Shown here: positions 1 to 64,000 of the stretch, one piece after another
How the letters are laid out: each line of letters starts with the position of its first letter
Numbering within the stretch: position 1 is the first letter of the stretch
Assembly: GCF_058153355.1 (NCBI RefSeq)
Contig: NZ_CM177019.1
Direction: 5' to 3' (one strand)
DNA length: 64,000 nt
Program-made: the position numbers and the translations under genes
Notes under the pieces: generated by a model
The model's input: the letters and a program-made list of their open reading frames with translations, nothing else
Databases searched by the model: none
What the model was told of the DNA's origin: nothing

Positions 1-10433: not shown

Positions 10434-11894
10434 TTACAGCGCAGCCACACACTCGCGCGCACCGCGTTCACACAGCTGCTGATATGCCGCCGTCACCGCG
10501 CCAACAAAGTCGGCATTCTGCGGCAGATCATCGGCAAAAATACCGCTCAGGCCCAGCAGCGCTTTCACGCGGTCTGCGCCCTGATACTGCGCGTTGATCT
10601 TCTGGAACTCCGCCAGCATCGGGTCGACCACGTCAATAGCATTACCCTGCTCATCCACGCCCTGGGTGTAACGCATCCAGCCAGCCACGCCCAGCGCCAG
10701 ATGACGCCAGCTACCACCGTTTTGCAGGTGCAGACGCACCGGATCCAGCAGACGCTGCGGTAACTTCTGGCTGCCGTCCATCGCAATCTGCCAGGTACGG
10801 TGACGCAGAGACGGGTTGCTGAAACGCTCGATCAGCAGCGTCGCATAGGCGTTCAGGTCCGTACCTTCCGGCATCGACAGCGTTGGCGCTTGTTCCTGCA
10901 TCATCAGGGCAAAGGCCGCTTTGCGATAATCCGGATTAGTCATGGTGTCGGCAATAGTTTCATAGCCGCCGAGGTAACCGAGGTACGCCAGGAAAGAGTG
11001 GCTACCGTTCAGCATACGCAGCTTCATCATTTCGAACGGCACAACGTCTGCAACAAACTGTGCGCCCACTTTATCCCAGTCCGGGCGACCATTAACAAAG
11101 TTATCTTCAATCACCCACTGACGGAACGGTTCGCAGGCAATGGCGCACGGGTCGTAAACACCCAGCTGGTCAGCAATTTCCTGTAAGGTTTCTGGCGTCG
11201 CCGCCGGAACGATGCGGTCAACCATGGTGCACGGGAAGGTGACGTTCTCTTCAATCCATGCCGCCAGCTGTGGATCACGCGCCTGAGCCAGCCCCAGAAC
11301 CGCGACCTTCGCCACATGACCGTTTTCACGCACGTTGTCGCAGGACATCACCGTAAACGCTTTCAGCCCTTTTTCACGACGCAGGCGCAAGGCTTCGACG
11401 ATGTAACCAATCGCGGACTTCGGCGCAGTCGGGTTTTCCAGATCGTGCTTAATCAGCGGATTATTGAGATCCAGCTGACCGCTTGCCGCATCGGCGCAAT
11501 AACCTTTCTCTGTGACCGTCAGGGAGACAATCGCCGTCTGCGGACGCGCCATCGCGTTGAGAATACCTTCACAACCGTCGATTTCCGGGTGCAGCGCTTC
11601 TTTCATCGAGCCAATAATTTTCAGCTCGGTGCTTTCTGCGCCTTTTTCCGCCACGGTATACAGCAGTTGCTGTTTTTTCAGGTTTTCGATCAGCACGCGG
11701 TCGTTACCTGGCATCAGGTTAACTTCGCAGATCCCCCAGTCGCTATCCGTGCTTTCCAGCAGGTGATGGGTGTACAGCGCCTGGTGCGCGCGGTGAAACG
11801 CCCCGCAACCGAGATGCACAATGCGTGATTCCAGACGAGAATGATCCCATGACGGGCGGGCAACCGGCAGATTGCTGTCAACAATAGTAGTCAT
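10434..11894 (-). CDS. uxuB: D-mannonate oxidoreductase
   Basis: 486 aa long-chain mannitol/mannonate dehydrogenase family; operon with uxuA. Confidence 0.92.
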   Translation of the reverse strand: MTTIVDSNLPVARPSWDHSRLESRIVHLGCGAFHRAHQALYTHHLLESTDSDWGICEVNLMPGNDRVLIENLKKQQLLYTVAEKGAESTELKIIGSMKEALHPEIDGCEGILNAMARPQTAIVSLTVTEKGYCADAASGQLDLNNPLIKHDLENPTAPKSAIGYIVEALRLRREKGLKAFTVMSCDNVRENGHVAKVAVLGLAQARDPQLAAWIEENVTFPCTMVDRIVPAATPETLQEIADQLGVYDPCAIACEPFRQWVIEDNFVNGRPDWDKVGAQFVADVVPFEMMKLRMLNGSHSFLAYLGYLGGYETIADTMTNPDYRKAAFALMMQEQAPTLSMPEGTDLNAYATLLIERFSNPSLRHRTWQIAMDGSQKLPQRLLDPVRLHLQNGGSWRHLALGVAGWMRYTQGVDEQGNAIDVVDPMLAEFQKINAQYQGADRVKALLGLSGIFADDLPQNADFVGAVTAAYQQLCERGARECVAAL

Positions 11895-11974
11895 CGTAAA
11901 CTCCAGAATCCGTCTTCAGAGAGTGACGGCAAGGAAGAAGGAACCGGCACGGCGCGCAGCCATGCCGGTGGATA

Positions 11975-13159
11975 TTAACGGCTAAAGAAAGCGCGCTGGA
12001 TCGCCATTTCGACACCGCGAACTTCGGCCAGGCCTTTCAGACGACCAATTGCGGAGTAACCTGGGTTGGTTTTCTTCTTCAGGTCGTCCAGCATCTGATG
12101 ACCGTGGTCCGGACGCATCGGGATCAGGTCTTCTTTGCCTTCCGCTTTACGACGGTGTTCTTCTTCAACAATCGCTTTCACCACTTCGTACATATCAACG
12201 TCACCGTTCAGGTGCGCCGCTTCGTGGAAGGTTTTCGGGTTATCTTCACGCATGGTGGAACGCAGATGGGTGAAGTAAATACGCGGACCGAACTGCTTGA
12301 TCATATCAACCAGATCGTTGTCAGCACGCACGCCGTAGGAACCGGTGCACATGGTGAAACCGTTCGCCATGCTGTTTACGGTATCAACCATCCACTGCAT
12401 ATCTTCAATGGTGGAAACGATACGCGGCAGGCCGAGGATTGGGCGCGGCGGATCGTCCGGGTGAACAGCCATACGCACGCCAACTTCTTCCGCAACTGGA
12501 ATGATCGCCTTCAGGAAGACCGCAAAGTTTTCGCGCAGTTTGGCTTTGTCGATATCTTTGTACAGCTCCAGGTGCTTACGGAACTGGTCAAGGGTGTAGC
12601 CTTCTTCCGCGCCCGGCAGACCGGCAATGATGTTACGGGTCAGACGCGCTTTGTCTTCGTCGCTCATAGTGGCGAAGCGTTCAGCGGCCTGAGCAATTTC
12701 TTCTTCGGTGTAATCCGCTTCCGCGCCTGGACGCTTGAGGATGTGCATTTCAAACGCAGCAAATTCGATCTGGTCGAAGCGCAGAGCTTTGGAGCCGTCT
12801 GGCAGCACGTATTCGAGGTCAGTACGGGTCCAGTCGAGCACCGGCATGAAGTTGTAGCACACGGTGCGAATGCCGCACTGCGCCAGATTGCGCAGGGTCT
12901 GCTGATAGTTAGCGATCCACTGCTCGTAGTTGCCAGTATGAGTTTTGATATCTTCGTGAATTGGCACGCTTTCTACGACAGACCACACCAGGCCTGCGTC
13001 TTCAACGATCGCCTTGCGTTTGAGGATCTCTTCTACGGACCATACTTCCCCGTTCGGGATATGGTGCAAAGCGGTAACCACGCCAGTCGCGCCCGCCTGA
13101 CGGACATCAGCTAAAGTGACCGGATCATTTGGGCCGTACCAGCGCCAGGTCTGTTCCAT
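11975..13159 (-). CDS. uxuA: Mannonate dehydratase (start at [13 protein letters not shown] track extends to 13195)
   Basis: 394 aa; conserved UxuA N-terminus; RBS AGAGGAAAA upstream of the chosen ATG. Confidence 0.93.
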
Positions 13160-13498
13160 GATTTTTCCTCTTTCACATAGTGGGTTCCACAGCAAAGAGA
13201 CGCGGAACCCTGGAGTTGTTTAGGTATCCGGATGAACAACCAGACCGCAGCCGTGGCATTGCATCGGATGAGATGGCGTATAAGTTCTACCTTTTGGTAA
13301 GACATGTCAACCCGAATTCTAAAATTGGTTAACCACATCACAAGATTTTCACGCGCACGCTCGTTGCTGCAAATTGCAGCAACGGGTAATTGACAGTTAT
13401 TAATCAGAGCGTGTGACATTCATCGCAACAATGGTTGACCAATTTACATAACATGTCGCCCAAAATAACAACGGTTCAACCAGGTAAGGTAAAACGTT

Positions 13499-14842
13499 AT
13501 GCATGTGCTTAACATTCTTTGGGTAGTATTCGGTATCGGCCTGATGCTGGTACTGAATTTGAAGTTCAAAATCAATTCAATGGTGGCTTTGCTAGTGGCG
13601 GCGCTGTCCGTCGGGATGTTGGCGGGCATGGATTTGATGTCGCTGCTGCACACCATGAAAGCGGGCTTCGGCAACACGCTGGGGGAACTGGCAATCATTG
13701 TTGTGTTCGGTGCGGTCATTGGTAAATTGATGGTCGACTCCGGCGCGGCCCATCAGATAGCGCATACGCTGCTGGCGCGTCTCGGCCTGCGCTATGTCCA
13801 GATATCGGTGATTATCATCGGCCTGATTTTTGGTCTGGCGATGTTCTATGAAGTGGCCTTTATCATGTTAGCGCCGCTGGTTATCGTCATTGCCGCCGAA
13901 GCTAAAATTCCGTTCCTGAAACTGGCTATTCCGGCAGTAGCGGCTGCTACCACCGCACATTCACTGTTCCCACCGCAGCCGGGTCCGGTGGCGCTGGTGA
14001 ATGCTTATGGCGCGGATATGGGGATGGTTTATATCTATGGTGTACTGGTGACAATCCCAAGCGTAATCTGCGCAGGCCTGATTCTGCCGAAGTTCCTCGG
14101 TAATCTTGAGCGCCCAACGCCATCATTCCTCAAAGCGGATCAACCGGTGGATATGAATAATCTCCCCTCTTTCGGCGTTTCGATTCTGGTACCGCTGATC
14201 CCGGCGATCATTATGATCTCTACCACTATCGCCAATATCTGGCTGGTCAAAGACACCCCTGCGTGGGAAGTCGTTAACTTTATAGGTTCATCGCCGATTG
14301 CAACGTTTATTGCGATGGTGGTTGCATTCGTACTCTTTGGCACCGCGCGTGGTCATGACATGCAGTGGGTGATGAACGCCTTTGAAAGCGCGGTAAAAAG
14401 CATTGCGATGGTGATTCTGATCATTGGTGCGGGCGGCGTGCTGAAGCAGACCATCATCGACACCGGCATTGGTGACACCATCGGCATGTTGATGTCCCAC
14501 GGCAATATCTCGCCCTACATCATGGCGTGGCTGATCACTGTGCTAATTCGTCTGGCGACGGGTCAAGGTGTGGTTTCGGCGATGACTGCCGCCGGGATTA
14601 TCAGTGCTGCAATCCTTGATCCAGCAACCGGTCAACTGGTTGGCGTGAATCCGGCGCTGCTGGTGCTGGCGACAGCTGCAGGTTCCAACACCCTCACCCA
14701 CATTAATGATGCCTCATTCTGGCTGTTCAAAGGTTACTTTGACCTGTCAGTAAAAGACACGTTGAAAACATGGGGTCTGCTGGAGCTGGTCAACTCCGTG
14801 GTTGGGCTGATTATTGTGTTGATTATCAGCATGGTCGCGTAA
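13499..14842 (+). CDS. gntP: GntP-family gluconate/fructuronate transporter
   Basis: 447-aa polytopic membrane protein; divergent from uxuA as in E. coli. Confidence 0.9.
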
Positions 14843-14851
14843 AAGAACGCC

Positions 14852-14874
14852 AGAGCCTGCCAATGGCAGGCTCT
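14852..14874 (+). terminator. Hairpin downstream of gntP (AGAGCCTGCC-AATG-GCAGGCTCT)
   Basis: Perfect 9-10 bp stem seen in sequence; weak T tract, so low confidence. Confidence 0.35.
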
Positions 14875-14889
14875 GTTCGGATTGTCGGC

Positions 14890-14995
14890 AAAGTGCGCTT
14901 TGTTTATGCCAGATGCGACGCTGGCGCGTCTTATCTGGCCTACAAAGGGCTAACGTGCGGGTTTGTAGGTAGCGTAGCGCATCAGGCAATATTGC
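14890..14995. repeat. REP/BIME cluster between gntP and fimH
   Basis: Two inverted REP-like units (GCCAGATGCGACGCTGGCGCGTCTTATCTGGCCTAC ... GTAGGTAGCGTAGCGCATCAGGC). Confidence 0.55.
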
Positions 14996-15026
14996 GTACC
15001 AGCATTAGCAATGTCCTGTGATTTCT

Positions 15027-15929
15027 TTATTGATAAACAAAAGTCACGCCAATAATCGATTGCACATTCCCTGCAGTCACCTGCCCTCCGGTACGTGCGT
15101 AATTTGCCGTTAATCCCAGACTTACCGCCGAAGTCCCTACTGCTCCTAACGATACCGTGTTATTCGCTGGAATAATCGTACCGTTGCGCGTTAACTGTAC
15201 GCCGACGCCCTGTGCTGGTGAAAACGACGCGGTATTGGTGAAAATCGAGTTGCCCGCATCTGCGGTTGTGCCGGAGAGGTAATACCCCAGGTTTTGGCTT
15301 TTCGCACAATAAACGGTAAGAGGAATAGGTACCGAACCGGGATAGTCCGGCAGAGTCACGGTGACATCACGAGCAGAAACATCACAGCCGCCAGTGGGCA
15401 CCACCACATCATTATTGGCGTAAATATTCCACACAAACTGGAAATCATCGCTGTTATAGTTGTTGGTCTGTCGCAAAATAAGCACGGCAATTAATGAGCC
15501 AGCTTTAATCGCCACCCCGCCCGCACTGCTCACAGGCGTCAAATAAAGCGCCACCGGCCACGGCTTATCCGTTCTCGAATTATAAACAACGCGCGGCGTT
15601 TCGCTGGTGGTAGGAAATGGATAGCTACTGCCACTATATTTTACGGTCCCGGAAAAATGAGATAACACGCCGCCATAAGCCGAACCTCGTTGCAGTGTGA
15701 CATAGTCTGTAATGGTTTCCGGGTAATCGTTATGGCAAAAGATTTGCGTCGAAAGATCTACGACCAGGTTTTGCCCCACATTCACGGCGGGCGCAAGGTT
15801 TACATAAACATTGGCGCTGCCACCGCCAATAGGGATAGCGGTGCCATTGGCGGTTTTACAGGCGAATGACCAGGCATTTACCGACCAACCCATCAACAGT
15901 ACAGCAAACAGGGTAATAACTCTTTTCAT
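15027..15929 (-). CDS. fimH: Type 1 fimbrial adhesin FimH (mannose-binding); start at MKRVITL
   Basis: 300-aa precursor; FACKTANGTAIPIGGGSANVYVNLAP lectin domain. Confidence 0.96.
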   Translation of the reverse strand: MKRVITLFAVLLMGWSVNAWSFACKTANGTAIPIGGGSANVYVNLAPAVNVGQNLVVDLSTQIFCHNDYPETITDYVTLQRGSAYGGVLSHFSGTVKYSGSSYPFPTTSETPRVVYNSRTDKPWPVALYLTPVSSAGGVAIKAGSLIAVLILRQTNNYNSDDFQFVWNIYANNDVVVPTGGCDVSARDVTVTLPDYPGSVPIPLTVYCAKSQNLGYYLSGTTADAGNSIFTNTASFSPAQGVGVQLTRNGTIIPANNTVSLGAVGTSAVSLGLTANYARTGGQVTAGNVQSIIGVTFVYQ

Positions 15930-15948
15930 TACAATCATCTCTTCGGAT

Positions 15949-16452
15949 TCAGCTGTAGGTATAGGTGATGCTAATCACTGCCTGAATGGTTCCCTGAGTG
16001 GCTCCGCCATTTACCGTCAATGCTCTGACCTGTAACGGGAAGTGCGCTGATTGTGAGGAATCATCCACCTGAACTGTTTTGGTTGCGCCAGTATTCAATG
16101 TGTTGCCACTGTCATCCTGTAGCTCTAACTGGATGTTTTGCGCGGTCCCCTGGTTTTTATAATATCCCGTACTATCGGCTGCCCCGCTGAAGCTGGCGGT
16201 GACCCTCGATGTTCCCACCGGACAATGAGTCAACTCAAGCGCAACATCATGCCAGGCCGATGCCGCACCGGCAGACACGAGACTGAAAGAATAAAGATCG
16301 CCGAGATCAACCGTGGCATTAGTGGTGGAAACCGTGCACGGTTTGGCGACGACCTTACCGTTCACGGTGATCGTGACATCGGCGGCCTGTAGCGTCGCAC
16401 TTACGAGCGTCAACATTGCCGCCAATAAACACCCACGTATGCGCCATTTCAT
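15949..16452 (-). CDS. fimG: Type 1 fimbrial minor subunit FimG
   Basis: 167 aa pilin-like, position between fimF and fimH. Confidence 0.93.
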   Translation of the reverse strand: MKWRIRGCLLAAMLTLVSATLQAADVTITVNGKVVAKPCTVSTTNATVDLGDLYSFSLVSAGAASAWHDVALELTHCPVGTSRVTASFSGAADSTGYYKNQGTAQNIQLELQDDSGNTLNTGATKTVQVDDSSQSAHFPLQVRALTVNGGATQGTIQAVISITYTYS

Positions 16453-16464
16453 GAGCATCTCCAG

Positions 16465-16995
16465 TTACTGATATTCAAGAGTGAAGGTAGCCGTGGCATT
16501 GATATGCCCCGCAGTGACAGGCACCTGTGTCGCCATTAGCCGGGCGTAAAAATTCAGCGTATTTGGTTTACCCGGCGTCAGGGTCGTCCACGAAATCGCG
16601 GAGGATGGCGCATTAAGGGGGATCTGATTTTGTTGCTCATTCAGAAGCTGTATTCCCAGCCCCGCAGCCGCTGACACCGTATTTTCAAGTGCAAGCAGGT
16701 TGGCATTGTGACTATCTGCAACGCCGGTAAACCCAACCTTTACGGCAGAAACGGCATTACCACAGGGTGACAGCAAAATACGAAATGGAACGACAGGAGT
16801 CGTCGCGCCAATGTTGTTAAATTGCTTCGCCGCGTTTTCCATCAGATCAACAGTAAAATTGGTTGATTCAGCGGCCACACTACAGCCGTTATCTCTGACA
16901 TAGCCGCGGATAGTAATCGTGCTATCCGCAGCCAAAGCGTGACTTACCGCCAGCCACAAAAAAGCGCACAGAAGATAAAAAGGTTTGCTTTTCAT
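16465..16995 (-). CDS. fimF: Type 1 fimbrial minor subunit FimF
   Basis: 176 aa pilin-like; synteny. Confidence 0.93.
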
Positions 16996-17004
16996 CACGC
17001 CCCC

Positions 17005-19641
17005 TTAACGACATTCAGCTGATAGCTGGGTTAATAACTGCTGCTGACTCTCTGGTGGCAGTTGATAATTGGCGACACAGTGAGCATTTTCCTCTTCTCC
17101 CCATTTCACCTGAACTTTTCCCGCTAAAGGCATCCCGCTGAGATAAACCTGACCATTATCCGCAACAATGCCGCTACTCTGGCTACTCTCTGATGTGACC
17201 ATCGCCCCAAACGGCAGCGGCTTATTATTGTGGGTTAGCGTCATGAGCAGTTTTATCCCAACACGCGCTTTAAACTCTGCTCGCACAATTGCCCCACGGG
17301 TGGGAACAACGTTAGCGACCGCGTTATCTAAATCGACGTTATCAGCCAGGGTATTGGTATCCAGCGCCACTCTATTTTCCCGATATTCTGTGGCATAAGG
17401 CAGCACGGCATAGCCGCGCCAGTCGGTACGCACCCCCGTCTGGTTTTCAACTTTTGCATCTTTTGCGCCGGGCGTTTTAACAAGCACCACCGTATCGTTT
17501 AACGGCTGCCCCAGCGTTACGCCATTGGCATGAGCCAATACCCCACCGCTGATTCCGTAATAGAGCTGCTTAATATCATCGCTATGGCTGTAACCAATGT
17601 TGGCATTGCCGTAGCCACCGCGATAATTCAGCGCGGCGTAGCCTGTACTTCCGCTATTACCATCGCCTCCCCCGGCATAGCCGGTTTGCACGCTATAGCT
17701 GAGGTTATTGTCTTCCAGCAACGTACCGTATACGCCCGCAAGGTTGGTCATCCGACCGTTGAGATCGTGTGACATGCTGTAGCTGGCACTGGCATGTCGC
17801 CACTGAGATTTACTGTCAGAACGCAGCCAGTGGCTGAAAGGAATATTGATGTTAAGAGCCAACATCTGATCCCGTCCTTTTTGCCACGCGTTTTTCGTCA
17901 GGCTATAGCTGAGCGTCCAGTTGATATCTTCGAAAGCAGTATTTAATCCAGCCTGGAATTGCTCATCGACATTACTCGTTCCCCAATAAGTTTGATGGCT
18001 ACCACTCAAATACAGTGTTGATGTGCGTCCGAGTTGCTGAGTAACAGTGAGCTGTAATTTCCCGCGTTTGTTATAAGCGAGATTGTAATAGTCGGTAAAT
18101 TTCGGCTTAACCTGAATAACACCATCCTGTGTTTCGATGTTGTAGCCACTCATTCGGCTGTATGTTGTATCAGCGAAATTAAAATACCCGCTGGTCGAGT
18201 AACGGTAACCCACTAACTGAAAATTCGTACCTGACTCATTGAGCGATTTGTTATAGAGAAAACGCACCGATTGCCCGTCATGCTGACTGTCATCAGGAAG
18301 TGTGGAATTAGCCTGCGTCATATCCACGGACAGAGCGCCCAGTGCCCCCATGTTTTTCCCGATACCGAAATTAAAAGCGCGATAACGATCCGCCAGTTGC
18401 GTTCCACCATATATTGTCCAGCCAGCCGGAAGGCCGTGGAGTAATGTACTCTGGAAAAAACGGGGTTTATCCTGTTGCGCATTTCCACTACGGTATTCTC
18501 CTGCCGTAATGGAATAACGAGTATGCCCTTCACGTTGCAAAAGCGGGACTGACGAATAGGGTACGGTAAAGATCTGCGTGCTACCGTCAGCCTCTTTAAT
18601 CGTTACCTGCAAGTCACCACTATTACCTGCGGCATAGATATCGTTGATGGTAAAAGGCCCCGGTGGCACCGTACTATTATAAATGTCATACCCATTTTGT
18701 TTAATAGTGACCTGTGCAGTACCACGAGCAATACCGTGGATCACCGGGGCAAATCCTCTTTGGCTATCGGGTAACATATTGTCATCTGAGGCCAATTGTG
18801 CGCCGCGGAAGTTAATACCATCAAAAATATCGCCCTGAGTATAACCATCACCCAGCGTCAGCCGGGAACGCAACGGTATTATGTCTCGCTCAAGCCAGGT
18901 ATTGATATGCTGCCATTTATTTTTGCTACCTGATGAACTGTCGCTACTGTTATAACTCCAGGTGGTATTGTCGCGTAAACGCCATGCACCAATATTTAAC
19001 CCACTCTGTAGGTTTAAATATGCATAATGGCTGTTACCACCAATCCGATTCTGTACACTATTTCCGCTGAAATTATAATTGAGCAATCCGGCATTAATAC
19101 CGGGATCCCATAACTCAGGAGGAATATAACCACGCGCGCGATTACTCATAAATGCCTGAGGGATCGTCAGGTTGAGTCGCTGCTGACCAACATCCAGATG
19201 CGCAGTAGCGTCATGGATCATTGAGGTTAATGGCACGCAGGCATCATCCGCCAGCAGATTCATACCGGAGACAGAAGCCGTATTCAGCCCCATACTGGCA
19301 AGTTGCGCGCGTGTCAGGCAGGGAACAATCCCTTGTTCACTGTCGCCCGTATTAAATGTGACATCACGCGTTGCCATATAACCATTATTCAAATAGATAT
19401 CGACGCGATACGTCCCTGGCGGTAATTCTTGACCATTCTCGAAACGCGATAAATCGGCCACAGCCTGGGGATCATCCGCTAAAAAGCGCGGATTAAAATA
19501 GAGTTCGGCAGATGACAAATGTGCCTGTGCGGCAAAAGCACAGGCGACAAAGAGCCGAACAAAAAAACCAGCCAGACGAGGCTTACGAATATGCAAGCAT
19601 TGTGTGTTTCGCTGGTAAAGTCTTAAATTCAGATATGACAT
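17005..19641 (-). CDS. fimD: Outer membrane usher FimD
   Basis: 878 aa usher-family protein. Confidence 0.96.
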   Translation of the reverse strand: MSYLNLRLYQRNTQCLHIRKPRLAGFFVRLFVACAFAAQAHLSSAELYFNPRFLADDPQAVADLSRFENGQELPPGTYRVDIYLNNGYMATRDVTFNTGDSEQGIVPCLTRAQLASMGLNTASVSGMNLLADDACVPLTSMIHDATAHLDVGQQRLNLTIPQAFMSNRARGYIPPELWDPGINAGLLNYNFSGNSVQNRIGGNSHYAYLNLQSGLNIGAWRLRDNTTWSYNSSDSSSGSKNKWQHINTWLERDIIPLRSRLTLGDGYTQGDIFDGINFRGAQLASDDNMLPDSQRGFAPVIHGIARGTAQVTIKQNGYDIYNSTVPPGPFTINDIYAAGNSGDLQVTIKEADGSTQIFTVPYSSVPLLQREGHTRYSITAGEYRSGNAQQDKPRFFQSTLLHGLPAGWTIYGGTQLADRYRAFNFGIGKNMGALGALSVDMTQANSTLPDDSQHDGQSVRFLYNKSLNESGTNFQLVGYRYSTSGYFNFADTTYSRMSGYNIETQDGVIQVKPKFTDYYNLAYNKRGKLQLTVTQQLGRTSTLYLSGSHQTYWGTSNVDEQFQAGLNTAFEDINWTLSYSLTKNAWQKGRDQMLALNINIPFSHWLRSDSKSQWRHASASYSMSHDLNGRMTNLAGVYGTLLEDNNLSYSVQTGYAGGGDGNSGSTGYAALNYRGGYGNANIGYSHSDDIKQLYYGISGGVLAHANGVTLGQPLNDTVVLVKTPGAKDAKVENQTGVRTDWRGYAVLPYATEYRENRVALDTNTLADNVDLDNAVANVVPTRGAIVRAEFKARVGIKLLMTLTHNNKPLPFGAMVTSESSQSSGIVADNGQVYLSGMPLAGKVQVKWGEEENAHCVANYQLPPESQQQLLTQLSAECR

Positions 19642-19707
19642 TATTCCTCCGGTTTAAAATTACCCGGCAGTCAATTCTTTTTATTCAGGCGAAAAATTCC
19701 CCCTGCG

Positions 19708-20433
19708 TTATTCCATTACGCCCGTCATTTTTGGGGTAAGTGCGCCATAATCATTTATTGTTCGGTAAGTAATGTTGCTTCCTGCATCAGAAGGTAATTT
19801 AACTGTGCTTTCGCCCATTGGAGGCACCAATGCATTTTCAAGAACCCGAGTTCCGGCATTCAACTCTGTTACCGTCAGGTAATAGGGTGTCGGGTTAATC
19901 AGCGTCAGAGAATTCGCGCTACGACGAAATCTTAATTTTTCTGCGGCCTGATCGGGTGGCAACGCTAATTTAGCCGGGCGATAGTACAATTTAATGCGGC
20001 TGATAATTGCGAGCTGTAGCGTATTCTCAATCAATTTTGATTTATCCATTGACGGAATCGCTTTAACGTTCATCCAGAATAAACTTTCCCGATCCTGTGG
20101 CAATTGGTTATTTGTGGCATCAAGAATACGTAAGGTATTCTCTTTTTTTCCCTTCATCGCAAACAGAGGTGGCGTCACGATAAAACGACCATCCTTTACA
20201 CCATCGGCATTTTCCACCCATGATTGAATTAAATAGGTGCTATTTTCATCATTATTTGTCACGGCAAGTTGCACTTGTTTTTGCCCTGCCGGATAAATTA
20301 CGCGAGTCGCACCTAAGGCCACTCCTGCTTCCGCGCGTCCGGCAGCCATCATTGCCATGATCATCAGGATACCTGCCAGCAAGCAGAATGTTATTTCCTG
20401 CAATTTCCTTACATTGACGTTTTTATTACTCAC
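19708..20433 (-). CDS. fimC: Periplasmic chaperone FimC
   Basis: 241 aa PapD-like chaperone. Confidence 0.96.
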   Translation of the reverse strand: MSNKNVNVRKLQEITFCLLAGILMIMAMMAAGRAEAGVALGATRVIYPAGQKQVQLAVTNNDENSTYLIQSWVENADGVKDGRFIVTPPLFAMKGKKENTLRILDATNNQLPQDRESLFWMNVKAIPSMDKSKLIENTLQLAIISRIKLYYRPAKLALPPDQAAEKLRFRRSANSLTLINPTPYYLTVTELNAGTRVLENALVPPMGESTVKLPSDAGSNITYRTINDYGALTPKMTGVME

Positions 20434-20469
20434 TGTCCTGTTCCTGTTATCACATTATCTGCTGAACAA

Positions 20470-21009
20470 TTACTGATAGGTTAAAGAGAACCAGGCCTGA
20501 GCATTGGCGATGCCGCCAGTAACCCGACGCCCGGTAGCACGATATTTGGCGATGAAATGTAACGACGTAGAGCCTGAGTAAAGTCGTTTCCAGTTTGCTG
20601 GAGGACGATTAATCGGTACAAGGTTTCCTTCATCATCAAACAACGCTACGCCAATATTGGTGGCAATCCCTGGCCCCTCTCCCACGGAAAGCACATCCGG
20701 ATTTTTACCATCCGCGACACCGTGAAACGCCACACCCACACGTTCACTCACCACCGTGCTACATTCCCGTAAATGAATAACAAAAGGCACCGGTGCGCTA
20801 TCTTCCCCAACCGCATGAAACCGGTTACTGCTGATTTGCCTCATATTGACCGTCATTTGTTTATCACCAGCTTCAATCCGGCAAGCTTCTGCAATAATGA
20901 CGCCCTGAAATTGCATATTTCCGCCGGGCAACGTGGTGTTCCATTTATTTCCGGCCAGAGCAAACATTGGCAGCAACGACGCTAATAGAAATAATCTCTT
21001 CCTTTTCAT
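20470..21009 (-). CDS. fimI: Fimbrial protein FimI (start at [12 protein letters not shown] track extends to 21141)
   Basis: 179 aa pilin-like; between fimA and fimC. Confidence 0.9.
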
Positions 21010-21073
21010 CGTTATTTTTATCGCACAAGGGTGGGCATCCCTGCCCATAATGACGTCCCTGAACCTGGGTAGG

Positions 21074-21622
21074 TTATTGATACTGAACCTTGAAAGTCGC
21101 ATCCGCATTAGCAGCACCTGGGGTTGCGGCACCGGTTGCAAAGTAACGCGCCTGGAACGGAATGGTGTTAGTACCGTTATTCAGGGTTGTTTCTGCACTA
21201 AATGTCGCACCGTCCAGCGCCAGTGCAGCACCCGTTCTGTCCAGGATCTGCACACCAACGTTTGTTGCACTACCTGCAGCAGAACTCTGCAGAGCCAGAA
21301 CGTTGGTATGAGTCGCATCAATCGCCGTACCTAAAAAGGCAACAGCGGCTTTTGATGCAACATTGGTATCGCAATCATTCAGCTGAATGTTAAAACCGAC
21401 AGCAGAACTGGTTGCTCCGTCCTGTGCCAGCGATGCGGCACGAACCTGTCCTAACTGAACGGTTTGATCAACAGAGCCTGCATCAACTGCGCAAGCGGCG
21501 TTAACAACTTCCCCTTTAAAGTGAACGGTCCCACCATTAACCGTCGTGGCAGCGGCCAGAGCCGCTGTAGAACTGAGGGACAGAGCCGACAGAACAACGA
21601 TTGCCAGAGTTTTAATTTTCAT
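21074..21622 (-). CDS. fimA: Type 1 fimbrial major subunit FimA (start at [12 protein letters not shown] track extends to 21778)
   Basis: 182 aa; signal peptide [24 protein letters not shown]-terminal ...FKVQYQ. Confidence 0.96.
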
Positions 21623-21739
21623 GCTGCTTTCCTTTAAAAAACTATTTCTAAATCGACATGGGCAGTCGTTCTGTACACTTTGTTTTGAAACGAATTGGAC
21701 TGCCAACACTGCACAGTTCTTCCCCAAAAGATGAAACAT

Positions 21740-22053
21740 TTGGGGCCATTTTGACTCATAGAGGAAAGCATTACGCACGAACTTTCTTAGTTTATTATTT
21801 GGATTTATATTCTATTAATACATTATTTTATAGATTTTTATATTGAACGCGGTGGTTTTTGGAGAGATGAATGAGGAAGTTGCTTCGAGACACAGAAACG
21901 TTAGCTTTACCTATAGCGGAGGTGATGTGAAATTAATTTATAAGAGAAACAATTTACATATCAAACAGTTAGTTGCTTTATGTCGTTTTTTTATATTTTT
22001 ATGCTTGAGAACAAATACAAAACTTTTTTATGATATGGACAGTTTGGCCCCAA
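21740..22053. promoter_or_regulatory. fimS: fimS invertible phase-variation switch (314 bp) bounded by 9-bp inverted repeats TTGGGGCCA (21740-21748) and TGGCCCCAA (22045-22053)
   Basis: Exact 9-bp inverted repeats spaced to give a 314-bp element between fimE and fimA, the published size of the fim switch. Confidence 0.9.
22005..22034 (+). promoter_or_regulatory. Sigma70-like promoter inside fimS (TTGAGA, 17-18 bp spacer, TATGAT) reading toward fimE, away from fimA
   Basis: Hexamers seen on the + strand next to the fimE-proximal inverted repeat; fimA is on the - strand at lower coordinates. Confidence 0.55.
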
Positions 22054-22100
22054 TTGTCTTATATTTCCTTATCTTTTCATATTATTATCAATAAGTTACA

Positions 22101-22697
22101 TCAGGCATCTTCTCTTTTTAATTTTTCGTTTATGAGATTATTTCTTTCCCATAATCCGGCAAAACGTGCAGCATTACTGGCGGTATAACGCACAGTATGG
22201 CGAATATTTCGATGCCCGAGATAATCCTGAATTAAACGGGTATCTGCACCACGCTCCGCCAGTTCATAACCGCAAGCATGCCTTAACATATGAGGATGAG
22301 TCTGCGTCACGGTTCCAGCTTCAATACCGGCATCGCGAATAATGCGATAGGCCTGCTGGCGAGAAAGTCGACTCCCGCGGCGAGAAATAAATATGGCGTC
22401 GGTCTGGTCAGCGCCTTTCCAGTTAATACGTTCCTGGGTCCAGCGCTCCACAGCTTCACGCTCATCAAAACGTAACGGGTGAACGGTAGAAAATCCGTTC
22501 TTCAGTCGGCGAATATTTATTCGACCTTCGTTAAGGTCAAGATCCTGATAATGCAGATCAAGCAGTTCACTAATACGCATCCCATGCCGATATGCCAACA
22601 AAATTAGGCAATAATCTCTGGCTCCCGTTGCCCCGTAACAAACCGCCTGCATCATGTCCTGAACTTCTTTACCGGTAAGATAACGACGTTTACTCAC
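22101..22697 (-). CDS. fimE: Tyrosine recombinase FimE (ON-to-OFF switching)
   Basis: 198 aa phage-integrase-family recombinase (catalytic motifs HxxRH ... Y); position adjacent to fimS. Confidence 0.93.
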   Translation of the reverse strand: MSKRRYLTGKEVQDMMQAVCYGATGARDYCLILLAYRHGMRISELLDLHYQDLDLNEGRINIRRLKNGFSTVHPLRFDEREAVERWTQERINWKGADQTDAIFISRRGSRLSRQQAYRIIRDAGIEAGTVTQTHPHMLRHACGYELAERGADTRLIQDYLGHRNIRHTVRYTASNAARFAGLWERNNLINEKLKREDA

Positions 22698-23174
22698 AAT
22701 AGTAGTACTCCTGACTGAGATATATTTGAATGAATACCTATAGGAAACCTCGATCGGTTAAAATTAGCCCAATAGATAAAAAGATAACCACACAGGAAGT
22801 TATGTGGCTATCAGTCAATTACATTAAATATCATACAAAAATAAAATATCACTGATGTGACAACATCTATTTTCATTGATTTGATTCAATATAACAATAG
22901 ATTGCAGCGGATTAACTTCCAGTTGCTTAAAAAATAAAGAAAAAAGTGCAGAAACAGGAGAACTTGAGTGATGTGTAAATTTATGAATGATTTTGTTTAT
23001 TTATTTTGAAGAACATAAACCATTGTATTTTGTATGGATATGGTTAACTTAATGTTTATTATGATAATTAAGAATCACACTTACAATAACATCAATTAAT
23101 AAATGGTTAATCATTTTTGATATATCGTAAGAATAATGTATTTTTTAACACCATCCCTGGTATCTCATCTATCT

Positions 23175-23777
23175 CTATAAAACAGCGTGATGCTGTCGTC
23201 CTCTGGCTCTATCCCAGATGCCGTAAAAACGCCCTGCATTGCTGGCGGTATACCAGACAGTATGACGAATATTGCGATGCCCAAGATAATCCTGGATAAG
23301 TCGTGTATCTATTCCCATATTCGCCAAAGCAAAACCACACGAATGGCGTAACATATGCGGATGAATCTCCAGTGATAACCCAGCATTACCACCAGAAGTC
23401 GAGATAATATGGTAAAACTGTTGCCGAGAAAGCGGGTTCCCCTTACGTGATAAAAATACCCACTCGCTCTCAGCATGCGGATAAGAAGTACGTATACTCA
23501 ACCAGTTTTTTAAAGCCTGAACTTCTTTGTTCAATAGCGGGTGCGTTGTTGAAAAGCCTTTTTTTAATCGATGGATATAGATACACTTTGCCTTAAGATC
23601 AATATCCGAAATCCTCAATCGACAAATTTCACTCGCCCGGAAACCATGAATAAAACAAAGCAAAGTCAGACAATAATTACGTGCTGCATGAGGCCCGGTA
23701 TTTGCTGCTTTAAGGAGTGACTCGATTTCACTATGGGTCAGGAAGTTCCTTTTTTTGTTATCAGCCTTATTCTTCAT
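23175..23777 (-). CDS. fimB: Tyrosine recombinase FimB
   Basis: 200 aa, paralogous to FimE; upstream of fimE. Confidence 0.93.
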   Translation of the reverse strand: MKNKADNKKRNFLTHSEIESLLKAANTGPHAARNYCLTLLCFIHGFRASEICRLRISDIDLKAKCIYIHRLKKGFSTTHPLLNKEVQALKNWLSIRTSYPHAESEWVFLSRKGNPLSRQQFYHIISTSGGNAGLSLEIHPHMLRHSCGFALANMGIDTRLIQDYLGHRNIRHTVWYTASNAGRFYGIWDRARGRQHHAVL

Positions 23778-25205
23778 CGTTTTCCCTTATAATTACAGAC
23801 GCGCACTAGCTGTGCTGGGTTAGCAATAATCCAACATTTTAATCCTGGTTATGTTTATAAAAGCGAACGTTTGCTTAATAACTAACGTAAGTGGACCAGT
23901 TCTTCTGAGTGAACTAAAATGGAGTAGCGATAGTTACTTATAATAACTTTGCCATACAAACGCCATGCTCTTGCATGCTATGTACCCTTATATATTTATC
24001 AATCTGATACGAATCTAATAATAACCCTCATCATTAATGCAACTAATCTTATCTATATATCATGTGATATGTTCTGTAACAAGTAAAATCAACATAAAAA
24101 ATTCAGCAAAATTTAATATTCGTTCAACTAGCCGTCTCACATATGACATTATTAGTCAACTGCATTTGCCACAAAATGGCTATTTCATGGAACGCAGTAA
24201 TTTCTTAGCGTCTATTATCATGCTAATTCTTAGGTCCCTAGCGATTATTCCTGCCTGGTTCGTCAGCTTACGCCATGAGATTGCTACATTCCTTTTTATC
24301 CTGGAGATATGGGGGAACGCAGGCGACGCTTTTTCATCTACATTCGTTGGTAAATATGGCTTTGGTCACTACGACTTAAACCTTCCTCAATCACAGCTAT
24401 TCGCCGGGCGATACGGCAAACAAACTAAGTGAAACATCATCCTGAAAACACCAATGCGTACTGAACATCAACAAGCCTCTCCTGATCGACTTCAGAAGTG
24501 ACCAGTTACAAGCCACAAACCTGGAAACATATTTCATGATGAGAATTATGCTCAGCCTGATGGCGGGTAAACACTTATTTTCACCACGCTCACTGAGTTA
24601 GCCAGCAAAGCTCCCCTTGTTTAGAGTGCAAATAAATAACATATAAAACAAATAGTTAATAAAATATCTTTGATTTGTGAAGGCCATCGTAAGTGTTCGT
24701 CTGACTTCACATGGCATCTTCTTCATAGAAAAATATAGACATATTTTGTGACACGAATTGCAAATCTGGTTTTGTTATATGGCTTGTGTGATTTTTGATA
24801 TGGTATAACAGGTATAAAGGTGTACCGAAGTAGTCAATGAGACTGAGCATCTCGCAATCTATGACAAACATCACTTCAGTCTGAAAGGAGTATGAAAATG
24901 AGATCAACAAACTTTCTATTTTATGACTCTGGGTAAAATGGATTGAGTAAGTGATATCGCTTACGAATATTCAAATCAATTAAACATCAGAAGAGATTTT
25001 ATACTCAGGTATTTAATCTGGCCCTCTGTTTATTTAAATAATGTGGAAGAGAATTTTCACAGGAGACCTTATACAAAAAATATAAAATACAGCTACCCGT
25101 TACCAAAGACACTATAAGCCTGGCAAAAAATATTACACAACATAAATGCTAATTGTTTATGCGGGCTTTGTATTGCTTTCTGTATCCTACAAATGAGTGA
25201 AATTT
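23778..25205. promoter_or_regulatory. Long (~1.4 kb) AT-rich nanC-fimB intergenic regulatory region
   Basis: No convincing ORF; in E. coli this interval carries the divergent nanC and fimB promoters and distal NanR/NagC/IHF sites (established knowledge, individual sites not mapped here). Confidence 0.6.
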
Positions 25206-25922
25206 ATGAAAAAGGCTAAAATACTTTCTGGCGTATTATTACTGTGCTTTTCGTCACCATTAATTTCTCAAGCTGCGACACTGGACGTACGTGGTGGATA
25301 TCGTAGTGGAAGCCACGCCTATGAGACTCGACTCAAAGTCAGTGAGGGATGGCAAAATGGATGGTGGGCAAGCATGGAAAGTAATACCTGGAATACCATT
25401 CATGATAATAAAAAGGAAAATGCCGCACTCAATGATGTTCAGGTTGAAGTTAATTACGCGATTAAACTTGATGATCAATGGACGGTGCGCCCGGGAATGT
25501 TAACGCATTTTAGCAGCAACGGCACACGCTACGGACCCTACGTAAAATTGTCCTGGGACGCGACAAAAGATCTTAATTTTGGTATTCGCTATCGTTACGA
25601 CTGGAAAGCTTACCGACAACAAGACTTATCCGGTGATATGTCTCGTGATAATGTTCATCGTTGGGATGGATATGTCACTTACCATATTAATAGTGATTTC
25701 ACCTTCGCATGGCAAACGACGCTATACAGCAAACAAAACGATTATCGCTATGCAAACCATAAGAAATGGGCGACGGAAAATGCATTTGTTCTACAATACC
25801 ATATGACGCCTGATATTACGCCATACATAGAATATGACTACCTTGACCGTCAGGGTGTTTATAACGGCAGAGATAATTTATCAGAAAACAGTTATCGCAT
25901 TGGTGTGTCATTTAAACTGTAG
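25206..25922 (+). CDS. nanC: N-acetylneuraminic acid outer membrane channel NanC (start at MKKAKILSG)
   Basis: 238 aa KdgM-family porin, signal peptide; synteny with nanM/nanS. Confidence 0.9.
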   Translation: MKKAKILSGVLLLCFSSPLISQAATLDVRGGYRSGSHAYETRLKVSEGWQNGWWASMESNTWNTIHDNKKENAALNDVQVEVNYAIKLDDQWTVRPGMLTHFSSNGTRYGPYVKLSWDATKDLNFGIRYRYDWKAYRQQDLSGDMSRDNVHRWDGYVTYHINSDFTFAWQTTLYSKQNDYRYANHKKWATENAFVLQYHMTPDITPYIEYDYLDRQGVYNGRDNLSENSYRIGVSFKL

Positions 25923-25941
25923 TAGACAGGAGACAGTCACA

Positions 25942-27048
25942 ATGAATAAAACAATAACGGCGCTTGCTATCATGATGGCTTCATTTGCCGCAAACGCGTC
26001 TGTATTACCGGAAACTCCGGTGCCATTTAAAAGTGGTACCGGAGCAATTGATAACGACACTGTCTACATTGGTTTAGGTAGCGCAGGTACAGCATGGTAC
26101 AAGCTGGATACACAGGCCAAAGATAAAAAATGGACAGCGTTAGCTGCATTCCCTGGTGGACCGAGAGATCAAGCAACCTCTGCATTTATTGATGGCAATC
26201 TGTATGTGTTTGGCGGCATTGGCAAAAACAGCGAGGGCTTGACTCAGGTATTTAATGACGTACACAAATACAACCCCAAAACCAATAGCTGGGTTAAATT
26301 GATGTCGCACGCGCCGATGGGCATGGCGGGCCATGTGACTTTTGTACATGACGGCAAGGCTTATGTTACTGGCGGTGTTAACCAGAATATCTTCAATGGC
26401 TATTTTGAAGATCTCAACGAAGCTGGAAAAGATCCAACCGCTATAGATAAAATCAACGCCCACTATTTTGACAAAAAAGCAGAAGATTATTTCTTCAATA
26501 AGTTTCTGTTGTCTTTTGATCCCTCAACACAGCAATGGAGTTACGCTGGCGAATCTCCCTGGTACGGGACGGCTGGTGCAGCGGTTGTGAATAAAGGCGA
26601 TAAAACCTGGCTTATTAATGGTGAAGCCAAACCAGGACTACGAACGGATGCCGTATTTGAACTTGATTTCACCGGTAATAATTTAAAATGGAATAAACTT
26701 GCTCCCGTCTCATCACCAGATGGCGTCGCTGGCGGTTTTGCGGGGATAAGCAATGACTCACTTATATTTGCCGGGGGGGCCGGATTCAAGGGGGCGCGGG
26801 AAAATTATCAGAACGGTAAGAACTATGCGCATGAAGGCCTGAAAAAATCATATAGCGCTGATATTCATCTTTGGCATAACGGGAAATGGGATAAATCGGG
26901 CGAATTATCGCAAGGTCGGGCCTACGGAGTATCATTGCCCTGGAATAATAGTTTATTAATTATTGGCGGTGAAACTGCAGGCGGCAAAGCGGTGACGGAT
27001 TCAGTTTTGATCTCTGTGAAGGATAATAAAGTCACAGTACAAAACTAA
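25942..27048 (+). CDS. nanM: N-acetylneuraminate mutarotase NanM (start at MNKTITALA)
   Basis: 368 aa, signal peptide, Kelch-repeat beta-propeller (repeated GG...Y/W motifs). Confidence 0.9.
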   Translation: MNKTITALAIMMASFAANASVLPETPVPFKSGTGAIDNDTVYIGLGSAGTAWYKLDTQAKDKKWTALAAFPGGPRDQATSAFIDGNLYVFGGIGKNSEGLTQVFNDVHKYNPKTNSWVKLMSHAPMGMAGHVTFVHDGKAYVTGGVNQNIFNGYFEDLNEAGKDPTAIDKINAHYFDKKAEDYFFNKFLLSFDPSTQQWSYAGESPWYGTAGAAVVNKGDKTWLINGEAKPGLRTDAVFELDFTGNNLKWNKLAPVSSPDGVAGGFAGISNDSLIFAGGAGFKGARENYQNGKNYAHEGLKKSYSADIHLWHNGKWDKSGELSQGRAYGVSLPWNNSLLIIGGETAGGKAVTDSVLISVKDNKVTVQN

Positions 27049-27112
27049 TGCTTCAGGGCCCCAGTAAAGGGGCTCTGCTATCAATTTGCCATTTCAATTA
27101 CGCGAAAATTAT

Positions 27113-28093
27113 ATGAACGCAATAATAACGCCCGATTATTACTATGTTCTTACCGTTGCCGGTCAGTCTAATGCCATGGCGTATGGCGAAGGACTGCCAT
27201 TACCGGACAGGGAAGATGCGCCTCATCCCAGGATTAAACAATTAGCGAGATTTGCGCATACGCATCCCGGAGGCCCGTCATGTCACTTTAACGACATTAT
27301 TCCACTGACTCACTGCCCACACGATGTTCAGGATATGCAGGGTTATCACCATCCTCTGGCAACGAATCATCAAACACAGTACGGCACCGTTGGCCAGGCA
27401 CTGCATATTGCACGGAAATTACTGCCCTTTATTCCTGATAACGCGGGGGTTCTCATCGTTCCATGTTGCCGTGGCGGATCGGCTTTTACCGCGGGCAGCG
27501 AGGGGACATATTCAGAACGGCACGGAGCCAGCCATGATGCTTGTCGTTGGGGAACGGATACTCCGCTATACCAGGATTTAGTCAGCAGAACGCGAGCCGC
27601 ACTGGCAAAAAATCCGCAGAACAAATTCCTCGGCGTATGCTGGATGCAAGGCGAATTTGACTTAATGACCAGTGACTACGCGTCACACCCTCAATACTTT
27701 AATCATATGGTTGAAGCCTTTCGTAGGGATCTAAAACAATACCATTCTCAGCTTAATAATATTACTGACGCACCGTGGTTTTGCGGCGATACCACCTGGT
27801 ACTGGAAAGAAAATTTCCCTCATGCGTATGAAGCTATTTATGGCAATTATCAAAATAATGTTTTAGCCAATATTATTTTCGTCGACTTCCAGCAACAAGG
27901 TGCAAGAGGACTGACGAACGCGCCTGATGAAGATCCAGACGATTTAAGCACGGGATATTACGGTTCAGCGTACCGGTCACCGGAGAACTGGACGACGGTA
28001 CTGCGAAGCAGTCATTTCAGCTCAGCAGCCCGTCGGGGGATTATTTCTGACAGATTTGTAGAAGCAATTTTGCAGTTTTGGCGCGAAAGGTGA
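27113..28093 (+). CDS. nanS: 9-O-acetyl-N-acetylneuraminate esterase NanS (start at MNAIITPDYYY)
   Basis: 326 aa; SGNH-like motif GQSNAMAYGEG near N-terminus. Confidence 0.88.
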   Translation: MNAIITPDYYYVLTVAGQSNAMAYGEGLPLPDREDAPHPRIKQLARFAHTHPGGPSCHFNDIIPLTHCPHDVQDMQGYHHPLATNHQTQYGTVGQALHIARKLLPFIPDNAGVLIVPCCRGGSAFTAGSEGTYSERHGASHDACRWGTDTPLYQDLVSRTRAALAKNPQNKFLGVCWMQGEFDLMTSDYASHPQYFNHMVEAFRRDLKQYHSQLNNITDAPWFCGDTTWYWKENFPHAYEAIYGNYQNNVLANIIFVDFQQQGARGLTNAPDEDPDDLSTGYYGSAYRSPENWTTVLRSSHFSSAARRGIISDRFVEAILQFWRER

Positions 28094-28100
28094 GCGTTCA

Positions 28101-28751
28101 TTAATTTGATTTATTCGCATCCATCAACGCTTTTAACTGCTCCGGCGAAAACGGTGGTTTGCGTCGGTGCAACATCGCATGGCAATTAGGGCACACAGGA
28201 AGCAAATCATTAACTGGATCCAGCTGGTAATCCTCTTTAATGGCTGAAAGCGGCACCAGGTGATGCACATGGATAAAGCCTTCAGCGATATCACCATAGA
28301 TCTTCACCAGATCAACGCCGCATACTTTGCACTGGCATCCATGATGTTCGACCGCTTTATCTCGGGCCTTTTTATCGCGTTCATAGCGGTTTACTGTCAC
28401 CTTTATCGCCGCACCTTCAAGGTATGTCTCCTGCGACGGCAACTCATCCGGGAACAGAACGTCGGCTATGGGAGCCGCAGCGGCTTTATCCTGATGAATA
28501 TGAAATCCCTGCTCTATGAGTAGTTTGACGCATTTAGATTTTATTCCGCCGGTGAAATCCGCAGGGGTAAATTGCGTCCCCGTCATCAATGTCGCTGCGA
28601 TGCCAGCAATCGCCTTCGAGGGGTAACGTCGGCCATGATATTCAATCTCATACAACCGCGCAGGCTGGAACTGATGAGTTTCTCCCGCATCCCATAAATG
28701 GATAGCTTCGATGATATACCGCCGCGGAAGATGATCAGGGAGTTTATTCAT
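28101..28751 (-). CDS. HNH-family endonuclease (216 aa) with an uncharacterised N-terminal domain
   Basis: C-terminal CxxC...HVHHLVPLS...N...CPNCH zinc-finger/HNH motif; N-terminal ~130 aa not recognised; convergent with nanS (7-bp gap). Confidence 0.7.
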   Translation of the reverse strand: MNKLPDHLPRRYIIEAIHLWDAGETHQFQPARLYEIEYHGRRYPSKAIAGIAATLMTGTQFTPADFTGGIKSKCVKLLIEQGFHIHQDKAAAAPIADVLFPDELPSQETYLEGAAIKVTVNRYERDKKARDKAVEHHGCQCKVCGVDLVKIYGDIAEGFIHVHHLVPLSAIKEDYQLDPVNDLLPVCPNCHAMLHRRKPPFSPEQLKALMDANKSN

Positions 28752-28887
28752 GGAGAATGTCCTTATACGTTCTCAGAACAGGCAGCAAAAAAACAAATGA
28801 GATCAAGGTAATATATCTTCACTTGCAGGCTTGAACAGCAGAAAATTTGCGAGCATGATCGCAATTATTTCACTGCCAGGGATATCA

Positions 28888-29760
28888 ATGGCTTCCAGTA
28901 AATCGCTACAGCAGGCAATTGCCAACATAAAAATCTGGCACAAGGGTGAACAGCGCGCGCCGCATAAGCCATTGTTACTGCTATACGTATTAGCGGGATA
29001 CCTGAATGGACATCCGCGCCTTTTCGATTATGGCTCGGAAATCTACGAACCTCTGCACAGTTTACTGGAACGTTTTGGGCCACAGCGTTCACAGTACCGA
29101 CCTGATATGTCGTTCTGGCGATTACAAGGCGACGGATTCTGGCAATTACACAATGCCGAACTTTGCTCAACAGCAGGGAGTAGCCGACAACCGCCAGTGA
29201 AGGAACTGACCGAACACCGCGTTGCAGGCGGTTTCGATGAACAGCACTATGCCCTGGTAATCGGCAATAAAAAACTCATCAATACCCTAGCGCAACAGAT
29301 ACTCGAAGCGCACTTCACCGAGAGCATTCAGGAAGAAATTGCTGACGAGCTGGGTTTTGATCTCCAGCAAATCCGTAAACAGCGCGACCCGTTATTTCGC
29401 AAAAATGTATTACGCGCTTATAAATACCAGTGCGCGATATGTGGCTTTAATATGCGCCACGACGACACCACCGTCGCGTTGGAAGCGGCGCATATAAAAT
29501 GGAAACAGCACGGCGGTCCTTGTGAAATTCCTAATGGCCTGGCGCTTTGTGCAATACACCATAAAGCCTTTGATAAAGGATCGATTGGCCTGGATGAAAA
29601 TATGCGGGTACTGGTCTCGGATGCGGTAAACGGCGGAGGGATCGTTGAGAAACTATTCTGGGATTTTGACGGGAAAACTATTGCGTTACCACAGGTGCGT
29701 AAAAATTACCCTTTTGAGGGGTTTGTGGAGTGGCATCGAAAAGAGGTTTTTAGGGGGTGA
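28888..29760 (+). CDS. HNH nuclease-domain protein (~290 aa from ATG at 28888; ORF track begins at a TTG at 28831), candidate modification-dependent restriction endonuclease
   Basis: C-terminal CAICGF...EAAHIKW...NGLALCAIHHKAFD motif resembling the HNH_2-type nuclease fold; AGGGA Shine-Dalgarno before 28888; N-terminal domain unassigned. Confidence 0.65.
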   Translation: MASSKSLQQAIANIKIWHKGEQRAPHKPLLLLYVLAGYLNGHPRLFDYGSEIYEPLHSLLERFGPQRSQYRPDMSFWRLQGDGFWQLHNAELCSTAGSSRQPPVKELTEHRVAGGFDEQHYALVIGNKKLINTLAQQILEAHFTESIQEEIADELGFDLQQIRKQRDPLFRKNVLRAYKYQCAICGFNMRHDDTTVALEAAHIKWKQHGGPCEIPNGLALCAIHHKAFDKGSIGLDENMRVLVSDAVNGGGIVEKLFWDFDGKTIALPQVRKNYPFEGFVEWHRKEVFRG

Positions 29761-29761
29761 G

Positions 29762-29817
29762 GTAGGCTATCTTGTGCATACAAATAGACAAATAAATTGT
29801 ATAAAGAGATAGCCTAC
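29762..29817. terminator. Inverted repeat (GTAGGCTATCT ... AGATAGCCTAC) between convergent genes; possible bidirectional terminator
   Basis: 11-bp perfect inverted repeat with ~34-nt AT-rich loop seen in sequence. Confidence 0.3.
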
Positions 29818-29822
29818 AAATA

Positions 29823-31133
29823 CTAAATAAATTCAGCCCCACTAGGAAAACGCAACTCTGATGTCTGTAAACTCTCGCCAATAAAGAAAGGTACAACCCA
29901 TAAACGTAACCTATTTTCCTTCTGATGGCTAAATTCATAAGGATGAGGAGATGGCTGATTAAATCCGTTATGATAGGGGTATATCAAAATCATATCACCT
30001 TCCCCCTCCTGGTAATTCAATCCATAGGCAAGCATTTGGTAGAGATCGGCTTGAGATTGCTCAAGACTGTCCTTTCTGCCATTAACTATCTTCCATTTAA
30101 CATCACAGGTAATAACTGAACCAGTAGTACTTTTACGAGGCCGTAAACAAATATCAGGCCGCAGCTTAAATAAAGCTTTACCGTTATAACTAATCAGATT
30201 TTTTGAACTTACCTGTGCGTCCACTCGCCATTTATCATAATAACGATAACGCATCCATGTCGTCACAAAAGATTCAAAAACAGCCTCCATCGGGAAAAGC
30301 AGTGAAAAAGCATTAACATCCCCATACATACAGTGTGGAGAATCGCCCAATAAAATCATCTTCGCCCACGCTAATGCTTGCTCATAGTGATGCATTTGTC
30401 TATCAAAGTGTAACTGCTCGAAAGCTATATAAGCATCATGAACTGACGTGATATTTTCAAAGTGAAACTGCAGCTGTGTTATCTGCTGTAATAATTGTGG
30501 ATTACTGGTCTGGCGACTAATCTTATTGATTGCAGTTTTGAGTATCCGGTTTTCCAGACGATTGACGCTGTACTCGTCATACTCTACCTGAAAACGATCC
30601 CGCCTAATACAGTTTTTGCTTAATTGTGCAGAGATCCGTAATCTTCCTTTCATCCATGGAAGATTATCTTCCTGACGTAAATAGTCACGTTTTAACCCTC
30701 TCTGCACAATCTTACGCACGCTCTCTATAAATTGTTGAATAAAGATATCCATCAGAGGCATTTTAGATATTTTGACGCCAGATTCAGAGGAGGCAATATG
30801 ACGAAATGATTTTAACGTACGTAACATCATCAGTAATTGTTGACGAACAGTATCCTCATTATCCTGACCTGTTTTAGGCAGGATTTCGAGAAATCGCCCC
30901 CCTGGCAGTGAGATTACTCCTGCATAGTTTTTTACCTGCAGCGTTTTTACTCCATTCCGGCTGCTAAGGGTGAGCAAACGATGAGTATTATCAGCATCGT
31001 CTTTCAGACAGCGCAGCTCAAGCCATTTAAATAGGTCTGCAGGTAGCACTACCGCATTATTTATACGGGCATCACCTTCCTCACTCACTAAATGCCCGTA
31101 TTCGAACACAGTGAAATGACTGGAAGATTTCAT
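29823..31133 (-). CDS. McrC-like nuclease subunit of a McrBC-type modification-dependent restriction system (start at MKSSSHF; ORF track TTG start at 31199)
   Basis: ATG overlaps the stop of the upstream McrB-like gene (ATGA overlap); size and position typical of McrC; sequence is not the K-12 McrC. Confidence 0.7.
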   Translation of the reverse strand: MKSSSHFTVFEYGHLVSEEGDARINNAVVLPADLFKWLELRCLKDDADNTHRLLTLSSRNGVKTLQVKNYAGVISLPGGRFLEILPKTGQDNEDTVRQQLLMMLRTLKSFRHIASSESGVKISKMPLMDIFIQQFIESVRKIVQRGLKRDYLRQEDNLPWMKGRLRISAQLSKNCIRRDRFQVEYDEYSVNRLENRILKTAINKISRQTSNPQLLQQITQLQFHFENITSVHDAYIAFEQLHFDRQMHHYEQALAWAKMILLGDSPHCMYGDVNAFSLLFPMEAVFESFVTTWMRYRYYDKWRVDAQVSSKNLISYNGKALFKLRPDICLRPRKSTTGSVITCDVKWKIVNGRKDSLEQSQADLYQMLAYGLNYQEGEGDMILIYPYHNGFNQPSPHPYEFSHQKENRLRLWVVPFFIGESLQTSELRFPSGAEFI

Positions 31134-33184
31134 TCCGCACTCCTGCGTTTTTCTTTTTGAGGTGCATAAATTTGCTGCCAGGCGATTGGATTGTCCCAAA
31201 CGTTGTCATCCTCTGCTGCCAGGTGAAAACTGGTTCCCAAGTCATCTGTTCCGTTATCACCAAAGAGATCGGCATACTTTTTCTGGTATTTCACCTCACG
31301 TACAAATTGAAGATCTGGTGCTTCCTCTTTTTGGTTATCAGCCAGTACCATGCGAATTTTTTGCCAGTCATTGTAAAAATATTCTTCCAGCAATGGTAGT
31401 ATCTTATTTCGCATAATCCGTTTGAATCTTTCAAATGCCAGAGCTTCGTCTTCTTTTGCCTGCACAACAGGGATAAAAAAAGCATGCCCCAGCATATGTT
31501 CTCTATCGTATAAAACCTGGATGCGATCGTTAAGCGTCTGCAATAGACGAGGCAGATCAATACCTTTAATGACAGTATCTTTCAGAACAGTAATATCTGG
31601 CAGCATCGCTTCAAAATCAAATCTGCGACGTAGTGCAGTATCAAGTGCAGTAAGCGAATGATCAGCAGTGTTCATGGTACCAATTAAATAAAGGTTATTC
31701 GGTACACTAAATGGAGTGGAAGAGTATGGCAGCAATACGCTAAGCGATTCTGGCTCACCAGCCCGTTTAGATGGCTCAATAAGGGTAATTAGTTCACCAA
31801 AAATTTTTGAAATATTACCCCGATTTATTTCATCAATAATGAGAACATAGTTTTCCTTTTTTTCTGAAGCTACGCTCTGAGTATTCAGAGGCAGATAACG
31901 TTGATTAATTAAATAGTTAAGGATACTGCGTACATAAGATGGATTATGTACTTTTGCTCGTGGATCCTGATAAACTTGCCGAATATCCTTCAAATAGGCA
32001 TTGTAACCCTGTCCTAAATCCTCTTTTTTCGATTGTGACGGAAAAATTCCAAAGTTGGTTTGACTTTTATACGTCAGCTGGAAGGCCTTACCCTGTTGTG
32101 TTTCCAGCGTGATATTTTCACCTTCAGATAAACGTTCTTGTAGGCGAGTAAGTGCGCTATCCAACATTTCCTGCGCACCAGCATGACCAAAGGCGGCATC
32201 CTCGCATATCTGTTTAAAAATACCTGCCTTTATTTCGTATTTTACATTACCGTCATCAGTAGTCTCAGCTCTTAAACCTTCAATAAACTCTTCATAACCA
32301 AAGCTCTGATGAAAGGTGATAAAACGCACTCGATTATCTTTGATAAGCTGATCATAAATCTTTTTCAACTCGCGACGTTTTTCACTCTCATCCTTACCCT
32401 CCTGCAGGGAGTAAGCGATCGGATCACAAATTTGTACAGCAAGCTCAATAGTACGATATGTTTTACCTGTACCTGGCGGGCCATAGAGAATTGTGTTTTT
32501 AGGCAATGGCGAACTTATAACATCATCTTCTTGCTCATTTTCTTGTAAAGCACTTTCGCTTCCAACTAAACCGATAGCATTTTTATCCTGAATTTCATAC
32601 GCATAGAGATGCCAAAGTGACATATTCAGCTCAATAGGGTCGATATCATCACCCAGCGCACGATTTAGCGTTTCTTTAAGATCAACATTGCGAGCCAGCC
32701 ACTCCCGTTCTCCGGAAAGACCTAGCTGGAAATGGTTGTTGCAATAATTGTAGCAACTAAAAAAATTATTAACATTCACGACACTGCTAATTTTTGATGG
32801 GTATATTGCTGCAAAAGCACGATTACAAAGAGCCCTATATACCTTATTTAATACTCCGTCCGCTTTAAGTTTGATAAGACGTTCAATGACCCGATTATAA
32901 TTTTCTTGTGTACACTCTTCTGCTATCTGACGGGTGAGCGTTAGAAGGTCTTTTTGTGCATTTTCAAATTCAACCAATGACATCCCACCTTGCATCAGGC
33001 TGGAGACACCATTGTCACGTTCATACCATACCTGCCGAATCGTGGCTTCAGAAAAGTTTGGTTTTTCGGCCTGAATCTGTTCTACAAGCTCGCGGTAGTG
33101 TTTGCCCCAAACTGAATTGTATTGATTATTTTTTTCAATTTGAGCACGAAAGAAGGGGGCTAATGCTGATGAATCCTGAACCAT
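31130..33184 (-). CDS. McrB-like AAA+ GTPase subunit (684 aa) with a divergent ~230-aa N-terminal domain
   Basis: Walker A LYGPPGTGKTY and McrB-signature MNTADHS...RRRF motifs; N-terminal region has no resemblance to the K-12 McrB DNA-binding domain. Confidence 0.78.
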   Translation of the reverse strand: MVQDSSALAPFFRAQIEKNNQYNSVWGKHYRELVEQIQAEKPNFSEATIRQVWYERDNGVSSLMQGGMSLVEFENAQKDLLTLTRQIAEECTQENYNRVIERLIKLKADGVLNKVYRALCNRAFAAIYPSKISSVVNVNNFFSCYNYCNNHFQLGLSGEREWLARNVDLKETLNRALGDDIDPIELNMSLWHLYAYEIQDKNAIGLVGSESALQENEQEDDVISSPLPKNTILYGPPGTGKTYRTIELAVQICDPIAYSLQEGKDESEKRRELKKIYDQLIKDNRVRFITFHQSFGYEEFIEGLRAETTDDGNVKYEIKAGIFKQICEDAAFGHAGAQEMLDSALTRLQERLSEGENITLETQQGKAFQLTYKSQTNFGIFPSQSKKEDLGQGYNAYLKDIRQVYQDPRAKVHNPSYVRSILNYLINQRYLPLNTQSVASEKKENYVLIIDEINRGNISKIFGELITLIEPSKRAGEPESLSVLLPYSSTPFSVPNNLYLIGTMNTADHSLTALDTALRRRFDFEAMLPDITVLKDTVIKGIDLPRLLQTLNDRIQVLYDREHMLGHAFFIPVVQAKEDEALAFERFKRIMRNKILPLLEEYFYNDWQKIRMVLADNQKEEAPDLQFVREVKYQKKYADLFGDNGTDDLGTSFHLAAEDDNVWDNPIAWQQIYAPQKEKRRSAE

Positions 33185-33542
33185 CTCTTAATCCAATATG
33201 TAGGGGGGAGGGAAATTGGGATAGCCTTATCTTATCGGATTAATCTCAAAAATGTTAAATTTTATGATAAAAAAAAACTTTCATCCTGAAATTACCTTCT
33301 GCCCTGGAGCCGCCACATTTATCTGATGACTTTGAACTGCAAAACGCATGGTGTTGGTGGTTCTCAGAGAAGGCCATAGCATTCTTTCAGACGTAAAATC
33401 GCTACTCGTTTTTCAACCTGTGTGCATTTTCTAGTTGCATAGGGAATCAACTGTTTTTCAGGTAGGTATTGTTTACAGTAAATGGATATGCCGAAATTCA
33501 GAGGGTTCCAGTAACGACATTTTGACAGCAAACATACGACAT

Positions 33543-34376
33543 TCATTTTGCTGATAACGCTGACGGATAGTGCTTCGCCACAATGTCATTCATCTTATCC
33601 ACCAGATCCAGTCGCTTGAATGTGATGTGTCCACTGCCTTTCTGGTAATAGCGGATGACAAATAAATCGTCATTAAATACCTGCTCATGCGGGTGAGCAC
33701 TAACGAAGTCCATAAACCGAATCGCAACATCATGCCGGTTATCGGGAATGGCCTTCCCATCCAGCAGATAGAACATCCGTTCCAGATCGGCAAGCTGATC
33801 TCGCCGCCAGCCCCAGTGCAGGCTGTAACCCCATCGGTCATGCTTCACCAGATTGTTAACGATAATCTTCTTACCGAAATAACAGGGATTATTGGTTTTG
33901 TAATCCCAGCTCAATCCCTTAAATACATTGATAATCCCACGTTCGAAAACGTCATGCTTATTGTGGTGGAGTTGTTCAAAGGTACTCAGGATGTTGGCTT
34001 CGCTAATCGCCGGGAGATCGCCCTCCTCCAGGTTCTTTGCCCACTGACTGCGGGCTTCGGCATCCATCAGAGTCAACATCCCGGACTTCAGCATGAGATC
34101 GCGCCAGATGCTGCGATCGATATTGCGGGTGATCGCCGACATCGCTTTGTCGGTTGGTTGCATCAGCCAGCAGTCAAAGGCATATCCATTACGCATTCCC
34201 CAGGTTCCAGCCACATCACCGCCAATACTGGATGTCAGACTGGAGATATCATCCAGTTTTTGGATTAGCGTCGCTATCAGCTTCAGTGCGCTATCACGTC
34301 CTGTGACGATACGCTCAATATTGGTCGAGCGAATTATCTCGTTGTGATCGGTTAAGACTTCAGCTTCTGTTTGCAT
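33543..34376 (-). CDS. Hypothetical protein (277 aa), same strand and upstream of the McrBC-like pair; possibly a DUF4942-type protein (low confidence)
   Basis: Uninterrupted ORF, no recognised catalytic motif; located inside the defence island. Confidence 0.5.
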   Translation of the reverse strand: MQTEAEVLTDHNEIIRSTNIERIVTGRDSALKLIATLIQKLDDISSLTSSIGGDVAGTWGMRNGYAFDCWLMQPTDKAMSAITRNIDRSIWRDLMLKSGMLTLMDAEARSQWAKNLEEGDLPAISEANILSTFEQLHHNKHDVFERGIINVFKGLSWDYKTNNPCYFGKKIIVNNLVKHDRWGYSLHWGWRRDQLADLERMFYLLDGKAIPDNRHDVAIRFMDFVSAHPHEQVFNDDLFVIRYYQKGSGHITFKRLDLVDKMNDIVAKHYPSALSAK

Positions 34377-34682
34377 AATCTTTCATCCGTAAAAAAATAC
34401 ACTCGCCGTTAGTAGCAGACGGATTATCCTCTGGTGAAAGATTGGGTAAATAATGAGATTGAAAATCGGGAAGGTGACTCGCAATAAATTATCTGATCAC
34501 CTACGGATGGACGATGGGCATATAAAATAGCCTCCTGACTCAAACGGTGAATGCTGAATAAGATGCACTAACAATCTGGTACTGAATCCCCTCCTCACCG
34601 TCATACAAATCTGAAAAACCAAAAAACTTCCGGTAAAATCCCGGCAAAAGCCGACGTTAAAAACACATTCAAAGGATAAAAA

Positions 34683-36239
34683 ATGACCAGTCTTCAGCAG
34701 CGCGCGGAGCTTCATCGCCAAATCTGGCAAATTGCTAACGATGTCAGAGGTTCGGTCGATGGATGGGATTTTAAGCAATACGTTCTGGGCGCGCTTTTCT
34801 ACCGTTTTATCAGCGAAAATTTTTCCAGCTATATTGAAGCCGGTGATGACAGCATCTGTTATGCGAAACTGGATGACAGCGTAATTACTGATGACATTAA
34901 AGACGATGCCATCAAAACCAAAGGCTACTTCATCTACCCAAGTCAGCTTTTCTGCAACGTAGCTGCGAAAGCAAATACCAATGACAGACTGAACGCAGAT
35001 TTAAACAGCATCTTCGTTGCTATCGAAAGTTCTGCTTACGGTTACCCTTCAGAAGCTGACATCAAAGGTTTGTTTGCTGATTTCGATACCACCAGTAACC
35101 GCCTGGGTAATACCGTTAAGGATAAAAATGCCCGCCTGGCCGCGGTTCTGAAAGGGGTTGAAGGGTTAAAGCTTGGCGACTTTAACGAACATCAGATTGA
35201 CCTGTTCGGCGATGCCTATGAGTTCCTGATTTCTAACTATGCGGCGAATGCCGGTAAGTCAGGCGGCGAGTTCTTTACACCGCAGCACGTCTCTAAGCTG
35301 ATTGCACAACTGGCTATGCACGGGCAGACCCACGTTAACAAAATCTACGACCCGGCAGCGGGTTCCGGTTCGCTGTTGTTGCAGGCTAAAAAGCAGTTTG
35401 ATGACCACATCATCGAAGAAGGTTTTTTTGGTCAGGAAATCAACCATACGACCTATAACCTGGCGCGTATGAACATGTTTTTGCACAACATCAACTACGA
35501 CAAGTTTGATATCAAGTTGGGCAATACGCTGACTGAGCCGCACTTCAGAGATGAAAAACCGTTTGACGCCATCGTATCTAACCCACCGTATTCGGTGAAA
35601 TGGATAGGCAGCGATGACCCGACGCTGATTAACGATGAACGTTTTGCCCCGGCTGGCGTCCTGGCCCCCAAATCAAAAGCTGACTTCGCCTTTGTACTAC
35701 ATGCGCTGAACTATCTTTCTGCCAAAGGTCGTGCTGCGATTGTCTGCTTCCCGGGTATTTTTTACCGTGGCGGCGCAGAGCAGAAAATCCGTCAGTATCT
35801 GGTTGATAATAACTATGTCGAAACCGTGATTTCACTGGCTCCGAACCTGTTCTTTGGCACCACCATTGCCGTCAATATTCTGGTGTTGTCTAAACATAAA
35901 ACCGATACCAAAGTTCAGTTTATTGACGCCAGCGAACTATTCAAAAAAGAGACTAACAACAACATTCTGACCGATGCCCATATCGAACAGATTATGCAGG
36001 TATTTGCCAGCAAGGAAGATGTTGCTCATCTGGCGAAATCTGTCGCGTTTGAGACCGTTGTCGCTAATGACTATAACCTGTCGGTAAGCAGCTATGTGGA
36101 AGCGAAAGATAACCGCGAAATTATCGATATCAGTGAGCTGAATGCTGAGCTGAAAACCACGGTCAGCAAAATCGACCAGTTGCGTAAAGATATTGATGCG
36201 ATTGTGGCTGAAATTGAAGGCTGCGAGGTGCAGAAATGA
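34683..36239 (+). CDS. hsdM: Type I restriction-modification system methyltransferase subunit HsdM (type IC, EcoR124-like)
   Basis: 518 aa; N6-adenine MTase motifs ([10 protein letters not shown] motif I; IVSNPPYS motif IV); closely resembles recalled EcoR124I HsdM. Confidence 0.93.
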
Positions 36240-37390
36240 ACGAGTTGAGTTATCTGGAAAAATTACTGGATGGGGTTGAGGTTGAGTGGTTGCCATTGGC
36301 TAAAGTTTGTCGTTTAATAAACGGGAGAGCATATAAGCAAGAAGAACTGCTTTCCAAAGGCAAATATCCAGTATTAAGAGTCGGTAATTTTTTTACTAAC
36401 CAAAATTGGTATTACTCAGATTTAGAATTAGATCAAGACAAGTATTGTGATAACGGTGACCTTTTATATGCTTGGTCCGCATCATTTGGTCCAAGAATTT
36501 GGCATGGGGGTAAATCTATTTACCATTATCACATATGGAAAGTGGTTCCAGATTCGAATCTTATTTGTAAACAGTTTCTATATTACTTGTTACAATGGGA
36601 TACTAAAGCACTTAAAGATGCACATAGCACTGGTTCTACTATGATGCACATCAGCAAAACTACAATTGAAAAAAGGTTAGTCCCCATCCCCTGCCCGGAT
36701 AATCCGGAAAAATCCCTTGCCATCCAGTCTGAAATCGTTCGGATTCTGGATAAATTTACTGCACTTACCGCTGAGCTTACCGCTGAGCTTAATATGCGAA
36801 AAAAACAGTACAACTACTATCTCGACCAGTTACTGAATCTTGAGGGTAGGGAAAATACTCGAGAAATGAGGATAGGTGATATTTATGATTTTCAGTATGG
36901 AACAGGCAATACAATTCCTAAATCTGGAGGGCAATATCCTGTTTATGGTAGCAACGGGATTGTAGGCTCCCATGACAAATATAACAGCGAAGACTCACCT
37001 GTTATTGGCCATATAGGTGCTTACGCAGGAATCGTTAACTGGGGCCAGGGTAAGCATTTTGTTACATACAACGGAGTTATTTGTAGGCACAAATCGAAGG
37101 AAGTTCTTCAAAAATACGCCTACTATTTATTACTTTTACAAGATTTCGGTTCAAAATCTAATAGTGCATCACAGCCTTTTGTTTCATATAACATATTAAA
37201 TGCTCCTATTGTTTTGGTTCCCCCTTTACAAGAGCAAGCTCGTATCGTCGCAATACTCGATAAATTCGACACCCTGACCAACTCCATCACCGAAGGTCTT
37301 CCGCGTGAAATCGAGTTGCGCCAGAAACAATACGAGTACTATCGTGATTTACTGTTCAGTTTCCCAAAACCTGAAACTCTCAGTAATTAA
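36236..37390 (+). CDS. hsdS: Type I R-M specificity subunit HsdS (type IC) with two target-recognition domains
   Basis: 384 aa; conserved central ([35 protein letters not shown]) and C-terminal ([33 protein letters not shown]) type IC regions flanking variable TRDs; 4-bp overlap with hsdM. Confidence 0.9.
36764..36787 (+). repeat. Two tandem copies of a 12-bp unit (CTTACCGCTGAG) encoding TAEL-TAEL in the HsdS central conserved region
   Basis: Perfect 12-bp tandem duplication seen in sequence; in type IC systems the copy number of this repeat sets the spacer length of the recognition site. Confidence 0.85.
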
Positions 37391-37511
37391 TTGACCATTA
37401 TTACAGACCGGACCATCTTAATATCCGGTCAGTATATAGACTATTTTTTACACGCCGGAAGTCACCATTAACCCCCTTCCGGCCCTTGCCAGACGGCACA
37501 AAGGATGCGCT

Positions 37512-40500
37512 ATGACTCATCAAACACACACCATTGCTGAATCCAATAACTTTATCGTTCTTGATAAGTACATCAAAGCTGAGCAAACAGGCGACAGCTA
37601 TCAGAGCGAATCGGACCTGGAACGTGAACTGATTCAGGACCTGCAAAATCAGGGCTATGAATTTATACCCGTAAAATCACAGTCAGCGATGCTGGCCAAC
37701 GTTCGGGAACAGCTTCAGAGCCTCAATGGTGTGGTGTTTAATGACAGCGAGTGGCGGCGTTTCACGGAGCAGTATCTGGATAACCCGAGCGATGGCATTC
37801 TGGATAAGACCCGTAAAATCCATATCGACTATATTTGCGACTTTATTTTTGATGACGAGCGACTTGAGAACATCTATTTGATAGATAAAAAGAATCTCAT
37901 GCGCAATAAGGTGCAGATTATCCAGCAGTTTGAACAGGCGGGTTCCCACTCTAACCGCTATGATGTCACGATCCTGATTAATGGCTTACCACTGGTACAA
38001 ATCGAACTGAAAAAGCGCGGCGTGGCGATTCGTGAGGCTTTCAACCAGATACATCGTTACAGTAAAGAGAGTTTTAACAGCGAAAATTCCCTGTTTAAGT
38101 ATCTGCAACTGTTTGTCATTTCTAACGGCACCGATACCCGTTACTTTGCCAACACCACAAAGCGCGATAAAAATAGTTTTGACTTCACCATGAACTGGGC
38201 GAAATCAGACAACACGCTGATTAAAGACCTCAAAGATTTTACCGCTACCTTTTTCCAGAAACATACTCTGCTTAATGTTCTGGTGAACTACAGCGTGTTC
38301 GATATTAGCCAGACGCTACTGGTGATGCGACCGTACCAGATTGCCGCCACCGAACGAATCTTATGGAAAATCAACAGCTCCTATAAAGCGAAAAACTGGT
38401 CTACCCCCGAAAGCGGTGGCTTTATCTGGCACACCACCGGTTCCGGTAAAACCCTGACCAGCTTTAAAGCTGCGCGTCTGGCAACAGAGCTGGACTTTAT
38501 TGATAAAGTCTTCTTCGTGGTCGACAGAAAAGACCTCGATTACCAGACCATGAAGGAATATCAGCGTTTTTCGCCAGATAGTGTTAACGGTTCGGAAAAT
38601 ACCGCAGGCCTGAAACGAAATCTGGATAAGGACGATAACAAAATTATCGTCACCACTATTCAGAAACTTAATAACCTGATGAAAGCAGAAAGCGACCTGC
38701 CTGTATACAATCAGCAAGTGGTGTTTATATTTGATGAATGTCACCGCAGCCAGTTTGGAGAAGCGCAGAAAAACCTGAAGAAGAAATTCAAACGCTATTA
38801 TCAGTTTGGTTTTACCGGCACACCTATTTTCCCGGAAAACGCTTTAGGCTCAGAAACGACCGCCAGCGTATTTGGTCGTGAATTGCATTCGTATGTGATT
38901 ACCGATGCGATTCGTGATGAAAAAGTGCTCAAATTCAAGGTGGACTATAACGATGTGCGGCCACAATTTAAGTCTTTAGAGACAGAAACCGACGAGAAAA
39001 AACTGAGTGCGGCTGAAAATCAGCAGGCGTTTCTTCATCCCATGCGTATACAGGAAATTACGCAATATATTCTGAATAACTTCCGCCAGAAGACCCACCG
39101 TACTTTCCCAGGTTCCAAAGGCTTTAATGCCATGCTGGCAGTGAGTAGCGTGGATGCCGCGAAAGCCTATTACGCGACGTTTAAACGGTTACAAGAGGAA
39201 GCCGCTAATAAATCTGCTACCTATAAACCACTACGTGTTGCGACAATCTTCTCCTTTGCCGCTAATGAAGAACAAAATGCCATTGGTGAAATTTCCGATG
39301 AAACTTTTGATACCAGCGCAATGGACAGCAGTGCTAAAGAGTTTCTCGACGCTGCAATTCGTGAATATAACAGCTATTTTAAAACTAACTTCAGTACCGA
39401 CAGTAACGGTTTTCAGAACTACTATCGTGATTTAGCCCAACGGGTTAAAAATCAGGATATCGATCTGTTAATTGTCGTTGGGATGTTTTTAACCGGCTTC
39501 GACGCTCCAACATTGAACACGCTATTCGTCGATAAAAACTTGCGTTTTCACGGCCTGATGCAGGCATTTTCCCGCACCAACCGCATTTATGACGCCACTA
39601 AAACCTTCGGTAACATCGTCACTTTTCGGGATCTGGAACGCTCAACCATTGATGCCATAACGCTGTTTGGTGATAAAAATACCAAAAATGTGGTGTTAGA
39701 AAAGAGTTATGCCGAGTATATGGAAGGCTTTACAGATGCTGCCACTGGTGAAGCTAAACGCGGCTTTATGGCAGTAGTTTCAGAACTGGAACAACGGTTC
39801 CCTGACCCTGCCAGTATTGAAAGTGAAAAAGAGAAGAAAGACTTCGTTAAACTGTTTGGTGAATACCTGCGCGCCGAGAACATCCTGCAAAACTATGATG
39901 AATTTGCCACGCTGAAAGCCCTGCAACAAATCGATCTTAGCGATCCTGTTGCGGTAGAAAAATTCAAAGCAGAACATTATGTGGATGATGAAAAGTTTGC
40001 TGAATTACAAACGATTCGTCTCCCTGCTGAACGTAAGATTCAGGATTATCGTTCGGCCTATAACGATATTCGTGACTGGCAGCGCCGCGAGAAAGAAGCT
40101 GACAAAAAAGAAAAATCAACCACTGACTGGGATGACGTGGTTTTTGAGGTCGATTTGCTGAAGTCTCAGGAAATAAACCTGGATTATATCCTTGGACTGA
40201 TTTTCGAACACAACAGACAAAACAAAGGTAAGGGCGAAATGACCGAAGAGGTCAAACGCTTAATTCGTTCGAGCCTTGGGAACCGTGCCAAAGAAGGCCT
40301 GGTGGTCGATTTTATTCAACAAACGAACCTGGATGATTTGCCGGATAAAGCCAGTATCATTGACGCGTTCTTTATCTTTGCTCAACGCGAACAGCAACGT
40401 GAAGCAGAAGCGTTGATTAAAGAAGAAAATCTCAATGAAGAAGCAGCGAAACGCTATATTCGCACGTCTTTAAAACGCGAATACGCCACCGAAAATGGCA

Positions 40501-40628
40501 CAGAATTAAACGAGACGTTACCAAAACTTAGTCCGTTAAACCCGCAATATAAAACGAAAAAACAGACGGTTTTCCAGAAGATCGTCGCGTTTATTGAGAA
40601 GTTTAAAGGTGTAGGCGGGCAGATATAA
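37512..40628 (+). CDS. hsdR: Type I restriction enzyme R subunit HsdR (type IC, EcoR124-like), 1038 aa
   Basis: SF2 helicase motifs ([24 protein letters not shown]) and N-terminal nuclease region; near-identical over long stretches to recalled EcoR124I HsdR. Confidence 0.93.
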
Positions 40629-40852
40629 TGTATTAATCCGAACCTGATCTGGCAGATAGCTGTCAGATCAGGACTGAGCTAATACAAATTAATATCGAAC
40701 CGAAAATACCAACGCCTGTACCAACATTTTTCGTTTGCGATGGGTTGAAATTGGTTGGCTCTGAGAGAGTTAAAATAGCGAGAAAGATAGGTAACTAATG
40801 GATCCCAGACACAAAAAAAGCCGCCCTTGAGCGACTCGATTTGCATACGATG

Positions 40853-40937
40853 TGGTGCCGAAGGCCGGACTCGAACCGGCACGTATTTCTACGGTTGATT
40901 TTGAATCAACTGCGTCTACCGATTTCGCCACTTCGGC
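40853..40937 (-). tRNA. leuX: tRNA-Leu (anticodon CAA), leuX
   Basis: 85-nt sequence on the minus strand matches recalled leuX (GCCGAAGTGGCGAAATCGGTAGACGCAGTTGATTCAAAATCAACCGTAGAAATACGTGCCGGTTCGAGTCCGGCCTTCGGCACCA); its 3' end faces the island. Confidence 0.95.
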
Positions 40938-41132
40938 ACTGAAGAGGTATGCGGAAAACGTTGTGGATTATACCTGTCGCACGCCACCATGCAAGCGCCA
41001 GCTTGCACCCACTTTGCTAAGTGCTGAAATTTTCAGCATTGCATACCGCGATGTGTAACCTTTGTCACACTCCAGGCACCCCGCCCTACCATGCTCTACA
41101 CTTCCCAGACAACACCAGAGAAGGACAAAAAT

Positions 41133-42218
41133 ATGTCGATGATAAAAAGCTATGCCGCAAAAGAGGCTGGCGGCAAACTGGAAGTTTATGAGTACGATCC
41201 CGGTGAACTGAAGCCACAAGATGTCGAAGTGCAGGTGGATTACTGCGGGATCTGCCATTCCGATCTGTCGATGATCGACAACGAATGGGGATTTTCACAG
41301 TATCCGCTGGTTGCCGGGCATGAGGTGATTGGGCGCGTGGTGGCGCTCGGGAGCGCCGCGCAGGATAAAGGTTTGCAGGTCGGTCAGCGTGTCGGGATTG
41401 GCTGGACGGCGCGAAGCTGTGGTCACTGCGATGCCTGTATTAGCGGTAATCAGATCAACTGCGAGCAAGGTGCGGTGCCAACAATTATGAATCGCGGCGG
41501 TTTTGCCGAGAAGTTGCGTGCAGACTGGCAATGGGTGATTCCACTGCCGGAAAATATCGATATCGATTCCGCCGGGCCGCTGCTGTGTGGTGGTATCACG
41601 GTCTTCAAACCACTGTTAATGCACCATATCACTGCCACCAGCCGCGTTGGGGTAATTGGTATTGGCGGGCTGGGGCATATCGCTATAAAACTTCTGCACG
41701 CAATGGGATGCGAGGTAACGGCCTTTAGTTCTAATCCGGCGAAAGAGCAGGAAGTGCTGGCGATGGGTGCCGATAAAGTAGTGAATAGCCGCGATCCGCA
41801 GGCACTGAAAGCACTGGCGGGGCAGTTTGATCTCATTATCAACACCGTCAACGTCAGCCTCGACTGGCAGCCTTATTTTGAGGCGCTGACGTATGGCGGT
41901 AATTTCCATACAGTCGGCGCGGTCCTCACGCCGCTGTCTGTTCCGGCCTTTACGTTAATTGCGGGCGACCGCAGCGTCTCTGGTTCAGCAACAGGTACAC
42001 CTTATGAGCTGCGTAAGCTGATGCACTTTGCCGCCCGCAGCAAGGTTGCGCCGACTACCGAACTGTTCCCTATGTCGAAAATTAACGACGCCATTCAGCA
42101 TGTACGCGATGGTAAAGCGCGCTACCGAGTGGTCCTGAAAGCCGACTTCTGCTCCCTTTGCCGGGTGCCTGTCGCCCGGCTTTTAAATCTCTTTGGAAGG
42201 CGTCTCGCAATCTGCTGA
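41133..42218 (+). CDS. ahr: NADPH-dependent aldehyde reductase Ahr (YjgB), with a 22-codon C-terminal extension relative to the 339-aa K-12 protein
   Basis: Zn-dependent alcohol dehydrogenase family (GHEVIG, GxGGLG); start at [14 protein letters not shown]; no stop after ...VVLKADF. Confidence 0.88.
42160..42184 (+). terminator. Intrinsic terminator-like hairpin (GCCGGG-loop-CCCGGC followed by TTTT) lying inside the extended ahr reading frame
   Basis: 6-bp GC stem plus T tract seen in sequence. Confidence 0.5.
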
Positions 42219-42281
42219 ATTTAGCGGTGAAGAGTGCGCAGCCGTTGCCTATACTCCAGGCAGGAAACTGGAGGAAATCTC

Positions 42282-43784
42282 ATGAGCGAACCCCTGTTAA
42301 TTGCCCGCACGCCGGACACAGAACTGTTTTTACTGCCGGGAATGGCTAACCGTCACGGGCTGATTACTGGCGCAACGGGGACGGGTAAAACCGTTACGCT
42401 GCAAAAACTGGCAGAGTCATTGTCGGAAATCGGTGTTCCGGTGTTTATGGCCGATGTGAAAGGTGATTTAACGGGAGTAGCGGAGGAAGGTACATCTTCG
42501 GAAAAACTGCTCGCAAGGCTGAAAAATATCGGCGTCAATGACTGGCAACCACATGCTAATCCGGTGGTGGTGTGGGATATCTTTGGCGAGAAAGGCCACC
42601 CGGTGCGGGCGACGCTTTCAGACCTGGGGCCGCTGTTGCTGGCGCGACTGTTGAATCTCAACGATGTGCAATCTGGCGTGCTGGATATCATCTTCCGCAT
42701 TGCTGATGATCAGGGGCTGTTACTGCTCGACTTTAAAGATTTGCGGGCGATTACCCAGTACATCGGCGATAACGCCAAATCCTTCCAGAATCAGTACGGT
42801 AATATCAGTAGCGCATCGGTTGGTGCCATCCAGCGCGGGCTGTTATCGCTGGAACAGCAAGGCGCAGCACACTTCTTTGGTGAGCCGATGCTGGATATCA
42901 AAGACTGGATGCGTACCGATACCAACGGTAAAGGCGTTATCAATATCCTCAGCGCCGAGAAGCTTTATCAGATGCCGAAACTGTACGCCGCCAGCCTGCT
43001 GTGGATGCTTTCAGAGTTATATGAACAATTGCCTGAAGCGGGCGATCTGGAGAAACCAAAACTGGTGTTTTTCTTCGACGAAGCACATCTGCTGTTTAAC
43101 GATGCACCGCAGGTACTGCTGGATAAGATTGAGCAGGTGATAAGGCTTATTCGCTCAAAAGGCGTGGGCGTCTGGTTCGTTTCGCAAAACCCGTCAGATA
43201 TCCCGGATAACGTGCTCGGGCAGCTCGGTAATCGCGTTCAACACGCTTTGCGTGCTTTTACGCCTAAAGATCAGAAAGCAGTAAAAGCTGCGGCGCAAAC
43301 CATGCGGGCCAATCCGGCGTTTGATACCGAAAAGGCAATCCAGGAACTGGGGACCGGCGAGGCGTTAATCTCGTTTCTCGATGCGAAAGGAAGCCCTTCA
43401 GTGGTGGAACGGGCGATGGTGATTGCCCCCTGTTCACGAATGGGGCCGGTGACGGAAGATGAGCGTAACGGCCTGATTAATAACTCCCCGGTGTATGGCA
43501 AGTACGAGGATGACGTGGACCGGGAATCCGCCTATGAGATGTTGCAAAAAGGCTTTCAGGCCAGTACCGAGCAGCAAAATAATCCTCCCGCGAAAGGGAA
43601 AGAGGTGGCGGTGGATGACGGTATTCTTGGTGGATTGAAGGATATTTTGTTTGGCACTACCGGACCACGCGGCGGGAAGAAAGATGGTGTGGTGCAAACA
43701 ATGGCGAAAAGCGCCGCCCGCCAGGTGACGAATCAGATTGTGCGTGGTGTGCTGGGGAGTTTGCTGGGGGGGAGAAGAAGGTAA
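42282..43784 (+). CDS. yjgR: DUF853-family P-loop NTPase YjgR (start at [12 protein letters not shown])
   Basis: 500 aa; Walker A GATGTGKT; synteny. Confidence 0.85.
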
Positions 43785-43802
43785 GTCAGGTGCGATTTGT
43801 CT

Positions 43803-43842
43803 TTGCCTGATGCGACGCTGGCGCGCCTTATCATGCCTACAC
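43803..43842. repeat. REP element
   Basis: TGCCTGATGCGACGCTGGCGCGCCTTATCATGCCTAC REP-like palindrome. Confidence 0.5.
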
Positions 43843-43944
43843 TACTGCAATATATTGAATTTTCATGATTTTTCAGGCATGAACGAAGCACACTTTGCTA
43901 ACAATAATAAAGGGAGCTTTCGCTCCCTTTATTCGTTCATCCAG

Positions 43945-45027
43945 TTACGATTTTCTCATTAACAGCCACAGGCTGATTAAGAAGAAGCTGGCGCTTGGCA
44001 ACAGTGCGCCGATGATCGGCGGGATGCCGTAAACCAGCGTCAGCGGGCCGAAGATCTGGTCCAGTACGTAGAAGACAAAACCGAAGCTGATACCGGTGAC
44101 CACACGCACGCCCATCGGCACGCTACGCAGTGGGCCGAAGATGAACGACAGCGCCATCAGCATCATCACCGCCACGGATAACGGCTGGAAGATTTTGCTC
44201 CACATGTTGAGCTGATAACGTCCGGCATCCTGACCGCTCGACTTCAGATACTTCACGTAGTTGTGCAAACCACTGATGGAGAGTGCATCCGGGTCCAGCG
44301 CCACCACGCCCAGTTTGTCCGGCGTGAGGTTGGTTTTCCAGGTACCGCTCACCGTCTGTGAACCAGTGATCTGTTTCGGATTGGTCAGATCAGATTCATC
44401 AACCTGCGACAGACGCCAGACTTTATGTTCCGGGTCAAACTTCGCGGTAGCGGCATAGCGTACAGATTGCAGACGACGATTCTCATTAAAGGCATAGATA
44501 CTGATGCCACCTAACTCTTCGTCACCTTTAACCCGCTCAATGTAGACGAAGTTGTTGCCATCTTTTGCCCATAAACCTTGCTGGGTAGAGAGCAACGAGC
44601 CACCGTACATCGCCTGCGCACGGTAGTTACGCGCCATCTGCTCGCCCTGCGGTGCGACCCATTCGCCAATCGCCATCGTCAACAAGACCAGCGGAATGGC
44701 GGTTTTCATCACCGACAGTGCCACCTGCATACGGGTAAAACCAGAAGCCTGCATGACCACCAGTTCGCTGCGCTGCGCCAACATCCCAAGACCAAGCAAC
44801 GCCCCAAGCAGAGCCGCCATCGGGAAGAAGATTTGCACATCTTTCGGCACGCTCAGCAAGGTATACATTCCTGCGCCTAACGCGTCGTAACTCCCCTGCC
44901 CGGCTTTTTTCAGCTGATCGACAAACTTGATAATGCCCGACAGCGACACCAGCATGAACAGCGTCATCATGATGGTGGTGAAAATAGTTTTACCGATATA
45001 GCGGTCAAGTACGCCAAAAGGTTGCAT
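43945..45027 (-). CDS. lptG: LPS export ABC transporter permease LptG
   Basis: 360 aa; MQPFGVLDRYIGKTIF...; overlaps lptF stop. Confidence 0.95.
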   Translation of the reverse strand: MQPFGVLDRYIGKTIFTTIMMTLFMLVSLSGIIKFVDQLKKAGQGSYDALGAGMYTLLSVPKDVQIFFPMAALLGALLGLGMLAQRSELVVMQASGFTRMQVALSVMKTAIPLVLLTMAIGEWVAPQGEQMARNYRAQAMYGGSLLSTQQGLWAKDGNNFVYIERVKGDEELGGISIYAFNENRRLQSVRYAATAKFDPEHKVWRLSQVDESDLTNPKQITGSQTVSGTWKTNLTPDKLGVVALDPDALSISGLHNYVKYLKSSGQDAGRYQLNMWSKIFQPLSVAVMMLMALSFIFGPLRSVPMGVRVVTGISFGFVFYVLDQIFGPLTLVYGIPPIIGALLPSASFFLISLWLLMRKS

Positions 45028-46127
45028 CACACCGCTCCTTTACGCGAAAAACTGGCGCGCAGGCGGCGGACCGGCACGGTGTCCCAAAGGTTGAGAACAA
45101 TCGCCAAAGCCAGATAAATCAGGTTAACGGTCCACATCCACAGCGTCGGGTCCAGCTTACCTTTACCGCCGTTCGATTTCAGGGAGGTCTGGATCAGGAA
45201 GAACAACAGATACAGCAGCATGGCTGGCAGCATCGACAGTACGCGTCCCTGACGCGGGTTAACCACGCTCAACGGTACAACCATAAGTGCCATCATAAAC
45301 ACGGTGAATACCAACGTGATACGCCAGTTCAGTTCTGCGCGGGCACGATCGGTGTCAGTGTTCCACAATGTGCGCATGTCCATCTGGTCGGTATCGTTCG
45401 GATCGAGCGCCACCGCCTGGTGACCAATGATCGCCTGATAATCCTGGAAGTCCGTAATGCGGAAATCGCGTAACAGTGCAGTGCCTTCGAAGCGCGTTCC
45501 CTGGTTGAGAGTGACGACCTGGGAGCCGTCGCGCAGCTGGGTTAAATGTCCGGAATCGGCCACCACCACAGAAGGACGTGCATTACCTTTTGGTCGAATT
45601 TGCGCGAGGAACACATCTTTGAAATCGCTGCCGTCAACGCTTTCGATGAACAGCACCGAGCTGCCATTAGTCGCTTGCTGGAATTGCCCTTGCGCCAGCG
45701 CCGCCATGCCAGGGTTCGCTTTCGCTTCTGCTAACACTTCATCCTGATGACGCGATGACCACGGTCCCGCCCACATCACGTTAACCGCCGCGACGATTGC
45801 CGTGAATACCGCAAGGATCATTGCCGCTTTCACCAGCACCGCTTTGCTCAGGCCGCAGGCATGCATTACCGTAATTTCACTTTCGGTATACAGTTTGCCC
45901 AGCGTCATCAGCAGCCCGAGGAACAGGCTTAATGGCAGGATAAGCTGCGCCATTTCCGGCACGCCCAACCCGAGAAGGGAGAGCACCAGATTCGCCGGAA
46001 TATCGCCGTCAACCGCTGCGCCGAGGATCCTCACTAACTTTTGACAGAAGAAGATCAAAAGCAAGATGAAGAGTATCGCCAGCTGGCTTTTGAGCGTCTC
46101 CCGCACCAGATATCTTATGATTATCAC
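45027..46127 (-). CDS. lptF: LPS export ABC transporter permease LptF
   Basis: 366 aa; MIIIRYLVRETLKSQ... Confidence 0.95.
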   Translation of the reverse strand: MIIIRYLVRETLKSQLAILFILLLIFFCQKLVRILGAAVDGDIPANLVLSLLGLGVPEMAQLILPLSLFLGLLMTLGKLYTESEITVMHACGLSKAVLVKAAMILAVFTAIVAAVNVMWAGPWSSRHQDEVLAEAKANPGMAALAQGQFQQATNGSSVLFIESVDGSDFKDVFLAQIRPKGNARPSVVVADSGHLTQLRDGSQVVTLNQGTRFEGTALLRDFRITDFQDYQAIIGHQAVALDPNDTDQMDMRTLWNTDTDRARAELNWRITLVFTVFMMALMVVPLSVVNPRQGRVLSMLPAMLLYLLFFLIQTSLKSNGGKGKLDPTLWMWTVNLIYLALAIVLNLWDTVPVRRLRASFSRKGAV

Positions 46128-46390
46128 TTTAAATACGCCCGTAAAAACTCGTCTTTTGCAGGATTTTAGCTTGTTTCATGGCTTAAACGTCATTTATTCT
46201 CTTGAGTCGTCGAAATCGTCGCTAAGATAATTATACTCAACGGATTCACCTCTCAGATTTTGTTCTGACGTGCCAATGCCGTAATAACGTTAAGATTAAC
46301 ACGAAGTCATCGCAACAGCGGACATGAGTTACGAAAGCTTGCAATTCTATCTGTAGCCACCGCCGTTGTCTTTAAGATTCAGGAGCGTAG

Positions 46391-47905
<1,515 letters not shown>

Positions 47906-47924
47906 TTGCATCAGGCTGTGTTGT

Positions 47925-48035
<111 letters not shown>

Positions 48036-48067
48036 CATATTTAAATCCACCACAAGAAGCCCCATTT

Positions 48068-48511
48068 ATGAAAAACGCGACGTTCTACCTTCTGGACAAT
48101 GACACCACCGTCGATGGCTTAAGCGCCGTTGAGCAACTGGTGTGTGAAATTGCCGCAGAACGTTGGCGCAGCGGTAAGCGCGTACTCATCGCCTGTGAAG
48201 ATGAAAAGCAGGCTTACCGGCTGGATGAAGCCCTGTGGGCGCGTCCGGCAGAAAGCTTTGTTCCGCATAATTTAGCGGGAGAAGGACCGCGCGGCGGTGC
48301 GCCGGTGGAGATCGCCTGGCCACAAAAGCGTAGCAGCAGCCCGCGCGATATATTGATTAGTCTGCGAACAAGCTTTGCAGATTTTGCCACCGCTTTCACA
48401 GAAGTGGTAGACTTCGTTCCTTATGAAGATTCTCTGAAACAACTGGCGCGCGAACGCTATAAAGCCTACCGCGTGGCTGGTTTCAACCTGAATACGGCAA
48501 CCTGGAAATAA
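48068..48511 (+). CDS. holC: DNA polymerase III chi subunit
   Basis: 147 aa; TAATG overlap with valS as in E. coli. Confidence 0.94.
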
Positions 48512-51366
48512 TGGAAAAGACATACAACCCACAAGATATCGAACAGCCGCTTTACGAGCACTGGGAAAAGCAGGGCTACTTTAAGCCTAATGGCGATGAA
48601 AGCCAGGAAAGTTTCTGCATCATGATCCCGCCGCCGAACGTCACCGGCAGTTTGCATATGGGTCACGCCTTCCAGCAAACCATCATGGATACCATGATCC
48701 GCTATCAGCGCATGCAGGGCAAAAACACCCTGTGGCAGGTCGGTACTGACCACGCAGGGATCGCTACCCAGATGGTCGTTGAGCGCAAGATTGCCGCAGA
48801 AGAAGGTAAAACCCGTCACGACTACGGCCGCGAAGCTTTCATCGACAAAATCTGGGAATGGAAAGCGGAATCCGGCGGCACCATTACCCGTCAGATGCGC
48901 CGTCTCGGCAACTCCGTCGACTGGGAGCGTGAACGCTTCACCATGGACGAAGGCCTGTCCAATGCGGTGAAAGAAGTTTTCGTTCGTCTGTATAAAGAAG
49001 ACCTGATTTACCGTGGTAAACGCCTGGTAAACTGGGACCCGAAACTGCGTACCGCAATCTCTGACCTGGAAGTGGAAAACCGCGAATCGAAAGGTTCGAT
49101 GTGGCACATCCGCTATCCGCTGGCTGACGGCGCGAAAACCGCAGACGGTAAAGATTATCTGGTGGTTGCGACCACTCGCCCGGAAACCCTGCTGGGCGAT
49201 ACCGGCGTGGCCGTTAACCCGGAAGATCCGCGTTACAAAGATCTGATTGGCAAATATGTCATTCTGCCGCTGGTTAACCGTCGTATTCCGATTGTTGGCG
49301 ACGAACACGCCGATATGGAAAAAGGCACCGGCTGCGTGAAGATCACTCCGGCGCACGACTTTAACGACTATGAAGTCGGTAAACGTCACGCCCTGCCGAT
49401 GATCAACATCCTGACCTTTGACGGCGATATCCGTGAAAGCGCTCAAGTGTTCGATACTAAAGGTAACGAATCTGACGTTTATTCCAGCGAGATCCCAGCA
49501 GAGTTCCAGAAACTGGAGCGTTTTGCTGCGCGTAAAGCGGTCGTTGCCGCGGTTGACGCACTCGGCCTGCTGGAAGAAATTAAACCGCACGACCTGACCG
49601 TTCCTTACGGCGACCGTGGCGGCGTGGTTATCGAACCGATGCTGACCGACCAGTGGTACGTACGTGCCGACGTGCTGGCGAAACCGGCGGTTGAAGCGGT
49701 TGAGAACGGCGACATTCAGTTCGTACCGAAGCAGTACGAAAACATGTACTTCTCCTGGATGCGCGATATTCAGGACTGGTGTATCTCTCGTCAGCTGTGG
49801 TGGGGTCACCGCATCCCGGCATGGTATGACGACGCGGGTAACGTTTATGTTGGCCGCAACGAAGACGAAGTGCGTAAAGAAAATAACCTCGGTGCTGATG
49901 TTGCCCTGCGTCAGGACGAAGACGTTCTCGACACCTGGTTTTCCTCCGCGCTGTGGACCTTCTCCACGCTCGGCTGGCCGGAAAACACCGACGCCCTGCG
50001 TCAGTTCCACCCAACCAGCGTGATGGTATCTGGTTTCGACATCATCTTCTTCTGGATTGCCCGCATGATCATGATGACCATGCACTTCATCAAAGATGAA
50101 AATGGCAAACCGCAGGTGCCGTTCCACACCGTTTACATGACCGGCCTGATTCGTGATGACGAAGGCCAGAAGATGTCCAAATCCAAGGGTAACGTGATTG
50201 ACCCGCTGGATATGGTTGACGGTATTTCGCTGCCGGAACTGCTGGAAAAACGTACCGGCAATATGATGCAGCCGCAGCTGGCGGACAAAATCCGTAAGCG
50301 CACCGAGAAGCAGTTCCCGAACGGCATTGAGCCGCACGGTACTGACGCGCTGCGCTTCACCCTGGCGGCGCTGGCTTCTACCGGTCGTGACATCAACTGG
50401 GATATGAAGCGTCTGGAAGGCTACCGTAACTTCTGTAACAAGCTGTGGAACGCCAGCCGCTTTGTGCTGATGAACACAGAAGGTCAGGATTGCGGCTTCA
50501 ACGGCGGCGAAATGACGCTGTCGCTGGCGGACCGCTGGATTCTGGCGGAGTTCAATCAGACCATTAAAGCGTACCGCGAAGCGCTGGACAGCTTCCGCTT
50601 CGATATCGCCGCAGGCATTCTGTATGAATTCACCTGGAACCAGTTCTGTGACTGGTATCTCGAGCTGACCAAGCCGGTAATGAACGGTGGCACCGAAGCA
50701 GAACTGCGCGGTACTCGCCATACGCTGGTGACTGTACTGGAAGGTCTGCTGCGCCTCGCGCATCCGATCATTCCGTTCATCACCGAAACCATCTGGCAGC
50801 GTGTGAAAGTACTTTGCGGCATCACCGCTGACACCATCATGCTGCAGCCGTTCCCGCAGTACGATGCGTCTCAGGTCGATGAAGCCGCACTGGCCGACAC
50901 CGAGTGGCTGAAGCAGGCGATCGTTGCGGTACGTAACATCCGTGCAGAAATGAACATCGCACCGGGTAAACCGCTGGAGCTGCTGCTGCGTGGTTGCAGC
51001 GCGGATGCAGAACGTCGCGTAAATGAAAACCGTGGCTTCCTGCAAACGCTGGCGCGTCTGGAAAGCATCACCGTGCTGCCTGCCGATGACAAAGGTCCGG
51101 TTTCTGTTACGAAGATCATCGACGGTGCAGAGCTGCTGATCCCGATGGCTGGCCTCATCAACAAAGAAGATGAGCTGGCGCGTCTGGCGAAAGAAGTGGC
51201 GAAGATTGAAGGTGAAATCAGCCGTATCGAGAACAAACTGGCGAACGAAGGCTTTGTCGCCCGCGCACCGGAAGCGGTCATCGCGAAAGAGCGTGAGAAG
51301 CTGGAAGGCTATGCGGAAGCGAAAGCGAAACTGATTGAACAGCAGGCTGTTATCGCCGCGCTGTAA
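48511..51366 (+). CDS. valS: Valine--tRNA ligase
   Basis: 951 aa; class I synthetase HIGH ([14 protein letters not shown]) and KMSKS motifs. Confidence 0.97.
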
Positions 51367-51385
51367 TACTCATAGTGAAAACGAA

Positions 51386-51411
51386 GGCCGGAGCATACTC
51401 CGGCCTTTTTT
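51386..51411. terminator. Bidirectional intrinsic terminator between valS and yjgN (GGCCGGAG-CATA-CTCCGGCC + T tract)
   Basis: 8-bp GC-rich stem and TTTTTT seen in sequence. Confidence 0.65.
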
Positions 51412-51416
51412 ATCTC

Positions 51417-52190
51417 TTACAGAAATGGTAAAGAAGGCATAACTCCCCGAGAAATACTGGCTAAGAAGCCTTTATCTGGTTGTTCTTCTTTATTGATTAA
51501 AGGAAGGTCATCCAAATCGCCCAGCAAATACGTATTTTTTGCCTGCCAGTCAATCATCCATATTTTCAACAGTGGATAAGCCAGACCGCCCGTAATCCCG
51601 GATATCACCACCAACGCACACATGCGATAAAGCATACCGTGGTACGTTAAAGTTGAGCGAAAACGAATACGCCCATCATTCAGTGACAGGTTGCTCATAA
51701 AATGGTTTCGCAACGACACCGTTAAATAACTGGTGCTAACAGCAATCCCAAAATAATAGATTAACTGCGCGATTATCATTTTACGTTGCATTTCCATAAA
51801 TTGCTGTAAATTCTCAATGTCATCATTTGCATATACAGAACTATCATACGCATTTAATATTTGATCGAAGATAATATAACCAGCAACAGCGAGAAAAGGC
51901 AATAAAGCTAAAAATGCGAGAATGGCATATTTTATACAATACGTAGTATCTAATTTCACCTTGAAACGATGTATACCGAAACTGGTATTGCTCCAGAGAA
52001 AACTCATTACCAGACTATATAAAGTACCATTAAAAATACCAATGGAAACAATACCAACTATTGCCATCAGAACCATAGATATAATAACACTACTTGAACT
52101 ATTGGCATGTAGCATCTTTGTCGAGATAAAGAAAACAGTCCCCATCCCAACGGCCATTAAAATCGGCAAGAAAAAGGTCACCCACCAGAG
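51417..52190 (-). pseudogene. yjgN: yjgN C-terminal fragment (DUF898 inner membrane protein), separated from its 5' part by IS4
   Basis: Reading frame continuous with the fragment at 53617-54057 once the 1426-bp IS4 and one copy of the 12-bp duplication are removed. Confidence 0.8.
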
Positions 52191-53616
52191 TAATGCCGAT
52201 CAGTTAAGGATCAGTTGACCGATCCAGTGGCTGTGTAAGAATCCGGAAACGCTCACTTGTTTCCGGATTTTTTTATGCACATTGGACAGGCTCTTGATCT
52301 GGTATCCCGTTACGATTCTCTGCGTAACCCACTGACTTCTCTGGGGGATTACCTCGACCCCGAACTCATCTCTCGTTGCCTTGCCGAATCAGGTACTGTA
52401 ACGCTACGCAAGCGCCGTCTTCCCCTCGAAATGATGGTCTGGTGTATTGTTGGCATGGCGCTTGAGCGTAAAGAACCTCTTCACCAGATTGTGAATCGCC
52501 TGGACATCATGCTGCCGGGCAATCGCCCCTTCGTTGCCCCCAGTGCCGTTATTCAGGCCCGCCAGCGCCTGGGAAGTGAGGCTGTCCGCCGCGTGTTCAC
52601 GAAAACAGCGCAGCTCTGGCATAACGCCACGCCGCATCCGCACTGGTGCGGCCTGACCCTGCTGGCCATCGATGGTGTGTTCTGGCGCACACCGGATACA
52701 CCAGAGAACGATGCAGCCTTCCCCCGCCAGACACATGCCGGGAACCCGGCGCTCTACCCGCAGGTCAAAATGGTCTGCCAGATGGAACTGACCAGCCATC
52801 TGCTGACGGCTGCAGCCTTCGGCACGATGAAGAACAGCGAAAATGAGCTTGCTGAGCAACTTATAGAACAAACCGGCGATAACACTCTGACGTTAATGGA
52901 TAAAGGTTATTACTCACTGGGACTGTTAAATGCCTGGAGCCTGGCGGGAGAACACCGCCACTGGATGATACCTCTCAGAAAGGGAGCGCAATATGAAGAG
53001 ATCAGAAAACTGGGTAAAGGCGATCATCTGGTGAAGCTGAAAACCAGCCCGCAGGCACGAAAAAAGTGGCCGGGACTGGGAAATGAAGTGACAGCCCGCC
53101 TGCTGACCGTGACGCGCAAAGGAAAAGTCTGCCATCTGCTGACGTCGATGACGGACGCCATGCGCTTCCCCGGAGGAGAAATGGCGGATCTGTACAGTCA
53201 TCGCTGGGAAATCGAACTGGGATACAGGGAGATAAAACAGACGATGCAACTGAGCAGGCTGACGCTGAGAAGTAAAAAGCCGGAGCTTGTGGAGCAAGAG
53301 CTGTGGGGTGTCTTACTGGCTTATAATCTGGTGAGATATCAGATGATTAAAATGGCGGAACATCTGAAAGGTTACTGGCCGAATCAACTGAGTTTCTCAG
53401 AATCATGCGGAATGGTGATGAGAATGCTGATGACATTGCAGGGCGCTTCACCGGGACGTATACCGGAGCTGATGCGCGATCTTGCAAGTATGGGACAACT
53501 TGTGAAATTACCGACAAGAAGGGAAAGGGCCTTCCCGAGAGTGGTAAAGGAGAGGCCCTGGAAATACCCCACAGCCCCGAAAAAGAGCCAGTCAGTTGCT
53601 TAACTGACTGGCATTA
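52191..53616 (+). mobile_element. IS4 insertion sequence, complete (1426 bp), imperfect terminal inverted repeats TAATGCCGATCAGTTAAGG / CTTAACTGACTGGCATTA, flanked by 12-bp direct repeat CACCCACCAGAG (52179-52190 and 53617-53628)
   Basis: Terminal inverted repeats, exact IS4 length and perfect 12-bp target-site duplication all seen in sequence. Confidence 0.93.
52275..53603 (+). CDS. insG: IS4 transposase (InsG), 442 aa from MHIGQALDL
   Basis: DDE transposase; sequence matches recalled IS4 InsG. Confidence 0.92.
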
Positions 53617-54057
53617 CACCCACCAGAGCCCTTTCATAGAGCAATTAAAACTAAATCTTACGCCGTTGAGACTGGTCATTAAGGCCTGATGACGCAGTCC
53701 TTTTGCTGCCATAAATATAAGCAAAACCAACAGTAACAAAGTCAAAACACAACCAACAAGCGGCATATCTGCTGACACTGTCATTAAGATTGCGAAATAG
53801 AAAAAAACAAAAACAAAAACAAGACAACTAACAAAAACATTCCCACCGGTAATTCCATAAGAAAATCGTTGTCCGTTAACTTCCATATTAGCATAAAGAT
53901 AACGCTTACATTTCATTAATGCCCATGGTAAATAGATACCTAACGTTATAATCGTTAACAACACATTCACCACACAAATAAGAAAATATCTCTCACCTGT
54001 ACCATGAAAAACAAACGAATGGGACGGAACATCCATTTCATTAATAACTTGAGCCAT
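53617..54057 (-). pseudogene. yjgN: yjgN N-terminal fragment (start MAQVINEMD), interrupted by IS4
   Basis: N-terminus of DUF898 membrane protein; reading frame runs into the IS4 right end. Confidence 0.8.
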
Positions 54058-54249
54058 AAAAAATCCCTGAATTAAAAAATCCATTGATATAACTTATATA
54101 TACAGACAGTAAAATGTTCTGCCACGTTACAATACTCTTATCAGTAATAGGCTGGCAAAAACTTTATTACTTTATAAGTCGCTTGCGCACGTAAGAAGAG
54201 AGTGGTATTAAACAAATGTATAATTACTTTATTTTTATTGGGTTAAACT

Positions 54250-54753
54250 ATGAATAACATTGCGCCGCAATCACCTGTAATGCGTCGCCTGACGCTGCAG
54301 GATAATCCTGCTATCGCCCGCGTCATTCGTCAGGTATCCGCCGAATACGGTCTTACCGCTGATAAAGGCTACACCGTCGCCGATCCGAATCTTGACGAGC
54401 TGTATCAAGTGTATAGTCAGCCTGGCCATGCATATTGGGTAGTTGAGTACGAGGGTGAAGTGGTCGGCGGCGGTGGGATAGCGCCATTAACCGGGAGTGA
54501 GTCGGACATTTGCGAACTGCAAAAGATGTATTTTCTTCCGGCTATCCGCGGCAAAGGGCTGGCAAAAAAACTGGCCTTAATGGCGATGGAGCAGGCGCGA
54601 GAGATGGGTTTCAAACGCTGCTATCTGGAAACGACAGCTTTTTTAAAGGAAGCCATTGCGCTTTATGAGCATTTGGGCTTTGAGCATATCGACTATGCGC
54701 TTGGCTGCACGGGCCATGTCGATTGTGAAGTACGGATGTTGCGCGAACTCTAA
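54250..54753 (+). CDS. yjgM: GNAT-family N-acetyltransferase YjgM
   Basis: 167 aa; acetyl-CoA binding motif (RGKGLAKKL). Confidence 0.85.
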
Positions 54754-54794
54754 AAAAATGCCCGCGTGTTCAACTCGCGGGCATTCGAACATTA

Positions 54795-54895
54795 ACAACG
54801 TACGTTTTGTTTATGCCGGATGTGACATGAATGCCTTATCCGGGCAACAAATTCACCAGGTTGCAGGAACTACCTGGGCCTGATGCGCTACGCTT
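54795..54895. repeat. REP/BIME cluster between yjgM and rraB
   Basis: REP-like palindromes (GCCGGATGTGACATGAATGCCTTATCCGGGC ... GCCTGATGCGCTACGCTTA). Confidence 0.5.
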
Positions 54896-54897
54896 AA

Positions 54898-55314
54898 TTA
54901 GTGGCGAACTCCGTCATCGTCTTCATCGACAAAATCTTCATCGTCGCCATCTTCGCCGTTAGGATCTTCAAAGTAAGTGCCCCAACCGTCATACTCGACG
55001 TCAAATTTCTCCGCCAGCGTCATCAGTTGTTCCACCTGAGCATCAATCAGGTCGGCATTCAGGGCGCATTCGCTGAGGATGTCGCAGCAAATCACCACAT
55101 CACCATCCTCTACTTCCAGTTCTTCCGGATCGGTGACTTCATATCCGAGTTTAAACGCTTCTACCGCTGCTTTCTCCAGCGTTTCAAGGTCGTCTGCGGA
55201 AAGATGGTGCTCAATGGTGTACAGCGCATCTGGATCGCTGCCATCTTCCAGTAATTCTTCAATAATCAGACGTGTCTCTTCACGCTGCTCTTCCAGTTGT
55301 TCCGGGTTTGCCAT
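54898..55314 (-). CDS. rraB: RNase E inhibitor RraB
   Basis: 138 aa highly acidic protein [29 protein letters not shown]... Confidence 0.9.
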
Positions 55315-55475
55315 GGCTCATTCCTCTTAATGTCCTGCCGATACTCTTATTGTCACACACCACTGACATTGCCTCCACCTTTGTGATAAAGATTTATGCT
55401 TTAGACTTGCAAATGAATAACCATACATATAAATTGAATTTTAATTCATTTAAGCGTTAGCCACAGGAGGGATCT

Positions 55476-56480
55476 ATGTCCGGGTTTTATCATAAGCATT
55501 TCCTGAAATTACTCGATTTCACGCCAGCTGAACTTAACAGCCTACTGCAGTTAGCCGCGAAGCTGAAAGCCGATAAGAAAAGCGGTAAAGAAGAAGCCAA
55601 ACTCACTGGTAAAAACATCGCGCTCATCTTCGAAAAAGACTCGACCCGTACCCGATGCTCTTTCGAAGTTGCCGCATATGACCAGGGTGCTCGCGTTACT
55701 TATCTCGGTCCAAGCGGCAGCCAAATTGGTCATAAAGAGTCGATTAAAGACACTGCCCGCGTGCTTGGTCGCATGTATGACGGTATTCAGTATCGCGGCT
55801 ATGGTCAGGAGATTGTCGAAACACTGGCGGAATACGCTGGCGTACCGGTATGGAACGGCCTGGCCAATGAGTTTCACCCCACGCAGCTGCTGGCGGATCT
55901 CCTCACCATGCAGGAGCATTTGCCCGGCAAAGCGTTCAACGAAATGACGCTGGTCTATGCAGGTGACGCACGTAACAACATGGGCAATTCGATGCTCGAA
56001 GCTGCAGCGCTTACCGGTCTGGATTTGCGTCTGGTCGCGCCACAGGCGTGCTGGCCAGAAGCTGCGCTGGTTACGGAATGCCGCGCCCTGGCACAACAAA
56101 ATGGCGGGAATATTACGCTGACGGAAGATGTAGCTAAAGGAGTTGAAGGTGCTGACTTTATCTATACCGATGTATGGGTGTCGATGGGTGAAGCAAAAGA
56201 AAAATGGGCTGAACGCATTGCATTACTGCGTGATTATCAGGTGAACAGCAAGATGATGCAGTTGACCGGTAACCCGGAGGTCAAATTCCTCCACTGCCTG
56301 CCCGCGTTTCATGACGACCAAACGACGCTTGGCAAAAAAATGGCGGAAGAGTTTGGCCTACATGGCGGAATGGAAGTGACTGATGAGGTCTTCGAATCTG
56401 CCGCCAGCATTGTATTTGATCAGGCGGAAAACCGCATGCATACCATCAAAGCGGTGATGGTCGCGACGCTCAGTAAATAA
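55476..56480 (+). CDS. argI: Ornithine carbamoyltransferase chain I
   Basis: 334 aa; carbamoyl-phosphate motif STRTR and ornithine-binding HCLP. Confidence 0.95.
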
Positions 56481-56537
56481 TTGACATCTCTATAAAGATG
56501 CCGGGAAATACAAAAAATATCCCGGCATCATATTATT

Positions 56538-64000: not shown

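Follow-up and report, generated by a model that had tools for sequence, protein, structure and literature searches.

The fim cluster and its fimH gene

The window, which is the whole 64,000-nucleotide stretch of contig NZ_CM177019.1 (assembly GCF_058153355.1) that was analysed, contains a type 1 fimbrial gene cluster on its minus strand (Table 1). The nine fim ORFs are full length, contain no internal stops and are syntenic with K-12; fimB/fimE and the invertible element fimS are located upstream. The fimS element is in the orientation of the MG1655 reference, as shown by a single plus-strand HSP to K-12, and the fimS region is 89.6% identical to K-12, which is below the identity of the genes on both sides.

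FimH is located at the fimbrial tip and binds terminal mannose through its N-terminal lectin domain, and its pilin domain allosterically tunes this mannose binding. Translation of the minus-strand fimH ORF, a longer form of which extends to 15938, yields the 300-aa FimH precursor, and the mature N-terminus (FACKTANG...) follows directly after the 21-aa signal peptide. Pfam domains PF09160 (FimH_man-bind) and PF00419 are recorded for a protein identical to the window FimH, and the window protein aligns over its full length with solved FimH chains (E ~1e-181). The 13 residues of the FimH mannose pocket (F1, I13, N46, D47, Y48, I52, D54, Q133, N135, Y137, N138, D140 and F142) are all unchanged. 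By every criterion tested, namely domains, pocket and operon context, the gene is fimH.

Table 1. Coordinates of features in the window
Feature	Coordinates	Strand	Basis or remark
iatD, 3' part	1..3114		Large inverse autotransporter gene, adjoining kptA
yjiC/DUF2686	8386..9306		
gntP-fimH spacer	14843..15026		Downstream of fimH
fim cluster, fimB-fimE-fimS-fimA-I-C-D-F-G-H	15027..23777	minus	Per-gene K-12 comparison; annotation of the near-identical 24A16CRGN010 region
fimH CDS	15027..15929	minus	300 codons + stop; type 1 fimbrial D-mannose-specific adhesin
Pilin domain, mature 160-279	15030..15389	minus	Protein identical to K-12
Lectin (mannose-binding) domain, mature 1-158	15393..15866	minus	Aligns end to end with solved lectin-domain chains (158-160 residues)
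Codon for mature residue 70, CAT = His (K-12: AAT = Asn)	15657..15659	minus	Alignment to K-12
Codon for mature residue 27, GCC = Ala (K-12: GTC = Val)	15786..15788	minus	Alignment to K-12
Signal peptide, 21 codons, MKRVITLFAVLLMGWSVNAWS	15867..15929	minus	Protein as in K-12; 3 silent differences
fimG	15949..16452		Full 167-codon ORF
fimA	21074..21622		
fimS region compared with K-12	21623..22100		
fimS invertible element, 314 bp between 9-bp inverted repeats TTGGGGCCA / TGGCCCCAA	21740..22053	minus	Repeat positions
Defence/restriction cluster	28101..40628		Between nan genes and yjgR
valS-holC-pepA-lptFG block	43945..51366		

Several neighbouring segments vary among related genomes. In fimG, eight of the ten substitutions relative to K-12 fall within the signal-peptide region, and RefSeq gives a shortened fimG of 147 aa in 24A16CRGN010, 2013C-4282, WL297 and MB52. 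The gntP-fimH spacer differs by 9% from that of 24A16CRGN010, and upstream of fimH the gene coordinates of the two sequences are offset by 12 bp. Among the clade-I-like genomes described below, fimA identity is 92-100%, which fits a hypervariable major subunit.

FimH differs from the K-12 protein at residues 27 and 70

A base-by-base comparison with fimH of K-12 MG1655 (b4320) identified 21 differences over 903 nt, an identity of 97.7%. Nineteen of these are synonymous, and the dN/dS ratio calculated by the Nei-Gojobori method is 0.033. The two nonsynonymous differences are V27A (GTC>GCC at window base 15787) and N70H (AAT>CAT at window base 15659), both numbered on the mature protein. The window and K-12 proteins are alike in length, signal peptide, two-domain layout and pocket residues, with 298 of 300 residues identical, and in both sequences fimH is the final gene of fimAICDFGH. 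The preliminary description of this DNA had read Ala27 and His70 in the mature protein, the latter within the string ...GGVLSHFSGT..., and had given Val27 and Asn70 as the K-12 residues; the translation and the alignment to MG1655 b4320 show that both statements were correct.

Ala27 is common and His70 is rare among E. coli genomes

Of 5426 complete E. coli genomes, 5354 gave a fimH match to a query with the whole gene; 24A16CRGN010 alone among them had a copy identical to the window gene, and the next best match was 99.2%. Codon states were counted in the complete genomes by megablast using 55-mers centred on the variable base, such that every 28-base seed spans that base. By these counts, which are approximate because the anchor misses alleles that have other codons (e.g., CAC) or variants close by, codon 70 is AAT (Asn) in 4625 genomes, AGT (Ser) in 345 genomes and CAT (His) in seven genomes, the last corresponding to ~0.14% of ~4977 scorable genomes. 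The suggestion that His at position 70 would be unusual was therefore well founded. The same cannot be said of Ala27, which had been put forward as a non-K-12 residue of interest: codon 27 is GCC (Ala) in 4000 of the 4934 scorable complete genomes (81%) and GTC (Val) in 934, and A27 has been reported in most natural FimH variants, the consensus included (Dreux et al., PMC3554634).

The states at these positions outside E. coli were obtained from a scan of species-representative genomes, which returned 40 FimH loci. The 34 near-full-length orthologues that were analysed come from Klebsiella, Kluyvera, Citrobacter, Raoultella, Enterobacter, Shimwellia, Erwinia, Pantoea and E. albertii, together with the E. 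coli representative; the scan yielded no FimH of E. marmotae, E. ruysiae, E. whittamii or E. fergusonii, and one Escherichia sp. contributed only a partial match covering residues 186-300. Mature position 70 is Ser in 27 of the 34 orthologues and Asn in seven, and His70 is absent from all of them. Position 27 is Ala in 32 and Glu in two, and position 78 is Asn in all 34. Because of these outgroup states at 27 and 78, Ala27 is assigned as the ancestral as well as the majority state, and Val27 and Ser78 of K-12 as derived, Val27 being the minority state. By the same polarization His70 is read as a derived state one base from Asn (AAT>CAT), the Asn codon in turn differing by a single base from the Ser codon of the outgroups (AGT). 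Within the outgroup set, the fimH homologue of E. albertii NBRC 107761 (L065, 1501-2384) has an open frame of just 140 residues from its start, and it is probably a frameshifted pseudogene since its tblastn match spans 884 nt rather than 903 nt.

The fim region of the window resembles cryptic clade I

When window positions 1-25000 were used as a query, 14 of the 5426 complete genomes matched at 97.6-98.8% identity and every other genome matched at 95.5% or less. Several of the 14, referred to here as clade-I-like, are published cryptic clade I strains; Table S1 of PMC10100065 assigns EC42405, 2013C-4282 and 2020CK-00188 to clade I. Three of the His70 carriers described below are strains published as cryptic clade I. 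Over 18 genes of the region, excluding yjiC and fimA as hypervariable, the window is 98.4-98.9% identical to clade-I-like genomes and 96.5% identical to K-12 (comparison genomes: EC42405, MB50, 24A16CRGN010, MFDS1022581, AP025754, CP098971 and K-12). These values fit the published ANI of >98.3% among cryptic clade I genomes and of >95.9% between these and E. coli sensu stricto (Okuno et al., PMC10100065); the agreement is a local one over ~16 kb. The C-I PCR marker gene EsCd1-10290c_1484 (PMC10100065) is part of a genomic island that lies outside the window. The flanks of the window fimH are 98.6% identical to those of 24A16CRGN010, and the two sequences diverge completely beyond ~29.7 kb, so the window is not from 24A16CRGN010. 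Nine more loci that encode the identical protein were compared with the window, and none of them matches it.

The clade signal does not extend evenly across the window. The valS-holC-pepA-lptFG block matches clade-I-like genomes and ordinary E. coli (e.g., APEC O78) at 98.3-98.6% in both cases, and the clade-specific identity gap that was sought in this block is absent, so the signal is regional rather than uniform. This pattern suggests that clade I and E. coli sensu stricto may have exchanged DNA regionally in the valS-lptG block. A query with positions 39001-64000 was uninformative with respect to lineage since the ranking was driven by accessory restriction genes. Taken together, the window probably derives from a clade I strain that bears the label E. 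coli.

Other segments of the window differ markedly between strains. The yjiC gene has two deeply divergent allele classes inside the clade-I-like set; the window copy is 99-100% identical to those of MB50 and 24A16CRGN010, 79% identical to those of EC42405 and MFDS1022581, and 93.8% identical to that of K-12. The defence/restriction cluster contains genes for an HNH endonuclease, McrC, McrB-like AAA proteins, a DUF4942 protein and a type I hsdM-hsdS-hsdR system. At about the same site, 24A16CRGN010 carries a different ~30 kb island, in which a type II Zorya system accompanies giant helicase and methyltransferase genes. At the position occupied by iatD in the window, K-12 has yjiJ-yjiK-yjiL-yjiM, and in MFDS1019527 iatD is split by IS2.

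His70 segregates with Asn70 on multiple clade-I-type haplotypes

All seven CAT genomes are among the 14 clade-I-like genomes; the remaining seven have AAT (Asn70), and Ala27 is present in all 14. His70 is thus found in 7 of 14 clade-I-like genomes versus none of the ~4963 other scorable genomes (Fisher p = 2e-19). When draft assemblies were included, each of the 12 His70 loci examined was flanked by clade-I-type sequence that is 98-99.7% identical to the window and ~95-96% identical to K-12. Relative to K-12, the His70 proteins have the changes V27A/N70H in 24A16CRGN010, EC42405 and MB50, and V27A/N70H/S78N in R32_14_1F, N96, 2017-02-2CC and 2020CK-00188, three of these four with one more change. 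Among the Asn70 members, MFDS1019527 and MFDS1022581 have V27A/S78N, and 2013C-4282, WL297, MB52, LR-58-1 and E04 have V27A. These last five encode the consensus E. coli FimH (A27/N70/S78; WP_000832227.1), which is also carried by many E. coli sensu stricto and is one residue apart from the window protein, with Asn70 in place of His70; their fimH genes have 13-15 nt differences to the window gene, and their flanks, like those of the window, are clade-I-type.

The fimH haplotypes of the clade are mosaic. Its members show nt 271 and nt 296 in all four possible combinations, which provides four-gamete evidence of recombination, and the 5' end of the window gene matches MB50 and its 3' half EC42405. 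The clade I strains 24A16CRGN010 and KS-P079 (AP025754) share the window fimH at 903 of 903 nt, whereas their surrounding DNA differs from the window by 1.2-1.4%, which marks the window as coming from a different strain. In the comparison with 24A16CRGN010, fimH and fimF have no differences, and the intervening fimG differs by 3.4% and uxuB by 3.2%. His70 is present on at least six nucleotide haplotypes, all belonging to one lineage and all with the identical base change. Recurrent mutation may have been the source of the multiple His70 haplotypes, but one origin followed by recombination is preferred over recurrence at a hotspot because every carrier has the same base change and all are of one lineage. 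We infer from these patterns that CAT probably originated once inside clade I and was then subject to local recombination.

The seven complete genomes with His70 are from human stool or rectal swabs (n = 3), cattle, poultry, goat and pig. The Asn70 members of the clade come from a similar mix, and no enrichment of His70 by host or disease was visible in this very small sample of 14 genomes. The sole urine isolate of the clade-I-like set, E04, carries Asn70.

A single base separates CAT from the common AAT, and the possibility was considered that the His codon arose through an error of sequencing or assembly limited to one genome. This is exceedingly improbable. The window FimH is identical to RefSeq WP_103253485.1 (UniRef A0A2K3TW65), the same protein is encoded on 521 public contigs (933 blocks in the contig index), and the identical 903-nt allele is present in at least five independent assemblies (24A16CRGN010, AP025754, CAXUAK01, ABHHSD01 and JALZQA01), from which we conclude that the codon is not an assembly artefact. 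Seven independent complete genomes, which come from six countries, also have CAT at codon 70, as do six further GenBank assemblies. An explanation in which the allele was recently acquired by recombination from a different species or genus, one where His70 is the usual FimH state, could draw on the mosaic structure of the fim region and on the RefSeq title of the protein, "MULTISPECIES ... [Escherichia]". It is nevertheless very improbable, as none of the 34 other-genus orthologues, E. albertii included, has His70, the differences that separate the window gene from that of K-12 are few and mainly silent, and clade-I-type flanks were present at every His70 locus examined.

Probable functional consequences of His70

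The preliminary description listed positions 27, 70 and 78 among sites affecting mannose-binding affinity. This does not agree with published measurements: the three residues are not near the mannose pocket, and isolated lectin domains differing at 27, 70 and 78 have similar affinities for oligomannose (Bouckaert et al., PMC1618777). Effects have nonetheless been reported in other assays. The N70S substitution alone halves the haemagglutination titre (PMC1618777), and full-length FimH with A27 has an about two-fold lower affinity (PMC12136410). In a FimH vaccine study, N70 was N-glycosylated in mammalian cells and N70S left the structure undisturbed (PMC12136410); residue 70 is probably solvent-exposed, as this glycosylation suggests. 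A search of solved structures found no PDB FimH chain with His70, and searches found no mention of N70H FimH in the open-access literature or in the supplement of the vaccine paper (PMC12136410).

A precedent for a lineage-linked change at position 70 on an A27 background is the phylogroup B2 S70/N78 clade of FimH (e.g., F-18, CI#4 and LF82; PMC1618777, PMC3554634). In that clade Ser70 is coupled to Asn78, whereas the window combines His70 with Ser78, and S70/N78 is the ancestral state found in the outgroups whereas His70 is derived. The S70/N78 combination has been treated as a marker of phylogroup B2 and not as an adaptive change (Dreux et al., PMC3554634), and FimH of this clade and of the K-12 type behave differently in a mouse gut colonisation model (PMC3554634).

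The window fimH is very likely an ordinary adhesin gene in an intact type 1 operon on a clade-I-type chromosome segment, with His70 a polymorphism of the lineage at a surface position that tolerates change. According to this model, the gene would be the normal adhesin gene of a chaperone-usher operon in a chromosome segment of cryptic clade I type. The AAT>CAT change would have arisen within clade I and spread among fimH haplotypes by local recombination, and His70 would now segregate with Asn70 at roughly equal frequency in the clade. Position 70 is expected to be permissive, being surface-exposed, far from the pocket and occupied by Ser or Asn across Enterobacteriaceae. Because the position has these properties, His70 is most likely neutral or weakly modulating, with at most a small effect, and not pathoadaptive. 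The position of the residue and the behaviour of N70S likewise lead us to expect little or no functional effect of His70.

A pathoadaptive or host-adaptive role, in which His70 alters adhesion through shear-dependent or allosteric binding or receptor preference and is kept by selection in clade I, is unlikely. Position 70 is one of very few variable sites in the lectin domain and has three states in Escherichia, and the halved haemagglutination titre of N70S and the different colonisation behaviour of S70/N78 FimH also speak for such a role. His70 also persists at ~50% on many clade haplotypes, and two state changes along Escherichia (Ser to Asn to His) in a nearly invariant lectin domain could reflect selection at the site. 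Against this role, the small sample contains no disease or host enrichment of carriers relative to Asn70 members, the carriers share the same single base change within one lineage, the residue is distant from the pocket (PMC1618777), the gene has a dN/dS of 0.03, and N70H is unreported in open-access papers. The pathoadaptive reading of residue 70 given in the preliminary description stands only in part: the residues are as described and His70 is rare, but His70 is confined to cryptic-clade-I-type genomes, where it is present in an approximately 1:1 ratio with Asn70. A more specific form, in which His70 would be a selected clade I tuning of FimH, held with Asn70 as a balanced polymorphism, that changes receptor preference or adhesion of the allosteric or shear-dependent kind, is likewise unlikely. 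Were it correct, His70 would add a third state to a site at which phylogroup B2 also differs from other E. coli, and the tuning would act in the livestock and human gut niches of clade I.

Implications

The exact FimH protein of the window is already catalogued as WP_103253485.1, and the finding is genuine but unremarkable; few bacterial adhesins have been studied as thoroughly as FimH, and this allele is of small weight for biology at large. Its uses are more practical. K-12 does not represent the normal state well at positions 27 and 78, and variant calling against K-12 inflates apparent novelty. FimH vaccines and mannoside drugs seek broad coverage of natural variants, for which His70 represents a surface variant that is absent from the solved structures. 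The restriction of His70 to clade-I-type genomes was not found in the literature searched and is a possible lineage flag: present here in cryptic-clade-I-type genomes only, His70 could flag strains that are mislabelled as ordinary E. coli by routine methods.

Follow-up and report, generated by a model that had tools for sequence, protein, structure and literature searches.

A diverged fimS allele, very probably the canonical Escherichia type 1 fimbrial phase switch, sequenced in the OFF orientation

The fim switch has been textbook phase variation since 1985, and fimS of E. coli K-12 is the closest described counterpart of the element analysed here, which lies in a 64,000-nucleotide stretch of contig NZ_CM177019.1 (assembly GCF_058153355.1; hereafter the window). 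The two loci share the position between fimE and fimA, the length of 314 bp, the 9-bp repeats, the promoter hexamers with their 18-nt spacing and the orientation, as well as genes for the recombinases FimB and FimE (97–99% protein identity), whereas the window element differs by 35 substitutions, among them changes that remove a SnaBI site and move a BstUI site. By analogy, the same logic, in which a recombinase flips a promoter flanked by inverted repeats, would also describe Klebsiella fimS/FimK, Proteus mrp/MrpI and the Bacteroides invertons, although these switches use other repeats and recombinases and the window locus is orthologous to fimS of E. coli itself. The switch of E. coli O157:H7 is held OFF by the loss of 16 bp from fimS; this and other locked-OFF fim switches (Shigella, EPEC E2348/69) have an OFF assembly in common with the window, but the window carries neither a fimS deletion nor a disruption of fimB or fimE.

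The original prediction had described a 314-bp element with perfect 9-bp inverted repeats, and both the coordinates and the repeats were found as described: TTGGGGCCA occupies 21740-21748 and its reverse complement TGGCCCCAA occupies 22045-22053, bounding a 314-bp element (21740..22053; G+C 30%) that is listed on the minus strand, the coding strand of the fim genes. The fimA-proximal repeat (IRR, 21740..21748) and the fimE-proximal repeat (IRL, 22045..22053, which reads TTGGGGCCA on the minus strand) are both identical to those of K-12, and imperfect complementarity reaches outward from them in 22-nt arms that are 82% complementary (21727-21748 and 22045-22066). When the window was shuffled 100 times, 5 of the shuffled sequences also contained two or more matches of the 9-bp repeat pair, so the pair alone is not significant. 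Because the repeats and the promoter motifs are weak taken alone, the identification of fimS comes from its position between fimE and fimA and from gap-free homology to K-12 fimS, not from motif statistics. Rfam and tRNA scans gave no match within the element. On the strength of the gap-free alignment to MG1655 fimS and an OFF pattern in the HinfI assay reproduced in silico, we conclude with high confidence that 21740-22053 represents canonical fimS, the phase switch that controls the type 1 fimbrial operon in Escherichia, sequenced OFF; none of the observations speaks against this reading.

Open reading frames, protein identities and the annotation of E. coli strain MB52 place fimS in the gap between fimE and fimA: the two recombinase genes, fimB and fimE, lie upstream of it and fimAICDFGH lies downstream. 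The fimE gene (22101..22697, minus strand) encodes an intact tyrosine recombinase of 198 aa (ON to OFF) with 97% identity to K-12 FimE over its full length, and fimB (23175..23777, minus strand) an intact tyrosine recombinase of 200 aa (both directions) with 99% full-length identity to K-12 FimB; in the identical segment of MB52 the first is annotated FimE, and fimB is likewise annotated there. The major fimbrial subunit gene fimA (21074..21622, minus strand; 182 aa, 97% identity to K-12 FimA, full length) has its ATG 117 bp beyond IRR. The rest of the switch-controlled operon, fimI, fimC, fimD, fimF, fimG and fimH (15027..21009, minus strand), was read across from the MB52 annotation, on the basis that fimA, fimC, fimD, fimE and fimB start and end there as the window ORFs do and that the region is 97–100% identical in 500-bp bins. 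Around the fim genes, divergence from MB52 is greatest in the long fimB-nanC intergenic regulatory region (24001-25000), at about 91% identity as against 98–100% in the adjacent fim genes.

Alignment of the window element with MG1655 fimS (both 314 bp) showed 35 substitutions and no indels, an identity of 88.9%. No difference from K-12 occurs in the first 27 and last 32 positions, which comprise the repeats and the adjoining sequence, whereas positions 201-300 from IRL contain 20 of the 35 substitutions; the promoter-distal half of fimS is where published diagrams locate the Lrp and Fis sites (bioRxiv 10.1101/2022.09.20.508701). The SnaBI site is gone from the window element (TACGTA has become TTTGTA), leaving the 601-bp amplicon uncut in silico, and the K-12 BstUI site is lost, with a new one 110 bp from the fimA-proximal end. 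Because these sites are lost or moved, two of the three standard phase assays (SnaBI and BstUI) would misbehave on the window strain: the HinfI assay alone behaves as published on this element, and BstUI sizes would differ from those of K-12.

The promoter scan found its best match lying wholly within fimS at 22005..22034 on the plus strand (TTGAGA as -35, an 18-nt spacer and TATGAT as -10; 10/12), 11-40 bases inside the fimE-proximal repeat and facing fimE, which is where and how the original prediction had placed a promoter. Both hexamers are kept in MG1655 and in strain E69. The match is the homologue of what we take to be the mapped fimA promoter (Olsen and Klemm 1994), an assignment made on general background, hexamer conservation and phase-assay geometry; a full-text literature search for the hexamers gave no relevant match confirming the mapped promoter. 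The element is thus predicted to carry a sigma-70 fimA promoter near one end, and inversion would place it at 21788..21759 on the minus strand, reading into fimA (mirrored coordinates). The further claim that this is the only good promoter in the element held in part: it is the best internal match, but two 9/12 matches also lie inside fimS, one of them on the minus (fimA) strand at 21964-21935, and another 10/12 match straddles the repeat. Promoter-like matches in the fimS region numbered 4, against 1.9 ± 1.4 in shuffles, and so are not enriched. The straddling match (TGGACA-18-TATATT, 22036-22065, plus strand, across the fimE-proximal repeat) is present in the OFF orientation only, and transcription from it would enter fimE at the 3' end, in antisense; its second hexamer is TGTATT in K-12, and it is probably a chance match in AT-rich DNA.

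The orientation was read along three independent lines, namely the direction of the promoter, the HinfI phase assay, and the SnaBI phase assay applied to the colinear MG1655 element. By definition the switch is OFF when P_fimA is directed away from fimA (bioRxiv 10.1101/2022.09.20.508701), as the promoter at 22005..22034 is. The published bands of the HinfI assay are 489 bp for ON and 359 bp for OFF (PMC4349694; pairs 489+70 and 359+200), and with the published primers the sequenced window gave, in silico, 358+199 bp, which changed to 482+75 bp once the element was inverted; of these primers, Phase_L differs from the window at 4 positions and Phase_R at 1. The published pairs of the SnaBI assay are 403+198 for ON and 440+161 for OFF (PMC4374849), and in-silico SnaBI digestion of the MG1655 reference gave 162+442 bp for the sequenced orientation and 406+198 bp for the inverted one; because the former fragments match the published OFF pair, this reference (NC_000913.3) is OFF. 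A literature search for an explicit statement that the MG1655 reference has fimS OFF found none among its hits, and its state is therefore established by in-silico restriction. The window aligns with MG1655 fimS colinearly, in the same orientation and with no gaps inside the element. A figure legend from the Dorman laboratory places the BstUI site between LRP-2 and IRR in the K-12 OFF drawing, in agreement with the OFF call; the BstUI fragments from the same laboratory (539+187 OFF, 433+293 ON) fit either primer arrangement arithmetically and lend support only through the legend's placing of the site by IRR.

Strain E69 (CP089930) served as a positive control in the opposite state: its promoter abuts IRR and faces fimA (ON), and its element agrees with the window fimS at 280/315 positions after inversion as against 161/335 without it. 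Alignment to known fimS sequences, proposed as a check on the original prediction, thus pairs the window with the OFF reference and the E69 ON element with the inverted window, and together with the OFF result of the HinfI assay in silico it bears out the orientation that had been called. A mislabelled ON orientation, with the true fimA promoter at the other end of the element, could appeal to the two 9/12 matches elsewhere in fimS, one of them on the fimA strand, but such matches are no more than shuffled sequence yields, the published restriction assays reproduced in silico give OFF, and the K-12 BstUI geometry agrees with OFF. Its probability is negligible, and the reading is already refuted, barring mislabelling in the published assays themselves. 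As separate observations, the E69 element (from the GTDB species-representative collection; ON, at 510-830 of locus L005) is 315 bp long, which exceeds the K-12 and window elements by one base.

Given the OFF orientation, the locus would be expected to work as follows. FimB and FimE would recombine the 9-bp inverted repeats and so flip the 314-bp segment carrying the fimA promoter; from established knowledge of the system, they would bind half-sites flanking and overlapping IRL and IRR, with strand exchange inside the repeats, and IHF, Lrp and Fis would act as cofactors that shape the synapse. With the promoter facing fimE, fimAICDFGH would lack a promoter and the cells would be non-fimbriate, while the fimE mRNA, as is established for OFF-oriented fimS (summarised in bioRxiv 10.1101/2022.09.20.508701), would meet a Rho-dependent terminator, which would lower FimE in OFF cells. 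After inversion, the fimA transcript would have a leader of about 130 nt ahead of the ATG, on the assumption that it starts a few bases beyond the -10 hexamer.

How common this orientation is was assessed by searching 5,426 complete RefSeq E. coli genomes with a 711-nt query across both fimS junctions, and with an ON query consisting of the same 711 nt with the internal 296 bp reverse-complemented, colinear matches being counted in each case. The window orientation was found in 4,457 of the genomes searched and the inverted one in 246, so that roughly 94% were OFF and 5% ON among the 4,721 genomes with a fimS locus. E. coli assemblies are thus OFF by default. FimE activity dominates and wild-type cells are mostly non-piliated (PMC9096935), and we ascribe the OFF majority among assemblies to this predominance; OFF is likewise to be expected as the consensus of a broth culture, since FimE drives ON to OFF efficiently. 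Both orientations are seen across E. coli assemblies and among K-12 derivatives, with ON also in E69. The ON set includes some assemblies of K-12 MG1655 and DH1, whereas the NC_000913.3 reference is OFF, which shows that the orientation found in an assembly depends on the culture that was sequenced, not on genotype. It is reasonable to suppose that the sequenced template came mostly from non-fimbriate cells, or that the assembler took the majority isoform.

A junction-pattern scan of genome contigs returned only two records, an E. coli-like MAG contig (OFF) and E69 (ON), which are too few for a cross-species census of ON and OFF. The former is a 3.3-kb contig (CAUHML010000277.1, locus L004, 2900-3317) that carries a K-12-like fimE 3' end with fimS OFF under the name 'uncultured Bacteroides sp.', and is almost certainly a mis-binned Escherichia contig.

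An OFF assembly could also arise if the switch were permanently OFF in this lineage, the orientation then being a fixed genotype and not a sampled phase. There is precedent in the 129 of 129 Shigella genomes found OFF in one study (PMC4374849), where the switch is locked by nonsense mutations in fimB (PMC4374849), and in EPEC E2348/69, whose intact-looking locus is held OFF by regulation through Fis (PMC9096935). In the case at hand, 35 of 314 positions have diverged, mostly in the cofactor-binding half, and the close relatives among the 13 matches listed, down to 97.8% identity, all have the window orientation; against this, 13 OFF relatives are expected from a background that is 94% OFF (0.94^13 is about 0.45). 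The structure of the locus also speaks against a fixed state: the element is exactly 314 bp, with perfect repeats and adjacent sequence identical to K-12, and neither recombinase is truncated, FimB being 99% and FimE 97% identical to its K-12 counterpart. A 16-bp deletion of the O157:H7 type, looked for in the K-12 alignment of the window fimS, is absent, as is any indel. Locking through a fimS deletion or broken recombinases was ruled out by the 314-bp length without indels and by a FimB of 200 aa and a FimE of 198 aa; the switch may, by analogy with EPEC E2348/69, be held OFF by regulation. A permanently OFF lineage is overall very improbable. Because both recombinases are full length, the repeats perfect, the adjoining sequence unchanged and the element without indels, the switch is most likely functional, and the OFF assembly very probably shows the majority phase of a working fimS rather than a lock.

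The divergence of the allele from K-12 appears to belong to the lineage. Identity of at least 95% to the 711-nt query was reached by only 29 of about 4,700 genomes, with MB52 (from a poultry cloacal sample, Cuba) identical to it. For the lptG-pepA housekeeping stretch (44000-48000) the best identity among complete RefSeq E. coli genomes was 98.8%, with most E. coli at 95–99%, and the genomes that match fimS best are also the best for this stretch; the fimS divergence is for that reason a property of the lineage and not of fimS in particular. Along its whole length, the window has no close match among complete RefSeq E. coli genomes. Identity to MB52 itself is mosaic, at 100% over fimE-fimS-fimA, about 95% over ahr-yjgR and 70% in 8501-9000 (a DUF2686-family gene). 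Together these patterns suggest that the window comes from a rare, deep-branching Escherichia lineage with recombination.

Beyond the fim genes, a restriction and defence island (28101-40628) lies between the nan genes and the tRNA-Leu(CAA) gene leuX (40853-40937, minus strand). Its first ORF (28101-28751) is collinear with an HNH endonuclease gene of MB52 and has no NCBIfam match of its own; it is followed by a restriction endonuclease of the type binding phosphorothioated DNA (28831-29760), two ORFs distantly resembling McrC/McrB and scoring below the NCBIfam cut-offs (29823-33184), a 277-aa ORF with no assignment (33543-34376) and a type I restriction-modification system (34683-40628) made up of hsdM, an ORF in the hsdS position without a family match, and hsdR. 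No integrase-sized ORF was found beside the leuX tRNA gene in the window; at the leuX site MB52 has a P4-like satellite with a nuclease/helicase pair. Further along, Rfam model RF02850 (Ysr276) matches over its full length, with 181.9 bits, in the lptF-pepA intergenic region at 46952-47146 on the minus strand; the match overlaps the place where the MB52 annotation has the small ORF ytgA.

For the biology of the switch, fimS in the OFF state is already known and is its commonest state, and there is nothing novel in finding it here; the rare, diverged allele is the only mildly unusual point. The element stands without RefSeq annotation, and annotators should label both it and its orientation. 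Given the substitutions in the Lrp/Fis half, switching rates in the window lineage could differ from those of K-12. We consider it rather unlikely that, compared with K-12, the divergence shifts the ON/OFF bias or the way switching responds to leucine, supercoiling or Fis; if it did, the lineage would keep to OFF, or to ON, more firmly than E. coli usually does.

Follow-up and report, generated by a model that had tools for sequence, protein, structure and literature searches.

What occupies the long interval between the divergent genes fimB and nanC of Escherichia coli, in which no credible gene is apparent? In the window, that is, the entire 64-kb stretch of DNA analyzed here, the left flank of this interval is fimB (23175-23777, minus strand), which encodes the FimB recombinase of 200 aa and is assigned from the ORF list and the RefSeq annotation of homologous loci, and the right flank is nanC (25206-25922, plus strand), which encodes a KdgM-family sialic-acid porin of 238 aa and is assigned from the ORF list, RefSeq annotation and PF06178. 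The start codon of fimB ends at 23777 and the ATG of nanC is at 25206, leaving a spacer of 1428 bp (23778-25205); an in-frame GTG of nanC is found at 25197. When ORFs of at least 135 aa are counted, this is the largest ORF-free gap of the window (1419 bp, the runner-up being 966 bp), and the original prediction of an unusually long gap without a credible gene is borne out with exact coordinates. The spacer is also A+T-rich, with a G+C content of 36.1% compared to 47.5% for the entire window.

The same divergent genes flank the K-12 nanC (yjhA)-fimB region, which has been studied in detail (El-Labany 2003; Sohanpal 2004, 2007; Condemine 2005; McVicker 2011), and the nanC-fimB spacer (1456/1458 bp) appears in a published list of long E. 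coli spacers that are targeted by multiple factors (Shimada 2014, PMC3946193). For this spacer, there are reports of H-NS binding, of two peaks of RNA-polymerase binding and of a 'promoter island'. Taken together, the observations described below indicate that 23778-25205 is, with high probability, the canonical E. coli nanC-fimB intergenic control region, which is gene-free and contains two divergent promoters along with protein-binding sites that tune both.

Spread and conservation of the nanC-fimB spacer

The K-12 spacer is similar in length to that of the window (1455 and 1428 bp, respectively), is likewise A+T-rich and reported to be bound by H-NS, and aligns with it end to end at 91.7-93.8% identity. 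A counterpart of the spacer was found in 5086 of the 5426 complete E. coli genomes. For comparative analysis, we used 14 Escherichia sequences, including the divergent Escherichia E69 and a metagenome-derived contig (L005); the diversity (pi) was computed on 13 of the 14, with the partial L005 contig left out. The pi values are in the range of 0.01 to 0.06 at the promoter and operator islands and 0.12 to 0.41 in the intervening spacers. The comparison of the window with E69 yields the same picture: the third codon positions of fimB and nanC, which serve as a neutral yardstick, differ by 11-13%, the operator islands by about 3-17% (about 7% for the island that extends from the candidate NagC operator O_NC1 to the NanR operator, O_NR, and 17% for the segment with the second NagC candidate, O_NC2), and the spacers between the operators by 40-80%. 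The operators are conserved islands amid hypervariable, fast-changing DNA.

Outside the genus, searches of the fimB upstream regions of Klebsiella, Raoultella, Citrobacter, Enterobacter and others with nhmmer and sensitive blastn detected no homologue of the spacer, the sole match being a weak one in Citrobacter that covers about 70 nt adjoining the fimB ATG. With the homologues of the spacer confined to Escherichia, neither deep phylogenetic footprinting nor covariation analysis is feasible. The comparison across strains that the original prediction had proposed, with an unconserved region or a lack of operator motifs counting against it, found both the spacer and the operator islands to be kept in E. 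coli and in E69, and the motifs to be present.

The fimB promoter, the SlyA operators and an overlapping open reading frame

The published SlyA operators are 5'-TTAGCATGATAA and 5'-CTAGGGACCTAA, the first of which, OSA1, spans positions -168 to -179 (McVicker 2011, PMC3173223). Sequences identical to both are present on the minus strand of the window (OSA1, 24215-24226; OSA2, 24230-24241), between positions -168 and -194 relative to the fimB start, where they overlap H-NS sites; these operators are nearly invariant, E69 included. From the published position of OSA1, the fimB transcription start is back-calculated to approximately 24047, which coincides with a good pair of promoter elements read from the sequence, namely, a -10 element TATATA at 24054-24059 and a -35 element TTGTTA at 24077-24082, with a 17-bp spacer between them. 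This predicted core promoter (24054-24082, minus strand) varies less than any other part of the spacer (pi of 0.010), and the 5' untranslated leader of about 270 nt that would extend from it to fimB (23778-24047, minus strand) also shows very low diversity (pi of 0.005 to 0.07). Upstream of the SlyA operators, the alignments reveal an 11-bp stretch, AATGCGTACTG (24453-24463), that is present in the window and in some other strains but missing in K-12 and offsets the operators upstream of it from the fimB promoter by roughly one turn of the DNA helix; OSA1 and O_NC2 are separated by 303/304 or 314/315 bp in E. coli and by 331 bp in E69.

The fimB promoter and the SlyA/H-NS sites are overlapped, in the antisense direction, by an ORF of 131 aa (24037-24432, plus strand). 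Could this ORF, or its 81-aa C-terminal part, be a real small protein gene? The window, LR-58-1 and MB50 keep the frame open; a sigma-70-like motif of the same direction, TCAACA-17-TTTAAT, lies just upstream (24089-24117) and has been given for the nanC-fimB spacer (Shimada 2014, PMC3946193); and PGAP annotates a 'hypothetical protein' that equals the last 81 codons of the ORF (WP_183163581.1/WP_032193988.1), in MB50 and WL297 only. The frame is, however, broken by a frameshift and a stop codon in K-12, a frameshift in the L005 contig and several stop codons, beginning with codon 2, in E69. Furthermore, each of the four differences that separate the window from LR-58-1 alters an amino acid, no Pfam family matches the product at E <= 1, neither of the ATG codons is preceded by a Shine-Dalgarno sequence, and the underlying DNA consists of the fimB promoter, the SlyA/H-NS sites and an indel-rich hypervariable stretch. 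Judging by the decay of the ORF in other strains, the existence of a protein-coding gene in the spacer appears to be largely refuted, and we consider it hardly credible, in line with the original prediction that the ORF is probably spurious. The 81-aa protein, which is annotated in some strains only, belongs to no family and is encoded in an unconserved frame, is best regarded as an over-annotation.

A distal module of the NanR operator and candidate NagC and IHF sites

The original prediction also placed NanR, NagC and IHF sites far upstream of fimB. A scan for GGTATA repeats identified a single NanR operator, GGTATAACAGGTATAAAGGTGTA (24802-24824, plus strand), which has the form (GGTATA)2-GGTGTA, with two perfect repeats and a degenerate third one; it is the sole match in the 64-kb window, compared to 0.01 matches expected by chance. 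Repeats 1 and 2 do not vary among the 14 sequences; repeat 3 is variable, being GGTGTA in the window and GGTGCA in K-12. In the literature, the NanR operator is defined by GGTATA repeats with 2-3 nt between the repeats, and genomic SELEX locates NanR on the nanC/fimB spacer.

The NagC and NanR operators have been published to lie between about -470 and -760 of the fimB start (McVicker 2011, PMC3173223); the candidate operators in K-12 are at -482, -696 and -755. At the corresponding distances, the window contains two candidate NagC operators, both in a putative register, O_NC2 (24529-24551) and O_NC1 (24743-24765), and, midway between them, an IHF-like site, AAACAAATAGTTA/TATTAACTATTTG (24646-24661). 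The NagC and IHF sites were placed by distance, A/T-rich arms and conservation rather than by published footprints. The center of O_NC2 is at -482 in K-12 and at -493 in the window relative to the fimB start, and in E69, this operator is a conserved island with divergent sequence on either side; O_NC1 is located within a near-invariant island (24731-24820). The IHF-like site includes one-mismatch matches to the IHF motif WATCAANNNNTTR on both strands (24646-24658, plus; 24649-24661, minus). Such matches are not more common in the window than expected by chance (94 observed vs 76 expected); what argues for the site is its position together with the conserved AAACA...TTAA core within a hypervariable block.

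The geometry of the module is fixed: the distances of 214 bp between O_NC2 and O_NC1 and 59 bp between O_NC1 and O_NR are the same in all 14 sequences, and E69 preserves this spacing via compensating indels. Sohanpal and colleagues reportedly found in 2007 that the NagC operators are about 212 bp apart. We checked the spacing at the population level in 60 genomes sampled evenly along a ranking of 5074, 59 of which matched the full module. Across the 294 bp of the module, these genomes carry 10-12.6% substitutions, yet the net length change is zero in 57 of the 59 and -1 bp in the remaining two. Thus, the length of the operator module seems to be held essentially constant across thousands of genomes, a signature that would be expected of a protein-DNA loop.

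NagC-dependent loops, such as that in nagE-nagB, are said, in Plumbridge's work, to require two sites that are occupied cooperatively and a DNA-bending protein that acts between these sites. The module in the window resembles these systems in the strictly kept distance between the operators, as a loop would require. It would differ from them in that the nagE-nagB-type loops repress an overlapping promoter, whereas the candidate NagC sites described here would activate a promoter some 480-700 bp away, and in that the bend would be supplied by IHF.

The predicted nanC promoter and leader

A literature search found no experimentally determined nanC start site. An extended -10 element, TGGTATAAC (24801-24809), located inside the NanR operator, points to a putative nanC promoter at 24801-24816 (plus strand), with transcription predicted to start at about 24816. 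A putative CRP-like motif, TGTGA-N6-TTGCA (24747-24762), overlaps O_NC1, and its center is 61.5 bp upstream of this putative start. The predicted nanC leader (24816-25205, plus strand) would be approximately 390 nt long, compared to approximately 424 nt in K-12, because 34 bp at 24871/24872, downstream of the NanR operator, are missing from the window allele. The missing segment falls between direct repeats, CACTTCAGT, and is absent from 4 of the 14 sequences. The segment 24877-25205 of the leader is conserved, with pi of 0.01 to 0.06, save for a single 30-bp window at 0.11 (25083-25112).

The conserved part of the leader contains a Shine-Dalgarno-like AAGGAG (24885-24890) followed by an upstream ORF of 14 codons, MKMRSTNFLFYDSG plus the stop codon (24892-24936, plus strand), with a second ATG at 24898. 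Other frames in the leader, at 24837, 24951, 25041, 25043, 25146 and 25153, were rejected as unconserved or lacking a ribosome-binding site. The upstream ORF could be translated, as 12-14 codons, and couple leader translation to the expression of nanCMS, possibly by blocking Rho loading or ribosome access; such coupling would supplement rather than replace control by the operators. In favor of this possibility, the strong AAGGAG is located 7 nt ahead of the second ATG, the start, stop and frame are preserved in all 14 Escherichia sequences including E69, the surrounding 30 bp are among the most conserved in the spacer (pi of 0.02), and the ORF falls within the leader if nanC transcription indeed starts at about 24816. 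This placement, however, depends on the predicted start, and the variation is non-synonymous at four of the five variable codons, which means that purifying selection does not act on the peptide sequence. Moreover, an AGGAG followed by an ATG would occur by chance somewhere in 1.4 kb, on either strand, with a probability roughly estimated at 0.2, and the conservation could instead reflect protein-binding sites in the DNA; OmpR and CpxR reportedly regulate nanC, as described by Condemine in 2005. In other taxa, the regions upstream of nanC homologues are short and unrelated, and contain neither an upstream ORF nor a long leader (locus L042 proved to be E. coli). On balance, coupling through a translated upstream ORF seems unlikely. 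The more specific proposal that combines a nanCMS promoter inside the NanR operator with a leader of about 390 nt (424 nt in K-12), in which the 12-14-codon ORF and its strong ribosome-binding site would form a translation-dependent attenuator, for example, via Rho access, is more speculative still.

Small or structured RNAs

Long leaders also raise the possibility that a small RNA or a structured cis-acting RNA, such as a riboswitch, is encoded in the spacer. The original prediction had suggested small RNAs or distal operators as more plausible content of the spacer than the 131-aa ORF. The fimB leader of 270 nt and the predicted nanC leader of about 390 nt are compatible with the presence of such an RNA, and both are more conserved than the synonymous sites of the flanking genes. 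Nevertheless, Rfam yielded no match in the region 20500-26500 at E <= 1, and a search of the whole window at the gathering score yielded none in the spacer. The folding energies do not differ from those of shuffled sequences (z-scores of -0.10 and +0.44 for the nanC and fimB leaders, respectively), and terminator-like sites are lacking on the plus (nanC) strand, with one, a chance number, on the minus strand. Promoter-like sites are no more common than in shuffled sequence, but the promoter/terminator scan overlooked the fimB promoter and the extended -10 element in the NanR operator, and so is uninformative. The sRNAs RseX and MicA have been reported to target fimB mRNA, and regulation by these trans-acting RNAs adequately explains the conservation of the fimB leader. 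A small or structured RNA encoded in the spacer thus appears very improbable: of the two kinds of content that had been suggested, the operators are supported by conserved motifs and the small RNAs are not.

A rare central haplotype

The window is 99.9% identical to MB50 over fimA-fimE-fimB and diverges from it over about 24440-25110. The 401-bp central block has matches at 96.5-96.7% identity in 6 of the 5426 genomes, compared to 4639 genomes with matches at 80-90%. The 65 bp around the NanR operator are absent from all complete E. coli genomes, and an exact-match scan of metagenome contigs with a 42-mer of this haplotype yielded 0 matches. Compared to K-12, the window carries 10-18% substitutions in 24573-24950 and has lost four of the six GATC sites. 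One of these adjoins the NanR operator and is present in all 13 other sequences, including E69, with GATA in its place in the window (24797-24800).

The rare haplotype might be a functional regulatory variant that alters the response of fimB or nanC to sialic acid, GlcNAc or Dam methylation. In addition to the rarity of the central block, the loss of the GATC sites and the divergence from MB50 next to nearly identical fim genes, this possibility is compatible with the 34-bp deletion, which would shorten the nanC leader, and with a recent review in which the effect of Dam methylation on fimB is ascribed to the nanC-fimB region. Conversely, the operator cores and their spacing are unaltered, most of the substitutions map to spacers that are variable in every lineage, and the GATC adjoining O_NC1 is missing in half of the strains and is accordingly dispensable; recombination and drift in A+T-rich DNA that is free of constraint may be all that lies behind the changes. 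A functional role of the haplotype is conceivable but doubtful. Given the many substitutions in the central block and the missing NanR-adjacent GATC, the quantitative behavior of this region could differ from that in K-12.

A model of control and comparison with known systems

The preferred reading of the locus, a gene-free control region, allows us to outline how fimB and nanC may be controlled together. The outline joins the features read from the sequence (the identity of the SlyA and NanR operators, the operator positions, the conservation of the islands, the fixed distances of 214 and 59 bp and the decay of the ORF) to protein binding, by NanR, NagC, IHF, SlyA and H-NS, and expression effects that are taken from the literature on K-12; the nanC promoter with its start position and the exact register of both NagC sites are predictions. 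Two divergent promoters, about 770 bp apart, would be tuned by protein-binding sites. The fimB promoter would fire at about 24047 and yield the 270-nt leader; H-NS would silence this promoter, and SlyA bound at 24215-24241 would lift the silencing. The distal module would consist of the NagC operator O_NC2, the IHF bend site, the NagC operator O_NC1 and the NanR operator, and binding of NagC and NanR to it would increase fimB transcription. Sialic acid, via NanR, and GlcNAc-6-phosphate, via NagC, would abolish this activation, resulting in less OFF-to-ON switching of type 1 fimbriae. The NanR and NagC sites would also sit on the nanC promoter, such that nanC is repressed. Because the sites are shared by the fimB and nanC sides, a single signal would both induce the sialic-acid porin operon and reduce fimbrial switching. 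Both sialic acid and GlcNAc are regarded as inflammation signals. The original prediction that the interval integrates sialic acid and GlcNAc signals agrees with the homology to the K-12 spacer, the presence of the SlyA and NanR operators, and the NagC and IHF candidates.

The K-12 region, at about 92-94% identity, shares with the window the identical SlyA operators, the first two NanR repeats and the 214-bp and 59-bp spacing. It differs in lacking the extra 11 bp between the fimB promoter and O_NC2, in retaining the 34 bp downstream of the NanR operator, and in the central substitutions, the third NanR repeat, the GATC sites and the broken 131-aa frame described above. A broader parallel is provided by csgD-csgB and other long divergent spacers (Shimada 2014, PMC3946193), which similarly exceed 700 bp, are bound by H-NS, separate divergent adhesion-related operons and combine two peaks of RNA-polymerase binding with numerous transcription-factor sites; the genes, factors and sequences involved are unrelated to those of nanC-fimB, and the resemblance is architectural only.

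The nanC-fimB control region is already known and is ordinary apart from the rare central variant: the link from sialic acid and GlcNAc to fimB was worked out in K-12 in studies published from 2003 to 2011, so the recurrence of this region in a further E. coli genome brings no new biology. The present analysis adds modest detail at the population level, namely, the conserved operator islands, the near-constant length of the module and the rare haplotype. If the nanC leader indeed functioned as an attenuator, the control of nanCMS would be altered in the rare allele by the 34-bp deletion and by the hypervariability of the initial 60 nt of the leader. More generally, this haplotype, which lacks the NanR-adjacent Dam site and 34 bp of the leader, could be a natural test of which features of the spacer matter.

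Extent and neighbourhood of the nanC-fimB spacer

The spacer between the divergent fimB (23175-23777, minus strand) and nanC (25206-25922, plus strand, followed by nanM in the same orientation) spans 23778-25205, exactly the interval of the original prediction, and is 1428 bp long. With a minimum ORF length of 135 aa, it holds the largest ORF-free gap of the 64-kb window, at 1419 bp compared to 966 bp for the runner-up (7420-8385; another such gap, 60303-61246, has 944 bp), and its G+C content (36.1%) is below that of the window as a whole (47.5%). A megablast search found the region in 5086 of the 5426 complete E. coli genomes, with nanC adjoining every time, and in the matching K-12-type locus the RefSeq annotation places zero genes in the 1455-bp spacer between fimB and nanC. 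The existence of an unusually long gene-free interval is confirmed.

By its flanking genes, its homology from end to end, and its SlyA and NanR operators, the spacer belongs to the E. coli nanC-fimB control region, which is already known. This region, with a length of 1456/1458 bp, has been listed among the long, H-NS-bound, multi-factor E. coli spacers and contains two RNA polymerase binding peaks (Shimada et al. 2014); another study reports a 'promoter island' within it. The spacer sequence is Escherichia-specific: ORF-poor stretches of approximately 0.3-1.7 kb also occur upstream of fimB in other genera, but these are unrelated in sequence and have different neighbours.

Several other elements were identified in the window. 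On the far side of fimB, fimE occupies 22101-22697 (minus strand), and the fimA coding sequence, also on the minus strand, ends at 21074 (listed ORF 21074-21778). The 314-bp invertible element fimS (21740-22053) is delimited by the 9-bp inverted repeats TTGGGGCCA (at 21740) and TGGCCCCAA (at 22045), and perfect IHF consensus sites are located inside fimS (21959-21971) and just outside it (22086-22098). The leuX gene for tRNA-Leu(CAA), which is reportedly limiting for FimB translation, lies at 40853-40937 (minus strand), about 15 kb past nanC; in the window, fimB contains five TTG codons, fimE two and nanC one. At 46952-47146 (minus strand), Rfam gives a full-length match to a family of Yersinia antisense sRNAs, Ysr276, scoring 181.9 bits (gathering score, 100).

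The fimB promoter and the 131-aa ORF

Both published SlyA operators, 5'-TTAGCATGATAA (-179 to -168 relative to the fimB start) and 5'-CTAGGGACCTAA (-194 to -183) (McVicker et al. 2011), are matched exactly, as reverse complements, at 24215-24226 and 24230-24241. Counting back from these positions puts the fimB transcription start at approximately 24047, with a 270-nt leader. The minus strand near this point carries TTGTTA and TATATA separated by 17 nt, the putative -10 element being at 24054-24059, which provides an independent check on the predicted start. Variation within the spacer is lowest in the leader and the core promoter (pi 0.005-0.07), and the conservation of the leader is sufficiently explained by the small RNAs RseX and MicA, which have been reported to act in trans on the fimB mRNA; folding of the leader shows no excess stability over shuffled sequence (z = +0.44).

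The 131-aa ORF at 24037-24432 lies on the strand opposite to fimB; it begins 10 nt within the fimB transcript and passes over the SlyA/H-NS sites as well as the fimB promoter. The frame is uninterrupted in the window, LR-58-1 and MB50 but is broken by a frameshift with a stop in K-12, by a frameshift in the metagenome-derived contig CAUHML010000277.1, and from codon 2 on in the divergent genome E69. The window and LR-58-1 show four differences in this ORF, each of them non-synonymous, there is no Pfam match to it, and only in MB50 and WL297 are its last 81 codons annotated by PGAP, as a 'hypothetical protein'. We regard this frame as a chance ORF, in line with the earlier suspicion that it was spurious. 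The small RNAs that had been proposed as possible content of the spacer find no support: Rfam gives zero matches over the spacer even at E <= 1, the plus strand contains no terminator-like sites, and the predicted nanC leader folds like shuffled sequence (z = -0.10). The spacer is neither a gene nor a recognisable RNA element.

The distal operator module

The other proposal, distal operators, proved to be the correct half of that pair. The three-repeat NanR pattern, as defined previously (Vimr 2013; Horne 2021), has a single match in the 64-kb window, with 0.01 expected by chance: GGTATAACAGGTATAAAGGTGTA at 24802-24824. By genomic SELEX, the nanC-fimB spacer is the prime target of NanR. The candidate NagC operators O_NC2 and O_NC1 are conserved, A/T-armed 23-mers at 24529-24551 and 24743-24765, respectively, and IHF-like motifs with one mismatch are found at the midpoint between them (24646-24661); the count of such motifs in the consensus scan is not significant by itself. 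The assignment of the NagC and IHF candidates is based on position and conservation. The two candidate operators are 214 bp apart; the NagC operators are reportedly separated by 212 bp, with IHF midway. In K-12 coordinates, the centres of O_NC2, O_NC1 and the NanR operator are at -482, -696 and -755, respectively.

To compare these sites across Escherichia, we aligned the window with 11 complete E. coli genomes from across the identity range, the metagenome-derived E. coli contig and E69, a separate species-level cluster in a species-representative collection with one genome per GTDB species; pi was computed for 13 of these 14 spacers, all except the partial contig. Pi is 0.056 at O_NC2 (24521-24550), 0.015-0.046 from O_NC1 to the NanR operator (24731-24820), and 0.01-0.06 in the nanC-proximal 330 bp except for one 30-bp window (0.11); in the blocks between the operators it reaches 0.08-0.22 (24254-24520), 0.19-0.26 (24611-24700) and 0.18-0.41 (24821-24876). 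As a neutral yardstick, we used third codon positions of fimB and nanC, which differ between the window and E69 by 11-13% and between the window and K-12 by 3-6%. The operator islands are approximately at or below the neutral rate, with a window-E69 difference of about 7% from O_NC1 to the NanR operator and 17% in the O_NC2 window. The inter-lineage difference in the intervening blocks is several-fold above that of third codon positions, an excess that may reflect drift, recombination of old alleles or diversifying selection.

The 214-bp distance between O_NC2 and O_NC1 and the 59-bp distance between O_NC1 and the NanR operator are kept in all 14 sequences, in E69 via compensating single-base indels, and the remaining intervals all vary (303-331 bp; 90 or 124 bp; 312-318 bp). 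In a wider sample of 60 genomes taken evenly down a ranking of 5074, 59 matched the full 294-bp module; its net length change is zero in 57 of these and -1 bp in two, with substitutions at 10-12.6%. Such constant spacing is the pattern expected of a nucleoprotein complex with fixed geometry, which could comprise a NagC-IHF-NagC loop with NanR alongside.

The predicted nanC promoter and leader

The first NanR repeat appears to form an extended -10 element, TGGTATAAC, at 24801-24809, which predicts a nanC start at approximately 24816. The distance from this start to the centre of an upstream CRP-like site within O_NC1, TGTGA-N6-TTGCA, is exactly 61.5 bp, and this geometry suggests a class I CRP-dependent promoter occluded by both NanR and NagC. 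If the start holds, the nanC leader would be about 390 nt long. It would include AAGGAG (24885-24890) followed by ATGAAAATG and a 14-codon frame, MKMRSTNFLFYDSG and stop (24885-24936, plus strand). The start, stop and frame of this upstream ORF are kept in 14 of 14 Escherichia sequences, and few stretches of the spacer are better conserved than the 30 bp around it, which could indicate a functional upstream ORF; however, most of its variable codons change the encoded amino acid, the nanC start is itself a prediction, and the conservation may come from DNA-binding sites, so that we consider this a weak lead and improbable. Outside Escherichia (five retrieved loci, L037-L041), nanC-nanM are found within sialic-acid catabolic clusters, with neighbours including nanE, a ROK kinase, an SSF or MFS transporter, yhcH/DUF386 and a sialidase. 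The nanC upstream regions there are short (61-344 bp) and unrelated, which makes a deeper comparison of the upstream ORF impossible and indicates that the long leader and spacer stem from the junction of nanC and fimB in Escherichia.

The allele of the window

The fimB gene is intact in the window and often inactivated in otherwise close strains: a frameshift disrupts it in MB50 and 2017-02-2CC, IS1 truncates it in NT1W22, and KMi006 has an IS1 insertion and has lost the fim genes, with the breakpoint at spacer position ~263 (window ~24040), at the fimB start. The 3.3-kb contig CAUHML010000277.1, which contains fimE and fimB along with most of the spacer, is labelled 'uncultured Bacteroides sp.'; its FimB is 99.5-100% identical to that of the window, and it is evidently of E. 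coli origin and was wrongly assigned to a Bacteroides genome bin.

Over fimA-fimE-fimB, the window and MB50 share 99.9% identity, and in nanC they are near-identical, but they diverge over ~24440-25110. Over the central 401 bp, identity to the window reaches 96.5-96.7% in only six of the 5426 genomes and is 80-90% in 4639; none of the complete E. coli genomes searched contains the 65-bp stretch surrounding the NanR operator, and a 42-mer from this stretch has zero matches in metagenome contigs. Compared to K-12, the window has an extra 11 bp at 24453-24463, so that all three operator centres are 11 bp, and the module thus one helical turn, farther from the fimB start and promoter. It also lacks 34 bp at 24871/24872, between direct repeats CACTTCAGT, a deletion common to the window and three of the 13 other aligned sequences, and its third NanR repeat is GGTGTA. 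Four of the six GATC sites of the K-12 spacer are missing; directly beside the NanR operator (24797-24800), the window has GATA where all 13 others, including E69, have GATC. A recent review attributes an effect of Dam methylation on fimB to the nanC-fimB region. For this control region, neither the rare haplotype nor the fixed spacing of operators amid hypervariable DNA is surprising, although both details are useful.

Follow-up and report, generated by a model that had tools for sequence, protein, structure and literature searches.

In E. coli the leuX-anchored 'hotspot #37' was described by Hochhauser et al. 2023 (PMC10121019), and an EcoSal Plus 2025 review lists type IC restriction–modification (R-M) at this hotspot at 4% (PMC12707154), its mobility being ascribed to a tRNA-recognizing integrase at the leuX anchor (PMC12707154). 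Type IC is never found at hotspot #36, the K-12 immigration control region, whose families are type IA/IB/ID, Mrr, EcoKMcrBC and GmrSD (PMC12707154). Among single enzymes, cleavage by EcoWI depends on phosphorothioate-modified DNA (PMC7461809), and an inactivated EndoIII/Ogg sensor fused to a McrB-like GTPase has been reported ('END' nucleases; bioRxiv 10.1101/2025.03.31.646159).

The nanS–leuX interval as hotspot #37

The window (the whole stretch of 64,000 nucleotides analyzed here, from GCF_058153355.1, NZ_CM177019.1) contains an interval of ~12.7 kb between nanS and tRNA-Leu leuX (28101-40852), in which eight intact and uninterrupted ORFs occupy 28101-40628. The locus is hotspot #37, already published: it falls within the lptG–uxuR bounds of the review, being enclosed by the conserved neighbors of leuX on the lptG side and on the uxuR side, it carries recognized defense systems, and its content varies. 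It differs in that the integrase placed by the review at the leuX anchor is lacking in the window, and the attachment (att) site is empty. Among 5,426 complete E. coli genomes the whole island is present in 159, including E2348/69, and type IC systems occur at the locus at a frequency of 2.9-3.9%, near the value given in the review. In other strains the locus holds AbiE (MIN6 and 20220828076), KpLE2 (K-12) or a Wadjet JetD-domain gene; the strain with the last of these also has a type II Zorya system, a few kb away beyond the HNH pair. These strains bear out the original prediction of a variable hotspot with alternative defense cargo, as well as the claim that K-12 carries a large and different element with intB, fec and sgc: in K-12 the locus holds ~40 kb with these genes, IS elements and yjhR.

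The proposal that this is a hotspot island of the immigration control region type stands in part. Like the K-12 region, the interval combines type I R-M with modification-dependent nucleases, lacks mobility genes and has exchanged its content; the K-12 region (hsdRMS-mrr-mcrBC) lies, however, between yjiA and yjiN, another locus than nanS–leuX. The defense cluster, the variable locus, the absence of mobility genes and the similar function are retained, whereas a single unit and an insertion in leuX are not. A GC content lower than that of the flanks had also been proposed: this is true for the right flank (43.4% in the island against 49.8%, with 53-55% in the first few kb of the flank), but not for the left flank (fimB–nanS), which is equally low at 41.9%. 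Within the island GC is uneven, being 49% in the HNH pair and the DUF4942 gene, ~40-40.5% in mcrBC and 39-47% in hsd, and GC3 also differs strongly between modules.

Restriction systems and the DUF4942 gene

The cluster of four DNA-restriction systems between nanS and leuX is real. Matches from PADLOC, NCBIfam, Pfam and PDB back the gene identities, and with them the expectation that the interval would carry only defense genes, with a type IC hsdMSR operon beside leuX; the exception is the DUF4942 gene, which is not a recognized defense gene.

Beside nanS lie two divergent HNH nuclease genes. The first (28101-28751, minus strand; 216 aa), whose stop is 7 bp from that of nanS, encodes a protein with a ScoMcrA-head-like N-terminus (residues 24-87 match ScoMcrA 5zmm residues 29-93) and a C-terminal HNH domain (Pfam HNH, residues 141-197) that matches EcoKMcrA (6ghc); the gene is labeled mREase_IV by PADLOC and is annotated by RefSeq in three compared strain loci too. 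The second (28888-29760, plus strand; 290 aa) encodes an SBD-HNH protein that scores 432 bits against NCBIfam NF045808 (PT-DNA_restrict; cut-off 180): residues 23-159 match the sulfur-binding domain (SBD) of ScoMcrA (5zmo; 5zmm residues 95-230), and the HNH domain matches that of TagI (6ghs). On these matches the gene is a putative EcoWI-like phosphorothioate-dependent restriction endonuclease. The combination of SBD and HNH is common to EcoWI, ScoMcrA and this protein, but here there is in addition a divergent second HNH protein carrying the ScoMcrA head-like segment only. Fragments of the pair are found in 4,928 of the 5,426 genomes (91%), K-12 included, and both genes are intact in 325; beside nanS, K-12 has kept 248 bp of the SBD-HNH gene and ~120 bp of the DUF4942 upstream region. 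Judged from these sequences, the HNH pair belongs to an older layer of the chromosome and is mostly degraded in E. coli.

There follow a McrC-like nuclease subunit (29823-31133, minus strand; 436 aa; NCBIfam and PDB matches) and a McrB-like AAA+ GTPase (31130-33184, minus strand; 684 aa), the start of the former overlapping the stop of the latter by 4 bp. An AAA+ McrB GTPase with an adjoining and overlapping McrC nuclease partner is likewise the arrangement of T. gammatolerans and E. coli McrBC. The McrB-like protein has an AAA_5 domain, the pair matches 6ut3, 6hz4 and 6ut5_G, and the closest solved structure to the McrC-like protein is T. gammatolerans McrC (6ut5_G, E 3.8e-18). Equivalogs of E. 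coli K-12 McrB and McrC are ruled out: the McrB-like protein scores 116.8 bits against the E. coli McrB model (cut-off 637), and the McrC-like protein 107.6 bits against NCBIfam PRK09736 (equivalog cut-off 338). The McrB-like protein also departs from E. coli McrB in its N-terminal domain (residues 1-207; nt 32564-33184), which is neither of the DUF3578 nor of the YTH type: this domain is all-alpha with a predicted HhH-glycosylase-like fold, a match to HhH glycosylases by fold only, and may be a sensor of modified bases, for which the END nucleases offer a precedent.

Of the 315 genomes with the McrBC-like block, 311 have it at ≥99% identity, which points to recent spread. Across four strains the pairwise identity of mcrBC is 99.6-99.8%, compared to 93-98% for neighboring segments. 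In Yersinia frederiksenii a type-IC-like hsdR is followed by YeeP, RadC, YeeU, CbtA and DUF4942, and then by McrB-like (80% aa identity) and McrC-like genes.

The DUF4942 gene (33543-34376, minus strand; 277 aa; Pfam DUF4942, E 1.4e-68) lies within a homology block at 33539-34483; E. coli has 10,056 copies of the gene, spread over 4,742 genomes. DUF4942 is the terminal gene of a DUF932-antirestriction-RadC-YeeU-CbtA-DUF4942 module at serX, at aspV and in GPEC102; the GPEC102 module is at the nanS–leuX locus itself, and its DUF4942 gene has the same orientation and 85% nt identity. Of the CP4-like backbone proteins only DUF4942 was found in the window, tblastn giving no match there to YeeP, DUF932, antirestriction, RadC or YeeU/CbtA. 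From its sequence and setting the gene looks like a leftover from the backbone of a CP4-like island at leuX. Since E. coli and Yersinia share the order DUF4942-McrB-McrC, DUF4942 may instead work with McrBC. The spacer between McrB and DUF4942 contains a candidate abiEii scar (33390-33515), for which the evidence is weak: two colinear matches to the AbiEii gene, of 57 bp (74%) and 46 bp (83%, E 4e-8). In strains MIN6 and 20220828076 an AbiEii gene fills this slot.

The type IC operon (34683-40628, plus strand) comprises hsdM (34683-36239), hsdS (36236-37390) and hsdR (37512-40628), all on the plus strand and with matches to the EcoR124 family. The type IC assignment of the original prediction is confirmed by HsdR, which matches EcoR124I HsdR (2w00) at full length (2257 bits, residues 1-1038); HsdM scores 649 bits against TIGR00497, and HsdS shares its N-terminal region with EcoR124 HsdS (7bst_A), is identical in the central and C-terminal conserved regions, and has two TAEL repeats in its center. 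Both target-recognition domains are unlike those of EcoR124 HsdS, which suggests a new recognition sequence. The gene order is that of EcoR124I, EcoR124II, EcoDXXI and EcoprrI, and HsdR differs very little from the EcoR124I subunit of known structure; EcoR124I is, however, encoded on plasmid R124, whereas the operon here is chromosomal, and the 121-bp gap between hsdS and hsdR contains no prrC gene. The cassette (~34671-40627) occurs in 1,139 genomes, and 787 of its places are on plasmids; it could have come independently of a leuX island. In two other CP4-like islands the cassette adjoins, and is divergent from, the YeeP GTPase gene; deleting YeeP through CbtA from this layout gives exactly the DUF4942/hsdM junction of the window.

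Mobility and the leuX flank

The tRNA-Leu(CAA) gene leuX (40853-40937, minus strand; ARAGORN and Rfam) points its 3' end into the interval, 224 bp from the end of hsdR. Examination of ORFs and gaps revealed no integrase, transposase or IS in the interval, and intergenic gaps of 62-358 bp leave no space for an integrase or a transposase. Searches of the interval for the leuX 3' end gave no match within three mismatches of 16 or 25 nt and, in a local-alignment scan, nothing above shuffled controls; no flanking repeats of the interval were found. The absence of integrase, transposase and tRNA-3'-end repeat, claimed from the outset, therefore withstood all of these searches. Nor was an attR remnant found anywhere in the interval, so the distal edge of any former island rests on comparison only.

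E2348/69 has an extra 15,030 bp between leuX and the hsdR-proximal sequence: an element with an integrase gene, bounded on each side by the same 31 bp from the leuX 3' end. Outside this element, E2348/69 and the window match at 100% on both sides. This comparison shows that the leuX attachment site is empty in the window, the 3' 31 nt of leuX (40853-40883) being the unoccupied attachment core, and that the island is not inserted in leuX. A current CP4-like (P4-integrase) island is ruled out: there is neither a tyrosine integrase by the tRNA nor a direct repeat.

The 160 bp downstream of leuX (40693-40852, minus strand) contain the leuX terminator (40813-40837) and sequence homologous to leuX-integrase spacers: the segment aligns with the K-12 leuX-intB spacer, and its proximal part with the leuX-integrase spacer of LR-60 (BLAST and alignment). 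In K-12 the homology ends ~25-45 bp before the position of the intB ATG. The segment looks like an integrase-upstream relic. It could alternatively belong to the native flank of leuX, with integrase genes lying beyond it by chance. Because of the spacer homology, and because DUF4942 is the terminal gene of CP4-like backbones, the 'integrase-less' state appears best explained by loss. CP4-like islands (KpLE2, CP4-6, CP4-44, GI-leuX) have in common with the interval the location at a tRNA 3' end, the terminal DUF4942, type IC cargo by YeeP and the leuX-integrase spacer; their integrase, att repeat, YeeP, Ag43, DUF932, antirestriction, RadC and YeeU-CbtA genes are absent from the window.

Origin and spread of the interval

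With moderate confidence we regard the interval as a layered mosaic in the leuX defense hotspot, made of an old HNH pair and a decayed CP4-like island and spreading by recombination. The first layer (28101-29760) would be the old chromosomal HNH nuclease pair beside nanS. The second (29761-40852) would be the remainder of a CP4-like island of the P4-integrase type, once at leuX, from which, we infer, the integrase and the YeeP-to-CbtA backbone were deleted; the type IC R-M system, the McrBC-like nuclease, DUF4942 and the 160 bp downstream of leuX would be the survivors.

Recent acquisition of the whole 12.7 kb as a single block from one donor would be in keeping with its low overall GC and with the occurrence of the eight genes together in 159 genomes, but the strongly unequal GC and GC3 of the modules, a divergence between strains of 0.2-0.4% in mcrBC against 2-7% in the HNH pair, DUF4942 and hsd, and the presence of HNH-pair fragments even in K-12 make it scarcely credible: uniform divergence or composition across the interval is already contradicted by the present data. 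Since the modules differ in distribution and divergence, they have not traveled as one unit, which also argues against a still-mobile element without its own recombinase (a satellite or mobilizable island) that is moved in trans by the integrase of another leuX element. Site-specific excision requires two att sites where the leuX copy alone is present, and all 316 McrBC-like copies are chromosomal, nearly all of them single-copy. Such movement is very unlikely, even though defense islands of unclear mobilization have been discussed (Hochhauser et al., PMC10121019), many strains share an almost identical McrBC-like block, and an integrase-bearing element can adjoin the island, as in E2348/69.

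More weight is due to a purely chromosomal locus, similar to the immigration control region and never integrative, at which cassettes come and go only through homologous recombination in the flanking nanS and leuX regions, and of which DUF4942 and the 160 bp are ordinary parts. The lack of integrase, att repeat and IS agrees with this, as do the clearly ancestral HNH pair, an identity mosaic compatible with recombination, and Pantoea eucrina, in which the McrBC-like pair is 4.3 kb from leuX with no integrase among the ORFs of at least 90 aa between them. We nonetheless think it rather unlikely, given that DUF4942 in every other setting closes a CP4-like backbone, that the 160-bp block stops where the integrase genes of K-12 and LR-60 start, and that CP4-like islands at other loci carry this very type IC cassette.

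As to function, the type IC enzyme would methylate a bipartite site and cut unmethylated DNA after translocation, and the SBD-HNH enzyme would cut dnd-modified DNA; the McrBC-like complex, we infer, probably reads non-canonical bases through its putatively inactivated HhH-glycosylase-like N-terminal domain, with cleavage by McrC. Having neither an integrase nor a second att site, the segment would be incapable of excision, and would now spread between lineages by homologous recombination via its conserved flanks, the McrBC-like block most recently.

Gene content of the interval beside leuX

The only tRNA gene that ARAGORN finds in the window is tRNA-Leu(CAA), leuX (40853-40937, minus strand), whose 3' end therefore faces the interval 28101-40852; that the island borders this end had been correctly predicted. 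Eight ORFs, none interrupted, fill 28101-40628, and profile and structure matches confirm their families: the cluster of defence genes is real and was accurately described. A 216-aa HNH protein (28101-28751, minus; Pfam HNH) has an N-terminus resembling the head segment of ScoMcrA (5zmm residues 29-93). The 290-aa SBD-HNH protein (28888-29760, plus) scores 432 bits against the NCBIfam model 'phosphorothioated DNA-binding restriction endonuclease' (cut-off 180 bits) and matches the ScoMcrA sulfur-binding domain. Between them, these two divergently encoded proteins cover adjoining segments of ScoMcrA (residues 29-93 of the head in the first, the sulfur-binding domain, 95-230, in the second), and it looks as if its N-terminal modules had been divided between two nucleases. 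There follow a McrC-like protein (436 aa, 29823-31133, minus) and a McrB-like protein (684 aa, 31130-33184, minus), each nearer to its counterpart in Thermococcus gammatolerans than to that of E. coli; the McrC-like ORF and the McrB-like stop overlap by 4 bp. A DUF4942 gene (33543-34376, minus; Pfam E 1.4e-68) precedes hsdM, hsdS and hsdR (34683-40628, plus). HsdR aligns with the solved EcoR124I subunit along the full 1038 residues (2257 bits), and HsdS has its conserved regions and two TAEL repeats in common with the solved EcoR124 chain, while both target-recognition domains differ: to judge from these alignments, the hsd system is of type IC with a new specificity.

The matches identify only the genes; from their families we infer activities. 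The type IC enzyme, which has as many TAEL repeats as the solved EcoR124 chain, would modify a bipartite target by methylation and cut unmodified DNA following ATP-driven translocation, and the SBD-HNH enzyme would cleave phosphorothioate-modified DNA. EcoWI, the E. coli prototype of the SBD-HNH class, cuts GpsAAC/GpsTTC DNA and restricts dnd+ plasmids (PMC7461809).

As predicted, neither integrase nor transposase is present among the eight ORFs, and the spacers between them (62-358 bp) are too small to hold one. The lower GC content claimed for the interval (43.4%) stands against the right flank (about 50-55%) but not against the left flank, fimB-nanS (41.9%). Within the island GC is uneven, from 39% to 49%, with 40.5% in the mcrBC genes (GC3 33-37%) and 49% in the HNH pair.

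Elsewhere in the window, Rfam matches comprise leuX and one unrelated sRNA, Ysr276 (Yersinia sRNA 276), in the lptF-pepA region (46952-47146, minus; 182 bits against a gathering score of 100), and nothing else. The sole transposase seen, of the IS4 family (52257-53603; NCBIfam transpos_IS4_1, 304 bits), lies outside the interval, between two ORFs (51417-52181 and 53614-54084) that seem to derive from one yjgN-like membrane gene split in two; yjgN is uninterrupted at this position in strain E2348/69. Two stretches do not align with E2348/69: 1-3316, where a 937-aa ORF beside kptA (301-3114) has weak intimin/Big-domain similarity (NCBIfam intimin_all, 85 bits, far under cut-off), and 8068-9447, which encloses a 306-aa ORF (8386-9306) without an NCBIfam match.

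An empty attachment site at a known hotspot

E2348/69 carries the same eight genes, but has hsdR and leuX separated by a 15,030-bp element that encodes a site-specific integrase. On both sides of this element identity to the window is 100%, and the two sides overlap in 31 bp from the 3' end of leuX, which form a direct repeat (window 40853-40883). The leuX att site in the window is empty. It follows from the repeat and the identity on either side that leuX is not the insertion site of the defence genes, which instead form the DNA that receives leuX-targeting elements. That the leuX 3' end has no direct repeat here, as asserted in the original prediction, was borne out, since a search of the interval for partial copies (up to three mismatches, plus local alignment against shuffled controls) gave nothing above chance; a generic search for repeats flanking the interval returned short chance matches only. 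K-12 does carry a big element at the same place, the ~40 kb KpLE2 (intB, IS elements, fec, sgc and yjhR).

That this is a variable defence locus beside leuX holds, but the locus is already published (as hotspot #37) and the interval is a mosaic and is not inserted in the tRNA gene. Among the 41 E. coli defence hotspots defined by Hochhauser et al. (2023), #37 is one at which P4-like satellites integrate; BREX and AbiEii are both reported there (BREX elsewhere only at #1), and Wadjet and Zorya elements prefer it (PMC10121019). A 2025 review in EcoSal Plus describes #37 as an island anchored at leuX, with lptG and uxuR as its limits, and as the most occupied of the hotspots, with type IC systems present at 4%; the same systems never occur at the classical immigration control region (PMC12707154), the K-12 locus to which the interval had been likened. 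The cluster exemplifies a hotspot already described; its gene families are known ones, and annotations of it exist in reference genomes.

Modules with separate histories

Across 5,426 complete E. coli genomes the parts of the interval are distributed differently. Matches to the HNH pair occur in 4,928 genomes but cover at least 80% of it in only 325; fragments are found in 91% of genomes, and K-12 retains, beside nanS, 248 bp of the SBD-HNH gene together with ~120 bp from the region upstream of DUF4942. We conclude that this is an old pair, decayed in most of the species. The McrBC-like block has any match in 315 genomes (at least 80% coverage in 284), is at least 99% identical in 311, and is never on plasmids, where the best hits to it reach 68-73% nucleotide identity over 11% of the query and none is a close relative. 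This block we conclude to be a recent arrival, dispersed by recombination. The type IC cassette (~34671-40627) is matched in 1,622 genomes (at least 80% coverage in 1,139), at 787 plasmid places and at other chromosomal sites too.

The core flanks (21000-28000 and 40853-43800) are 92-96% identical to K-12 and E2348/69, falling to 89-91% around 24500-25000, and the best E. coli match to lptG-valS is 98.5%; on these figures the lineage of the window seems divergent, E. coli-like. An origin outside E. coli, to which the low identity of the flanks had pointed, was rejected in view of the 98.5% match. The McrBC-like block is 99.6-99.8% identical to its copies in three carrier strains compared, despite divergent core flanks. 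In strain LR-60 (1-13900 of the locus compared) nanS and nanC are missing and nanM is truncated, their place being taken by a type II Zorya system, a STY4851-family gene and a large DEAD-box helicase; turnover of defence genes therefore reaches the nan side of the HNH pair too.

DUF4942 belongs to a multi-copy family (10,056 places in 4,742 genomes) and in every context examined is the terminal gene of a CP4-like backbone that includes DUF932, RadC and the YeeU-CbtA toxin-antitoxin pair. Such backbones are seen beside serX and aspV (there with an antirestriction gene as well) and at the interval's own locus in GPEC102/SK0189, where DUF4942 has the same orientation as in the window and 85% nucleotide identity across 33539-34483. 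Elsewhere on the chromosome, the type IC cassette and the YeeP GTPase gene of CP4-like islands are neighbours in divergent orientation: removal of YeeP through CbtA from that layout would give the DUF4942-hsdM junction of the window. At the leuX end, 40693-40852 aligns with the K-12 spacer between leuX and the integrase (the LR-60 spacer matches the proximal part only), and the alignment ends ~25-45 bp short of where the integrase ORF starts in both strains. In Yersinia frederiksenii a type-IC-like hsdR lies upstream of YeeP, RadC, YeeU, CbtA and DUF4942, followed directly by a McrB homologue (80% aa) and its McrC partner. In Pantoea eucrina LMG 5346, leuX and a 74% aa McrB homologue are 4.3 kb apart, and an orphan hsdS is present; the order in this islet (5602-13377 of the locus compared) is leuX, the hsdS-like gene, a SymE-like toxin gene, McrB-like and McrC-like, and no integrase is found among ORFs of at least 90 aa.

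The simplest reading is that 29761-40852 represents a CP4-like leuX island minus integrase and backbone. Its main weaknesses are that attR is missing and that the type IC cassette also lives on plasmids. The spacer between the McrB-like gene and DUF4942 (33390-33515) holds a weak, degenerate abiEii trace matching the AbiE pair of strains MIN6 and 20220828076, in which AbiE occupies the slot held by McrBC in the window; this faintly suggests an earlier occupant of that slot. Fixation of such an island would proceed by deletion of integrase and backbone with retention of the defence cargo, which would then disperse by ordinary recombination.

A predicted glycosylase-like domain in the McrB-like protein

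Residues 1-207 of the McrB-like protein form a conserved domain (128 clusters in a search of 1.84 billion representative proteins), often with other domains ahead of it. The AlphaFold model, built with 39 homologues, is all-alpha and confident (pLDDT 91.3), and its top Foldseek matches are Ogg enzymes. Because the family has no invariant Asp or Lys, the domain is probably inactive as a glycosylase. Pfam detected no HhH-GPD in the 39-sequence alignment and no domain in the extra N-terminal regions of two longer homologues; the nearest metagenomic homologue lies on a 3.6-kb contig with no useful gene context. A 2025 preprint demonstrates that inactivated EndoIII/Ogg domains serve as sensors of hypermodified phage DNA, and mentions a McrB-like GTPase fused to a putative sensor of this kind (bioRxiv 10.1101/2025.03.31.646159). 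On the strength of the model, we think that the McrB-like protein may belong to this class. That the McrB/McrC-like pair is a GTP-driven, uncharacterised relative of the recently proposed 'END' nucleases, combining an inactivated base-flipping HhH DNA-glycosylase sensor with a very recent sweep, is a tentative and rather unlikely proposal. If true, the bases sensed would be hypermodified (for example 7-deazaguanines or glucosyl-hmC), and the identity of at least 99% in 311 otherwise diverse genomes would record a recombination-driven sweep, at the leuX hotspot, of a new anti-phage specificity.

For the most part the interval confirms published work: leuX is the busiest E. coli defence hotspot, and type IC systems were already known there. 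New are the empty att site, the apparent worn-down CP4-like element on a flank formed by the older HNH pair, the McrBC-like block's recent sweep and the putative glycosylase-like sensor domain. The interval would be an example of a mobile defence island becoming fixed, amid scars of former occupants (the AbiE trace in the window, the HNH-pair fragments in K-12), and it carries a McrBC variant, widespread but unstudied, with a sensor domain that may recognise hypermodified DNA of phages.

Follow-up and report, generated by a model that had tools for sequence, protein, structure and literature searches.

The hsdM, hsdS and hsdR genes described here very probably form an intact and probably functional type IC restriction-modification system at the leuX-anchored defence hotspot 37, which, judged by its sequence, would work by an EcoR124I-like mechanism and would owe its hsdS allele to recombination of target-recognition domains (TRDs). 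The genes lie in a stretch of 64,000 nucleotides (contig NZ_CM177019.1 of assembly GCF_058153355.1), referred to below as the window, and are all listed among its open reading frames (ORFs):

34683-36239, plus strand: hsdM, 518 aa
36236-37390, plus strand: hsdS, 384 aa
37391-37511, plus strand: hsdS-hsdR intergenic gap, 121 bp, presumed to hold a separate hsdR promoter
37512-40628, plus strand: hsdR, 1038 aa

The start of hsdM and the end of hsdR are exactly those of the first-pass annotation, and both the gene order that it had claimed (hsdM-hsdS, a gap, then hsdR) and its 1038-aa HsdR were recovered from the ORF coordinates. The hsdM/hsdS junction is a 4-nt ATGA overlap, and neither an ORF nor prrC was found inside the 121-bp gap.

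HsdM and HsdR belong to the EcoR124 family, to which their sequences are far closer than to types IA, IB or ID. In phmmer comparisons with PDB chains, HsdM aligned ungapped with the EcoR124 M protein (7bst_D) at 1155 bits with 4 substitutions, against 66 bits for EcoKI M, and it is about 99% identical to EcoR124I HsdM over its full length. It keeps both the AdoMet motif and the catalytic NPPY, contains the Pfam domains HsdM_N and N6_Mtase, and scores 649 bits with the NCBIfam hsdM model TIGR00497 (cut-off 243). Judged by these motifs and models, the hsdM product is the N6-adenine DNA methyltransferase subunit. HsdR aligned with EcoR124I HsdR (2w00_A) at 2257 bits, residues 1-1038 on 1-1038 and ungapped, and the PDB chains that it matched were those of EcoR124-type HsdR only, over the full length. 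With 24 substitutions counted over the first 1010 residues of this alignment, and roughly 25 in all, the full-length identity is about 97.6%. The nuclease residues D151, E165 and K167 are retained, as are K220 and the ATPase motifs, Walker A GSGKT (K313) and DECH (408-411). The NCBIfam hsdR model TIGR00348 matched at 756 bits, far over its cut-off, and the Pfam domains HSDR_N, ResIII, SWI2_SNF2, T1R_D3-like and EcoR124_C (PF12008) give the composition required of the type IC family, i.e. a PD-(D/E)xK nuclease, SF2 motor domains and an EcoR124-type C-terminal domain. These residues and domains mark the hsdR product as the restriction and translocase subunit. The EcoR124-like type IC assignment of the first-pass annotation is thus upheld by full-length alignments to PDB chains, and the comparison with EcoR124I that it had proposed as a check gave high similarity in HsdM and HsdR and, for HsdS, likeness in the conserved scaffold only. 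The type IC family is formally defined by subunits that can be exchanged in vivo with those of other type IC enzymes; since HsdM and HsdR are 97-99% identical to their EcoR124I counterparts, such exchange is expected here.

HsdS gave a strong match to the PADLOC Specificity_I model (4.5e-122). It aligned with the EcoR124 S protein (7bst_A, phmmer) at residues 1-52, 114-224 and 290-384 only, which are its three conserved regions (N-terminal, central and C-terminal); the two variable domains are unrelated to EcoR124 S. The protein is divided as follows:

36236-36292, plus strand: N-terminal conserved region, match to EcoR124 HsdS
about 36293-36685, plus strand: TRD1, unlike EcoR124 HsdS, recurring in other type IC HsdS proteins
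36686-36844, plus strand: central conserved region, match to EcoR124 HsdS
36767-36790, plus strand: TAEL repeats, two tandem 12-bp copies of ACCGCTGAGCTT, coding for TAEL-TAEL
about 36845-37231, plus strand: TRD2, unlike EcoR124 HsdS, recurring in other type IC HsdS proteins
37232-37390, plus strand: C-terminal conserved region, match to EcoR124 HsdS

HsdS both starts and ends inside the split distal conserved region, with its TAEL repeats in the central one, a type IC trait. Two TAEL repeats specify an N6 spacer (methylated adenines separated by 7 bp) and three an N7 spacer (8 bp) (PMC3874165; Table 1 of PMC12707154), a rule demonstrated for EcoR124I/II and EcoDXXI hybrids only and extrapolated here to other TRDs. 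From the two repeats of HsdS, the target is therefore predicted to contain an N6 spacer, its two methylated adenines being separated by 7 bp.

Since both TRDs are unlike those of EcoR124I, as the first-pass annotation had stated, the recognition sequence is predicted to differ from that of EcoR124I. That the enzyme still recognises the EcoR124I site, GAA N6 RTCG, despite its different TRDs is extremely improbable: although the scaffold and the number of TAEL repeats are identical to those of EcoR124I, neither TRD is detectably similar to the EcoR124I TRDs, and two E. coli HsdS proteins (P0087 and P0115) pair the genuine EcoR124I TRD1 with the TRD2 found here, showing that these modules are distinct alleles. 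The earlier proposal of a new recognition sequence consequently stands in the sense of a sequence different from that of EcoR124I, the TRDs having been replaced, and does not stand beyond that, the TRDs being common circulating modules whose pairing also occurs in Klebsiella and Acinetobacter relatives. Publications on type IC E. coli methylomes, on strain CI5 and on PDB 7EEW, a structure whose TRD weakly resembles TRD2, yielded nothing usable on the recognition half-sites, and no strain with a published methylome was located among the 44 complete genomes carrying TRD1. The relatives bearing these TRDs have generic names in their sources, such as 'restriction endonuclease subunit S', from which no half-site could be derived.

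Type IC DNA was found in 1,622 of 5,426 complete E. coli genomes, with 1,171 chromosomal places and 787 places on plasmids, and in 1,114 PLSDB records. Each TRD of HsdS is present in 44 to 60 of the complete genomes (44 for TRD1). The TRD1 and TRD2 pair occurs in none of the 5,426 and is present in a few drafts and in an SSU5-like phage-plasmid. We considered whether the pair was freshly assembled in E. coli and rejected this, as a diverged pair exists in Klebsiella (87% identity for TRD1, 79% for TRD2) and in Acinetobacter (79% and 66%, respectively). This version of HsdS is rare, not exotic.

The first-pass annotation had described the system as chromosomal, and its neighbours agree. Beyond leuX lie ahr, yjgR, lptG and lptF, and nanCMS, fim and uxuR lie on the other side of the hsd genes, so that the locus sits inside hotspot 37, which by its published definition (PMC12707154) extends from lptG to uxuR:

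9447-10220, minus strand: uxuR, hotspot 37 boundary gene
40853-40937, minus strand: leuX, tRNA-Leu(CAA) (ARAGORN), anchor of hotspot 37, 224 bp downstream of hsdR
43945-45030, minus strand: lptG, hotspot 37 boundary gene

A system carried in reality by a plasmid or phage-plasmid, like that of R124, and made to look chromosomal by misassembly would accord with the frequency of type IC cassettes on plasmids and their occurrence on P1-like and SSU5-like phage-plasmids. However, no break separates uxuR, fim and nan from the hsd genes, or these from leuX, ahr and lptG, in the window; 21 kb of it are matched at 99.986% identity by an independent GenBank draft contig (GCA_015332025.1); and in 202 closed chromosomes among the 5,426 complete E. 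coli genomes, hsdR, leuX and ahr form the same contiguous junction. We give this possibility virtually no weight. Nor is the chromosomal location of a type IC system unusual, because a 2025 review (PMC12707154) already puts the share of genomes with type IC systems at hotspot 37, the one anchored by leuX, at about 4%, and because of the 1,171 chromosomal places counted above. An integrated island bounded by att sites was considered for this strain and rejected: no duplication of the leuX 3' end was found anywhere in the window, and no integrase ORF between nanS and leuX.

The hsd genes coincide with a DNA segment that is also found in another context:

34680-40663, plus strand: mobile hsdMSR cassette, the DNA common to the copies in SSU5-like phage-plasmid contigs

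Compared with three such contigs (L002-L004), the cassette gave one ungapped 5,984-bp alignment at 96.5% identity, with no homology outside it. The flank of one of them (L002) is 97% identical to SSU5-like phage-plasmids, and this set encodes an HsdS (P0002) that is 99% identical to the one described here. A P1-like label for this second context was rejected on the flank comparison; a separate P1-like (Punavirus) phage-plasmid with a type IC cassette does exist. The title of Tyndall et al. 1997, as cited in PMC12707154, agrees with the carriage of type IC cassettes by phage-plasmids.

Identity to the phage-plasmid copy is not uniform along the cassette. It is 96.07% in hsdM, 96.12% in hsdR and 96.2% in the central conserved region of hsdS, against 100% in TRD1 (0 differences in 393 positions, P=1.6e-7) and 98.97% in TRD2 (P=7e-4). 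TRD1 is also 100% identical to that of STEC2017-197, although the hsdM of that strain differs by 2.7%. TRDs at 99-100% within genes at about 96% are, at the level of sequence identity, what TRD exchange classically leaves behind. The present hsdS allele would have arisen by homologous recombination that set TRD modules already in circulation into an hsd framework that had diverged locally. Rather tentatively, the bipartite m6A target specified by TRD1, TRD2 and two TAEL repeats may be one unassigned to any characterised type I enzyme, with TRD-only gene conversion possibly continuing between phage-plasmids and the leuX hotspot.

Regarding expression, one further region was delimited:

34377-34682, plus strand: presumed location of the hsdMS promoter, upstream of hsdM

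It contains a weak sigma-70-like match (CTGAAA-17-TAAAAT) at 34611-34639, and homology with the phage-plasmid copies begins only at 34680, i.e. right before hsdM. Since a scan for consensus promoters returned 14 sites for 11.4 expected, no better than shuffled sequence, the hsdMS promoter (Pmod) is a presumed one. The 121-bp hsdS-hsdR gap contained no consensus promoter at a threshold of 9/12; from the organisation of the EcoR124 family, we infer an hsdR promoter (Pres) in this gap.

By analogy with EcoR124I, whose literature (PMC12707154; PMC3874165) provides the enzymology, subunit stoichiometry and assembly-based restriction alleviation that we extend to this locus, one HsdS and two HsdM would form an M2S1 methyltransferase, as suggested by the near-identity of the system to EcoR124I. 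This enzyme would methylate a bipartite target at one adenine per strand. Addition of HsdR would give R1M2S1 and then R2M2S1, and on an unmethylated target the latter would translocate flanking DNA with ATP and cut at distant sites. The two TRDs would set the choice of target, and the two TAEL repeats its spacing. Alternatively, the genes could be intact and the system modification-only or silent, for instance from poor hsdR expression or from an HsdR substitution weakening assembly. The lack of a recognisable consensus promoter in the gap before hsdR fits such a state, as do the roughly 25 positions at which HsdR departs from that of EcoR124I and the dependence of EcoR124I restriction on a second HsdR that binds weakly (PMC12707154). 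We nevertheless regard it as unlikely, as HsdR is full length with all catalytic residues and domains present, and the hsdS-hsdR gap is conserved at 92-96% in chromosomal and phage-plasmid copies, which argues for maintained function. The locus is an ordinary one, contributing a further specificity allele of the best-studied type I family at an already described hotspot; its significance is mostly strain-level, and it opens no new question. Knowledge of its motif would aid transformation or phage-typing of this lineage, and the contrast in identity between TRDs and framework offers a quantifiable case of phage-plasmids and chromosomes exchanging specificity modules.

Among named systems, the closest is EcoR124I, the type IC prototype of plasmid R124 (PDB 2w00, 7bst), which has the same HsdM and HsdR lengths, the same gene order and gap, the HsdS conserved regions, two TAEL repeats (7-bp adenine separation) and the EcoR124_C domain; it differs by its own TRDs, hence its own target, and by its location on an IncF plasmid, whereas the present locus is chromosomal at leuX. 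The hotspot 37 loci of CI5 and STEC2017-197 occupy the same position in the order DUF4942, hsdMSR, leuX, ahr, and have HNH, PT-dependent REase and either McrBC or AbiE modules upstream, as here. The hsdS allele of STEC2017-197 shares TRD1 only with the present one; in that of CI5 the common part is TRD2 alone, and there are three TAEL repeats against two. EcoprrI (CCA N7 RTGC) is also a chromosomal type IC system of E. coli but carries the prrC anticodon nuclease gene between hsdS and hsdR, which is missing here, and has three TAEL repeats instead of two (PMC3874165). Finally, the P1-like (Punavirus) and SSU5-like phage-plasmids carry the same 5,984-bp hsdMSR cassette at 96.5% identity, in entirely different flanking DNA and with a framework about 4% diverged around near-identical TRDs.

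The open reading frames of the restriction locus were found at exactly the coordinates that the first-pass annotation had proposed for hsdM, hsdS and hsdR (34683-40628), including the separation of hsdR from the other two genes:

34683-36239, + strand, hsdM, ORF of 518 aa
36236-37390, + strand, hsdS, ORF of 384 aa, sharing an ATGA overlap with hsdM
37512-40628, + strand, hsdR, ORF of 1038 aa, after a 121-bp gap behind hsdS

The resemblance to EcoR124I claimed there, down to the length of HsdR, was borne out by alignment. In a search of all PDB chains, HsdR aligned without gaps to EcoR124I HsdR (2w00_A) over residues 1-1038 (2257 bits); 24 substitutions were counted up to residue 1010, an identity of about 97.6%. 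Read off this alignment, the nuclease triad D151/E165/K167, K220, the Walker A motif GSGKT (K313) and the DECH box (408-411) are all kept. HsdM and the EcoR124 M protein (7bst_D) are separated by four substitutions, and HsdM retains both NPPY and the 10-residue AdoMet motif. HsdS resembles the EcoR124 S protein only in its conserved N-terminal, central and C-terminal stretches, and the two domains between these three, each about 130 residues long, are not related to that protein, as the earlier annotation had supposed for the target-recognition domains (TRD1 and TRD2). NCBIfam, PADLOC and precomputed Pfam assignments, among them the EcoR124_C domain, were concordant with the PDB matches. The statement that K-12 has its type IA system, EcoKI, at a different locus agrees with PMC12707154.

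The three genes are intact and keep their motifs and context. Because the subunits are near-identical to those of EcoR124I, whose structure and biochemistry are well defined, the locus very probably encodes a working type IC system, and its genes are presumably expressed and active. A scan for consensus promoters was not informative (14 sites vs 11.4 expected). M2S1 would methylate a bipartite site, and R1M2S1, then R2M2S1, would translocate and cleave unmethylated DNA; self-restriction would be avoided through assembly dynamics and not ClpXP (PMC12707154).

An identical HsdS is present in GenBank on a handful of draft contigs, under a generic annotation, and a 99% variant is found in eight contigs. 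At the DNA level, at least 99% identity to TRD1 was found in 44 complete genomes and to TRD2 in 60, each TRD being joined to many different partners among the HsdS homologues listed; in two of these (P0087 and P0115) TRD2 is paired with the genuine EcoR124I "GAA" TRD1. None of the complete genomes carries both TRDs together, no match spanning more than 67% of hsdS. The allele therefore joins two common modules in a rare pairing. HsdS proteins from Klebsiella (TRD1 87%, TRD2 79%), Acinetobacter (TRD1 79%, TRD2 66%) and metagenomes have this pair in diverged form, again with two repeats in the linker, so the idea of the pair as a unique invention was rejected.

The hsdMSR genes are also found on SSU5-like phage-plasmid contigs (L002 and L003). 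The DNA common to these copies and the window is only 34680-40663, with 3 nt ahead of the hsdM start and 35 nt behind the hsdR stop, and the flanks of the phage-plasmid copies are 97% identical to SSU5-like phage-plasmids. Segments of this cassette were compared with L002.

Identity of window segments to the L002 copy (binomial P relative to the framework rate)
hsdM: 96.07%
hsdR: 96.12%
hsdS-hsdR gap: 92.6%
hsdS N-terminal conserved region: 93.0%
hsdS central conserved region: 96.2%
TRD1: 100% (0/393 differences), P=1.6e-7
TRD2: 98.97% (4/387 differences), P=7e-4

The TRDs (98.97-100%) are thus much younger than the surrounding genes (about 96%), as is also seen with STEC2017-197, whose TRD1 is identical to that of the window while its hsdM is 2.7% different. 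The modules were probably exchanged by recombination in the conserved regions, a process experimentally shown for EcoR124I/EcoDXXI hybrids and reviewed in PMC3874165. In L002 and L003, whose HsdS is 99% identical, the stretch 3236-6527 encodes a MetG-like protein of full length (677 aa) and a ParA/Mrp-like protein. Genes of humD/hot type and the hsd cassette follow directly, with SSU5-like phage-plasmid DNA on the downstream side; the metG-mrp genes may be part of the element or mark a chromosomal junction. In one P1-like Punavirus, a type IC locus lies between phd/doc and pmgS, which fits the title of Tyndall et al. 1997, as cited in PMC12707154.

In the window, the single tRNA gene detected by ARAGORN, tRNA-Leu(CAA) (leuX), lies at 40853-40937 on the - strand, 224 bp past the hsdR stop, and is followed by ahr, yjgR, lptG and lptF. 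The genes next to the cassette are:

28101-28751, - strand, ScoMcrA_N/HNH protein of 216 aa, between nanS and the McrBC-like genes
28831-29760, + strand, HNH ORF of 309 aa (290 aa in the NCBI annotation), between nanS and the McrBC-like genes
29823-31199, - strand, McrC-like protein of 436-458 aa, G+C about 40%
31130-33184, - strand, long McrB-like protein of 684 aa, G+C about 40%
33543-34376, - strand, DUF4942 protein of 277 aa (Pfam 1.4e-68), divergent from hsdM
41091-42218, + strand, ahr ORF, reading past the usual stop

Beyond the HNH genes follow nanS, nanM, nanC, the fim operon, gntP, uxuA and uxuB, and uxuR. The G+C content is 40-47% across about 29.5-40.9 kb vs 52-56% in the flanks. 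The product of 28831-29760 scored 432 bits (cut-off 180) against the NCBIfam model "phosphorothioated DNA-binding restriction endonuclease" (SBD-HNH), and the two HNH proteins together resemble a PT-dependent restriction module of type IV. The McrBC-like pair scores far under the EcoKMcrBC equivalog cut-offs (108 vs 338 and 117 vs 637 bits) and therefore belongs to a divergent family of McrBC systems in which the N-terminal DNA-binding region is different. The DUF4942 protein, weakly linked through PHROG to a family of DNA methyltransferases, is encoded outside the cassette common to the phage-plasmids; its gene consistently accompanies the chromosomal type IC locus, being intact in E. coli CI5 and IS3-disrupted in STEC2017-197. 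Ahr is 98% identical to CI5 Ahr over residues 15-353 and then has 22 extra residues; in the matching GenBank-derived locus no gene is called at this position.

An E. coli draft contig (GCA_015332025.1) is 99.986% identical to the window over 21 kb, and the core genes at 41000-46000 (ahr, yjgR, lptG, lptF) reach a best identity of 97.9% among 5,426 complete E. coli genomes. The hsdMSR locus is therefore genuinely chromosomal, and the strain's lineage is a somewhat divergent one within E. coli, with no close relative among the complete genomes. Neither an integrase gene in the defence cluster beside leuX (about 28100-40850) nor a duplicated leuX 3' end in the window was found, and a bounded integrative element was therefore rejected for the island in this strain. 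The cluster replaces the KpLE2-type content of K-12 at this position. In other strains, a P4-like satellite lies between hsdR and leuX.

A chromosomal type IC system at leuX is not unusual. Defence "hotspot 37" of E. coli, with leuX as its anchor and lptG and uxuR as its boundaries, holds type IC systems in 4% of genomes, and the classical hsd/ICR locus is without them (2025 EcoSal Plus review, PMC12707154). Our counts agree: type IC DNA was found in 1,622 of the 5,426 complete genomes (1,171 chromosomal and 787 plasmid places), and a contiguous hsdR-leuX-ahr junction in 202 (3.7%). STEC2017-197 and CI5 share the arrangement of DUF4942, hsdMSR, leuX and ahr, with different hsdS alleles.

In the central conserved region of hsdS, ACCGCTGAGCTT occurs twice in tandem (36767-36790), which gives TAELTAEL in the protein. 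CI5 (L007, 8365-9543) has the same chromosomal locus and the same TRD2 with three TAEL repeats vs two in the window; the switch in spacer length described for EcoR124I/II is therefore a natural polymorphism at hotspot 37. The two repeats, under the type IC repeat rule, predict (3-4 nt) N6 (4-5 nt) as the layout of the target. The window system adds an allele to a thoroughly known family, at a hotspot that is already documented, and its identification is correct but ordinary. Like EcoR124I, in which two repeats go with an N6 spacer and 7 bp between the methylated adenines, its HsdS carries two repeats, whereas EcoR124II, EcoDXXI and EcoprrI have three, with N7 and 8 bp (PMC3874165; Table 1 of PMC12707154).

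Follow-up and report, generated by a model that had tools for sequence, protein, structure and literature searches.

Short tandem repeats of four amino acids are characteristic of type IC hsdS genes (PMC10030836), and the locus discussed here, an hsdS gene with two perfect copies of a 12-bp unit, raises the question of whether its repeat is a spacer of this kind and, if it is, how readily the number of units could change and reset the target of the enzyme. The gene lies in a stretch of DNA of 64,000 nucleotides, called the window below. A preliminary description had proposed that the repeat gives the locus a potential for specificity switching equivalent to the one that separates EcoR124I from EcoR124II. 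Our reading, which we hold with considerable confidence, is that the tract is the TAEL spacer repeat in the D1 helix of an EcoR124-family HsdS, in which the number of units sets the gap of the target sequence and whole units are gained and lost. How often this occurs is a separate matter, and one on which the sampled relatives of the allele are informative.

The repeat consists of two perfect copies of CTTACCGCTGAG at positions 36764 to 36787 of the plus strand, where the sequence reads CTTACCGCTGAGCTTACCGCTGAG, exactly as the preliminary description had it. In Tandem Repeats Finder the tract runs from 36764 to 36791, with period 12, 2.3 copies, 100% matches and no indels, the partial third unit being the 4-bp stretch CTTA that ends at 36791. 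Codon 177 of hsdS is CTT and the DNA units, read in frame, give LTAE-LTAE; the next CTT closes TAEL-TAEL, and the tract as a whole encodes L-TAEL-TAEL. The placement of TAEL-TAEL in the central region of HsdS, also put forward earlier, is likewise correct, namely at residues 178-185 (nucleotides 36767-36790) in the frame of the ORF 36236-37390. No other perfect array with period 12 exists in the 64 kb of the window, and exact CTTACCGCTGAG is found there at the two adjacent hsdS positions and nowhere else. If up to one mismatch is allowed, the window contains five matches, compared with 0.20 expected, a number reached in none of 100 shuffles. By our own arithmetic, a perfect 12-bp tandem duplication would arise by chance approximately 64000/4^12, or about 0.004, times per window. 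Two further repeats can be mentioned for completeness. The 5' end of hsdR carries an imperfect 12-bp tandem repeat (37826-37848; 1.9 copies, 90%), which is probably a chance occurrence, and a 24-bp tandem duplication with 95% identity (57108-57155) lies within a 555-aa ORF on the minus strand (56538-58205), where it encodes DFSRDQSK-DFSCDQSK; the protein of this ORF had no PADLOC match.

The genes around the repeat stand in the order hsdM-hsdS-hsdR, all three on the plus strand and all three intact. HsdM (34683-36239, 518 aa) scores 649 bits against TIGR00497, where the cutoff is 243, and aligns over its full length with EcoR124 HsdM (7bst_D, 1155 bits), while HsdR (37512-40628, 1038 aa) scores 756 bits against TIGR00348, where the cutoff is 285, and matches EcoR124I HsdR (2w00_A) with 2257 bits over residues 1-1038. 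In other words, both proteins are near-identical to the EcoR124 subunits, aligned end to end. Together with the three conserved HsdS blocks around the target recognition domains (TRDs) and the tandem TAEL x2, this homology places the system, judged by its sequence, as an intact restriction-modification system of the EcoR124 family, that is, of type IC. Just 121 bp (37391-37511) separate hsdS from hsdR, which rules out a prrC-like anticodon nuclease between the two genes of the kind seen in EcoPrrI, and an inverting or shufflon arrangement is ruled out by the single hsdS and the lack of a recombinase at the locus.

The system forms the leuX-proximal end of a restriction and defence island of approximately 12.6 kb (about 28.1-40.7 kb), with nan genes on the other side. 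The boundary is marked by tRNA-Leu(CAA), leuX, at 40853-40937 on the minus strand, as annotated in the relative PE15. The island further contains, from the nan side, two nuclease genes: the first (28101-28751) is on the minus strand and encodes an HNH/type IV-like nuclease, and the second (28831-29760) is on the plus strand and encodes an HNH protein whose counterparts in relatives are annotated as a restriction endonuclease that binds phosphorothioated DNA. These are followed, on the minus strand, by McrC-like and McrB-like genes at 29823-33184, the scores of which both fall far short of the canonical McrBC cutoffs, and by a DUF4942 gene at 33543-34376. Relatives of the island in which the type IC system is decaying are also found: in E. 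coli PE15 (L001, 7684-10501) an IS3 element sits within hsdM, and in a second relative, an assembly of SRR22135610 (L008, 1335-3646), hsdM is shortened and hsdS frameshifted.

The hsdS gene itself (36236-37390, 384 aa) encodes a type IC specificity subunit and starts in an ATGA overlap with the hsdM stop. A database protein identical to it, P0001 from E. coli (EGO8352954.1, HFG3510747.1), carries the Pfam domain PF01420, Methylase_S. The best match among solved structures is the specificity subunit of EcoR124 (7bst_A, E = 4e-67), with which HsdS aligns in three blocks, at the N-terminus, in the central region and at the C-terminus, and a central stretch of 46 residues (PIPCP...NYY) is identical between the two proteins. 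The TRDs that lie between these blocks, TRD1 at approximately residues 20-148 and TRD2 at approximately residues 201-335, do not align to 7bst_A, and we found no solved or characterized match for either. Since they are unrelated to the TRDs of EcoR124I, the half-sites of the window enzyme are expected to be other than GAA and RTCG. The central conserved region (residues 149-200, 36680-36835), identified through its identity with 7bst_A, contains the first coiled-coil helix, D1, between the TRDs, a role assigned following PMC3874165, and the distal conserved region (residues 340-384, 37253-37387), aligned to the same structure, contains its partner helix, D2. The central linker from ILDKF to RKKQY measures 13 aa in HsdS. 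The equivalent linker of the distal helix measures 17 aa, which is the length that the central linker would have with three TAEL units, and this agrees with a review in which three units are called the 'optimum' (PMC3874165). Two residues of the protein are unusual. Residue 196 (36821-36823, CTC) is a leucine at a position of the QYNYYRD motif where a near-invariant arginine is found elsewhere; among the 120 closest homologues listed this leucine is shared only by P0001, P0006 and P0031, and among the listed matches of our cross-species sample only by L086. Residue 2 gives MNELSY instead of the usual MSELSY.

What would two such units mean for the enzyme? Here the literature is explicit. EcoR124I has two TAEL units and recognizes GAA N6 RTCG, EcoR124II has three and recognizes GAA N7 RTCG, and the change from one to the other is attributed to unequal crossing-over (PMC3874165); the facts given in the preliminary description thus agree with the published record. 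The same review, by Loenen et al., documents switching from R124 to R124/3 in vivo, reports three units and N7 gaps for EcoDXXI and EcoPrrI, and describes EcoR124I/EcoDXXI hybrids in which an altered number of units altered the gap as predicted; with each unit helix D1 becomes longer, the TRDs are rotated and come to lie about one base-pair step further apart, and the gap changes by 1 bp (PMC3874165). The correspondence extends to the DNA. Namely, the EcoR124II mutagenesis primers ctgcacttaccgctgagctt and accgctgagcttaacatgcg contain ...ctgcaCTTACCGCTGAGctt... (PMC10644984), which shows that EcoR124 and the window share CTTACCGCTGAG as their DNA unit. We counted as repeats of the family tetra-amino-acid units of the types TAEL, LEAT, SEAL and TSEL in the central conserved region.

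Following this rule, the number of four-residue units would set the distance and the relative rotation of the two TRDs, and the TRD spacing would in turn determine how many non-specific base pairs separate the two halves of the recognition sequence. For the window enzyme, two units would give a spacing of the EcoR124I type, with the methylated adenines 7 nt apart, corresponding to N6 if the half-sites are 3 and 4 bp long. The two 12-bp units and the 4-bp partial unit do not differ in any base, which would allow whole in-frame units to be added or removed by slippage during replication or by unequal crossing-over; gene conversion with a second type IC system of the same cell as donor would be a viable alternative route. 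A change in unit number would leave the half-sites as they are and alter the gap by 1 bp for each unit, such that a third unit would make it 1 bp longer. Enzymes of type IC are efficient in methylating DNA that is unmodified, and their restriction activity is governed through assembly (PMC12707154); we infer from this that a cell can survive such a change of specificity. For the window enzyme, a dependence of the motif spacer on copy number would hold by analogy with EcoR124I/II, the EcoDXXI hybrids and NgoAV, the systems for which it is described in the literature.

Turning to the natural variation in E. coli, a synthetic three-copy query matched 1357 records among complete genomes of this species, many of them aligning along the full 154 nt without a gap, and plasmid records gave a similar picture. 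Copy number was assigned in a 'spread' sample of 60 of these records from the span of the record relative to that of the query, which gave about 29 two-copy and 24 three-copy loci, one locus each with four and five copies, and five that were unclassifiable; the records are not phylogenetically independent, and these proportions are descriptive. Classification by bands of BLAST identity proved unreliable, as two-copy loci align to three- and four-copy queries in split pieces of high identity, and a 63-aa protein query made from a three-copy central region, meant for sampling three-copy alleles, was dropped when it returned only gene fragments. Translation verified a five-copy allele on the NT1F10 chromosome (L002, 1007-2242, WP_057080931.1), a four-copy allele on pDAM_1 (L003, 1073-2239) and a one-copy allele on p98210 (L004, 1022-2281), as well as two three-copy alleles. 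One-copy alleles are rare in E. coli, and the top E. coli matches to a four-copy query contained no four-copy allele. The hsdS genes with five, four and one units adjoin hsdM and hsdR genes annotated as CDS, the hsdM of NT1F10 being marked as partial. A search of the available literature found no report on the gap recognized by natural enzymes with one, four or five units. Closer to the window allele, the proteins P0001-P0005, which are near-identical to it, all have two copies, as do 118 of the 120 closest homologues listed, a list that is biased towards the copy number of the query and towards shared TRDs and from which we draw no estimate of frequency. It should also be noted that clustering at 90% identity conceals copy-number variants.

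A more direct view of gain and loss comes from alleles that differ in nothing else. For this purpose, the number of units was edited in silico and the exact resulting protein was looked up among approximately 15 billion sequences. The common plasmid allele with three units, WP_001617890.1, has an exact two-unit sibling on at least 1000 contigs (P0190) and an exact one-unit sibling on 28 (P0191). The chromosomal three-unit allele L006 has an exact two-unit sibling on 54 contigs (P0205), the five-unit allele L002 has one on 63 contigs (P0174), and the four-unit allele L003 has one as well (P0189). The cluster of P0174 also includes P0176, a protein with the three units TAEL-TAKL-TAEL (33 contigs). 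P0108, a two-unit protein found on at least 1000 contigs and the commonest allele with the TRD1 of the window, has a one-unit sibling on 7 contigs (P0121). When the loci with one, two and three units are compared as DNA across 2984 aligned columns, the only differences between them are two SNPs, both in hsdM, and the presence or absence of whole CTTACCGCTGAG units. Gain or loss of the 12-bp unit, in frame and in otherwise identical genes, is therefore a natural occurrence, and the built-in potential for switching that had been claimed for this repeat finds its support in these otherwise identical alleles.

Does the same hold for the allele in the window? Among the approximately 15 billion proteins, there was no exact three-copy or one-copy variant of the window HsdS or of its closest relative, P0002. 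The search was carried to 16 two-copy alleles in all, namely the window allele, P0002 and 14 others that share a TRD with the window, some of them sampled on tens to more than 1000 contigs, and an exact three-copy sibling was found for none of the 16 among the same proteins. All four of the tested alleles with three, four or five units have an exact two-unit sibling, whereas none of the 16 two-unit alleles has a three-unit one. This asymmetry may come from the choice of alleles, each of the 16 having a TRD in common with the window, or from a bias in the direction or the survival of the changes.

The one derivative of the window allele that we did find is a loss. The Logan assembly of SRR22135610 (L008) encodes a protein, P0006, present on 5 contigs, and its hsdS differs from that of the window at three places downstream of 36293: an exact deletion of 36764-36775, which is one unit; a G-to-A change at 36785, which turns TAEL into TAKL (E-to-K); and a 1-bp deletion at 37278, which shifts the frame in the distal helix. 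The hsdM of this locus is called short, at 389 aa. A unit has thus been lost in the lineage of the window allele, in a system that appears to be decaying, and the loss may reflect this decay and not a functional switch. The proposed check of relatives for variants with one, two and three copies is thus positive at the level of the family, where copy number runs from one to five and includes isogenic series, while for the window allele itself it holds for a one-unit derivative and not for a three-copy form. As a separate observation, the change from TAEL to TAKL has turned up repeatedly, in alleles and genera unrelated to each other: in E. coli it is found in two alleles (P0006/L008 and P0176), and it is also seen in L066 and L077, with Paenalcaligenes and Photorhabdus (TAKL-TAKL-TAEF) as the occurrences outside E. 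coli.

The pattern is by no means confined to E. coli. In species-representative genomes, one per species, we searched with a degenerate pattern that allowed a linker of 30-60 nt and one to three units, and at least 120 loci matched, from Proteobacteria, Verrucomicrobia, Planctomycetota, Cyanobacteria, Firmicutes, Bacteroidota, Spirochaetes and Chlorobi. Among the 119 matches listed, the linker measured 30 nt in 4, 42 nt in 75 and 54 nt in 40, corresponding to one, two and three units, and no other length was present. What is more, in the matches listed the units are homogenized within single genes (TTEL x3, IAEL x2, ITEL x2, TNEL x2), all units being identical at the DNA level in 63 of 115 genes. 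The mean difference per unit was 0.55 within genes and 2.10 between genes in these matches, with none of 2000 permutations as low, a statistic that is partly confounded by the codon bias of each genome. The non-synonymous variants shared by the units of one gene argue for an ongoing turnover of units.

Several other explanations should be weighed against this background. One could propose that the repeat is a static, inherited spacer of the coiled coil, that its copy number is effectively fixed in the lineage, and that the differences between alleles are spread mainly by recombination or conversion among co-resident type IC systems, on the chromosome and on plasmids, and not by slippage in situ. 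The uniform two copies of P0001-P0005 and the lack of three-copy siblings for the 16 two-copy alleles agree with such a proposal, as do the up to six type IC copies per E. coli genome, which could act as donors for conversion, and the flanks, which are more than 95% identical between alleles. However, isogenic loci with one, two and three copies differ within hsdS by whole units only, and the rare four- and five-copy alleles with common two-copy siblings are not easily explained by conversion when the abundant donors have two or three copies. The homogenization of variant units in single genes across phyla and the published in vivo switching from R124 to R124/3 (PMC3874165) also speak against it, and we consider a static spacer unlikely, although it is the alternative that we take most seriously.

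At the other extreme, the tract might be a fast, phase-variable contingency locus, similar to the simple sequence repeat (SSR) tracts in hsdS and mod genes of Haemophilus and Neisseria, with mixed methylomes within a single clone. The perfect DNA repeat, the in-frame nature of the changes and the widespread polymorphism in copy number could all be read in this sense, but with just 2.3 units of 12 bp the tract is far below those for which high slippage rates are seen, the 16 alleles without a three-copy sibling include some sampled on tens to at least 1000 contigs, and in a systematic survey of type I systems with phase variation the TAEL tract is set apart as a fixed feature of the coiled coil (PMC7383803). 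We regard fast phase variation as highly improbable on these grounds. Finally, that the repeat arose by chance or through an error of assembly and has no functional meaning is barely conceivable, as nothing speaks in its favor, and given an expectation of about 0.004 per window and the presence of the repeat at the matching position in thousands of independent assemblies as well as in the sequence of the solved EcoR124 structure.

We are thus led back to a spacer repeat from which whole units are gained and lost, at a rate that appears to be low. Two-copy alleles evidently seldom expand. The lack of three-copy siblings for any of the 16 alleles and the very short tract of 2.3 units imply a low rate of switching, and they point to a low-rate mutational hotspot with sporadic changes and not to high-frequency phase variation. 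One can also entertain, tentatively and with more doubt than conviction, a wider picture in which the TAEL tract acts as a population-level dial of specificity across many phyla, with recurrent gain and loss of units, and in which the persisting alleles with one, four or five copies (P0191, for instance) would be functional, with N5, N8, N9 or relaxed gaps that are undocumented in nature; the allele in the window would then be a dial set at two.

How much of this is new? The potential for switching is a generic, defining trait of type IC hsdS and is not special to the window locus, and the original observation restates a property of type IC systems that was published long ago, in a new and uncharacterized allele. 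At the locus itself the gain amounts to little beyond a correct annotation, that is, an EcoR124-family system with a gap length that is predictable from the number of repeats. A modest addition lies in the population data, namely that in E. coli alleles with two copies are about as common as those with three, that rare alleles with one, four and five copies occur, that isogenic series are found, that the linker is quantized and that turnover is infrequent. These points may be of use in the interpretation of methylomes, where half-sites can be alike and the gap different, in predicting barriers to the transfer of plasmids and phages between closely related strains, and in the naming of type I alleles.

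Among the known systems, EcoR124I/II are the closest to the one described here. They share with it the gene order hsdM-hsdS-hsdR, a near-identical HsdR (1038 aa) and HsdM, and the conserved regions of HsdS, and in EcoR124I the central region of HsdS is identical, including TAEL x2, with a match in the 12-bp DNA unit as well. The differences are equally clear. Both TRDs of the window HsdS are unrelated in sequence to those of EcoR124I/II, and the QYNYYRD motif carries an R-to-L change; EcoR124I/II reside on the E. coli plasmid R124, whereas the window system lies on the chromosome, within the leuX island; and the EcoR124 pair exists with two and three copies, whereas the window allele is without a three-copy partner on record. 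EcoDXXI and EcoPrrI belong to the same family and have the same repeat, but with three units instead of two. In NgoAV, a type IC system of N. gonorrhoeae, natural differences in the number of LEAT repeats match the targets GACN6TGC and GACN7TGC (PMC6789123); it thus resembles the window locus in the natural variation of a tetra-amino-acid repeat, although the sequence of the unit is another one and its specificity depends also on a homopolymer frameshift that truncates HsdS, a kind of tract that we did not see in the hsdS of the window. The SSR-containing, phase-variable hsdS and hsdM genes (Atack et al. 2020, PMC7383803) are similar in that a repeat tract in a type I gene affects expression or specificity, but their tracts are long runs of units of 1-5 bp or more with frequent shifts of frame, in contrast to the two in-frame 12-bp units here. 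Lastly, inverting loci with multiple hsdS genes, such as the pneumococcal SpnD39III/ivr and tvr (PMC6265443), also change specificity without new genes, but they need silent hsdS copies, inverted repeats and a recombinase, whereas the window system has a single hsdS and no recombinase, and its specificity would change through the number of units in one short tract.

Follow-up and report, generated by a model that had tools for sequence, protein, structure and literature searches.

When an intrinsic terminator lies a few bp past a stop codon, the ribosome represses it almost completely; termination becomes maximally efficient only beyond approximately 30 bp from the stop, and terminators located late in coding regions are likewise repressed (PMC4824070). 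Extension of proteins by loss of a stop codon, in which C-termini are recruited from 3' non-coding sequence, has been described for eukaryotes (PMC4494051). For the E. coli aldehyde reductase Ahr, also named YjgB, EcYjgB bearing a C-terminal 6xHis tag could be expressed and purified, and it crystallised as a dimer; the same work describes the roles of the catalytic Zn ligands and of the structural Zn cysteines, and shows the NADP-contacting residues G327 and R332 to be close to the C-terminus (PMC7287880).

The window (the whole 64,000-nucleotide stretch of DNA that was analysed) carries an ahr gene that departs from the described form at its 3' end. We hold with high confidence that a genuine, vertically inherited A-to-C substitution at position 42152, present in one narrow clone of E. 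coli, has turned the TGA stop codon of ahr into a cysteine codon. So altered, the frame enters the ahr-yjgR spacer for 22 codons and crosses a hairpin there, and the product predicted from the open reading frame is a 361-residue Ahr whose tail is basic, hydrophobic and rich in Cys. Features of the region are listed in Table 1.

Table 1. Features at and around the ahr stop-loss site, in window coordinates
Feature	Coordinates	Strand	Evidence or remark
leuX tRNA-Leu(CAA), upstream of ahr	40853..40937	-	ARAGORN and Rfam
ahr core CDS, 339 codons ending KADF	41133..42149	+	NADPH-dependent aldehyde reductase Ahr/YjgB; NF047908, PDB 7bu2, RefSeq in references
ahr codon 145, GAT (Asp) in window; GAA (Glu) in sister assemblies and all references	41565..41567	+	second, window-private non-synonymous change
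Former stop codon, now TGC (Cys340)	42150..42152	+	A-to-C at 42152; TGA in 4 references and 45/45 wild-type sequences
22-codon C-terminal extension from the ahr-yjgR spacer	42150..42215	+	translation
GC-rich hairpin GCCGGGTG-CCTGT-CGCCCGGC then TTTT	42160..42184	+	putative intrinsic terminator, now inside the extended ORF; scan and fold
New stop TGA	42216..42218	+	two more in-frame stops at 42222 and 42228
yjgR (HerA-like / DUF853 ATPase)	42282..43784	+	co-directional, downstream; RefSeq annotation in references
Type I R-M system	hsdM 34683-36239, hsdS 36236-37390, hsdR 37512-40628		within defence cluster

Loss of the ahr stop codon

One open reading frame of the window ends at 42218, and the K-12-type Ahr start within it is at 41133, as read from the ORF list and the sequence. 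Codon 339 is TTC (Phe, 42147-42149), codon 340 is TGC (42150-42152), and translation continues through 21 further sense codons to the TGA at 42216-42218. The original prediction had described an ahr core of full 339-codon length that runs on into a 22-residue tail; both its positions and the tail were exact when compared with the sequence and the ORF list, and the tail does run across the hairpin at 42160-42180 before reaching the new stop. A point mutation had been proposed as the cause. Alignment of the ahr 3' end with three idn-less references (SA186, VE-V11-M and O157:H7 TR01) and one idn+ reference (BHUCD02) agrees with this: all four have TGA at the site where the window has TGC, RefSeq gives each of them an ahr of 1,020 nt at this location, and the single A-to-C change at 42152 is the sole window-private difference within the ahr-yjgR spacer. 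The A is also retained at the equivalent of 42152 in 45 of 45 other, wild-type sequences examined. Where the window has lost its stop, its relatives thus retain theirs, and a single base change accounts for the loss.

The length of the tail is close to what chance would give: on average the next stop is expected after approximately 20 codons, and a run of 22 or more has a probability of 0.35. The yjgR start lies 63 nt beyond the new ahr stop, which is itself followed by two further in-frame stops; the extension therefore produces neither a fusion with YjgR nor translational coupling to it.

The allele in independent sequence data

The window's exact YjgR protein is encoded on five public contigs, and sister assemblies were reached via this neighbouring protein; the form of the extended Ahr with E145 was found only by that route. 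The same TGC is present in the NCBI draft GCA_015332025.1 (7,503 nt) and in the Logan assembly of SRR28786219 (5,086 nt). Each has one mismatch to the window, at which both carry the same base, and the 361-residue Ahr of GCA_015332025.1 is recorded for two sequencing runs in their Logan assemblies. The stop-loss is thus reproduced in independent sequence data, and because TGC occurs in independent read sets, the sequencing error that the original prediction had offered as its alternative is refuted. An error of sequencing or assembly, with a true A at 42152 and an intact stop, would agree with the absence of the allele from complete genomes and metagenome contigs and with the lack of any record of the window's exact protein (both described below). 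It would be at odds with an identical TGC in two assemblies of different source, each of which is one base off the window elsewhere and is thus not a copy of it, with the calling of the 361-residue product in two Logan runs, and with a region free of indels or error-like noise. Its remaining probability is close to nil.

The surrounding sequence was compared with the nearest complete genome over nine flanking genes (yjgR, lptG, lptF, pepA, holC, valS, yjgM, rraB and argF). In these genes 180 codons differ synonymously and 22 non-synonymously and indels are absent, and ahr itself has 30-44 synonymous versus 3-6 non-synonymous differences. Even the complete E. coli genome that best matches this lineage is only approximately 98.4% identical to it. 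Judged by these codon comparisons, the divergence around ahr is natural and the assembly is clean.

The base that separates the window from its sister assemblies also falls in ahr, where E145D is the sole difference over 5-7.5 kb. The change is conservative and affects a position that is variable among homologues, and the chance of a single SNP landing in ahr by gene length alone is about 14%. It gives a weak hint of relaxed constraint on ahr.

Rarity and distribution

Complete E. coli genomes were searched by megablast with a 53-nt query centred on 42152, each 28-nt seed being forced to span the variant base; C was found at this position in none of the 5,426 genomes. A 25-mer containing TGC occurred on no metagenome contig, versus 43 contigs for the TGA 25-mer that served as positive control. 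Species-representative genomes scanned with N at the variant base gave no matches, but this result is uninformative, the E. coli representative evidently being one without the ahr-yjgR junction.

The protein record has the same character. Reference Ahr proteins with the same 22-residue tail had been named as contrary evidence by the original prediction; among the 7,159 Ahr homologues of a large protein collection, no cluster representative covers the tail. The homologues listed are nearly all of 339 residues, and each sequence retrieved ends in KADF, the canonical length and terminus from which the 361-residue protein of the window departs. Exact look-up of the window's own D145 form, at 361, 375 and 339 residues, found no record, and protein look-up likewise found none anywhere for the lineage's Ahr haplotype with a normal 339-residue end. 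The TGC allele is real, inherited, very rare and restricted to one clone. The datasets that carry it all derive from a single near-identical clone, and its persistence over evolutionary time is not implied.

The idn boundary

The idn+ and idn-less arrangements of E. coli genomes split directly after the ahr stop codon. In idn+ genomes, idnK ends, convergently, 3 nt from the ahr stop, and homology returns approximately 39 nt before the yjgR ATG; the hairpin-bearing spacer segment of about 90 bp (42153-42242) is exclusive to idn-less genomes. Since divergence begins right after the ahr stop in idn+ genomes, the boundary of the idn indel abuts that codon, and the original prediction had rightly placed the stop-loss at the junction where idn+ genomes such as K-12 hold the idn locus.

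A link between the mutation and the absence of idn, which comparison with other idn-less strains could reveal, is not supported. Most complete genomes (3,211 of 5,426) are idn-less, so that this arrangement has no tie to the mutation; none of the 3,211 has the C, and all keep TGA. Formation of the TGC at an alternative idn-deletion junction was also considered and rejected. The idnR-yjgR junction of UTI89 matches the window only from about 42243, the right idn+ junction of UTI89 offers no C followed by TCCCTTT, and the uniform TGA of the idn-less genomes is equally contrary to such an origin.

The hairpin and transcription termination

A scan for consensus terminator-like structures identifies the hairpin as an 8-bp stem (7 GC pairs) with a 5-nt loop, followed by TTTTAAATCT, and RNA folding returns the same hairpin with a centroid of -15.3 kcal/mol. 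No Rfam family matches within the ahr-yjgR spacer, and a consensus scan of the spacer found no consensus promoter. Among the 45 sequences the stem is conserved, except for one stem variant and a loop deletion. The T-tract of the window, TTTTAAATCTCTTT, passes the scan; in most strains its first positions read ACTT or GTTT. The bases after the stem (42181-42184) vary accordingly, with CACTT in the majority, CGTTT in seven sequences and the window-type CTTTT in 5 of 45. A 1-nt loop deletion or a T-to-A change in the stem is present in some strains, and terminator-like character differs between lineages.

The original prediction had ahr reading through "its own terminator". The conserved stem is in accord with that description; the polymorphic T-tract, and a stem that begins only 7 nt past the normal stop in wild-type idn-less strains, make it overstated. 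With such a T-tract the element would be at best a weak or optional terminator. Moreover, since the distance from stop to stem is already 7 nt in the wild type, moving the stop 64 nt downstream should alter termination little. We infer that the effect is small, since the footprint of a ribosome that has reached the normal stop would already cover the putative terminator.

The same geometry bears on whether the change could be adaptive or regulatory. Translation through the hairpin might block the terminator and raise co-transcription of ahr and yjgR, or the tail might provide a new interaction or localisation. The hairpin is now within the ORF, and ribosomes repress terminators in the late part of a coding region; yjgR is read in the same direction as ahr, with no consensus promoter found between them; and the tail has an amphipathic stretch. 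Such a role is nevertheless very improbable: with the stop 7 nt from the stem, repression is expected in the wild type as well, the polymorphic T-tract would make the terminator of most strains weak or optional, the allele is limited to a single clone without recurrence in 5,426 genomes, and the tail is as long as chance would make it. Equally slight is the probability that the stop-loss was selected in this clone, whether by abolishing residual termination and making ahr-yjgR an obligatory operon or by giving Ahr a new property through a Cys-rich amphipathic tail. Were selection to prove the explanation, the locus would be a natural example of a terminator rewired by moving a stop codon.

The predicted extended Ahr protein

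The NCBIfam equivalog model for Ahr, NF047908, matches residues 1-337 of the window protein with 553.2 bits (cut-off 470), and the match to PDB 7bu2, a chain of 347 residues, has an E value of 4e-231. The Zn ligands C41, H63, E64 and C152, together with C96, C99, C102 and C110, lie in invariant columns, the window included. The 339-codon core has no frameshift or internal stop and its catalytic residues are intact, features that do not fit a pseudogene. With a pI of 10.4 and a GRAVY of 0.98, the tail is basic and hydrophobic; it contains three Cys and includes an amphipathic stretch of 14 residues. An AF2 model of the 361-residue protein from 33 aligned sequences was of poor quality, its pLDDT averaging 62.5 overall and about 30 over the tail, and the placement of the tail is not readable from it.

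Because the enzyme was crystallised with a C-terminal tag, the C-terminus of Ahr evidently accepts additions. Unlike a His-tag, a hydrophobic tail of 22 residues with three Cys could bring misfolding, aggregation or proteolysis, and the nearness of the NADP contacts G327 and R332 to this end also counts against full tolerance. Considering the sequence of the core, the enzyme is most likely retained, perhaps somewhat impaired.

E. coli has many redundant aldehyde reductases, such as YqhD and YahK, and the loss of one of them should be tolerable. A functional knockout, in which the tail destabilises or aggregates Ahr or targets it for degradation and ahr is a young pseudogene under relaxed selection, would be compatible with this redundancy and with the hydrophobic, basic, three-Cys character of the tail. 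It would also be compatible with the invariance of the KADF end at residue 339 across Enterobacterales, with E145D as a second private non-synonymous change in ahr and the sole difference from the sister assemblies in 7.5 kb, and with the absence of a recorded ahr product for GCA_015332025.1. The intact catalytic and zinc-binding residues and the tolerated C-terminal tag speak against inactivation, and E145D, as a conservative change at a variable position with a chance of about 14% of falling in ahr by length, adds little to the case. Inactivation is a possibility to be kept in mind, and an unlikely one.

We favour instead an extended enzyme that still works. Its core would stay functional, given the intact catalytic and zinc residues and a C-terminus that tolerates a tag, and the effect on termination would be small, the hairpin being already inside the ribosome footprint at the normal stop. 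With both of these, it would follow that the allele is a private polymorphism, neutral or mildly deleterious, of the gene for a redundant aldehyde reductase, and not a designed feature.

The annotation of the gene in public data is uneven. In GCA_015332025.1 (contig AAXEGZ010000031.1, positions 1852-2937 of 7,503 nt) no ahr product is recorded, though the 361-codon ORF is intact, and in a Logan assembly of the same clone ahr is called as 361 residues; the NCBI pipeline may have marked the gene of the draft as a pseudogene. At 90% identity the 361-residue Ahr is clustered with YjgR proteins of 500 residues, which supply the representative and all the other members listed; this looks like an oddity of database clustering and not biology.

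Other features of the window

At 52179-53627, an IS4-family element of 1,427 bp (52190-53616; transposase ORF 52257-53603) is inserted in yjgN with an 11-bp target duplication, CACCCACCAGA; none of the complete E. coli genomes has an insertion at the same yjgN site. A Shigella-like, decaying genome was considered as a general explanation and set aside: the ORFs of the fim operon have reference lengths and the nine flanking core genes are intact, with the one IS4 insertion present.

Between the nanCMS genes and leuX lies a cluster of defence genes (28101-40628), comprising an HNH endonuclease, a restriction endonuclease for phosphorothioated DNA, McrBC-like genes, a DUF4942 gene and a complete type I R-M system (Table 1). 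No integrase adjoins leuX, and most of the cluster is common to approximately 160 complete genomes at about 97% identity. Among the flanking genes, yjgM (54250-54753) is only 91.3% identical to the reference, with 31 synonymous and 8 non-synonymous codon changes, versus 98-99% for its neighbours, and pepA (46394-47905) is 96.8% identical, with 48 synonymous and no non-synonymous changes. In both genes the pattern suggests a patch that was recombined or that diverged earlier.

Significance and comparison with known systems

By sequence criteria the ahr stop-loss is an ordinary lineage-private polymorphism, and not a recoding site, an attenuator or a pseudogene. It has little biological weight in itself, and is of interest as a clean, verified case of recent stop loss in an enzyme that is well characterised. 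It may offer a natural test case for the tolerance of E. coli to spacer-derived C-terminal tails, and possibly a test of the interplay between the position of a stop codon and a nearby terminator hairpin. For annotation, ahr should be called as a 361-residue Ahr variant; it is not an error and not necessarily a pseudogene.

Compared with Ahr/YjgB of K-12 (7BU2/7BU3, NF047908), the window protein has a 339-residue core that is approximately 98% identical, with the Zn ligands, NADP-binding motifs and dimerisation segments present, and both genes adjoin leuX. It differs in its length of 361 in place of 339 residues, owing to the change of TGA to TGC, and in E145D; the downstream neighbour is yjgR in the window and the convergent idnK in K-12. 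As in the described class of stop-loss extensions, one base change in the stop codon opens the former spacer to translation as far as the next in-frame stop, and the tail has a length near that of chance. The ahr allele differs in being very recent and clone-restricted, with no sign of fixation or selection. The hairpin and T-tract resemble the ribosome-repressed intrinsic terminators of Li et al. 2016 (PMC4824070) in lying within reach of a translating or terminating ribosome. In contrast to classical attenuation, the ahr hairpin is associated with neither a leader peptide nor an alternative antiterminator structure, no sign of regulation was seen, and its 7-nt geometry pre-exists in the wild-type idn-less strains.

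Follow-up and report, generated by a model that had tools for sequence, protein, structure and literature searches.

In the 64-kb window analysed here (that is, the whole stretch of DNA, 64,000 nucleotides), ahr and yjgR lie directly next to each other on the same strand, forming an empty site at the very position where E. coli K-12 carries idnK and idnDOTR, and the difference between the two chromosomes is a replacement (90 bp in the window, 5.09 kb in K-12) rather than a simple gap. We consider it likely that the window and K-12 hold two alternative alleles of this site, that recombination in the flanking genes has exchanged them, and that a separate stop-loss mutation has altered ahr. The window allele is a 129-bp spacer in three parts: the presumed terminator hairpin of ahr, a conserved stretch of about 60 bp and the region upstream of yjgR. 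In the K-12 allele a lower-GC catabolic cassette of 5.09 kb (idnK plus idnDOTR), starting right after the ahr stop codon and stopping 39 bp short of the yjgR ATG, stands where the window has the first 90 bp of its spacer. Both alleles appear to be old, and they segregate in E. coli, where about 59% of genomes have the empty site and about 38% have idn. Separately, an A-to-C change at 42152 has cost ahr its stop codon, which adds 22 spacer-encoded residues and brings the end of the open reading frame to within 63 bp of yjgR.

The window is oriented in reverse of K-12. The features on which the argument rests are the following (positions in the window, strand):

40853-40937, minus strand: leuX, tRNA-Leu(CAA) (ARAGORN), placed relative to ahr as in K-12
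41133-42152, plus strand: ahr, NADPH-dependent aldehyde reductase, canonical 339 codons plus the stop position (tblastn)
42150-42218, plus strand: 22-codon C-terminal extension of Ahr with a new TGA stop at 42216-42218 (translation, ORF list)
42153-42242, plus strand: empty-site-specific 90-bp segment, whose K-12 counterpart is idnK, idnD, idnO, idnT and idnR
42160-42184, plus strand: terminator-like hairpin, GCCGGGTG-CCTGT-CGCCCGGC, then TTTT (consensus scan)
42243-42281, plus strand: yjgR upstream segment common to both alleles, GTTGCCTATACTCCAGGCAGGAAACTGGAGGAAATCTC (alignments with K-12, Citrobacter FP75 and C. werkmanii)
42282-43784, plus strand: yjgR, a DUF853/HerA-like C-terminal domain protein of 500 aa (tblastn, RefSeq annotation of relatives)

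By tblastn, the Ahr of the window matches that of K-12 at 98.8% identity over 339 aa (41133-42149) and its YjgR matches at 98.4% (42282-43742); to the right of yjgR come lptG and lptF on the minus strand and then pepA on the plus strand. The RefSeq annotation of MG1655 gives the order pepA, lptF, lptG, yjgR, idnR, idnT, idnO, idnD, idnK, ahr, leuX, in agreement with the position of idn between ahr and yjgR on which the initial annotation had made its case depend. Its main claim, that the idn genes are missing from this position, also holds: a tblastn search of the 64-kb window with the five K-12 Idn proteins found no orthologs or remnants of idnK, idnD, idnO, idnT or idnR but only distant paralogs (for IdnT, a GntP-type transporter at 13565-14836 with 41% identity; for IdnO, an SDR at 59595-60287 with 27%; for IdnD, Ahr itself with 33%). 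The polymorphism had rightly been placed beside leuX, the junction being one gene away from it with the entire ahr gene in between. The gap of about 60 bp that had been reported is correct for the ahr open reading frame of this window, which runs to a stop at 42216-42218 and so leaves 63 bp (42219-42281) before the yjgR ATG at 42282, but it is not the distance from the normal stop (42150-42152), which is 129 bp; the gap is that short only because ahr is 22 codons longer in the window.

Break points were taken from a blastn comparison of the window with the K-12 locus, in which the aligned blocks cover 40693-42151 on the ahr side and 42243-48000 on the yjgR side. The left break point thus falls on the final base of the stop codon of ahr (42151/42152), and the right one lies 39 bp 5' of the yjgR ATG, at GTTGCCTATACTCC (42243), the 5' edge of the segment common to both alleles. 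Between these points K-12 has 5087 bp (positions 6104-11190 of its locus, L001) and the window has 90 bp (42153-42242), for which blastn-short at a word size of 7 found no similarity in the K-12 locus other than chance 9-14-mers. The alignment with K-12 that had been proposed for defining end points and flanking repeats therefore delivered the former, and as to the latter, neither direct nor inverted repeats at the ends of the K-12 cassette exceeded those in shuffled sequences; between the two K-12 junction windows no direct match is longer than 6 nt, a length attained in 99% of shuffles. The difference is hence not the “clean” presence/absence polymorphism it had been called, since 5087 bp in K-12 face 90 unrelated bp here and no repeats flank them. 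One 8-mer, TCTCTTTG, which occurs both in the idnR-yjgR spacer of idn+ strains and in the empty-site spacer, was considered as possible microhomology and rejected as no different from chance; the Citrobacter empty allele is without it.

The replacement carries no signature of transposition or of site-specific integration, and the K-12 cassette does not have the make-up of a tRNA-associated island of the leuX type: it consists of idnK, D, O, T and R only, has no end repeats, and is situated on the 5' side of leuX, past ahr. At 47.3%, its GC content is lower than that of ahr, yjgR, lptFG and pepA (53.8-55.6%). The ahr and idnK genes of K-12 are convergent, with stop codons 3 bp apart, and the hairpin that follows ahr in the window is missing there.

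Counted from the normal ahr stop, the empty-site spacer measures 129 bp in the window and 128-129 bp in other idn-less strains, and over 136 bp here the window is 99.3% identical to strain 2013C-4282; alignments place a homologous spacer at the same position in ST131, VE-V11-M, 2013C-4282, E. albertii and Citrobacter werkmanii. The hairpin (42160-42180) begins 8 nt past the normal stop and has an 8-bp stem (7 of the pairs G-C) and a 5-nt loop, with TTTT next to it, so that by consensus match this is a G+C-rich stem-loop with a T run just 3' of a stop codon, as in an intrinsic terminator. Its predicted RNA fold has an energy of -17 kcal/mol (z = -1.9), and we presume that it serves as the terminator of ahr. 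A consensus scan of 41800-42500 found no sigma-70 promoter.

Outgroups came from a YjgR scan of species-representative genomes. The matches listed were mostly Betaproteobacteria, with at least eight usable enterobacterial loci among them, six having ahr near yjgR and two (both Yersinia) having no ahr nearby; the sample is without Salmonella, E. fergusonii and other Escherichia species. In E. albertii and C. werkmanii, ahr adjoins yjgR and the spacers align with that of the window over their full length; the three have in common the block CTTTGGAA..CTCGCAATCT..AATTTAGCGGTGAAGAGTGC as well as the position of the hairpin, the hairpin sequence of C. werkmanii being a different one. Citrobacter sp. 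FP75 has the order ahr-idnK-idnD-idnO-idnT-idnR-yjgR with the K-12 junctions, its cassette beginning directly after the ahr stop and ending, as in K-12, at the ATTGCC/GTTGCC boundary. In Enterobacter cloacae the slot holds another insert, about 1.9 kb in length, whose minus strand carries an ORF of 548 aa, and in Enterobacter sp. Ag1 and Leclercia 1.8-1.9 kb separate ahr from yjgR (loci L010 and L011); GTTGCCTATACTCCA, the first part of the 42243-42281 segment, is kept 5' of yjgR in E. cloacae and Leclercia. The ahr-yjgR site thus takes different cargo in different genera. The E. cloacae ORF (8217-9863 of locus L009) looks like a dihydroxyacetone-kinase-type protein.

As to polarity, we think it probable that the window has the empty-site allele and that K-12 has an old insertion, because a deletion cannot make the conserved, terminator-bearing 90 bp, while all of these features can be explained by an insertion in which some of the spacer was overwritten. 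The cassette itself appears to be old in both Escherichia and Citrobacter, and not a recent arrival, since the divergence of the idn genes between K-12 and FP75 (78-83% DNA identity) is about equal to that of the flanks (82-85%). Salmonella LT2, which we take to have idn at the ahr-yjgR site, would make the idn+ state look ancestral by simple parsimony.

In a collection of 5426 complete RefSeq E. coli genomes, 3212 (about 59%) have ahr and yjgR in a single contiguous match to the window junction, and 3211 have the 136-bp stretch (42110-42245) that includes the empty-site spacer. The K-12 ahr/idnK junction is present in 2051 and idnD-idnO in 2054, chromosomal in every case; as these two counts nearly coincide, idn is not normally located elsewhere in E. 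coli genomes. Together the two alleles cover about 97% of the collection (about 38% being idn), with the idn-less state in the majority, and the break points are identical across spread samples of the idn+ and idn-less genomes listed. To take K-12 as the reference state, as the initial annotation implicitly did, is therefore misleading, the idn-less arrangement being that of 59% of E. coli and also of E. albertii and C. werkmanii. We also observed that, among the 2054 carriers of idnD-idnO (8588-10407 of L001), 2001 match K-12 there at 99% identity or more, and that in ahr and yjgR K-12 differs by 4-5% from either the window or ST131. Diversity looks lower in the cassette than in its flanks, as might be expected of a fairly recent spread through E. 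coli.

The idn-less genotype is already known from the literature. Nissle 1917 is without idnK-idnDOTR, unlike K-12 and CFT073 (PMC7924626), and the same is true of ST131 H30 and H22, unlike the H41 strain SE15 (PMC5369007); the idn-less strains in both papers retained growth on gluconate (PMC7924626; PMC5369007). By analogy with these published strains, the strain from which the window comes is predicted to be without the GntII/idonate route and to use gluconate via GntI. A literature search for a paper tying idonate to leuX returned nothing relevant.

Both alleles are found in Escherichia as well as in Citrobacter, with identical break points, and it follows that at least one of them has moved between lineages by way of the homologous flanks, unless the polymorphism is very old. 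Since the cassette contains neither an integrase or transposase nor terminal repeats, homologous recombination through the conserved flanking genes would be the likeliest route of spread. The flanks of the window form a mosaic: over the 358 bp that start at 42243 they match the idn+ strain ACN002 at 99.7%, and the best full-length match to the junction (98.4%) is the idn-less VE-V11-M. Such flanks support ongoing recombination. Identity to K-12 is 94.6-94.8% for ahr and yjgR vs. 97.3-98.8% for lptF and lptG. We would put forward as a tentative proposal that the two alleles form a long-lived polymorphism, maintained by balancing selection on the use of idonate/5-ketogluconate or by repeated flank-mediated exchange, and that the stop-loss described below weakens termination in this strain.

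Mosaic flanks of this kind would also be expected had the idn genes been lost secondarily by allele replacement, an idn+ lineage having taken up an empty-site haplotype via recombination in ahr and yjgR; the empty site would then be ancestral in type and derived in its presence here. The mixed affinities to ACN002 and VE-V11-M and the greater distance of ahr and yjgR than of lptF and lptG from K-12 speak for such an event, as does the variation of the idn state inside clonal groups (CFT073 vs. Nissle 1917, PMC7924626; ST131 H41 vs. H30/H22, PMC5369007). An old cassette would suit a lineage that lost idn in this way as well as one that never had it; on balance we judge the replacement unlikely for this lineage and prefer the reading that the window simply carries the empty-site allele and, in addition, an unrelated change in ahr.

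This change is a single base. The ahr stop position (42150-42152) reads TGC in the window and TGA normally, an A-to-C substitution at 42152; from the end of ahr to position 42275, no other base differs from 2013C-4282. This stop codon is TGA in E. coli relatives and C. werkmanii and TAA in E. albertii. With a sense codon at a conserved stop, the frame stays open to the next stop, and the extension is encoded by former intergenic DNA, running through the hairpin, to give a total of 361 aa vs. 339. In VE-V11-M, ST131 and 2013C-4282, which are idn-less with the same junction, ahr has 1020 nt, 339 aa and a TGA stop. None of the 5426 complete genomes matches 42110-42245 perfectly (the best reaches 99.3%), and the exact 361-aa protein was found on one Logan contig only (SRR31441161), 7086 bp of which are 100% identical to the window and which is probably from the same strain or clone; the stop-loss appears to be essentially private to that clone among the genomes searched. 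Translation through the ahr hairpin could make termination less efficient and tie the expression of yjgR to that of ahr. In a separate observation, a ‘zinc-binding dehydrogenase’ on plasmid NZ_CP172870.1 (83524-83775) is 89.7% identical to the 3' part of ahr (41900-42151), and the match ends exactly at the ahr stop codon.

The initial annotation had seen the junction coincide with the altered 3' end of ahr, and the left break point is indeed at the stop codon, but the junction did not make the alteration: in strains with the same junction the stop is still TGA and Ahr has 339 aa, and the window shows a change of one base. Both the spacing of about 60 bp and the altered ahr 3' end exist because of the point mutation at 42152 and not because of the indel. 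This bears on the reading that a K-12-like idn+ ancestor simply lost 5 kb, by illegitimate or repeat-mediated deletion, with damage to the 3' end of ahr as well. A left break point precisely at the ahr stop codon and an altered ahr in the window are what one might expect of such an event, and the occurrence of idn at the same site in another genus, and hence its age, would suit it too. The junction, however, holds 90 bp that are foreign to K-12 and yet conserved, hairpin included, in E. albertii and C. werkmanii; neither repeats nor microhomology beyond chance mark the ends of the cassette; and ahr was altered separately, by a point mutation that other idn-less strains do not have. Simple deletion seems largely refuted, and we regard it as very improbable. 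That the whole is an artefact, through collapse of the junction during assembly or a sequencing error in the stop codon of ahr, could be suspected from a stop-loss base unique among 5426 complete genomes, but the junction itself is in 3212 finished genomes and the same base stands with 7086 identical bp in Logan assembly SRR31441161 (perhaps the same isolate), which makes this extremely unlikely.

The wider neighbourhood yielded observations of its own. No integrase or P4-type island accompanies leuX in the window, and its 3' side adjoins a defence cluster (28101-40628):

28101-28751, minus strand: HNH endonuclease
28831-29760: phosphorothioate-dependent restriction endonuclease-like ORF
29823-33184, minus strand: mcrC and mcrB
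between these and hsdM: a DUF4942 ORF
34683-36239: hsdM
36236-37390: hsdS
37512-40628, plus strand: hsdR, left of leuX

At least 80% of 30000-41100 is covered in 156 complete E. coli genomes, e.g., PE15, in which hsdM is split by an IS3 element (it is intact in the window). A stretch inside hsdS (36831-37226) does not align to the PE15 locus, which is 96-98% identical elsewhere, probably because the target-recognition domain of this type I specificity subunit has been exchanged. Further left of the defence cluster are nanM/nanC and fim, and a segment (13557-14887) with the GntP-family transporter gene noted above as an IdnT paralog, which PE15 does not have at that place, lies between the uxu and fim blocks as a further small presence/absence difference. 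Core genes, e.g., 42283-50000, are unusually distant from the 5426 complete E. coli genomes: the best full-length identity is 98.5%, nearly all E. coli records fall in a band of 95-99% identity, and K-12 is at 96.5% over 42243-48000; the source is an under-sampled lineage and may be a cryptic Escherichia clade.

An idn-less junction is, then, ordinary and in itself matters little. What it corrects is a K-12-centred view, in that the window has the majority allele, and probably the original one, rather than a deletion that it suffered. The practical effect would be the predicted lack of the subsidiary GntII/idonate pathway, and the only strain-specific item is the ahr stop-loss. The common break points in two genera would make the site a textbook-like case of cassette exchange by flanking homology, calling for no new mechanism.

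Hot spots of gene flux that lie between conserved core genes and have no integrase are a general concept in studies of bacterial pangenomes. Compared with these, the ahr-yjgR slot holds nothing, the idn cassette or, in E. cloacae, a segment of 1.9 kb, and with two alleles making up about 97% of E. coli its diversity is low next to that of the neighbouring leuX island site. Nissle 1917 and ST131 H30/H22 have the same adjacency of ahr and yjgR as the window, and the ST131 spacer differs from it at 3 of 129 positions; the clone represented by the window alone adds the TGA-to-TGC change in ahr, and its flanking genes are 4-6% diverged from those of these strains. With the GntII/L-idonate locus of K-12 (idnK, idnDOTR; Bausch et al., 1998, J Bacteriol 180:3704) the window shares the chromosomal site, between ahr and yjgR and one gene from leuX, and the two differ in what the site contains: a cassette of 5087 bp in K-12 where the window has a 90-bp segment of spacer.

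Follow-up and report, generated by a model that had tools for sequence, protein, structure and literature searches.

Members of the IS4 family are defined by a transposase encoded by one ORF, in which the catalytic triad is spaced D(60-110)D(100-150)E and a Y(2)R(3)E(6)K motif occurs, and the IS4 subgroup is described as having a length of 1400-1650 bp and a target duplication of 10-13 bp (PMC2266710). IS4 was found in 2,686 of 5,426 complete E. coli genomes. The window analysed here, a 64-kb stretch of DNA, carries such an element within the coding sequence of yjgN (Table 1). We are highly confident that a canonical IS4 inserted there recently, with a rare A-to-G change in the target probably favouring the event, to give a loss-of-function allele.

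Table 1. Features of the yjgN::IS4 locus, in window coordinates.
Feature	Position	Strand	Basis or remark
Bidirectional terminator-like hairpin between convergent valS and yjgN	51383..51408		Terminator scan
yjgN 3′ fragment, 257 codons + stop	51417..52190	-	Coding 52190->51420; DUF898 profile positions 127-315, 1.5e-15
Left target arm, caagaaaaaggt	52167..52178		A-run 16-20 nt outside IS4 end
Target-site duplication, left copy	52179..52190		CACCCACCAGAG
Lineage-private G, last duplication base	52190 (also 53628)		A in intact alleles, C in O157:H7; yjgN Phe144Leu
IRL, left terminal inverted repeat	52191..52208	+	TAATGCCGATCAGTTAAG
Promoter-like site, candidate transposase promoter	52215..52242	+	Consensus scan; TTGACC, 16-nt spacer, TG, AAGAAT
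Strong hairpin then T-run, just 5′ of transposase ATG	52237..52272	+	Inverted repeat
IS4 transposase gene, InsG-type, 442 aa	52275..53603	+	Open ORF; Pfam Nterm_IS4 3e-33, DDE_Tnp_1 9e-32
Terminator-like hairpin, 11-bp perfect stem then UCUUUUU	53587..53612	-	Terminator scan; 5-30 nt inside IS4 right end
IRR, right terminal inverted repeat	53599..53616	-	TAATGCCAGTCAGTTAAG; 16/18 positions match IRL
yjgN 5′ fragment, 147 codons (MAQVINEM...KGLWWV)	53614..54057	-	Coding 54057->53617; DUF898 profile positions 2-132, 2e-31
Target-site duplication, right copy	53617..53628		CACCCACCAGAG
Right target arm, ccctttc mirroring left A-run	53629-53635		Half-site matrix

The element occupies 52191-53616 on the plus strand and is a complete IS4 of 1426 bp, directly bounded by the two copies of a 12-bp repeat. 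Over its whole length it shares 99.9% identity with E. coli copies annotated as 'IS4-like element IS4 family transposase', and from each of most of the aligned copies it is separated by a single synonymous nucleotide, at IS position 1089 (window 53279). The 18-bp imperfect terminal repeat pattern occurs at only two places in the 64-kb window, compared with a chance expectation of 0.03, and the ends have the -AATR- signature listed in Table 1 of PMC2266710. The 442-aa transposase read from Met52275 is identical to two compared E. coli copies (L028 and L033); RefSeq starts IS4 transposase copies at the equivalent of TTG 52257, resulting in 448 aa. By sequence position the catalytic residues are D133, D209 and E314, with spacers of 75 and 104 residues, and the YREK motif is present as Y307-R310-E314-K321, so that the motif spacings fit the IS4-family definition (PMC2266710). 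The original prediction of a complete 1426-bp IS4 with an intact transposase inside yjgN was thus borne out by the ends, the Pfam domains and the 99.9% identity. In every respect that could be tested, namely length, ends, transposase motifs, duplication length, near-identity and target pattern, the element agreed with IS4, and we assign it to IS4 itself (insG-type, IS4 subgroup) and not to a variant. No Rfam match was obtained in or near the element. Its intact ends and intact ORF make it likely that this copy can transpose.

The two minus-strand ORFs flanking the element are parts of one DUF898/YjgN protein (PF05987), and the fragment sizes of about 147 and 257 aa given in the original prediction are both exact. 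The 5′ fragment ends at a TAA stop codon that consists of the three terminal bases of IS4 (53616-53614). Compared with annotated yjgN alleles, yjgN of the window shows 97.1-99.3% identity, and its neighbours are those seen in other E. coli, the convergent valS on one side and the divergent yjgM on the other. Since yjgN is monocistronic and convergent with valS, with which it shares a putative bidirectional terminator, polarity on other genes would not be expected. About 15% of complete E. coli genomes are without a match to this part of yjgN, and a literature report lists yjgN among the genes gained or lost between ST131 clades; it is a dispensable membrane-protein gene. The sole paper retrieved that names both yjgN and IS4 deals with inversions in Shigella sonnei, where IS21 and IS1 lie close to yjgN, and has no bearing on the present insertion.

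When both strands of the 64-kb window were searched, CACCCACCAGAG was found only at the two positions flanking IS4, the chance of a given 12-mer recurring at a given place being ~6e-8 (4^-12). The target sequence is present once, contiguous with both flanks, in all seven aligned intact yjgN alleles (PCN033, KK05-19, SW070912, a K-12-like strain, BL21(DE3), an O157:H7 strain and IR53017), although the exact 12-mer of the window, with its final G, differs from these alleles, which end in A or C. With a 400-nt query, the reconstructed empty site aligned without interruption at a single location in 4,577 complete E. coli genomes, and an 81-nt empty-site query was covered to at least 80% in one piece in 4,583 complete genomes. 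Deletion of IS4 together with one repeat copy gave a single open yjgN frame that runs for 400 codons when read from the annotated start. The single-copy target in the intact alleles indicates that the repeat is a genuine duplication created by the insertion, as the original prediction of a perfect 12-bp direct repeat had implied.

The target preference of IS4 was examined with independent sites from Kosakonia oryziphila and Photorhabdus khanii contigs, complete E. coli genomes and viral or prophage contigs, the Kosakonia and Photorhabdus flanks being obtained by a search for the IS4 left end in which each species was represented by a single genome. The resulting target matrix comprised 57 distinct half-sites, many of them from one Kosakonia genome, with yjgN excluded and positions taken as independent. 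Duplications at other IS4 copies measured 11-13 bp, except for one of 14 bp by simple end-matching. IS4 targets are pseudo-palindromes in which an A-run and a GC-rich arm precede the duplicated core and a complementary arm and a T-run follow it, and several of them resemble bidirectional intrinsic terminators, such as aaaaaacctGCCATCGCTGGCaggttttttttt beside typA; the tdk-adhE hairpin has taken up IS4 in separate events of either orientation, the duplications being 11 bp and 12 bp long. Positions -20 to -16 of the half-sites are mainly A. The base adjoining the IS end (position -1) is G in 46 of the 57 half-sites and A, the rarest base there, in one, while the mirror position -12 is C in 29 and T in 3. 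The shape of the yjgN site, aaaaaGGt[C..10 nt..G]cCCttt, is that of other IS4 targets. For galT and the pheST attenuator, early studies reportedly proposed AAA-N20-TTT as the target of IS4, a pattern which the yjgN site fits.

When all 187,446 placements in the window without its IS4 were scored (background scores averaging -17.5 bits, sd 8.0), the yjgN site reached 16.3 bits and rank 4 with G, and 8.3 bits and rank 168 with the ancestral A. Real IS4 sites scored 1.5-22.8 bits by leave-one-out. The score of the A site lies within the range of real sites, which argues that the SNP was not strictly required and that the A allele would be a usable but much poorer target. The G itself is a direct observation: along the 1,203 nt of yjgN, 52190/53628 alone among single-base positions differs from all of the 8-10 compared alleles. 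With moderate confidence we propose that this SNP preceded the insertion and promoted it, and we regard as evenly poised the stronger statement that the rare A-to-G change (Phe144Leu) turned a mediocre IS4 target into one of the best of the region and thereby triggered the disruption of yjgN.

The private G, again older than the insertion, may instead sit at the junction by coincidence, without any targeting effect, a reading we consider possible but doubtful. It gains from the A site already lying in the top 0.1% of window placements and above 5 of 14 leave-one-out real sites, and from the poor sampling of the lineage, no complete genome being at least 99% identical over the large blocks tested. 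What speaks for a targeting effect is where the change fell and what it changed: the chance of a lone private SNP falling on either duplication end position is ~2 in 1,203, and the substitution replaces the rarest base at -1 with the commonest (A, 1/57, to G, 46/57) and, at -12, T (3/57) with C (29/57). If an effect of the SNP on targeting is true, the locus is a natural case of a SNP potentiating site-specific IS insertion, and IS4 responds, in choosing a target, to the terminal base of the duplicated segment. The ~8-bit gain at that edge would be a cheap and testable way to learn how closely IS4 adheres to its target pattern, and the flank matrix derived from other IS4 sites is usable for predicting IS4 hot spots.

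The order of events follows from the chemistry of transposition. In DDE transposition with staggered cuts, each repeat copy retains one original target strand. With G in both copies, this mechanism implies that the target had G:C before the insertion. The proposal that the SNP came first is therefore drawn from the transposition mechanism, the intact G allele being found in none of the genomes and contigs searched: the 81-nt empty site with G had no exact match among 4,597 matching genomes, the best having one mismatch; JGI metagenome contigs had no exact match to the right repeat and flank with G, a pattern that would reveal intact and interrupted alleles alike; and neither the Leu nor the Phe version of the reconstructed intact YjgN was on record in an exact-protein look-up. 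This absence of the intact G allele from complete genomes, metagenome contigs and the protein look-up favours an origin of the G during or after the insertion, through errors of gap repair or homogenisation of the repeat copies. Such an origin is nonetheless very unlikely, as judged from the mechanism, because it would need two independent errors at non-equivalent gap-filling steps, or recombination between 12-bp tracts. The idea that the G by the left end is an IS4 base brought from a donor site was rejected, since the G at 53628, at the end of the repeat facing away from IS4, still differs from all the intact alleles. We accordingly retain a G-bearing target that preceded the insertion.

The transcriptional consequences of the insertion were deduced from predicted signals. 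The hairpin at the right end of IS4, contained in a 71-nt segment that folds at -28 kcal/mol (z = -3.7), is predicted to terminate yjgN transcripts entering the element. At the left end, a 66-nt segment with the second hairpin folds at -27.6 kcal/mol (z = -6.4), and this hairpin overlaps the -10 of the sole promoter-like site in the IS4 left end, a layout predicted to stop or occlude transcripts from outside and to spare those from the element's own promoter. The original prediction had suggested that the outward-facing ends of IS4 could drive the downstream fragment, which would make this a regulatory insertion with an outward promoter expressing the 257-codon part of yjgN. Several other IS elements do carry outward or hybrid promoters, and a GTG at 52181 opens a 254-aa ORF; even so we consider this highly improbable. 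On the yjgN-sense strand, the left end of IS4 yielded no sigma-70-like outward promoter with 9/12 matches, and when the threshold was lowered to 8/12 (minus strand, 52420 to 52120), with 15-19-nt spacers and hybrids included, there were 0 hexamer pairs compared with 1.4 expected. No Shine-Dalgarno-like sequence precedes GTG 52181, and read-through from the yjgN promoter would hit the hairpin at 53612-53587. By sequence scan, the yjgN 3′ fragment is without a promoter of its own or an obvious ribosome-binding site. The lack of an outward promoter combined with the terminator-like hairpin at the right end suggests that the 3′ fragment is most likely silent, and that yjgN::IS4 is most likely a null allele. 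The scan predicted no terminator on the plus strand in the 53604-54250 interval, and the only conceivable effect on a neighbour would be weak read-through from the transposase gene towards yjgM.

The yjgN::IS4 junction was found in 0 of the 5,426 complete E. coli genomes. The sole further occurrence found is in the Logan assembly SRR31441161, of which one contig crosses the right junction, shows no difference from the window along 4,467 bp (100% identity) and has the same 147-aa product called; SRR31441161 may be the same or a nearly identical strain, so that its support for the junction may be only weakly independent. The identical repeats, the intact element and this very narrow distribution point to a recent, lineage-restricted insertion, in line with the relatively recent event originally predicted. 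IS elements are classic misassembly sites and no complete genome shares the junction, as would be the case if the placement of IS4 were an assembly artefact, a repeat collapsed or mis-joined into yjgN. This is exceedingly improbable, given that both junctions are base-precise at the IS4 termini with a duplication of the length expected for IS4, that the site fits the IS4 target pattern at rank 4 of 187,446, that a separately assembled Logan contig spans the right junction, and that a mis-join could not generate a 12-bp duplication. The probability that the 12-bp repeat is native yjgN sequence, present twice in uninterrupted alleles and owing nothing to transposition, a counter-case raised with the original prediction, is next to negligible, as the seven intact alleles of diverse lineages hold a single contiguous copy, the single-copy site aligns in one piece (at least 80%) in the 4,583 genomes and excision of one copy with IS4 brings the reading frame back.

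Look-ups with the 156-aa and 246-aa alternative ORF products gave no match. The look-up of the 254-aa C-terminal product, by which the left junction was not reached, led to a separate case: in assembly GCA_050027435.1, yjgN is independently inactivated by a TGG-to-TAG nonsense change 5 nt from the insertion point, with no IS4. An interpretation of this change, which lies in an unrelated assembly, as the footprint of an IS4 excision was rejected.

Taken together, we propose that the target yjgN would have acquired the rare A-to-G change before the insertion, that this change would have markedly bettered the match to the IS4 target and probably promoted the event, and that a canonical IS4 then transposed into the yjgN coding sequence in a recent ancestor of the strain. 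The DDE transposase would have made cuts staggered by 12 bp, with gap repair resulting in the 12-bp duplication, at a landing site that was not chosen at random, a short pseudo-palindrome between an A-run and a T-run like other IS4 targets. The probable outcome is a loss-of-function yjgN, with a 147-aa N-terminal stub ended by an IS4-supplied stop and a 3′ fragment that is most likely silent. The element is already known and insertions of this type are commonplace; the proposed SNP-potentiated targeting is the only mildly novel part. The yjgN of this strain should be annotated as a pseudogene, and beyond correct annotation the disruption has little importance; as an intact copy, the IS4 would offer homology for rearrangements and is probably still mobile.

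Among described systems, IS10 and IS50 have in common with IS4 the DDE/YREK chemistry, duplications close to one helical turn in length and a symmetric target preference (PMC2266710). They belong to different subgroups, however, with 9-bp or 8-9-bp duplications and ends different from those of IS4. IS10 has an outward promoter, whereas none is detectable in the IS4 of the window. The closest match is E. coli IS4, which has the same 1426 bp, the same 18-bp imperfect repeats, 99.9% nucleotide identity and, in the two compared copies, an identical protein; the 12-bp duplication of the window falls within the 11-13 bp of the other copies examined, and the only differences are the location, yjgN being unoccupied in the 5,426 complete genomes, and one synonymous base. 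The sites at the intergenic tdk-adhE hairpin, beside typA, beside aroA and within ygeA share with yjgN the architecture of A-run, arm, core, arm and T-run, and have an 11-13-bp core with, most often, C at the start and G at the end. Several of the other IS4 sites are intergenic and resemble bidirectional terminators, whereas at yjgN the target falls within a coding region, its arms pair less well (AAAGG/CCTTT), and it scores high only when the private G is present.

Comparison of the window yjgN with all compared alleles revealed only two private differences, namely the junction G that ends the IS4 target duplication and one extra unit in an (AAAAAC)n array, which carries one unit more than each allele compared (n = 10) and thereby adds Val-Phe to a transmembrane-like stretch. 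A second inactivation of the gene was found in E. coli GCA_050027435.1 (L038), where the nonsense mutation TGG to TAG at Trp145 (GGGTTCTAGTGGGTG) lies just 5 nt away from the IS4 insertion point of the window. Because the stop is so close to that point, the downstream yjgN ORF of L038 (254 aa) is identical to that of the window, with no IS4 there; the nonsense mutation is an event independent of the IS4 insertion.

Features located in the window and in compared loci
Feature	Location	Strand	Remarks
McrBC-like genes and type I restriction-modification system	window 30000-41000		adjoin tRNA gene
tRNA gene	window 40856-40937	-	counterpart of tRNA-Leu annotated at the same position in strain PE15
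Ysr276 (RF02850)	window 46952-47146	-	lptF-pepA region; full-length Rfam match, 181.9 bits
(AAAAAC)n array	window 53803-53839		within yjgN 5' fragment
IS621 transposase gene (IS110 family)	window 63393-64000	+	continues past window end
yjgN nonsense mutation, Trp145	L038 2995-2997		JBAOPY010000019.1
IS4 left end	L004, NZ_BPQU01000128.1		265-bp contig, Methylobacterium mesophilicum assembly

Other E. coli strains were compared for their IS4 sites. At a terminator-like hairpin between tdk and adhE, IS4 is inserted in opposite orientations in different strains (L001 versus L030/L031) with duplications of 11 bp and 12 bp, and the hairpin is a single IS4 hot spot struck independently. In E. coli SCU-172, a genome with 18 IS4 places, the two sides of one copy (L032, 20158-21743) show no matching direct repeat and the copy adjoins a truncated GntR-family gene, which together suggest deletion or recombination between IS4 copies.

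Beyond E. coli, at least 15 IS4 copies were detected in Kosakonia oryziphila REICA_142 (L005-L020), every one at a contig end, and one in Photorhabdus khanii NC19 (L003). The 40-nt left ends of the copies from both species are identical to that of the E. coli element; this identity and the presence of copies in the two genera indicate that IS4 spread across genera and expanded recently. The Methylobacterium mesophilicum contig shares its IS4 flank with an insG-labelled site of E. coli (L033) and is probably E. coli contamination in that assembly.

The restriction region of the window is a variable island, since only 143 genomes cover at least 80% of 30000-52190. Position 40833, immediately beside the tRNA gene, is among the best-scoring predicted IS4 targets in the window. 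For three large window blocks, the best identities among 5,426 complete E. coli genomes were 98.8%, 97.0% and 98.6%; as none reaches 99% over any block, the lineage of the window is poorly represented in this set.

Lastly, strain N96 carries IS621 at the same place as the window, downstream of ridA, with 98.9% identity; members of the IS110 family have recently been shown to work with bridge/seeker RNAs.
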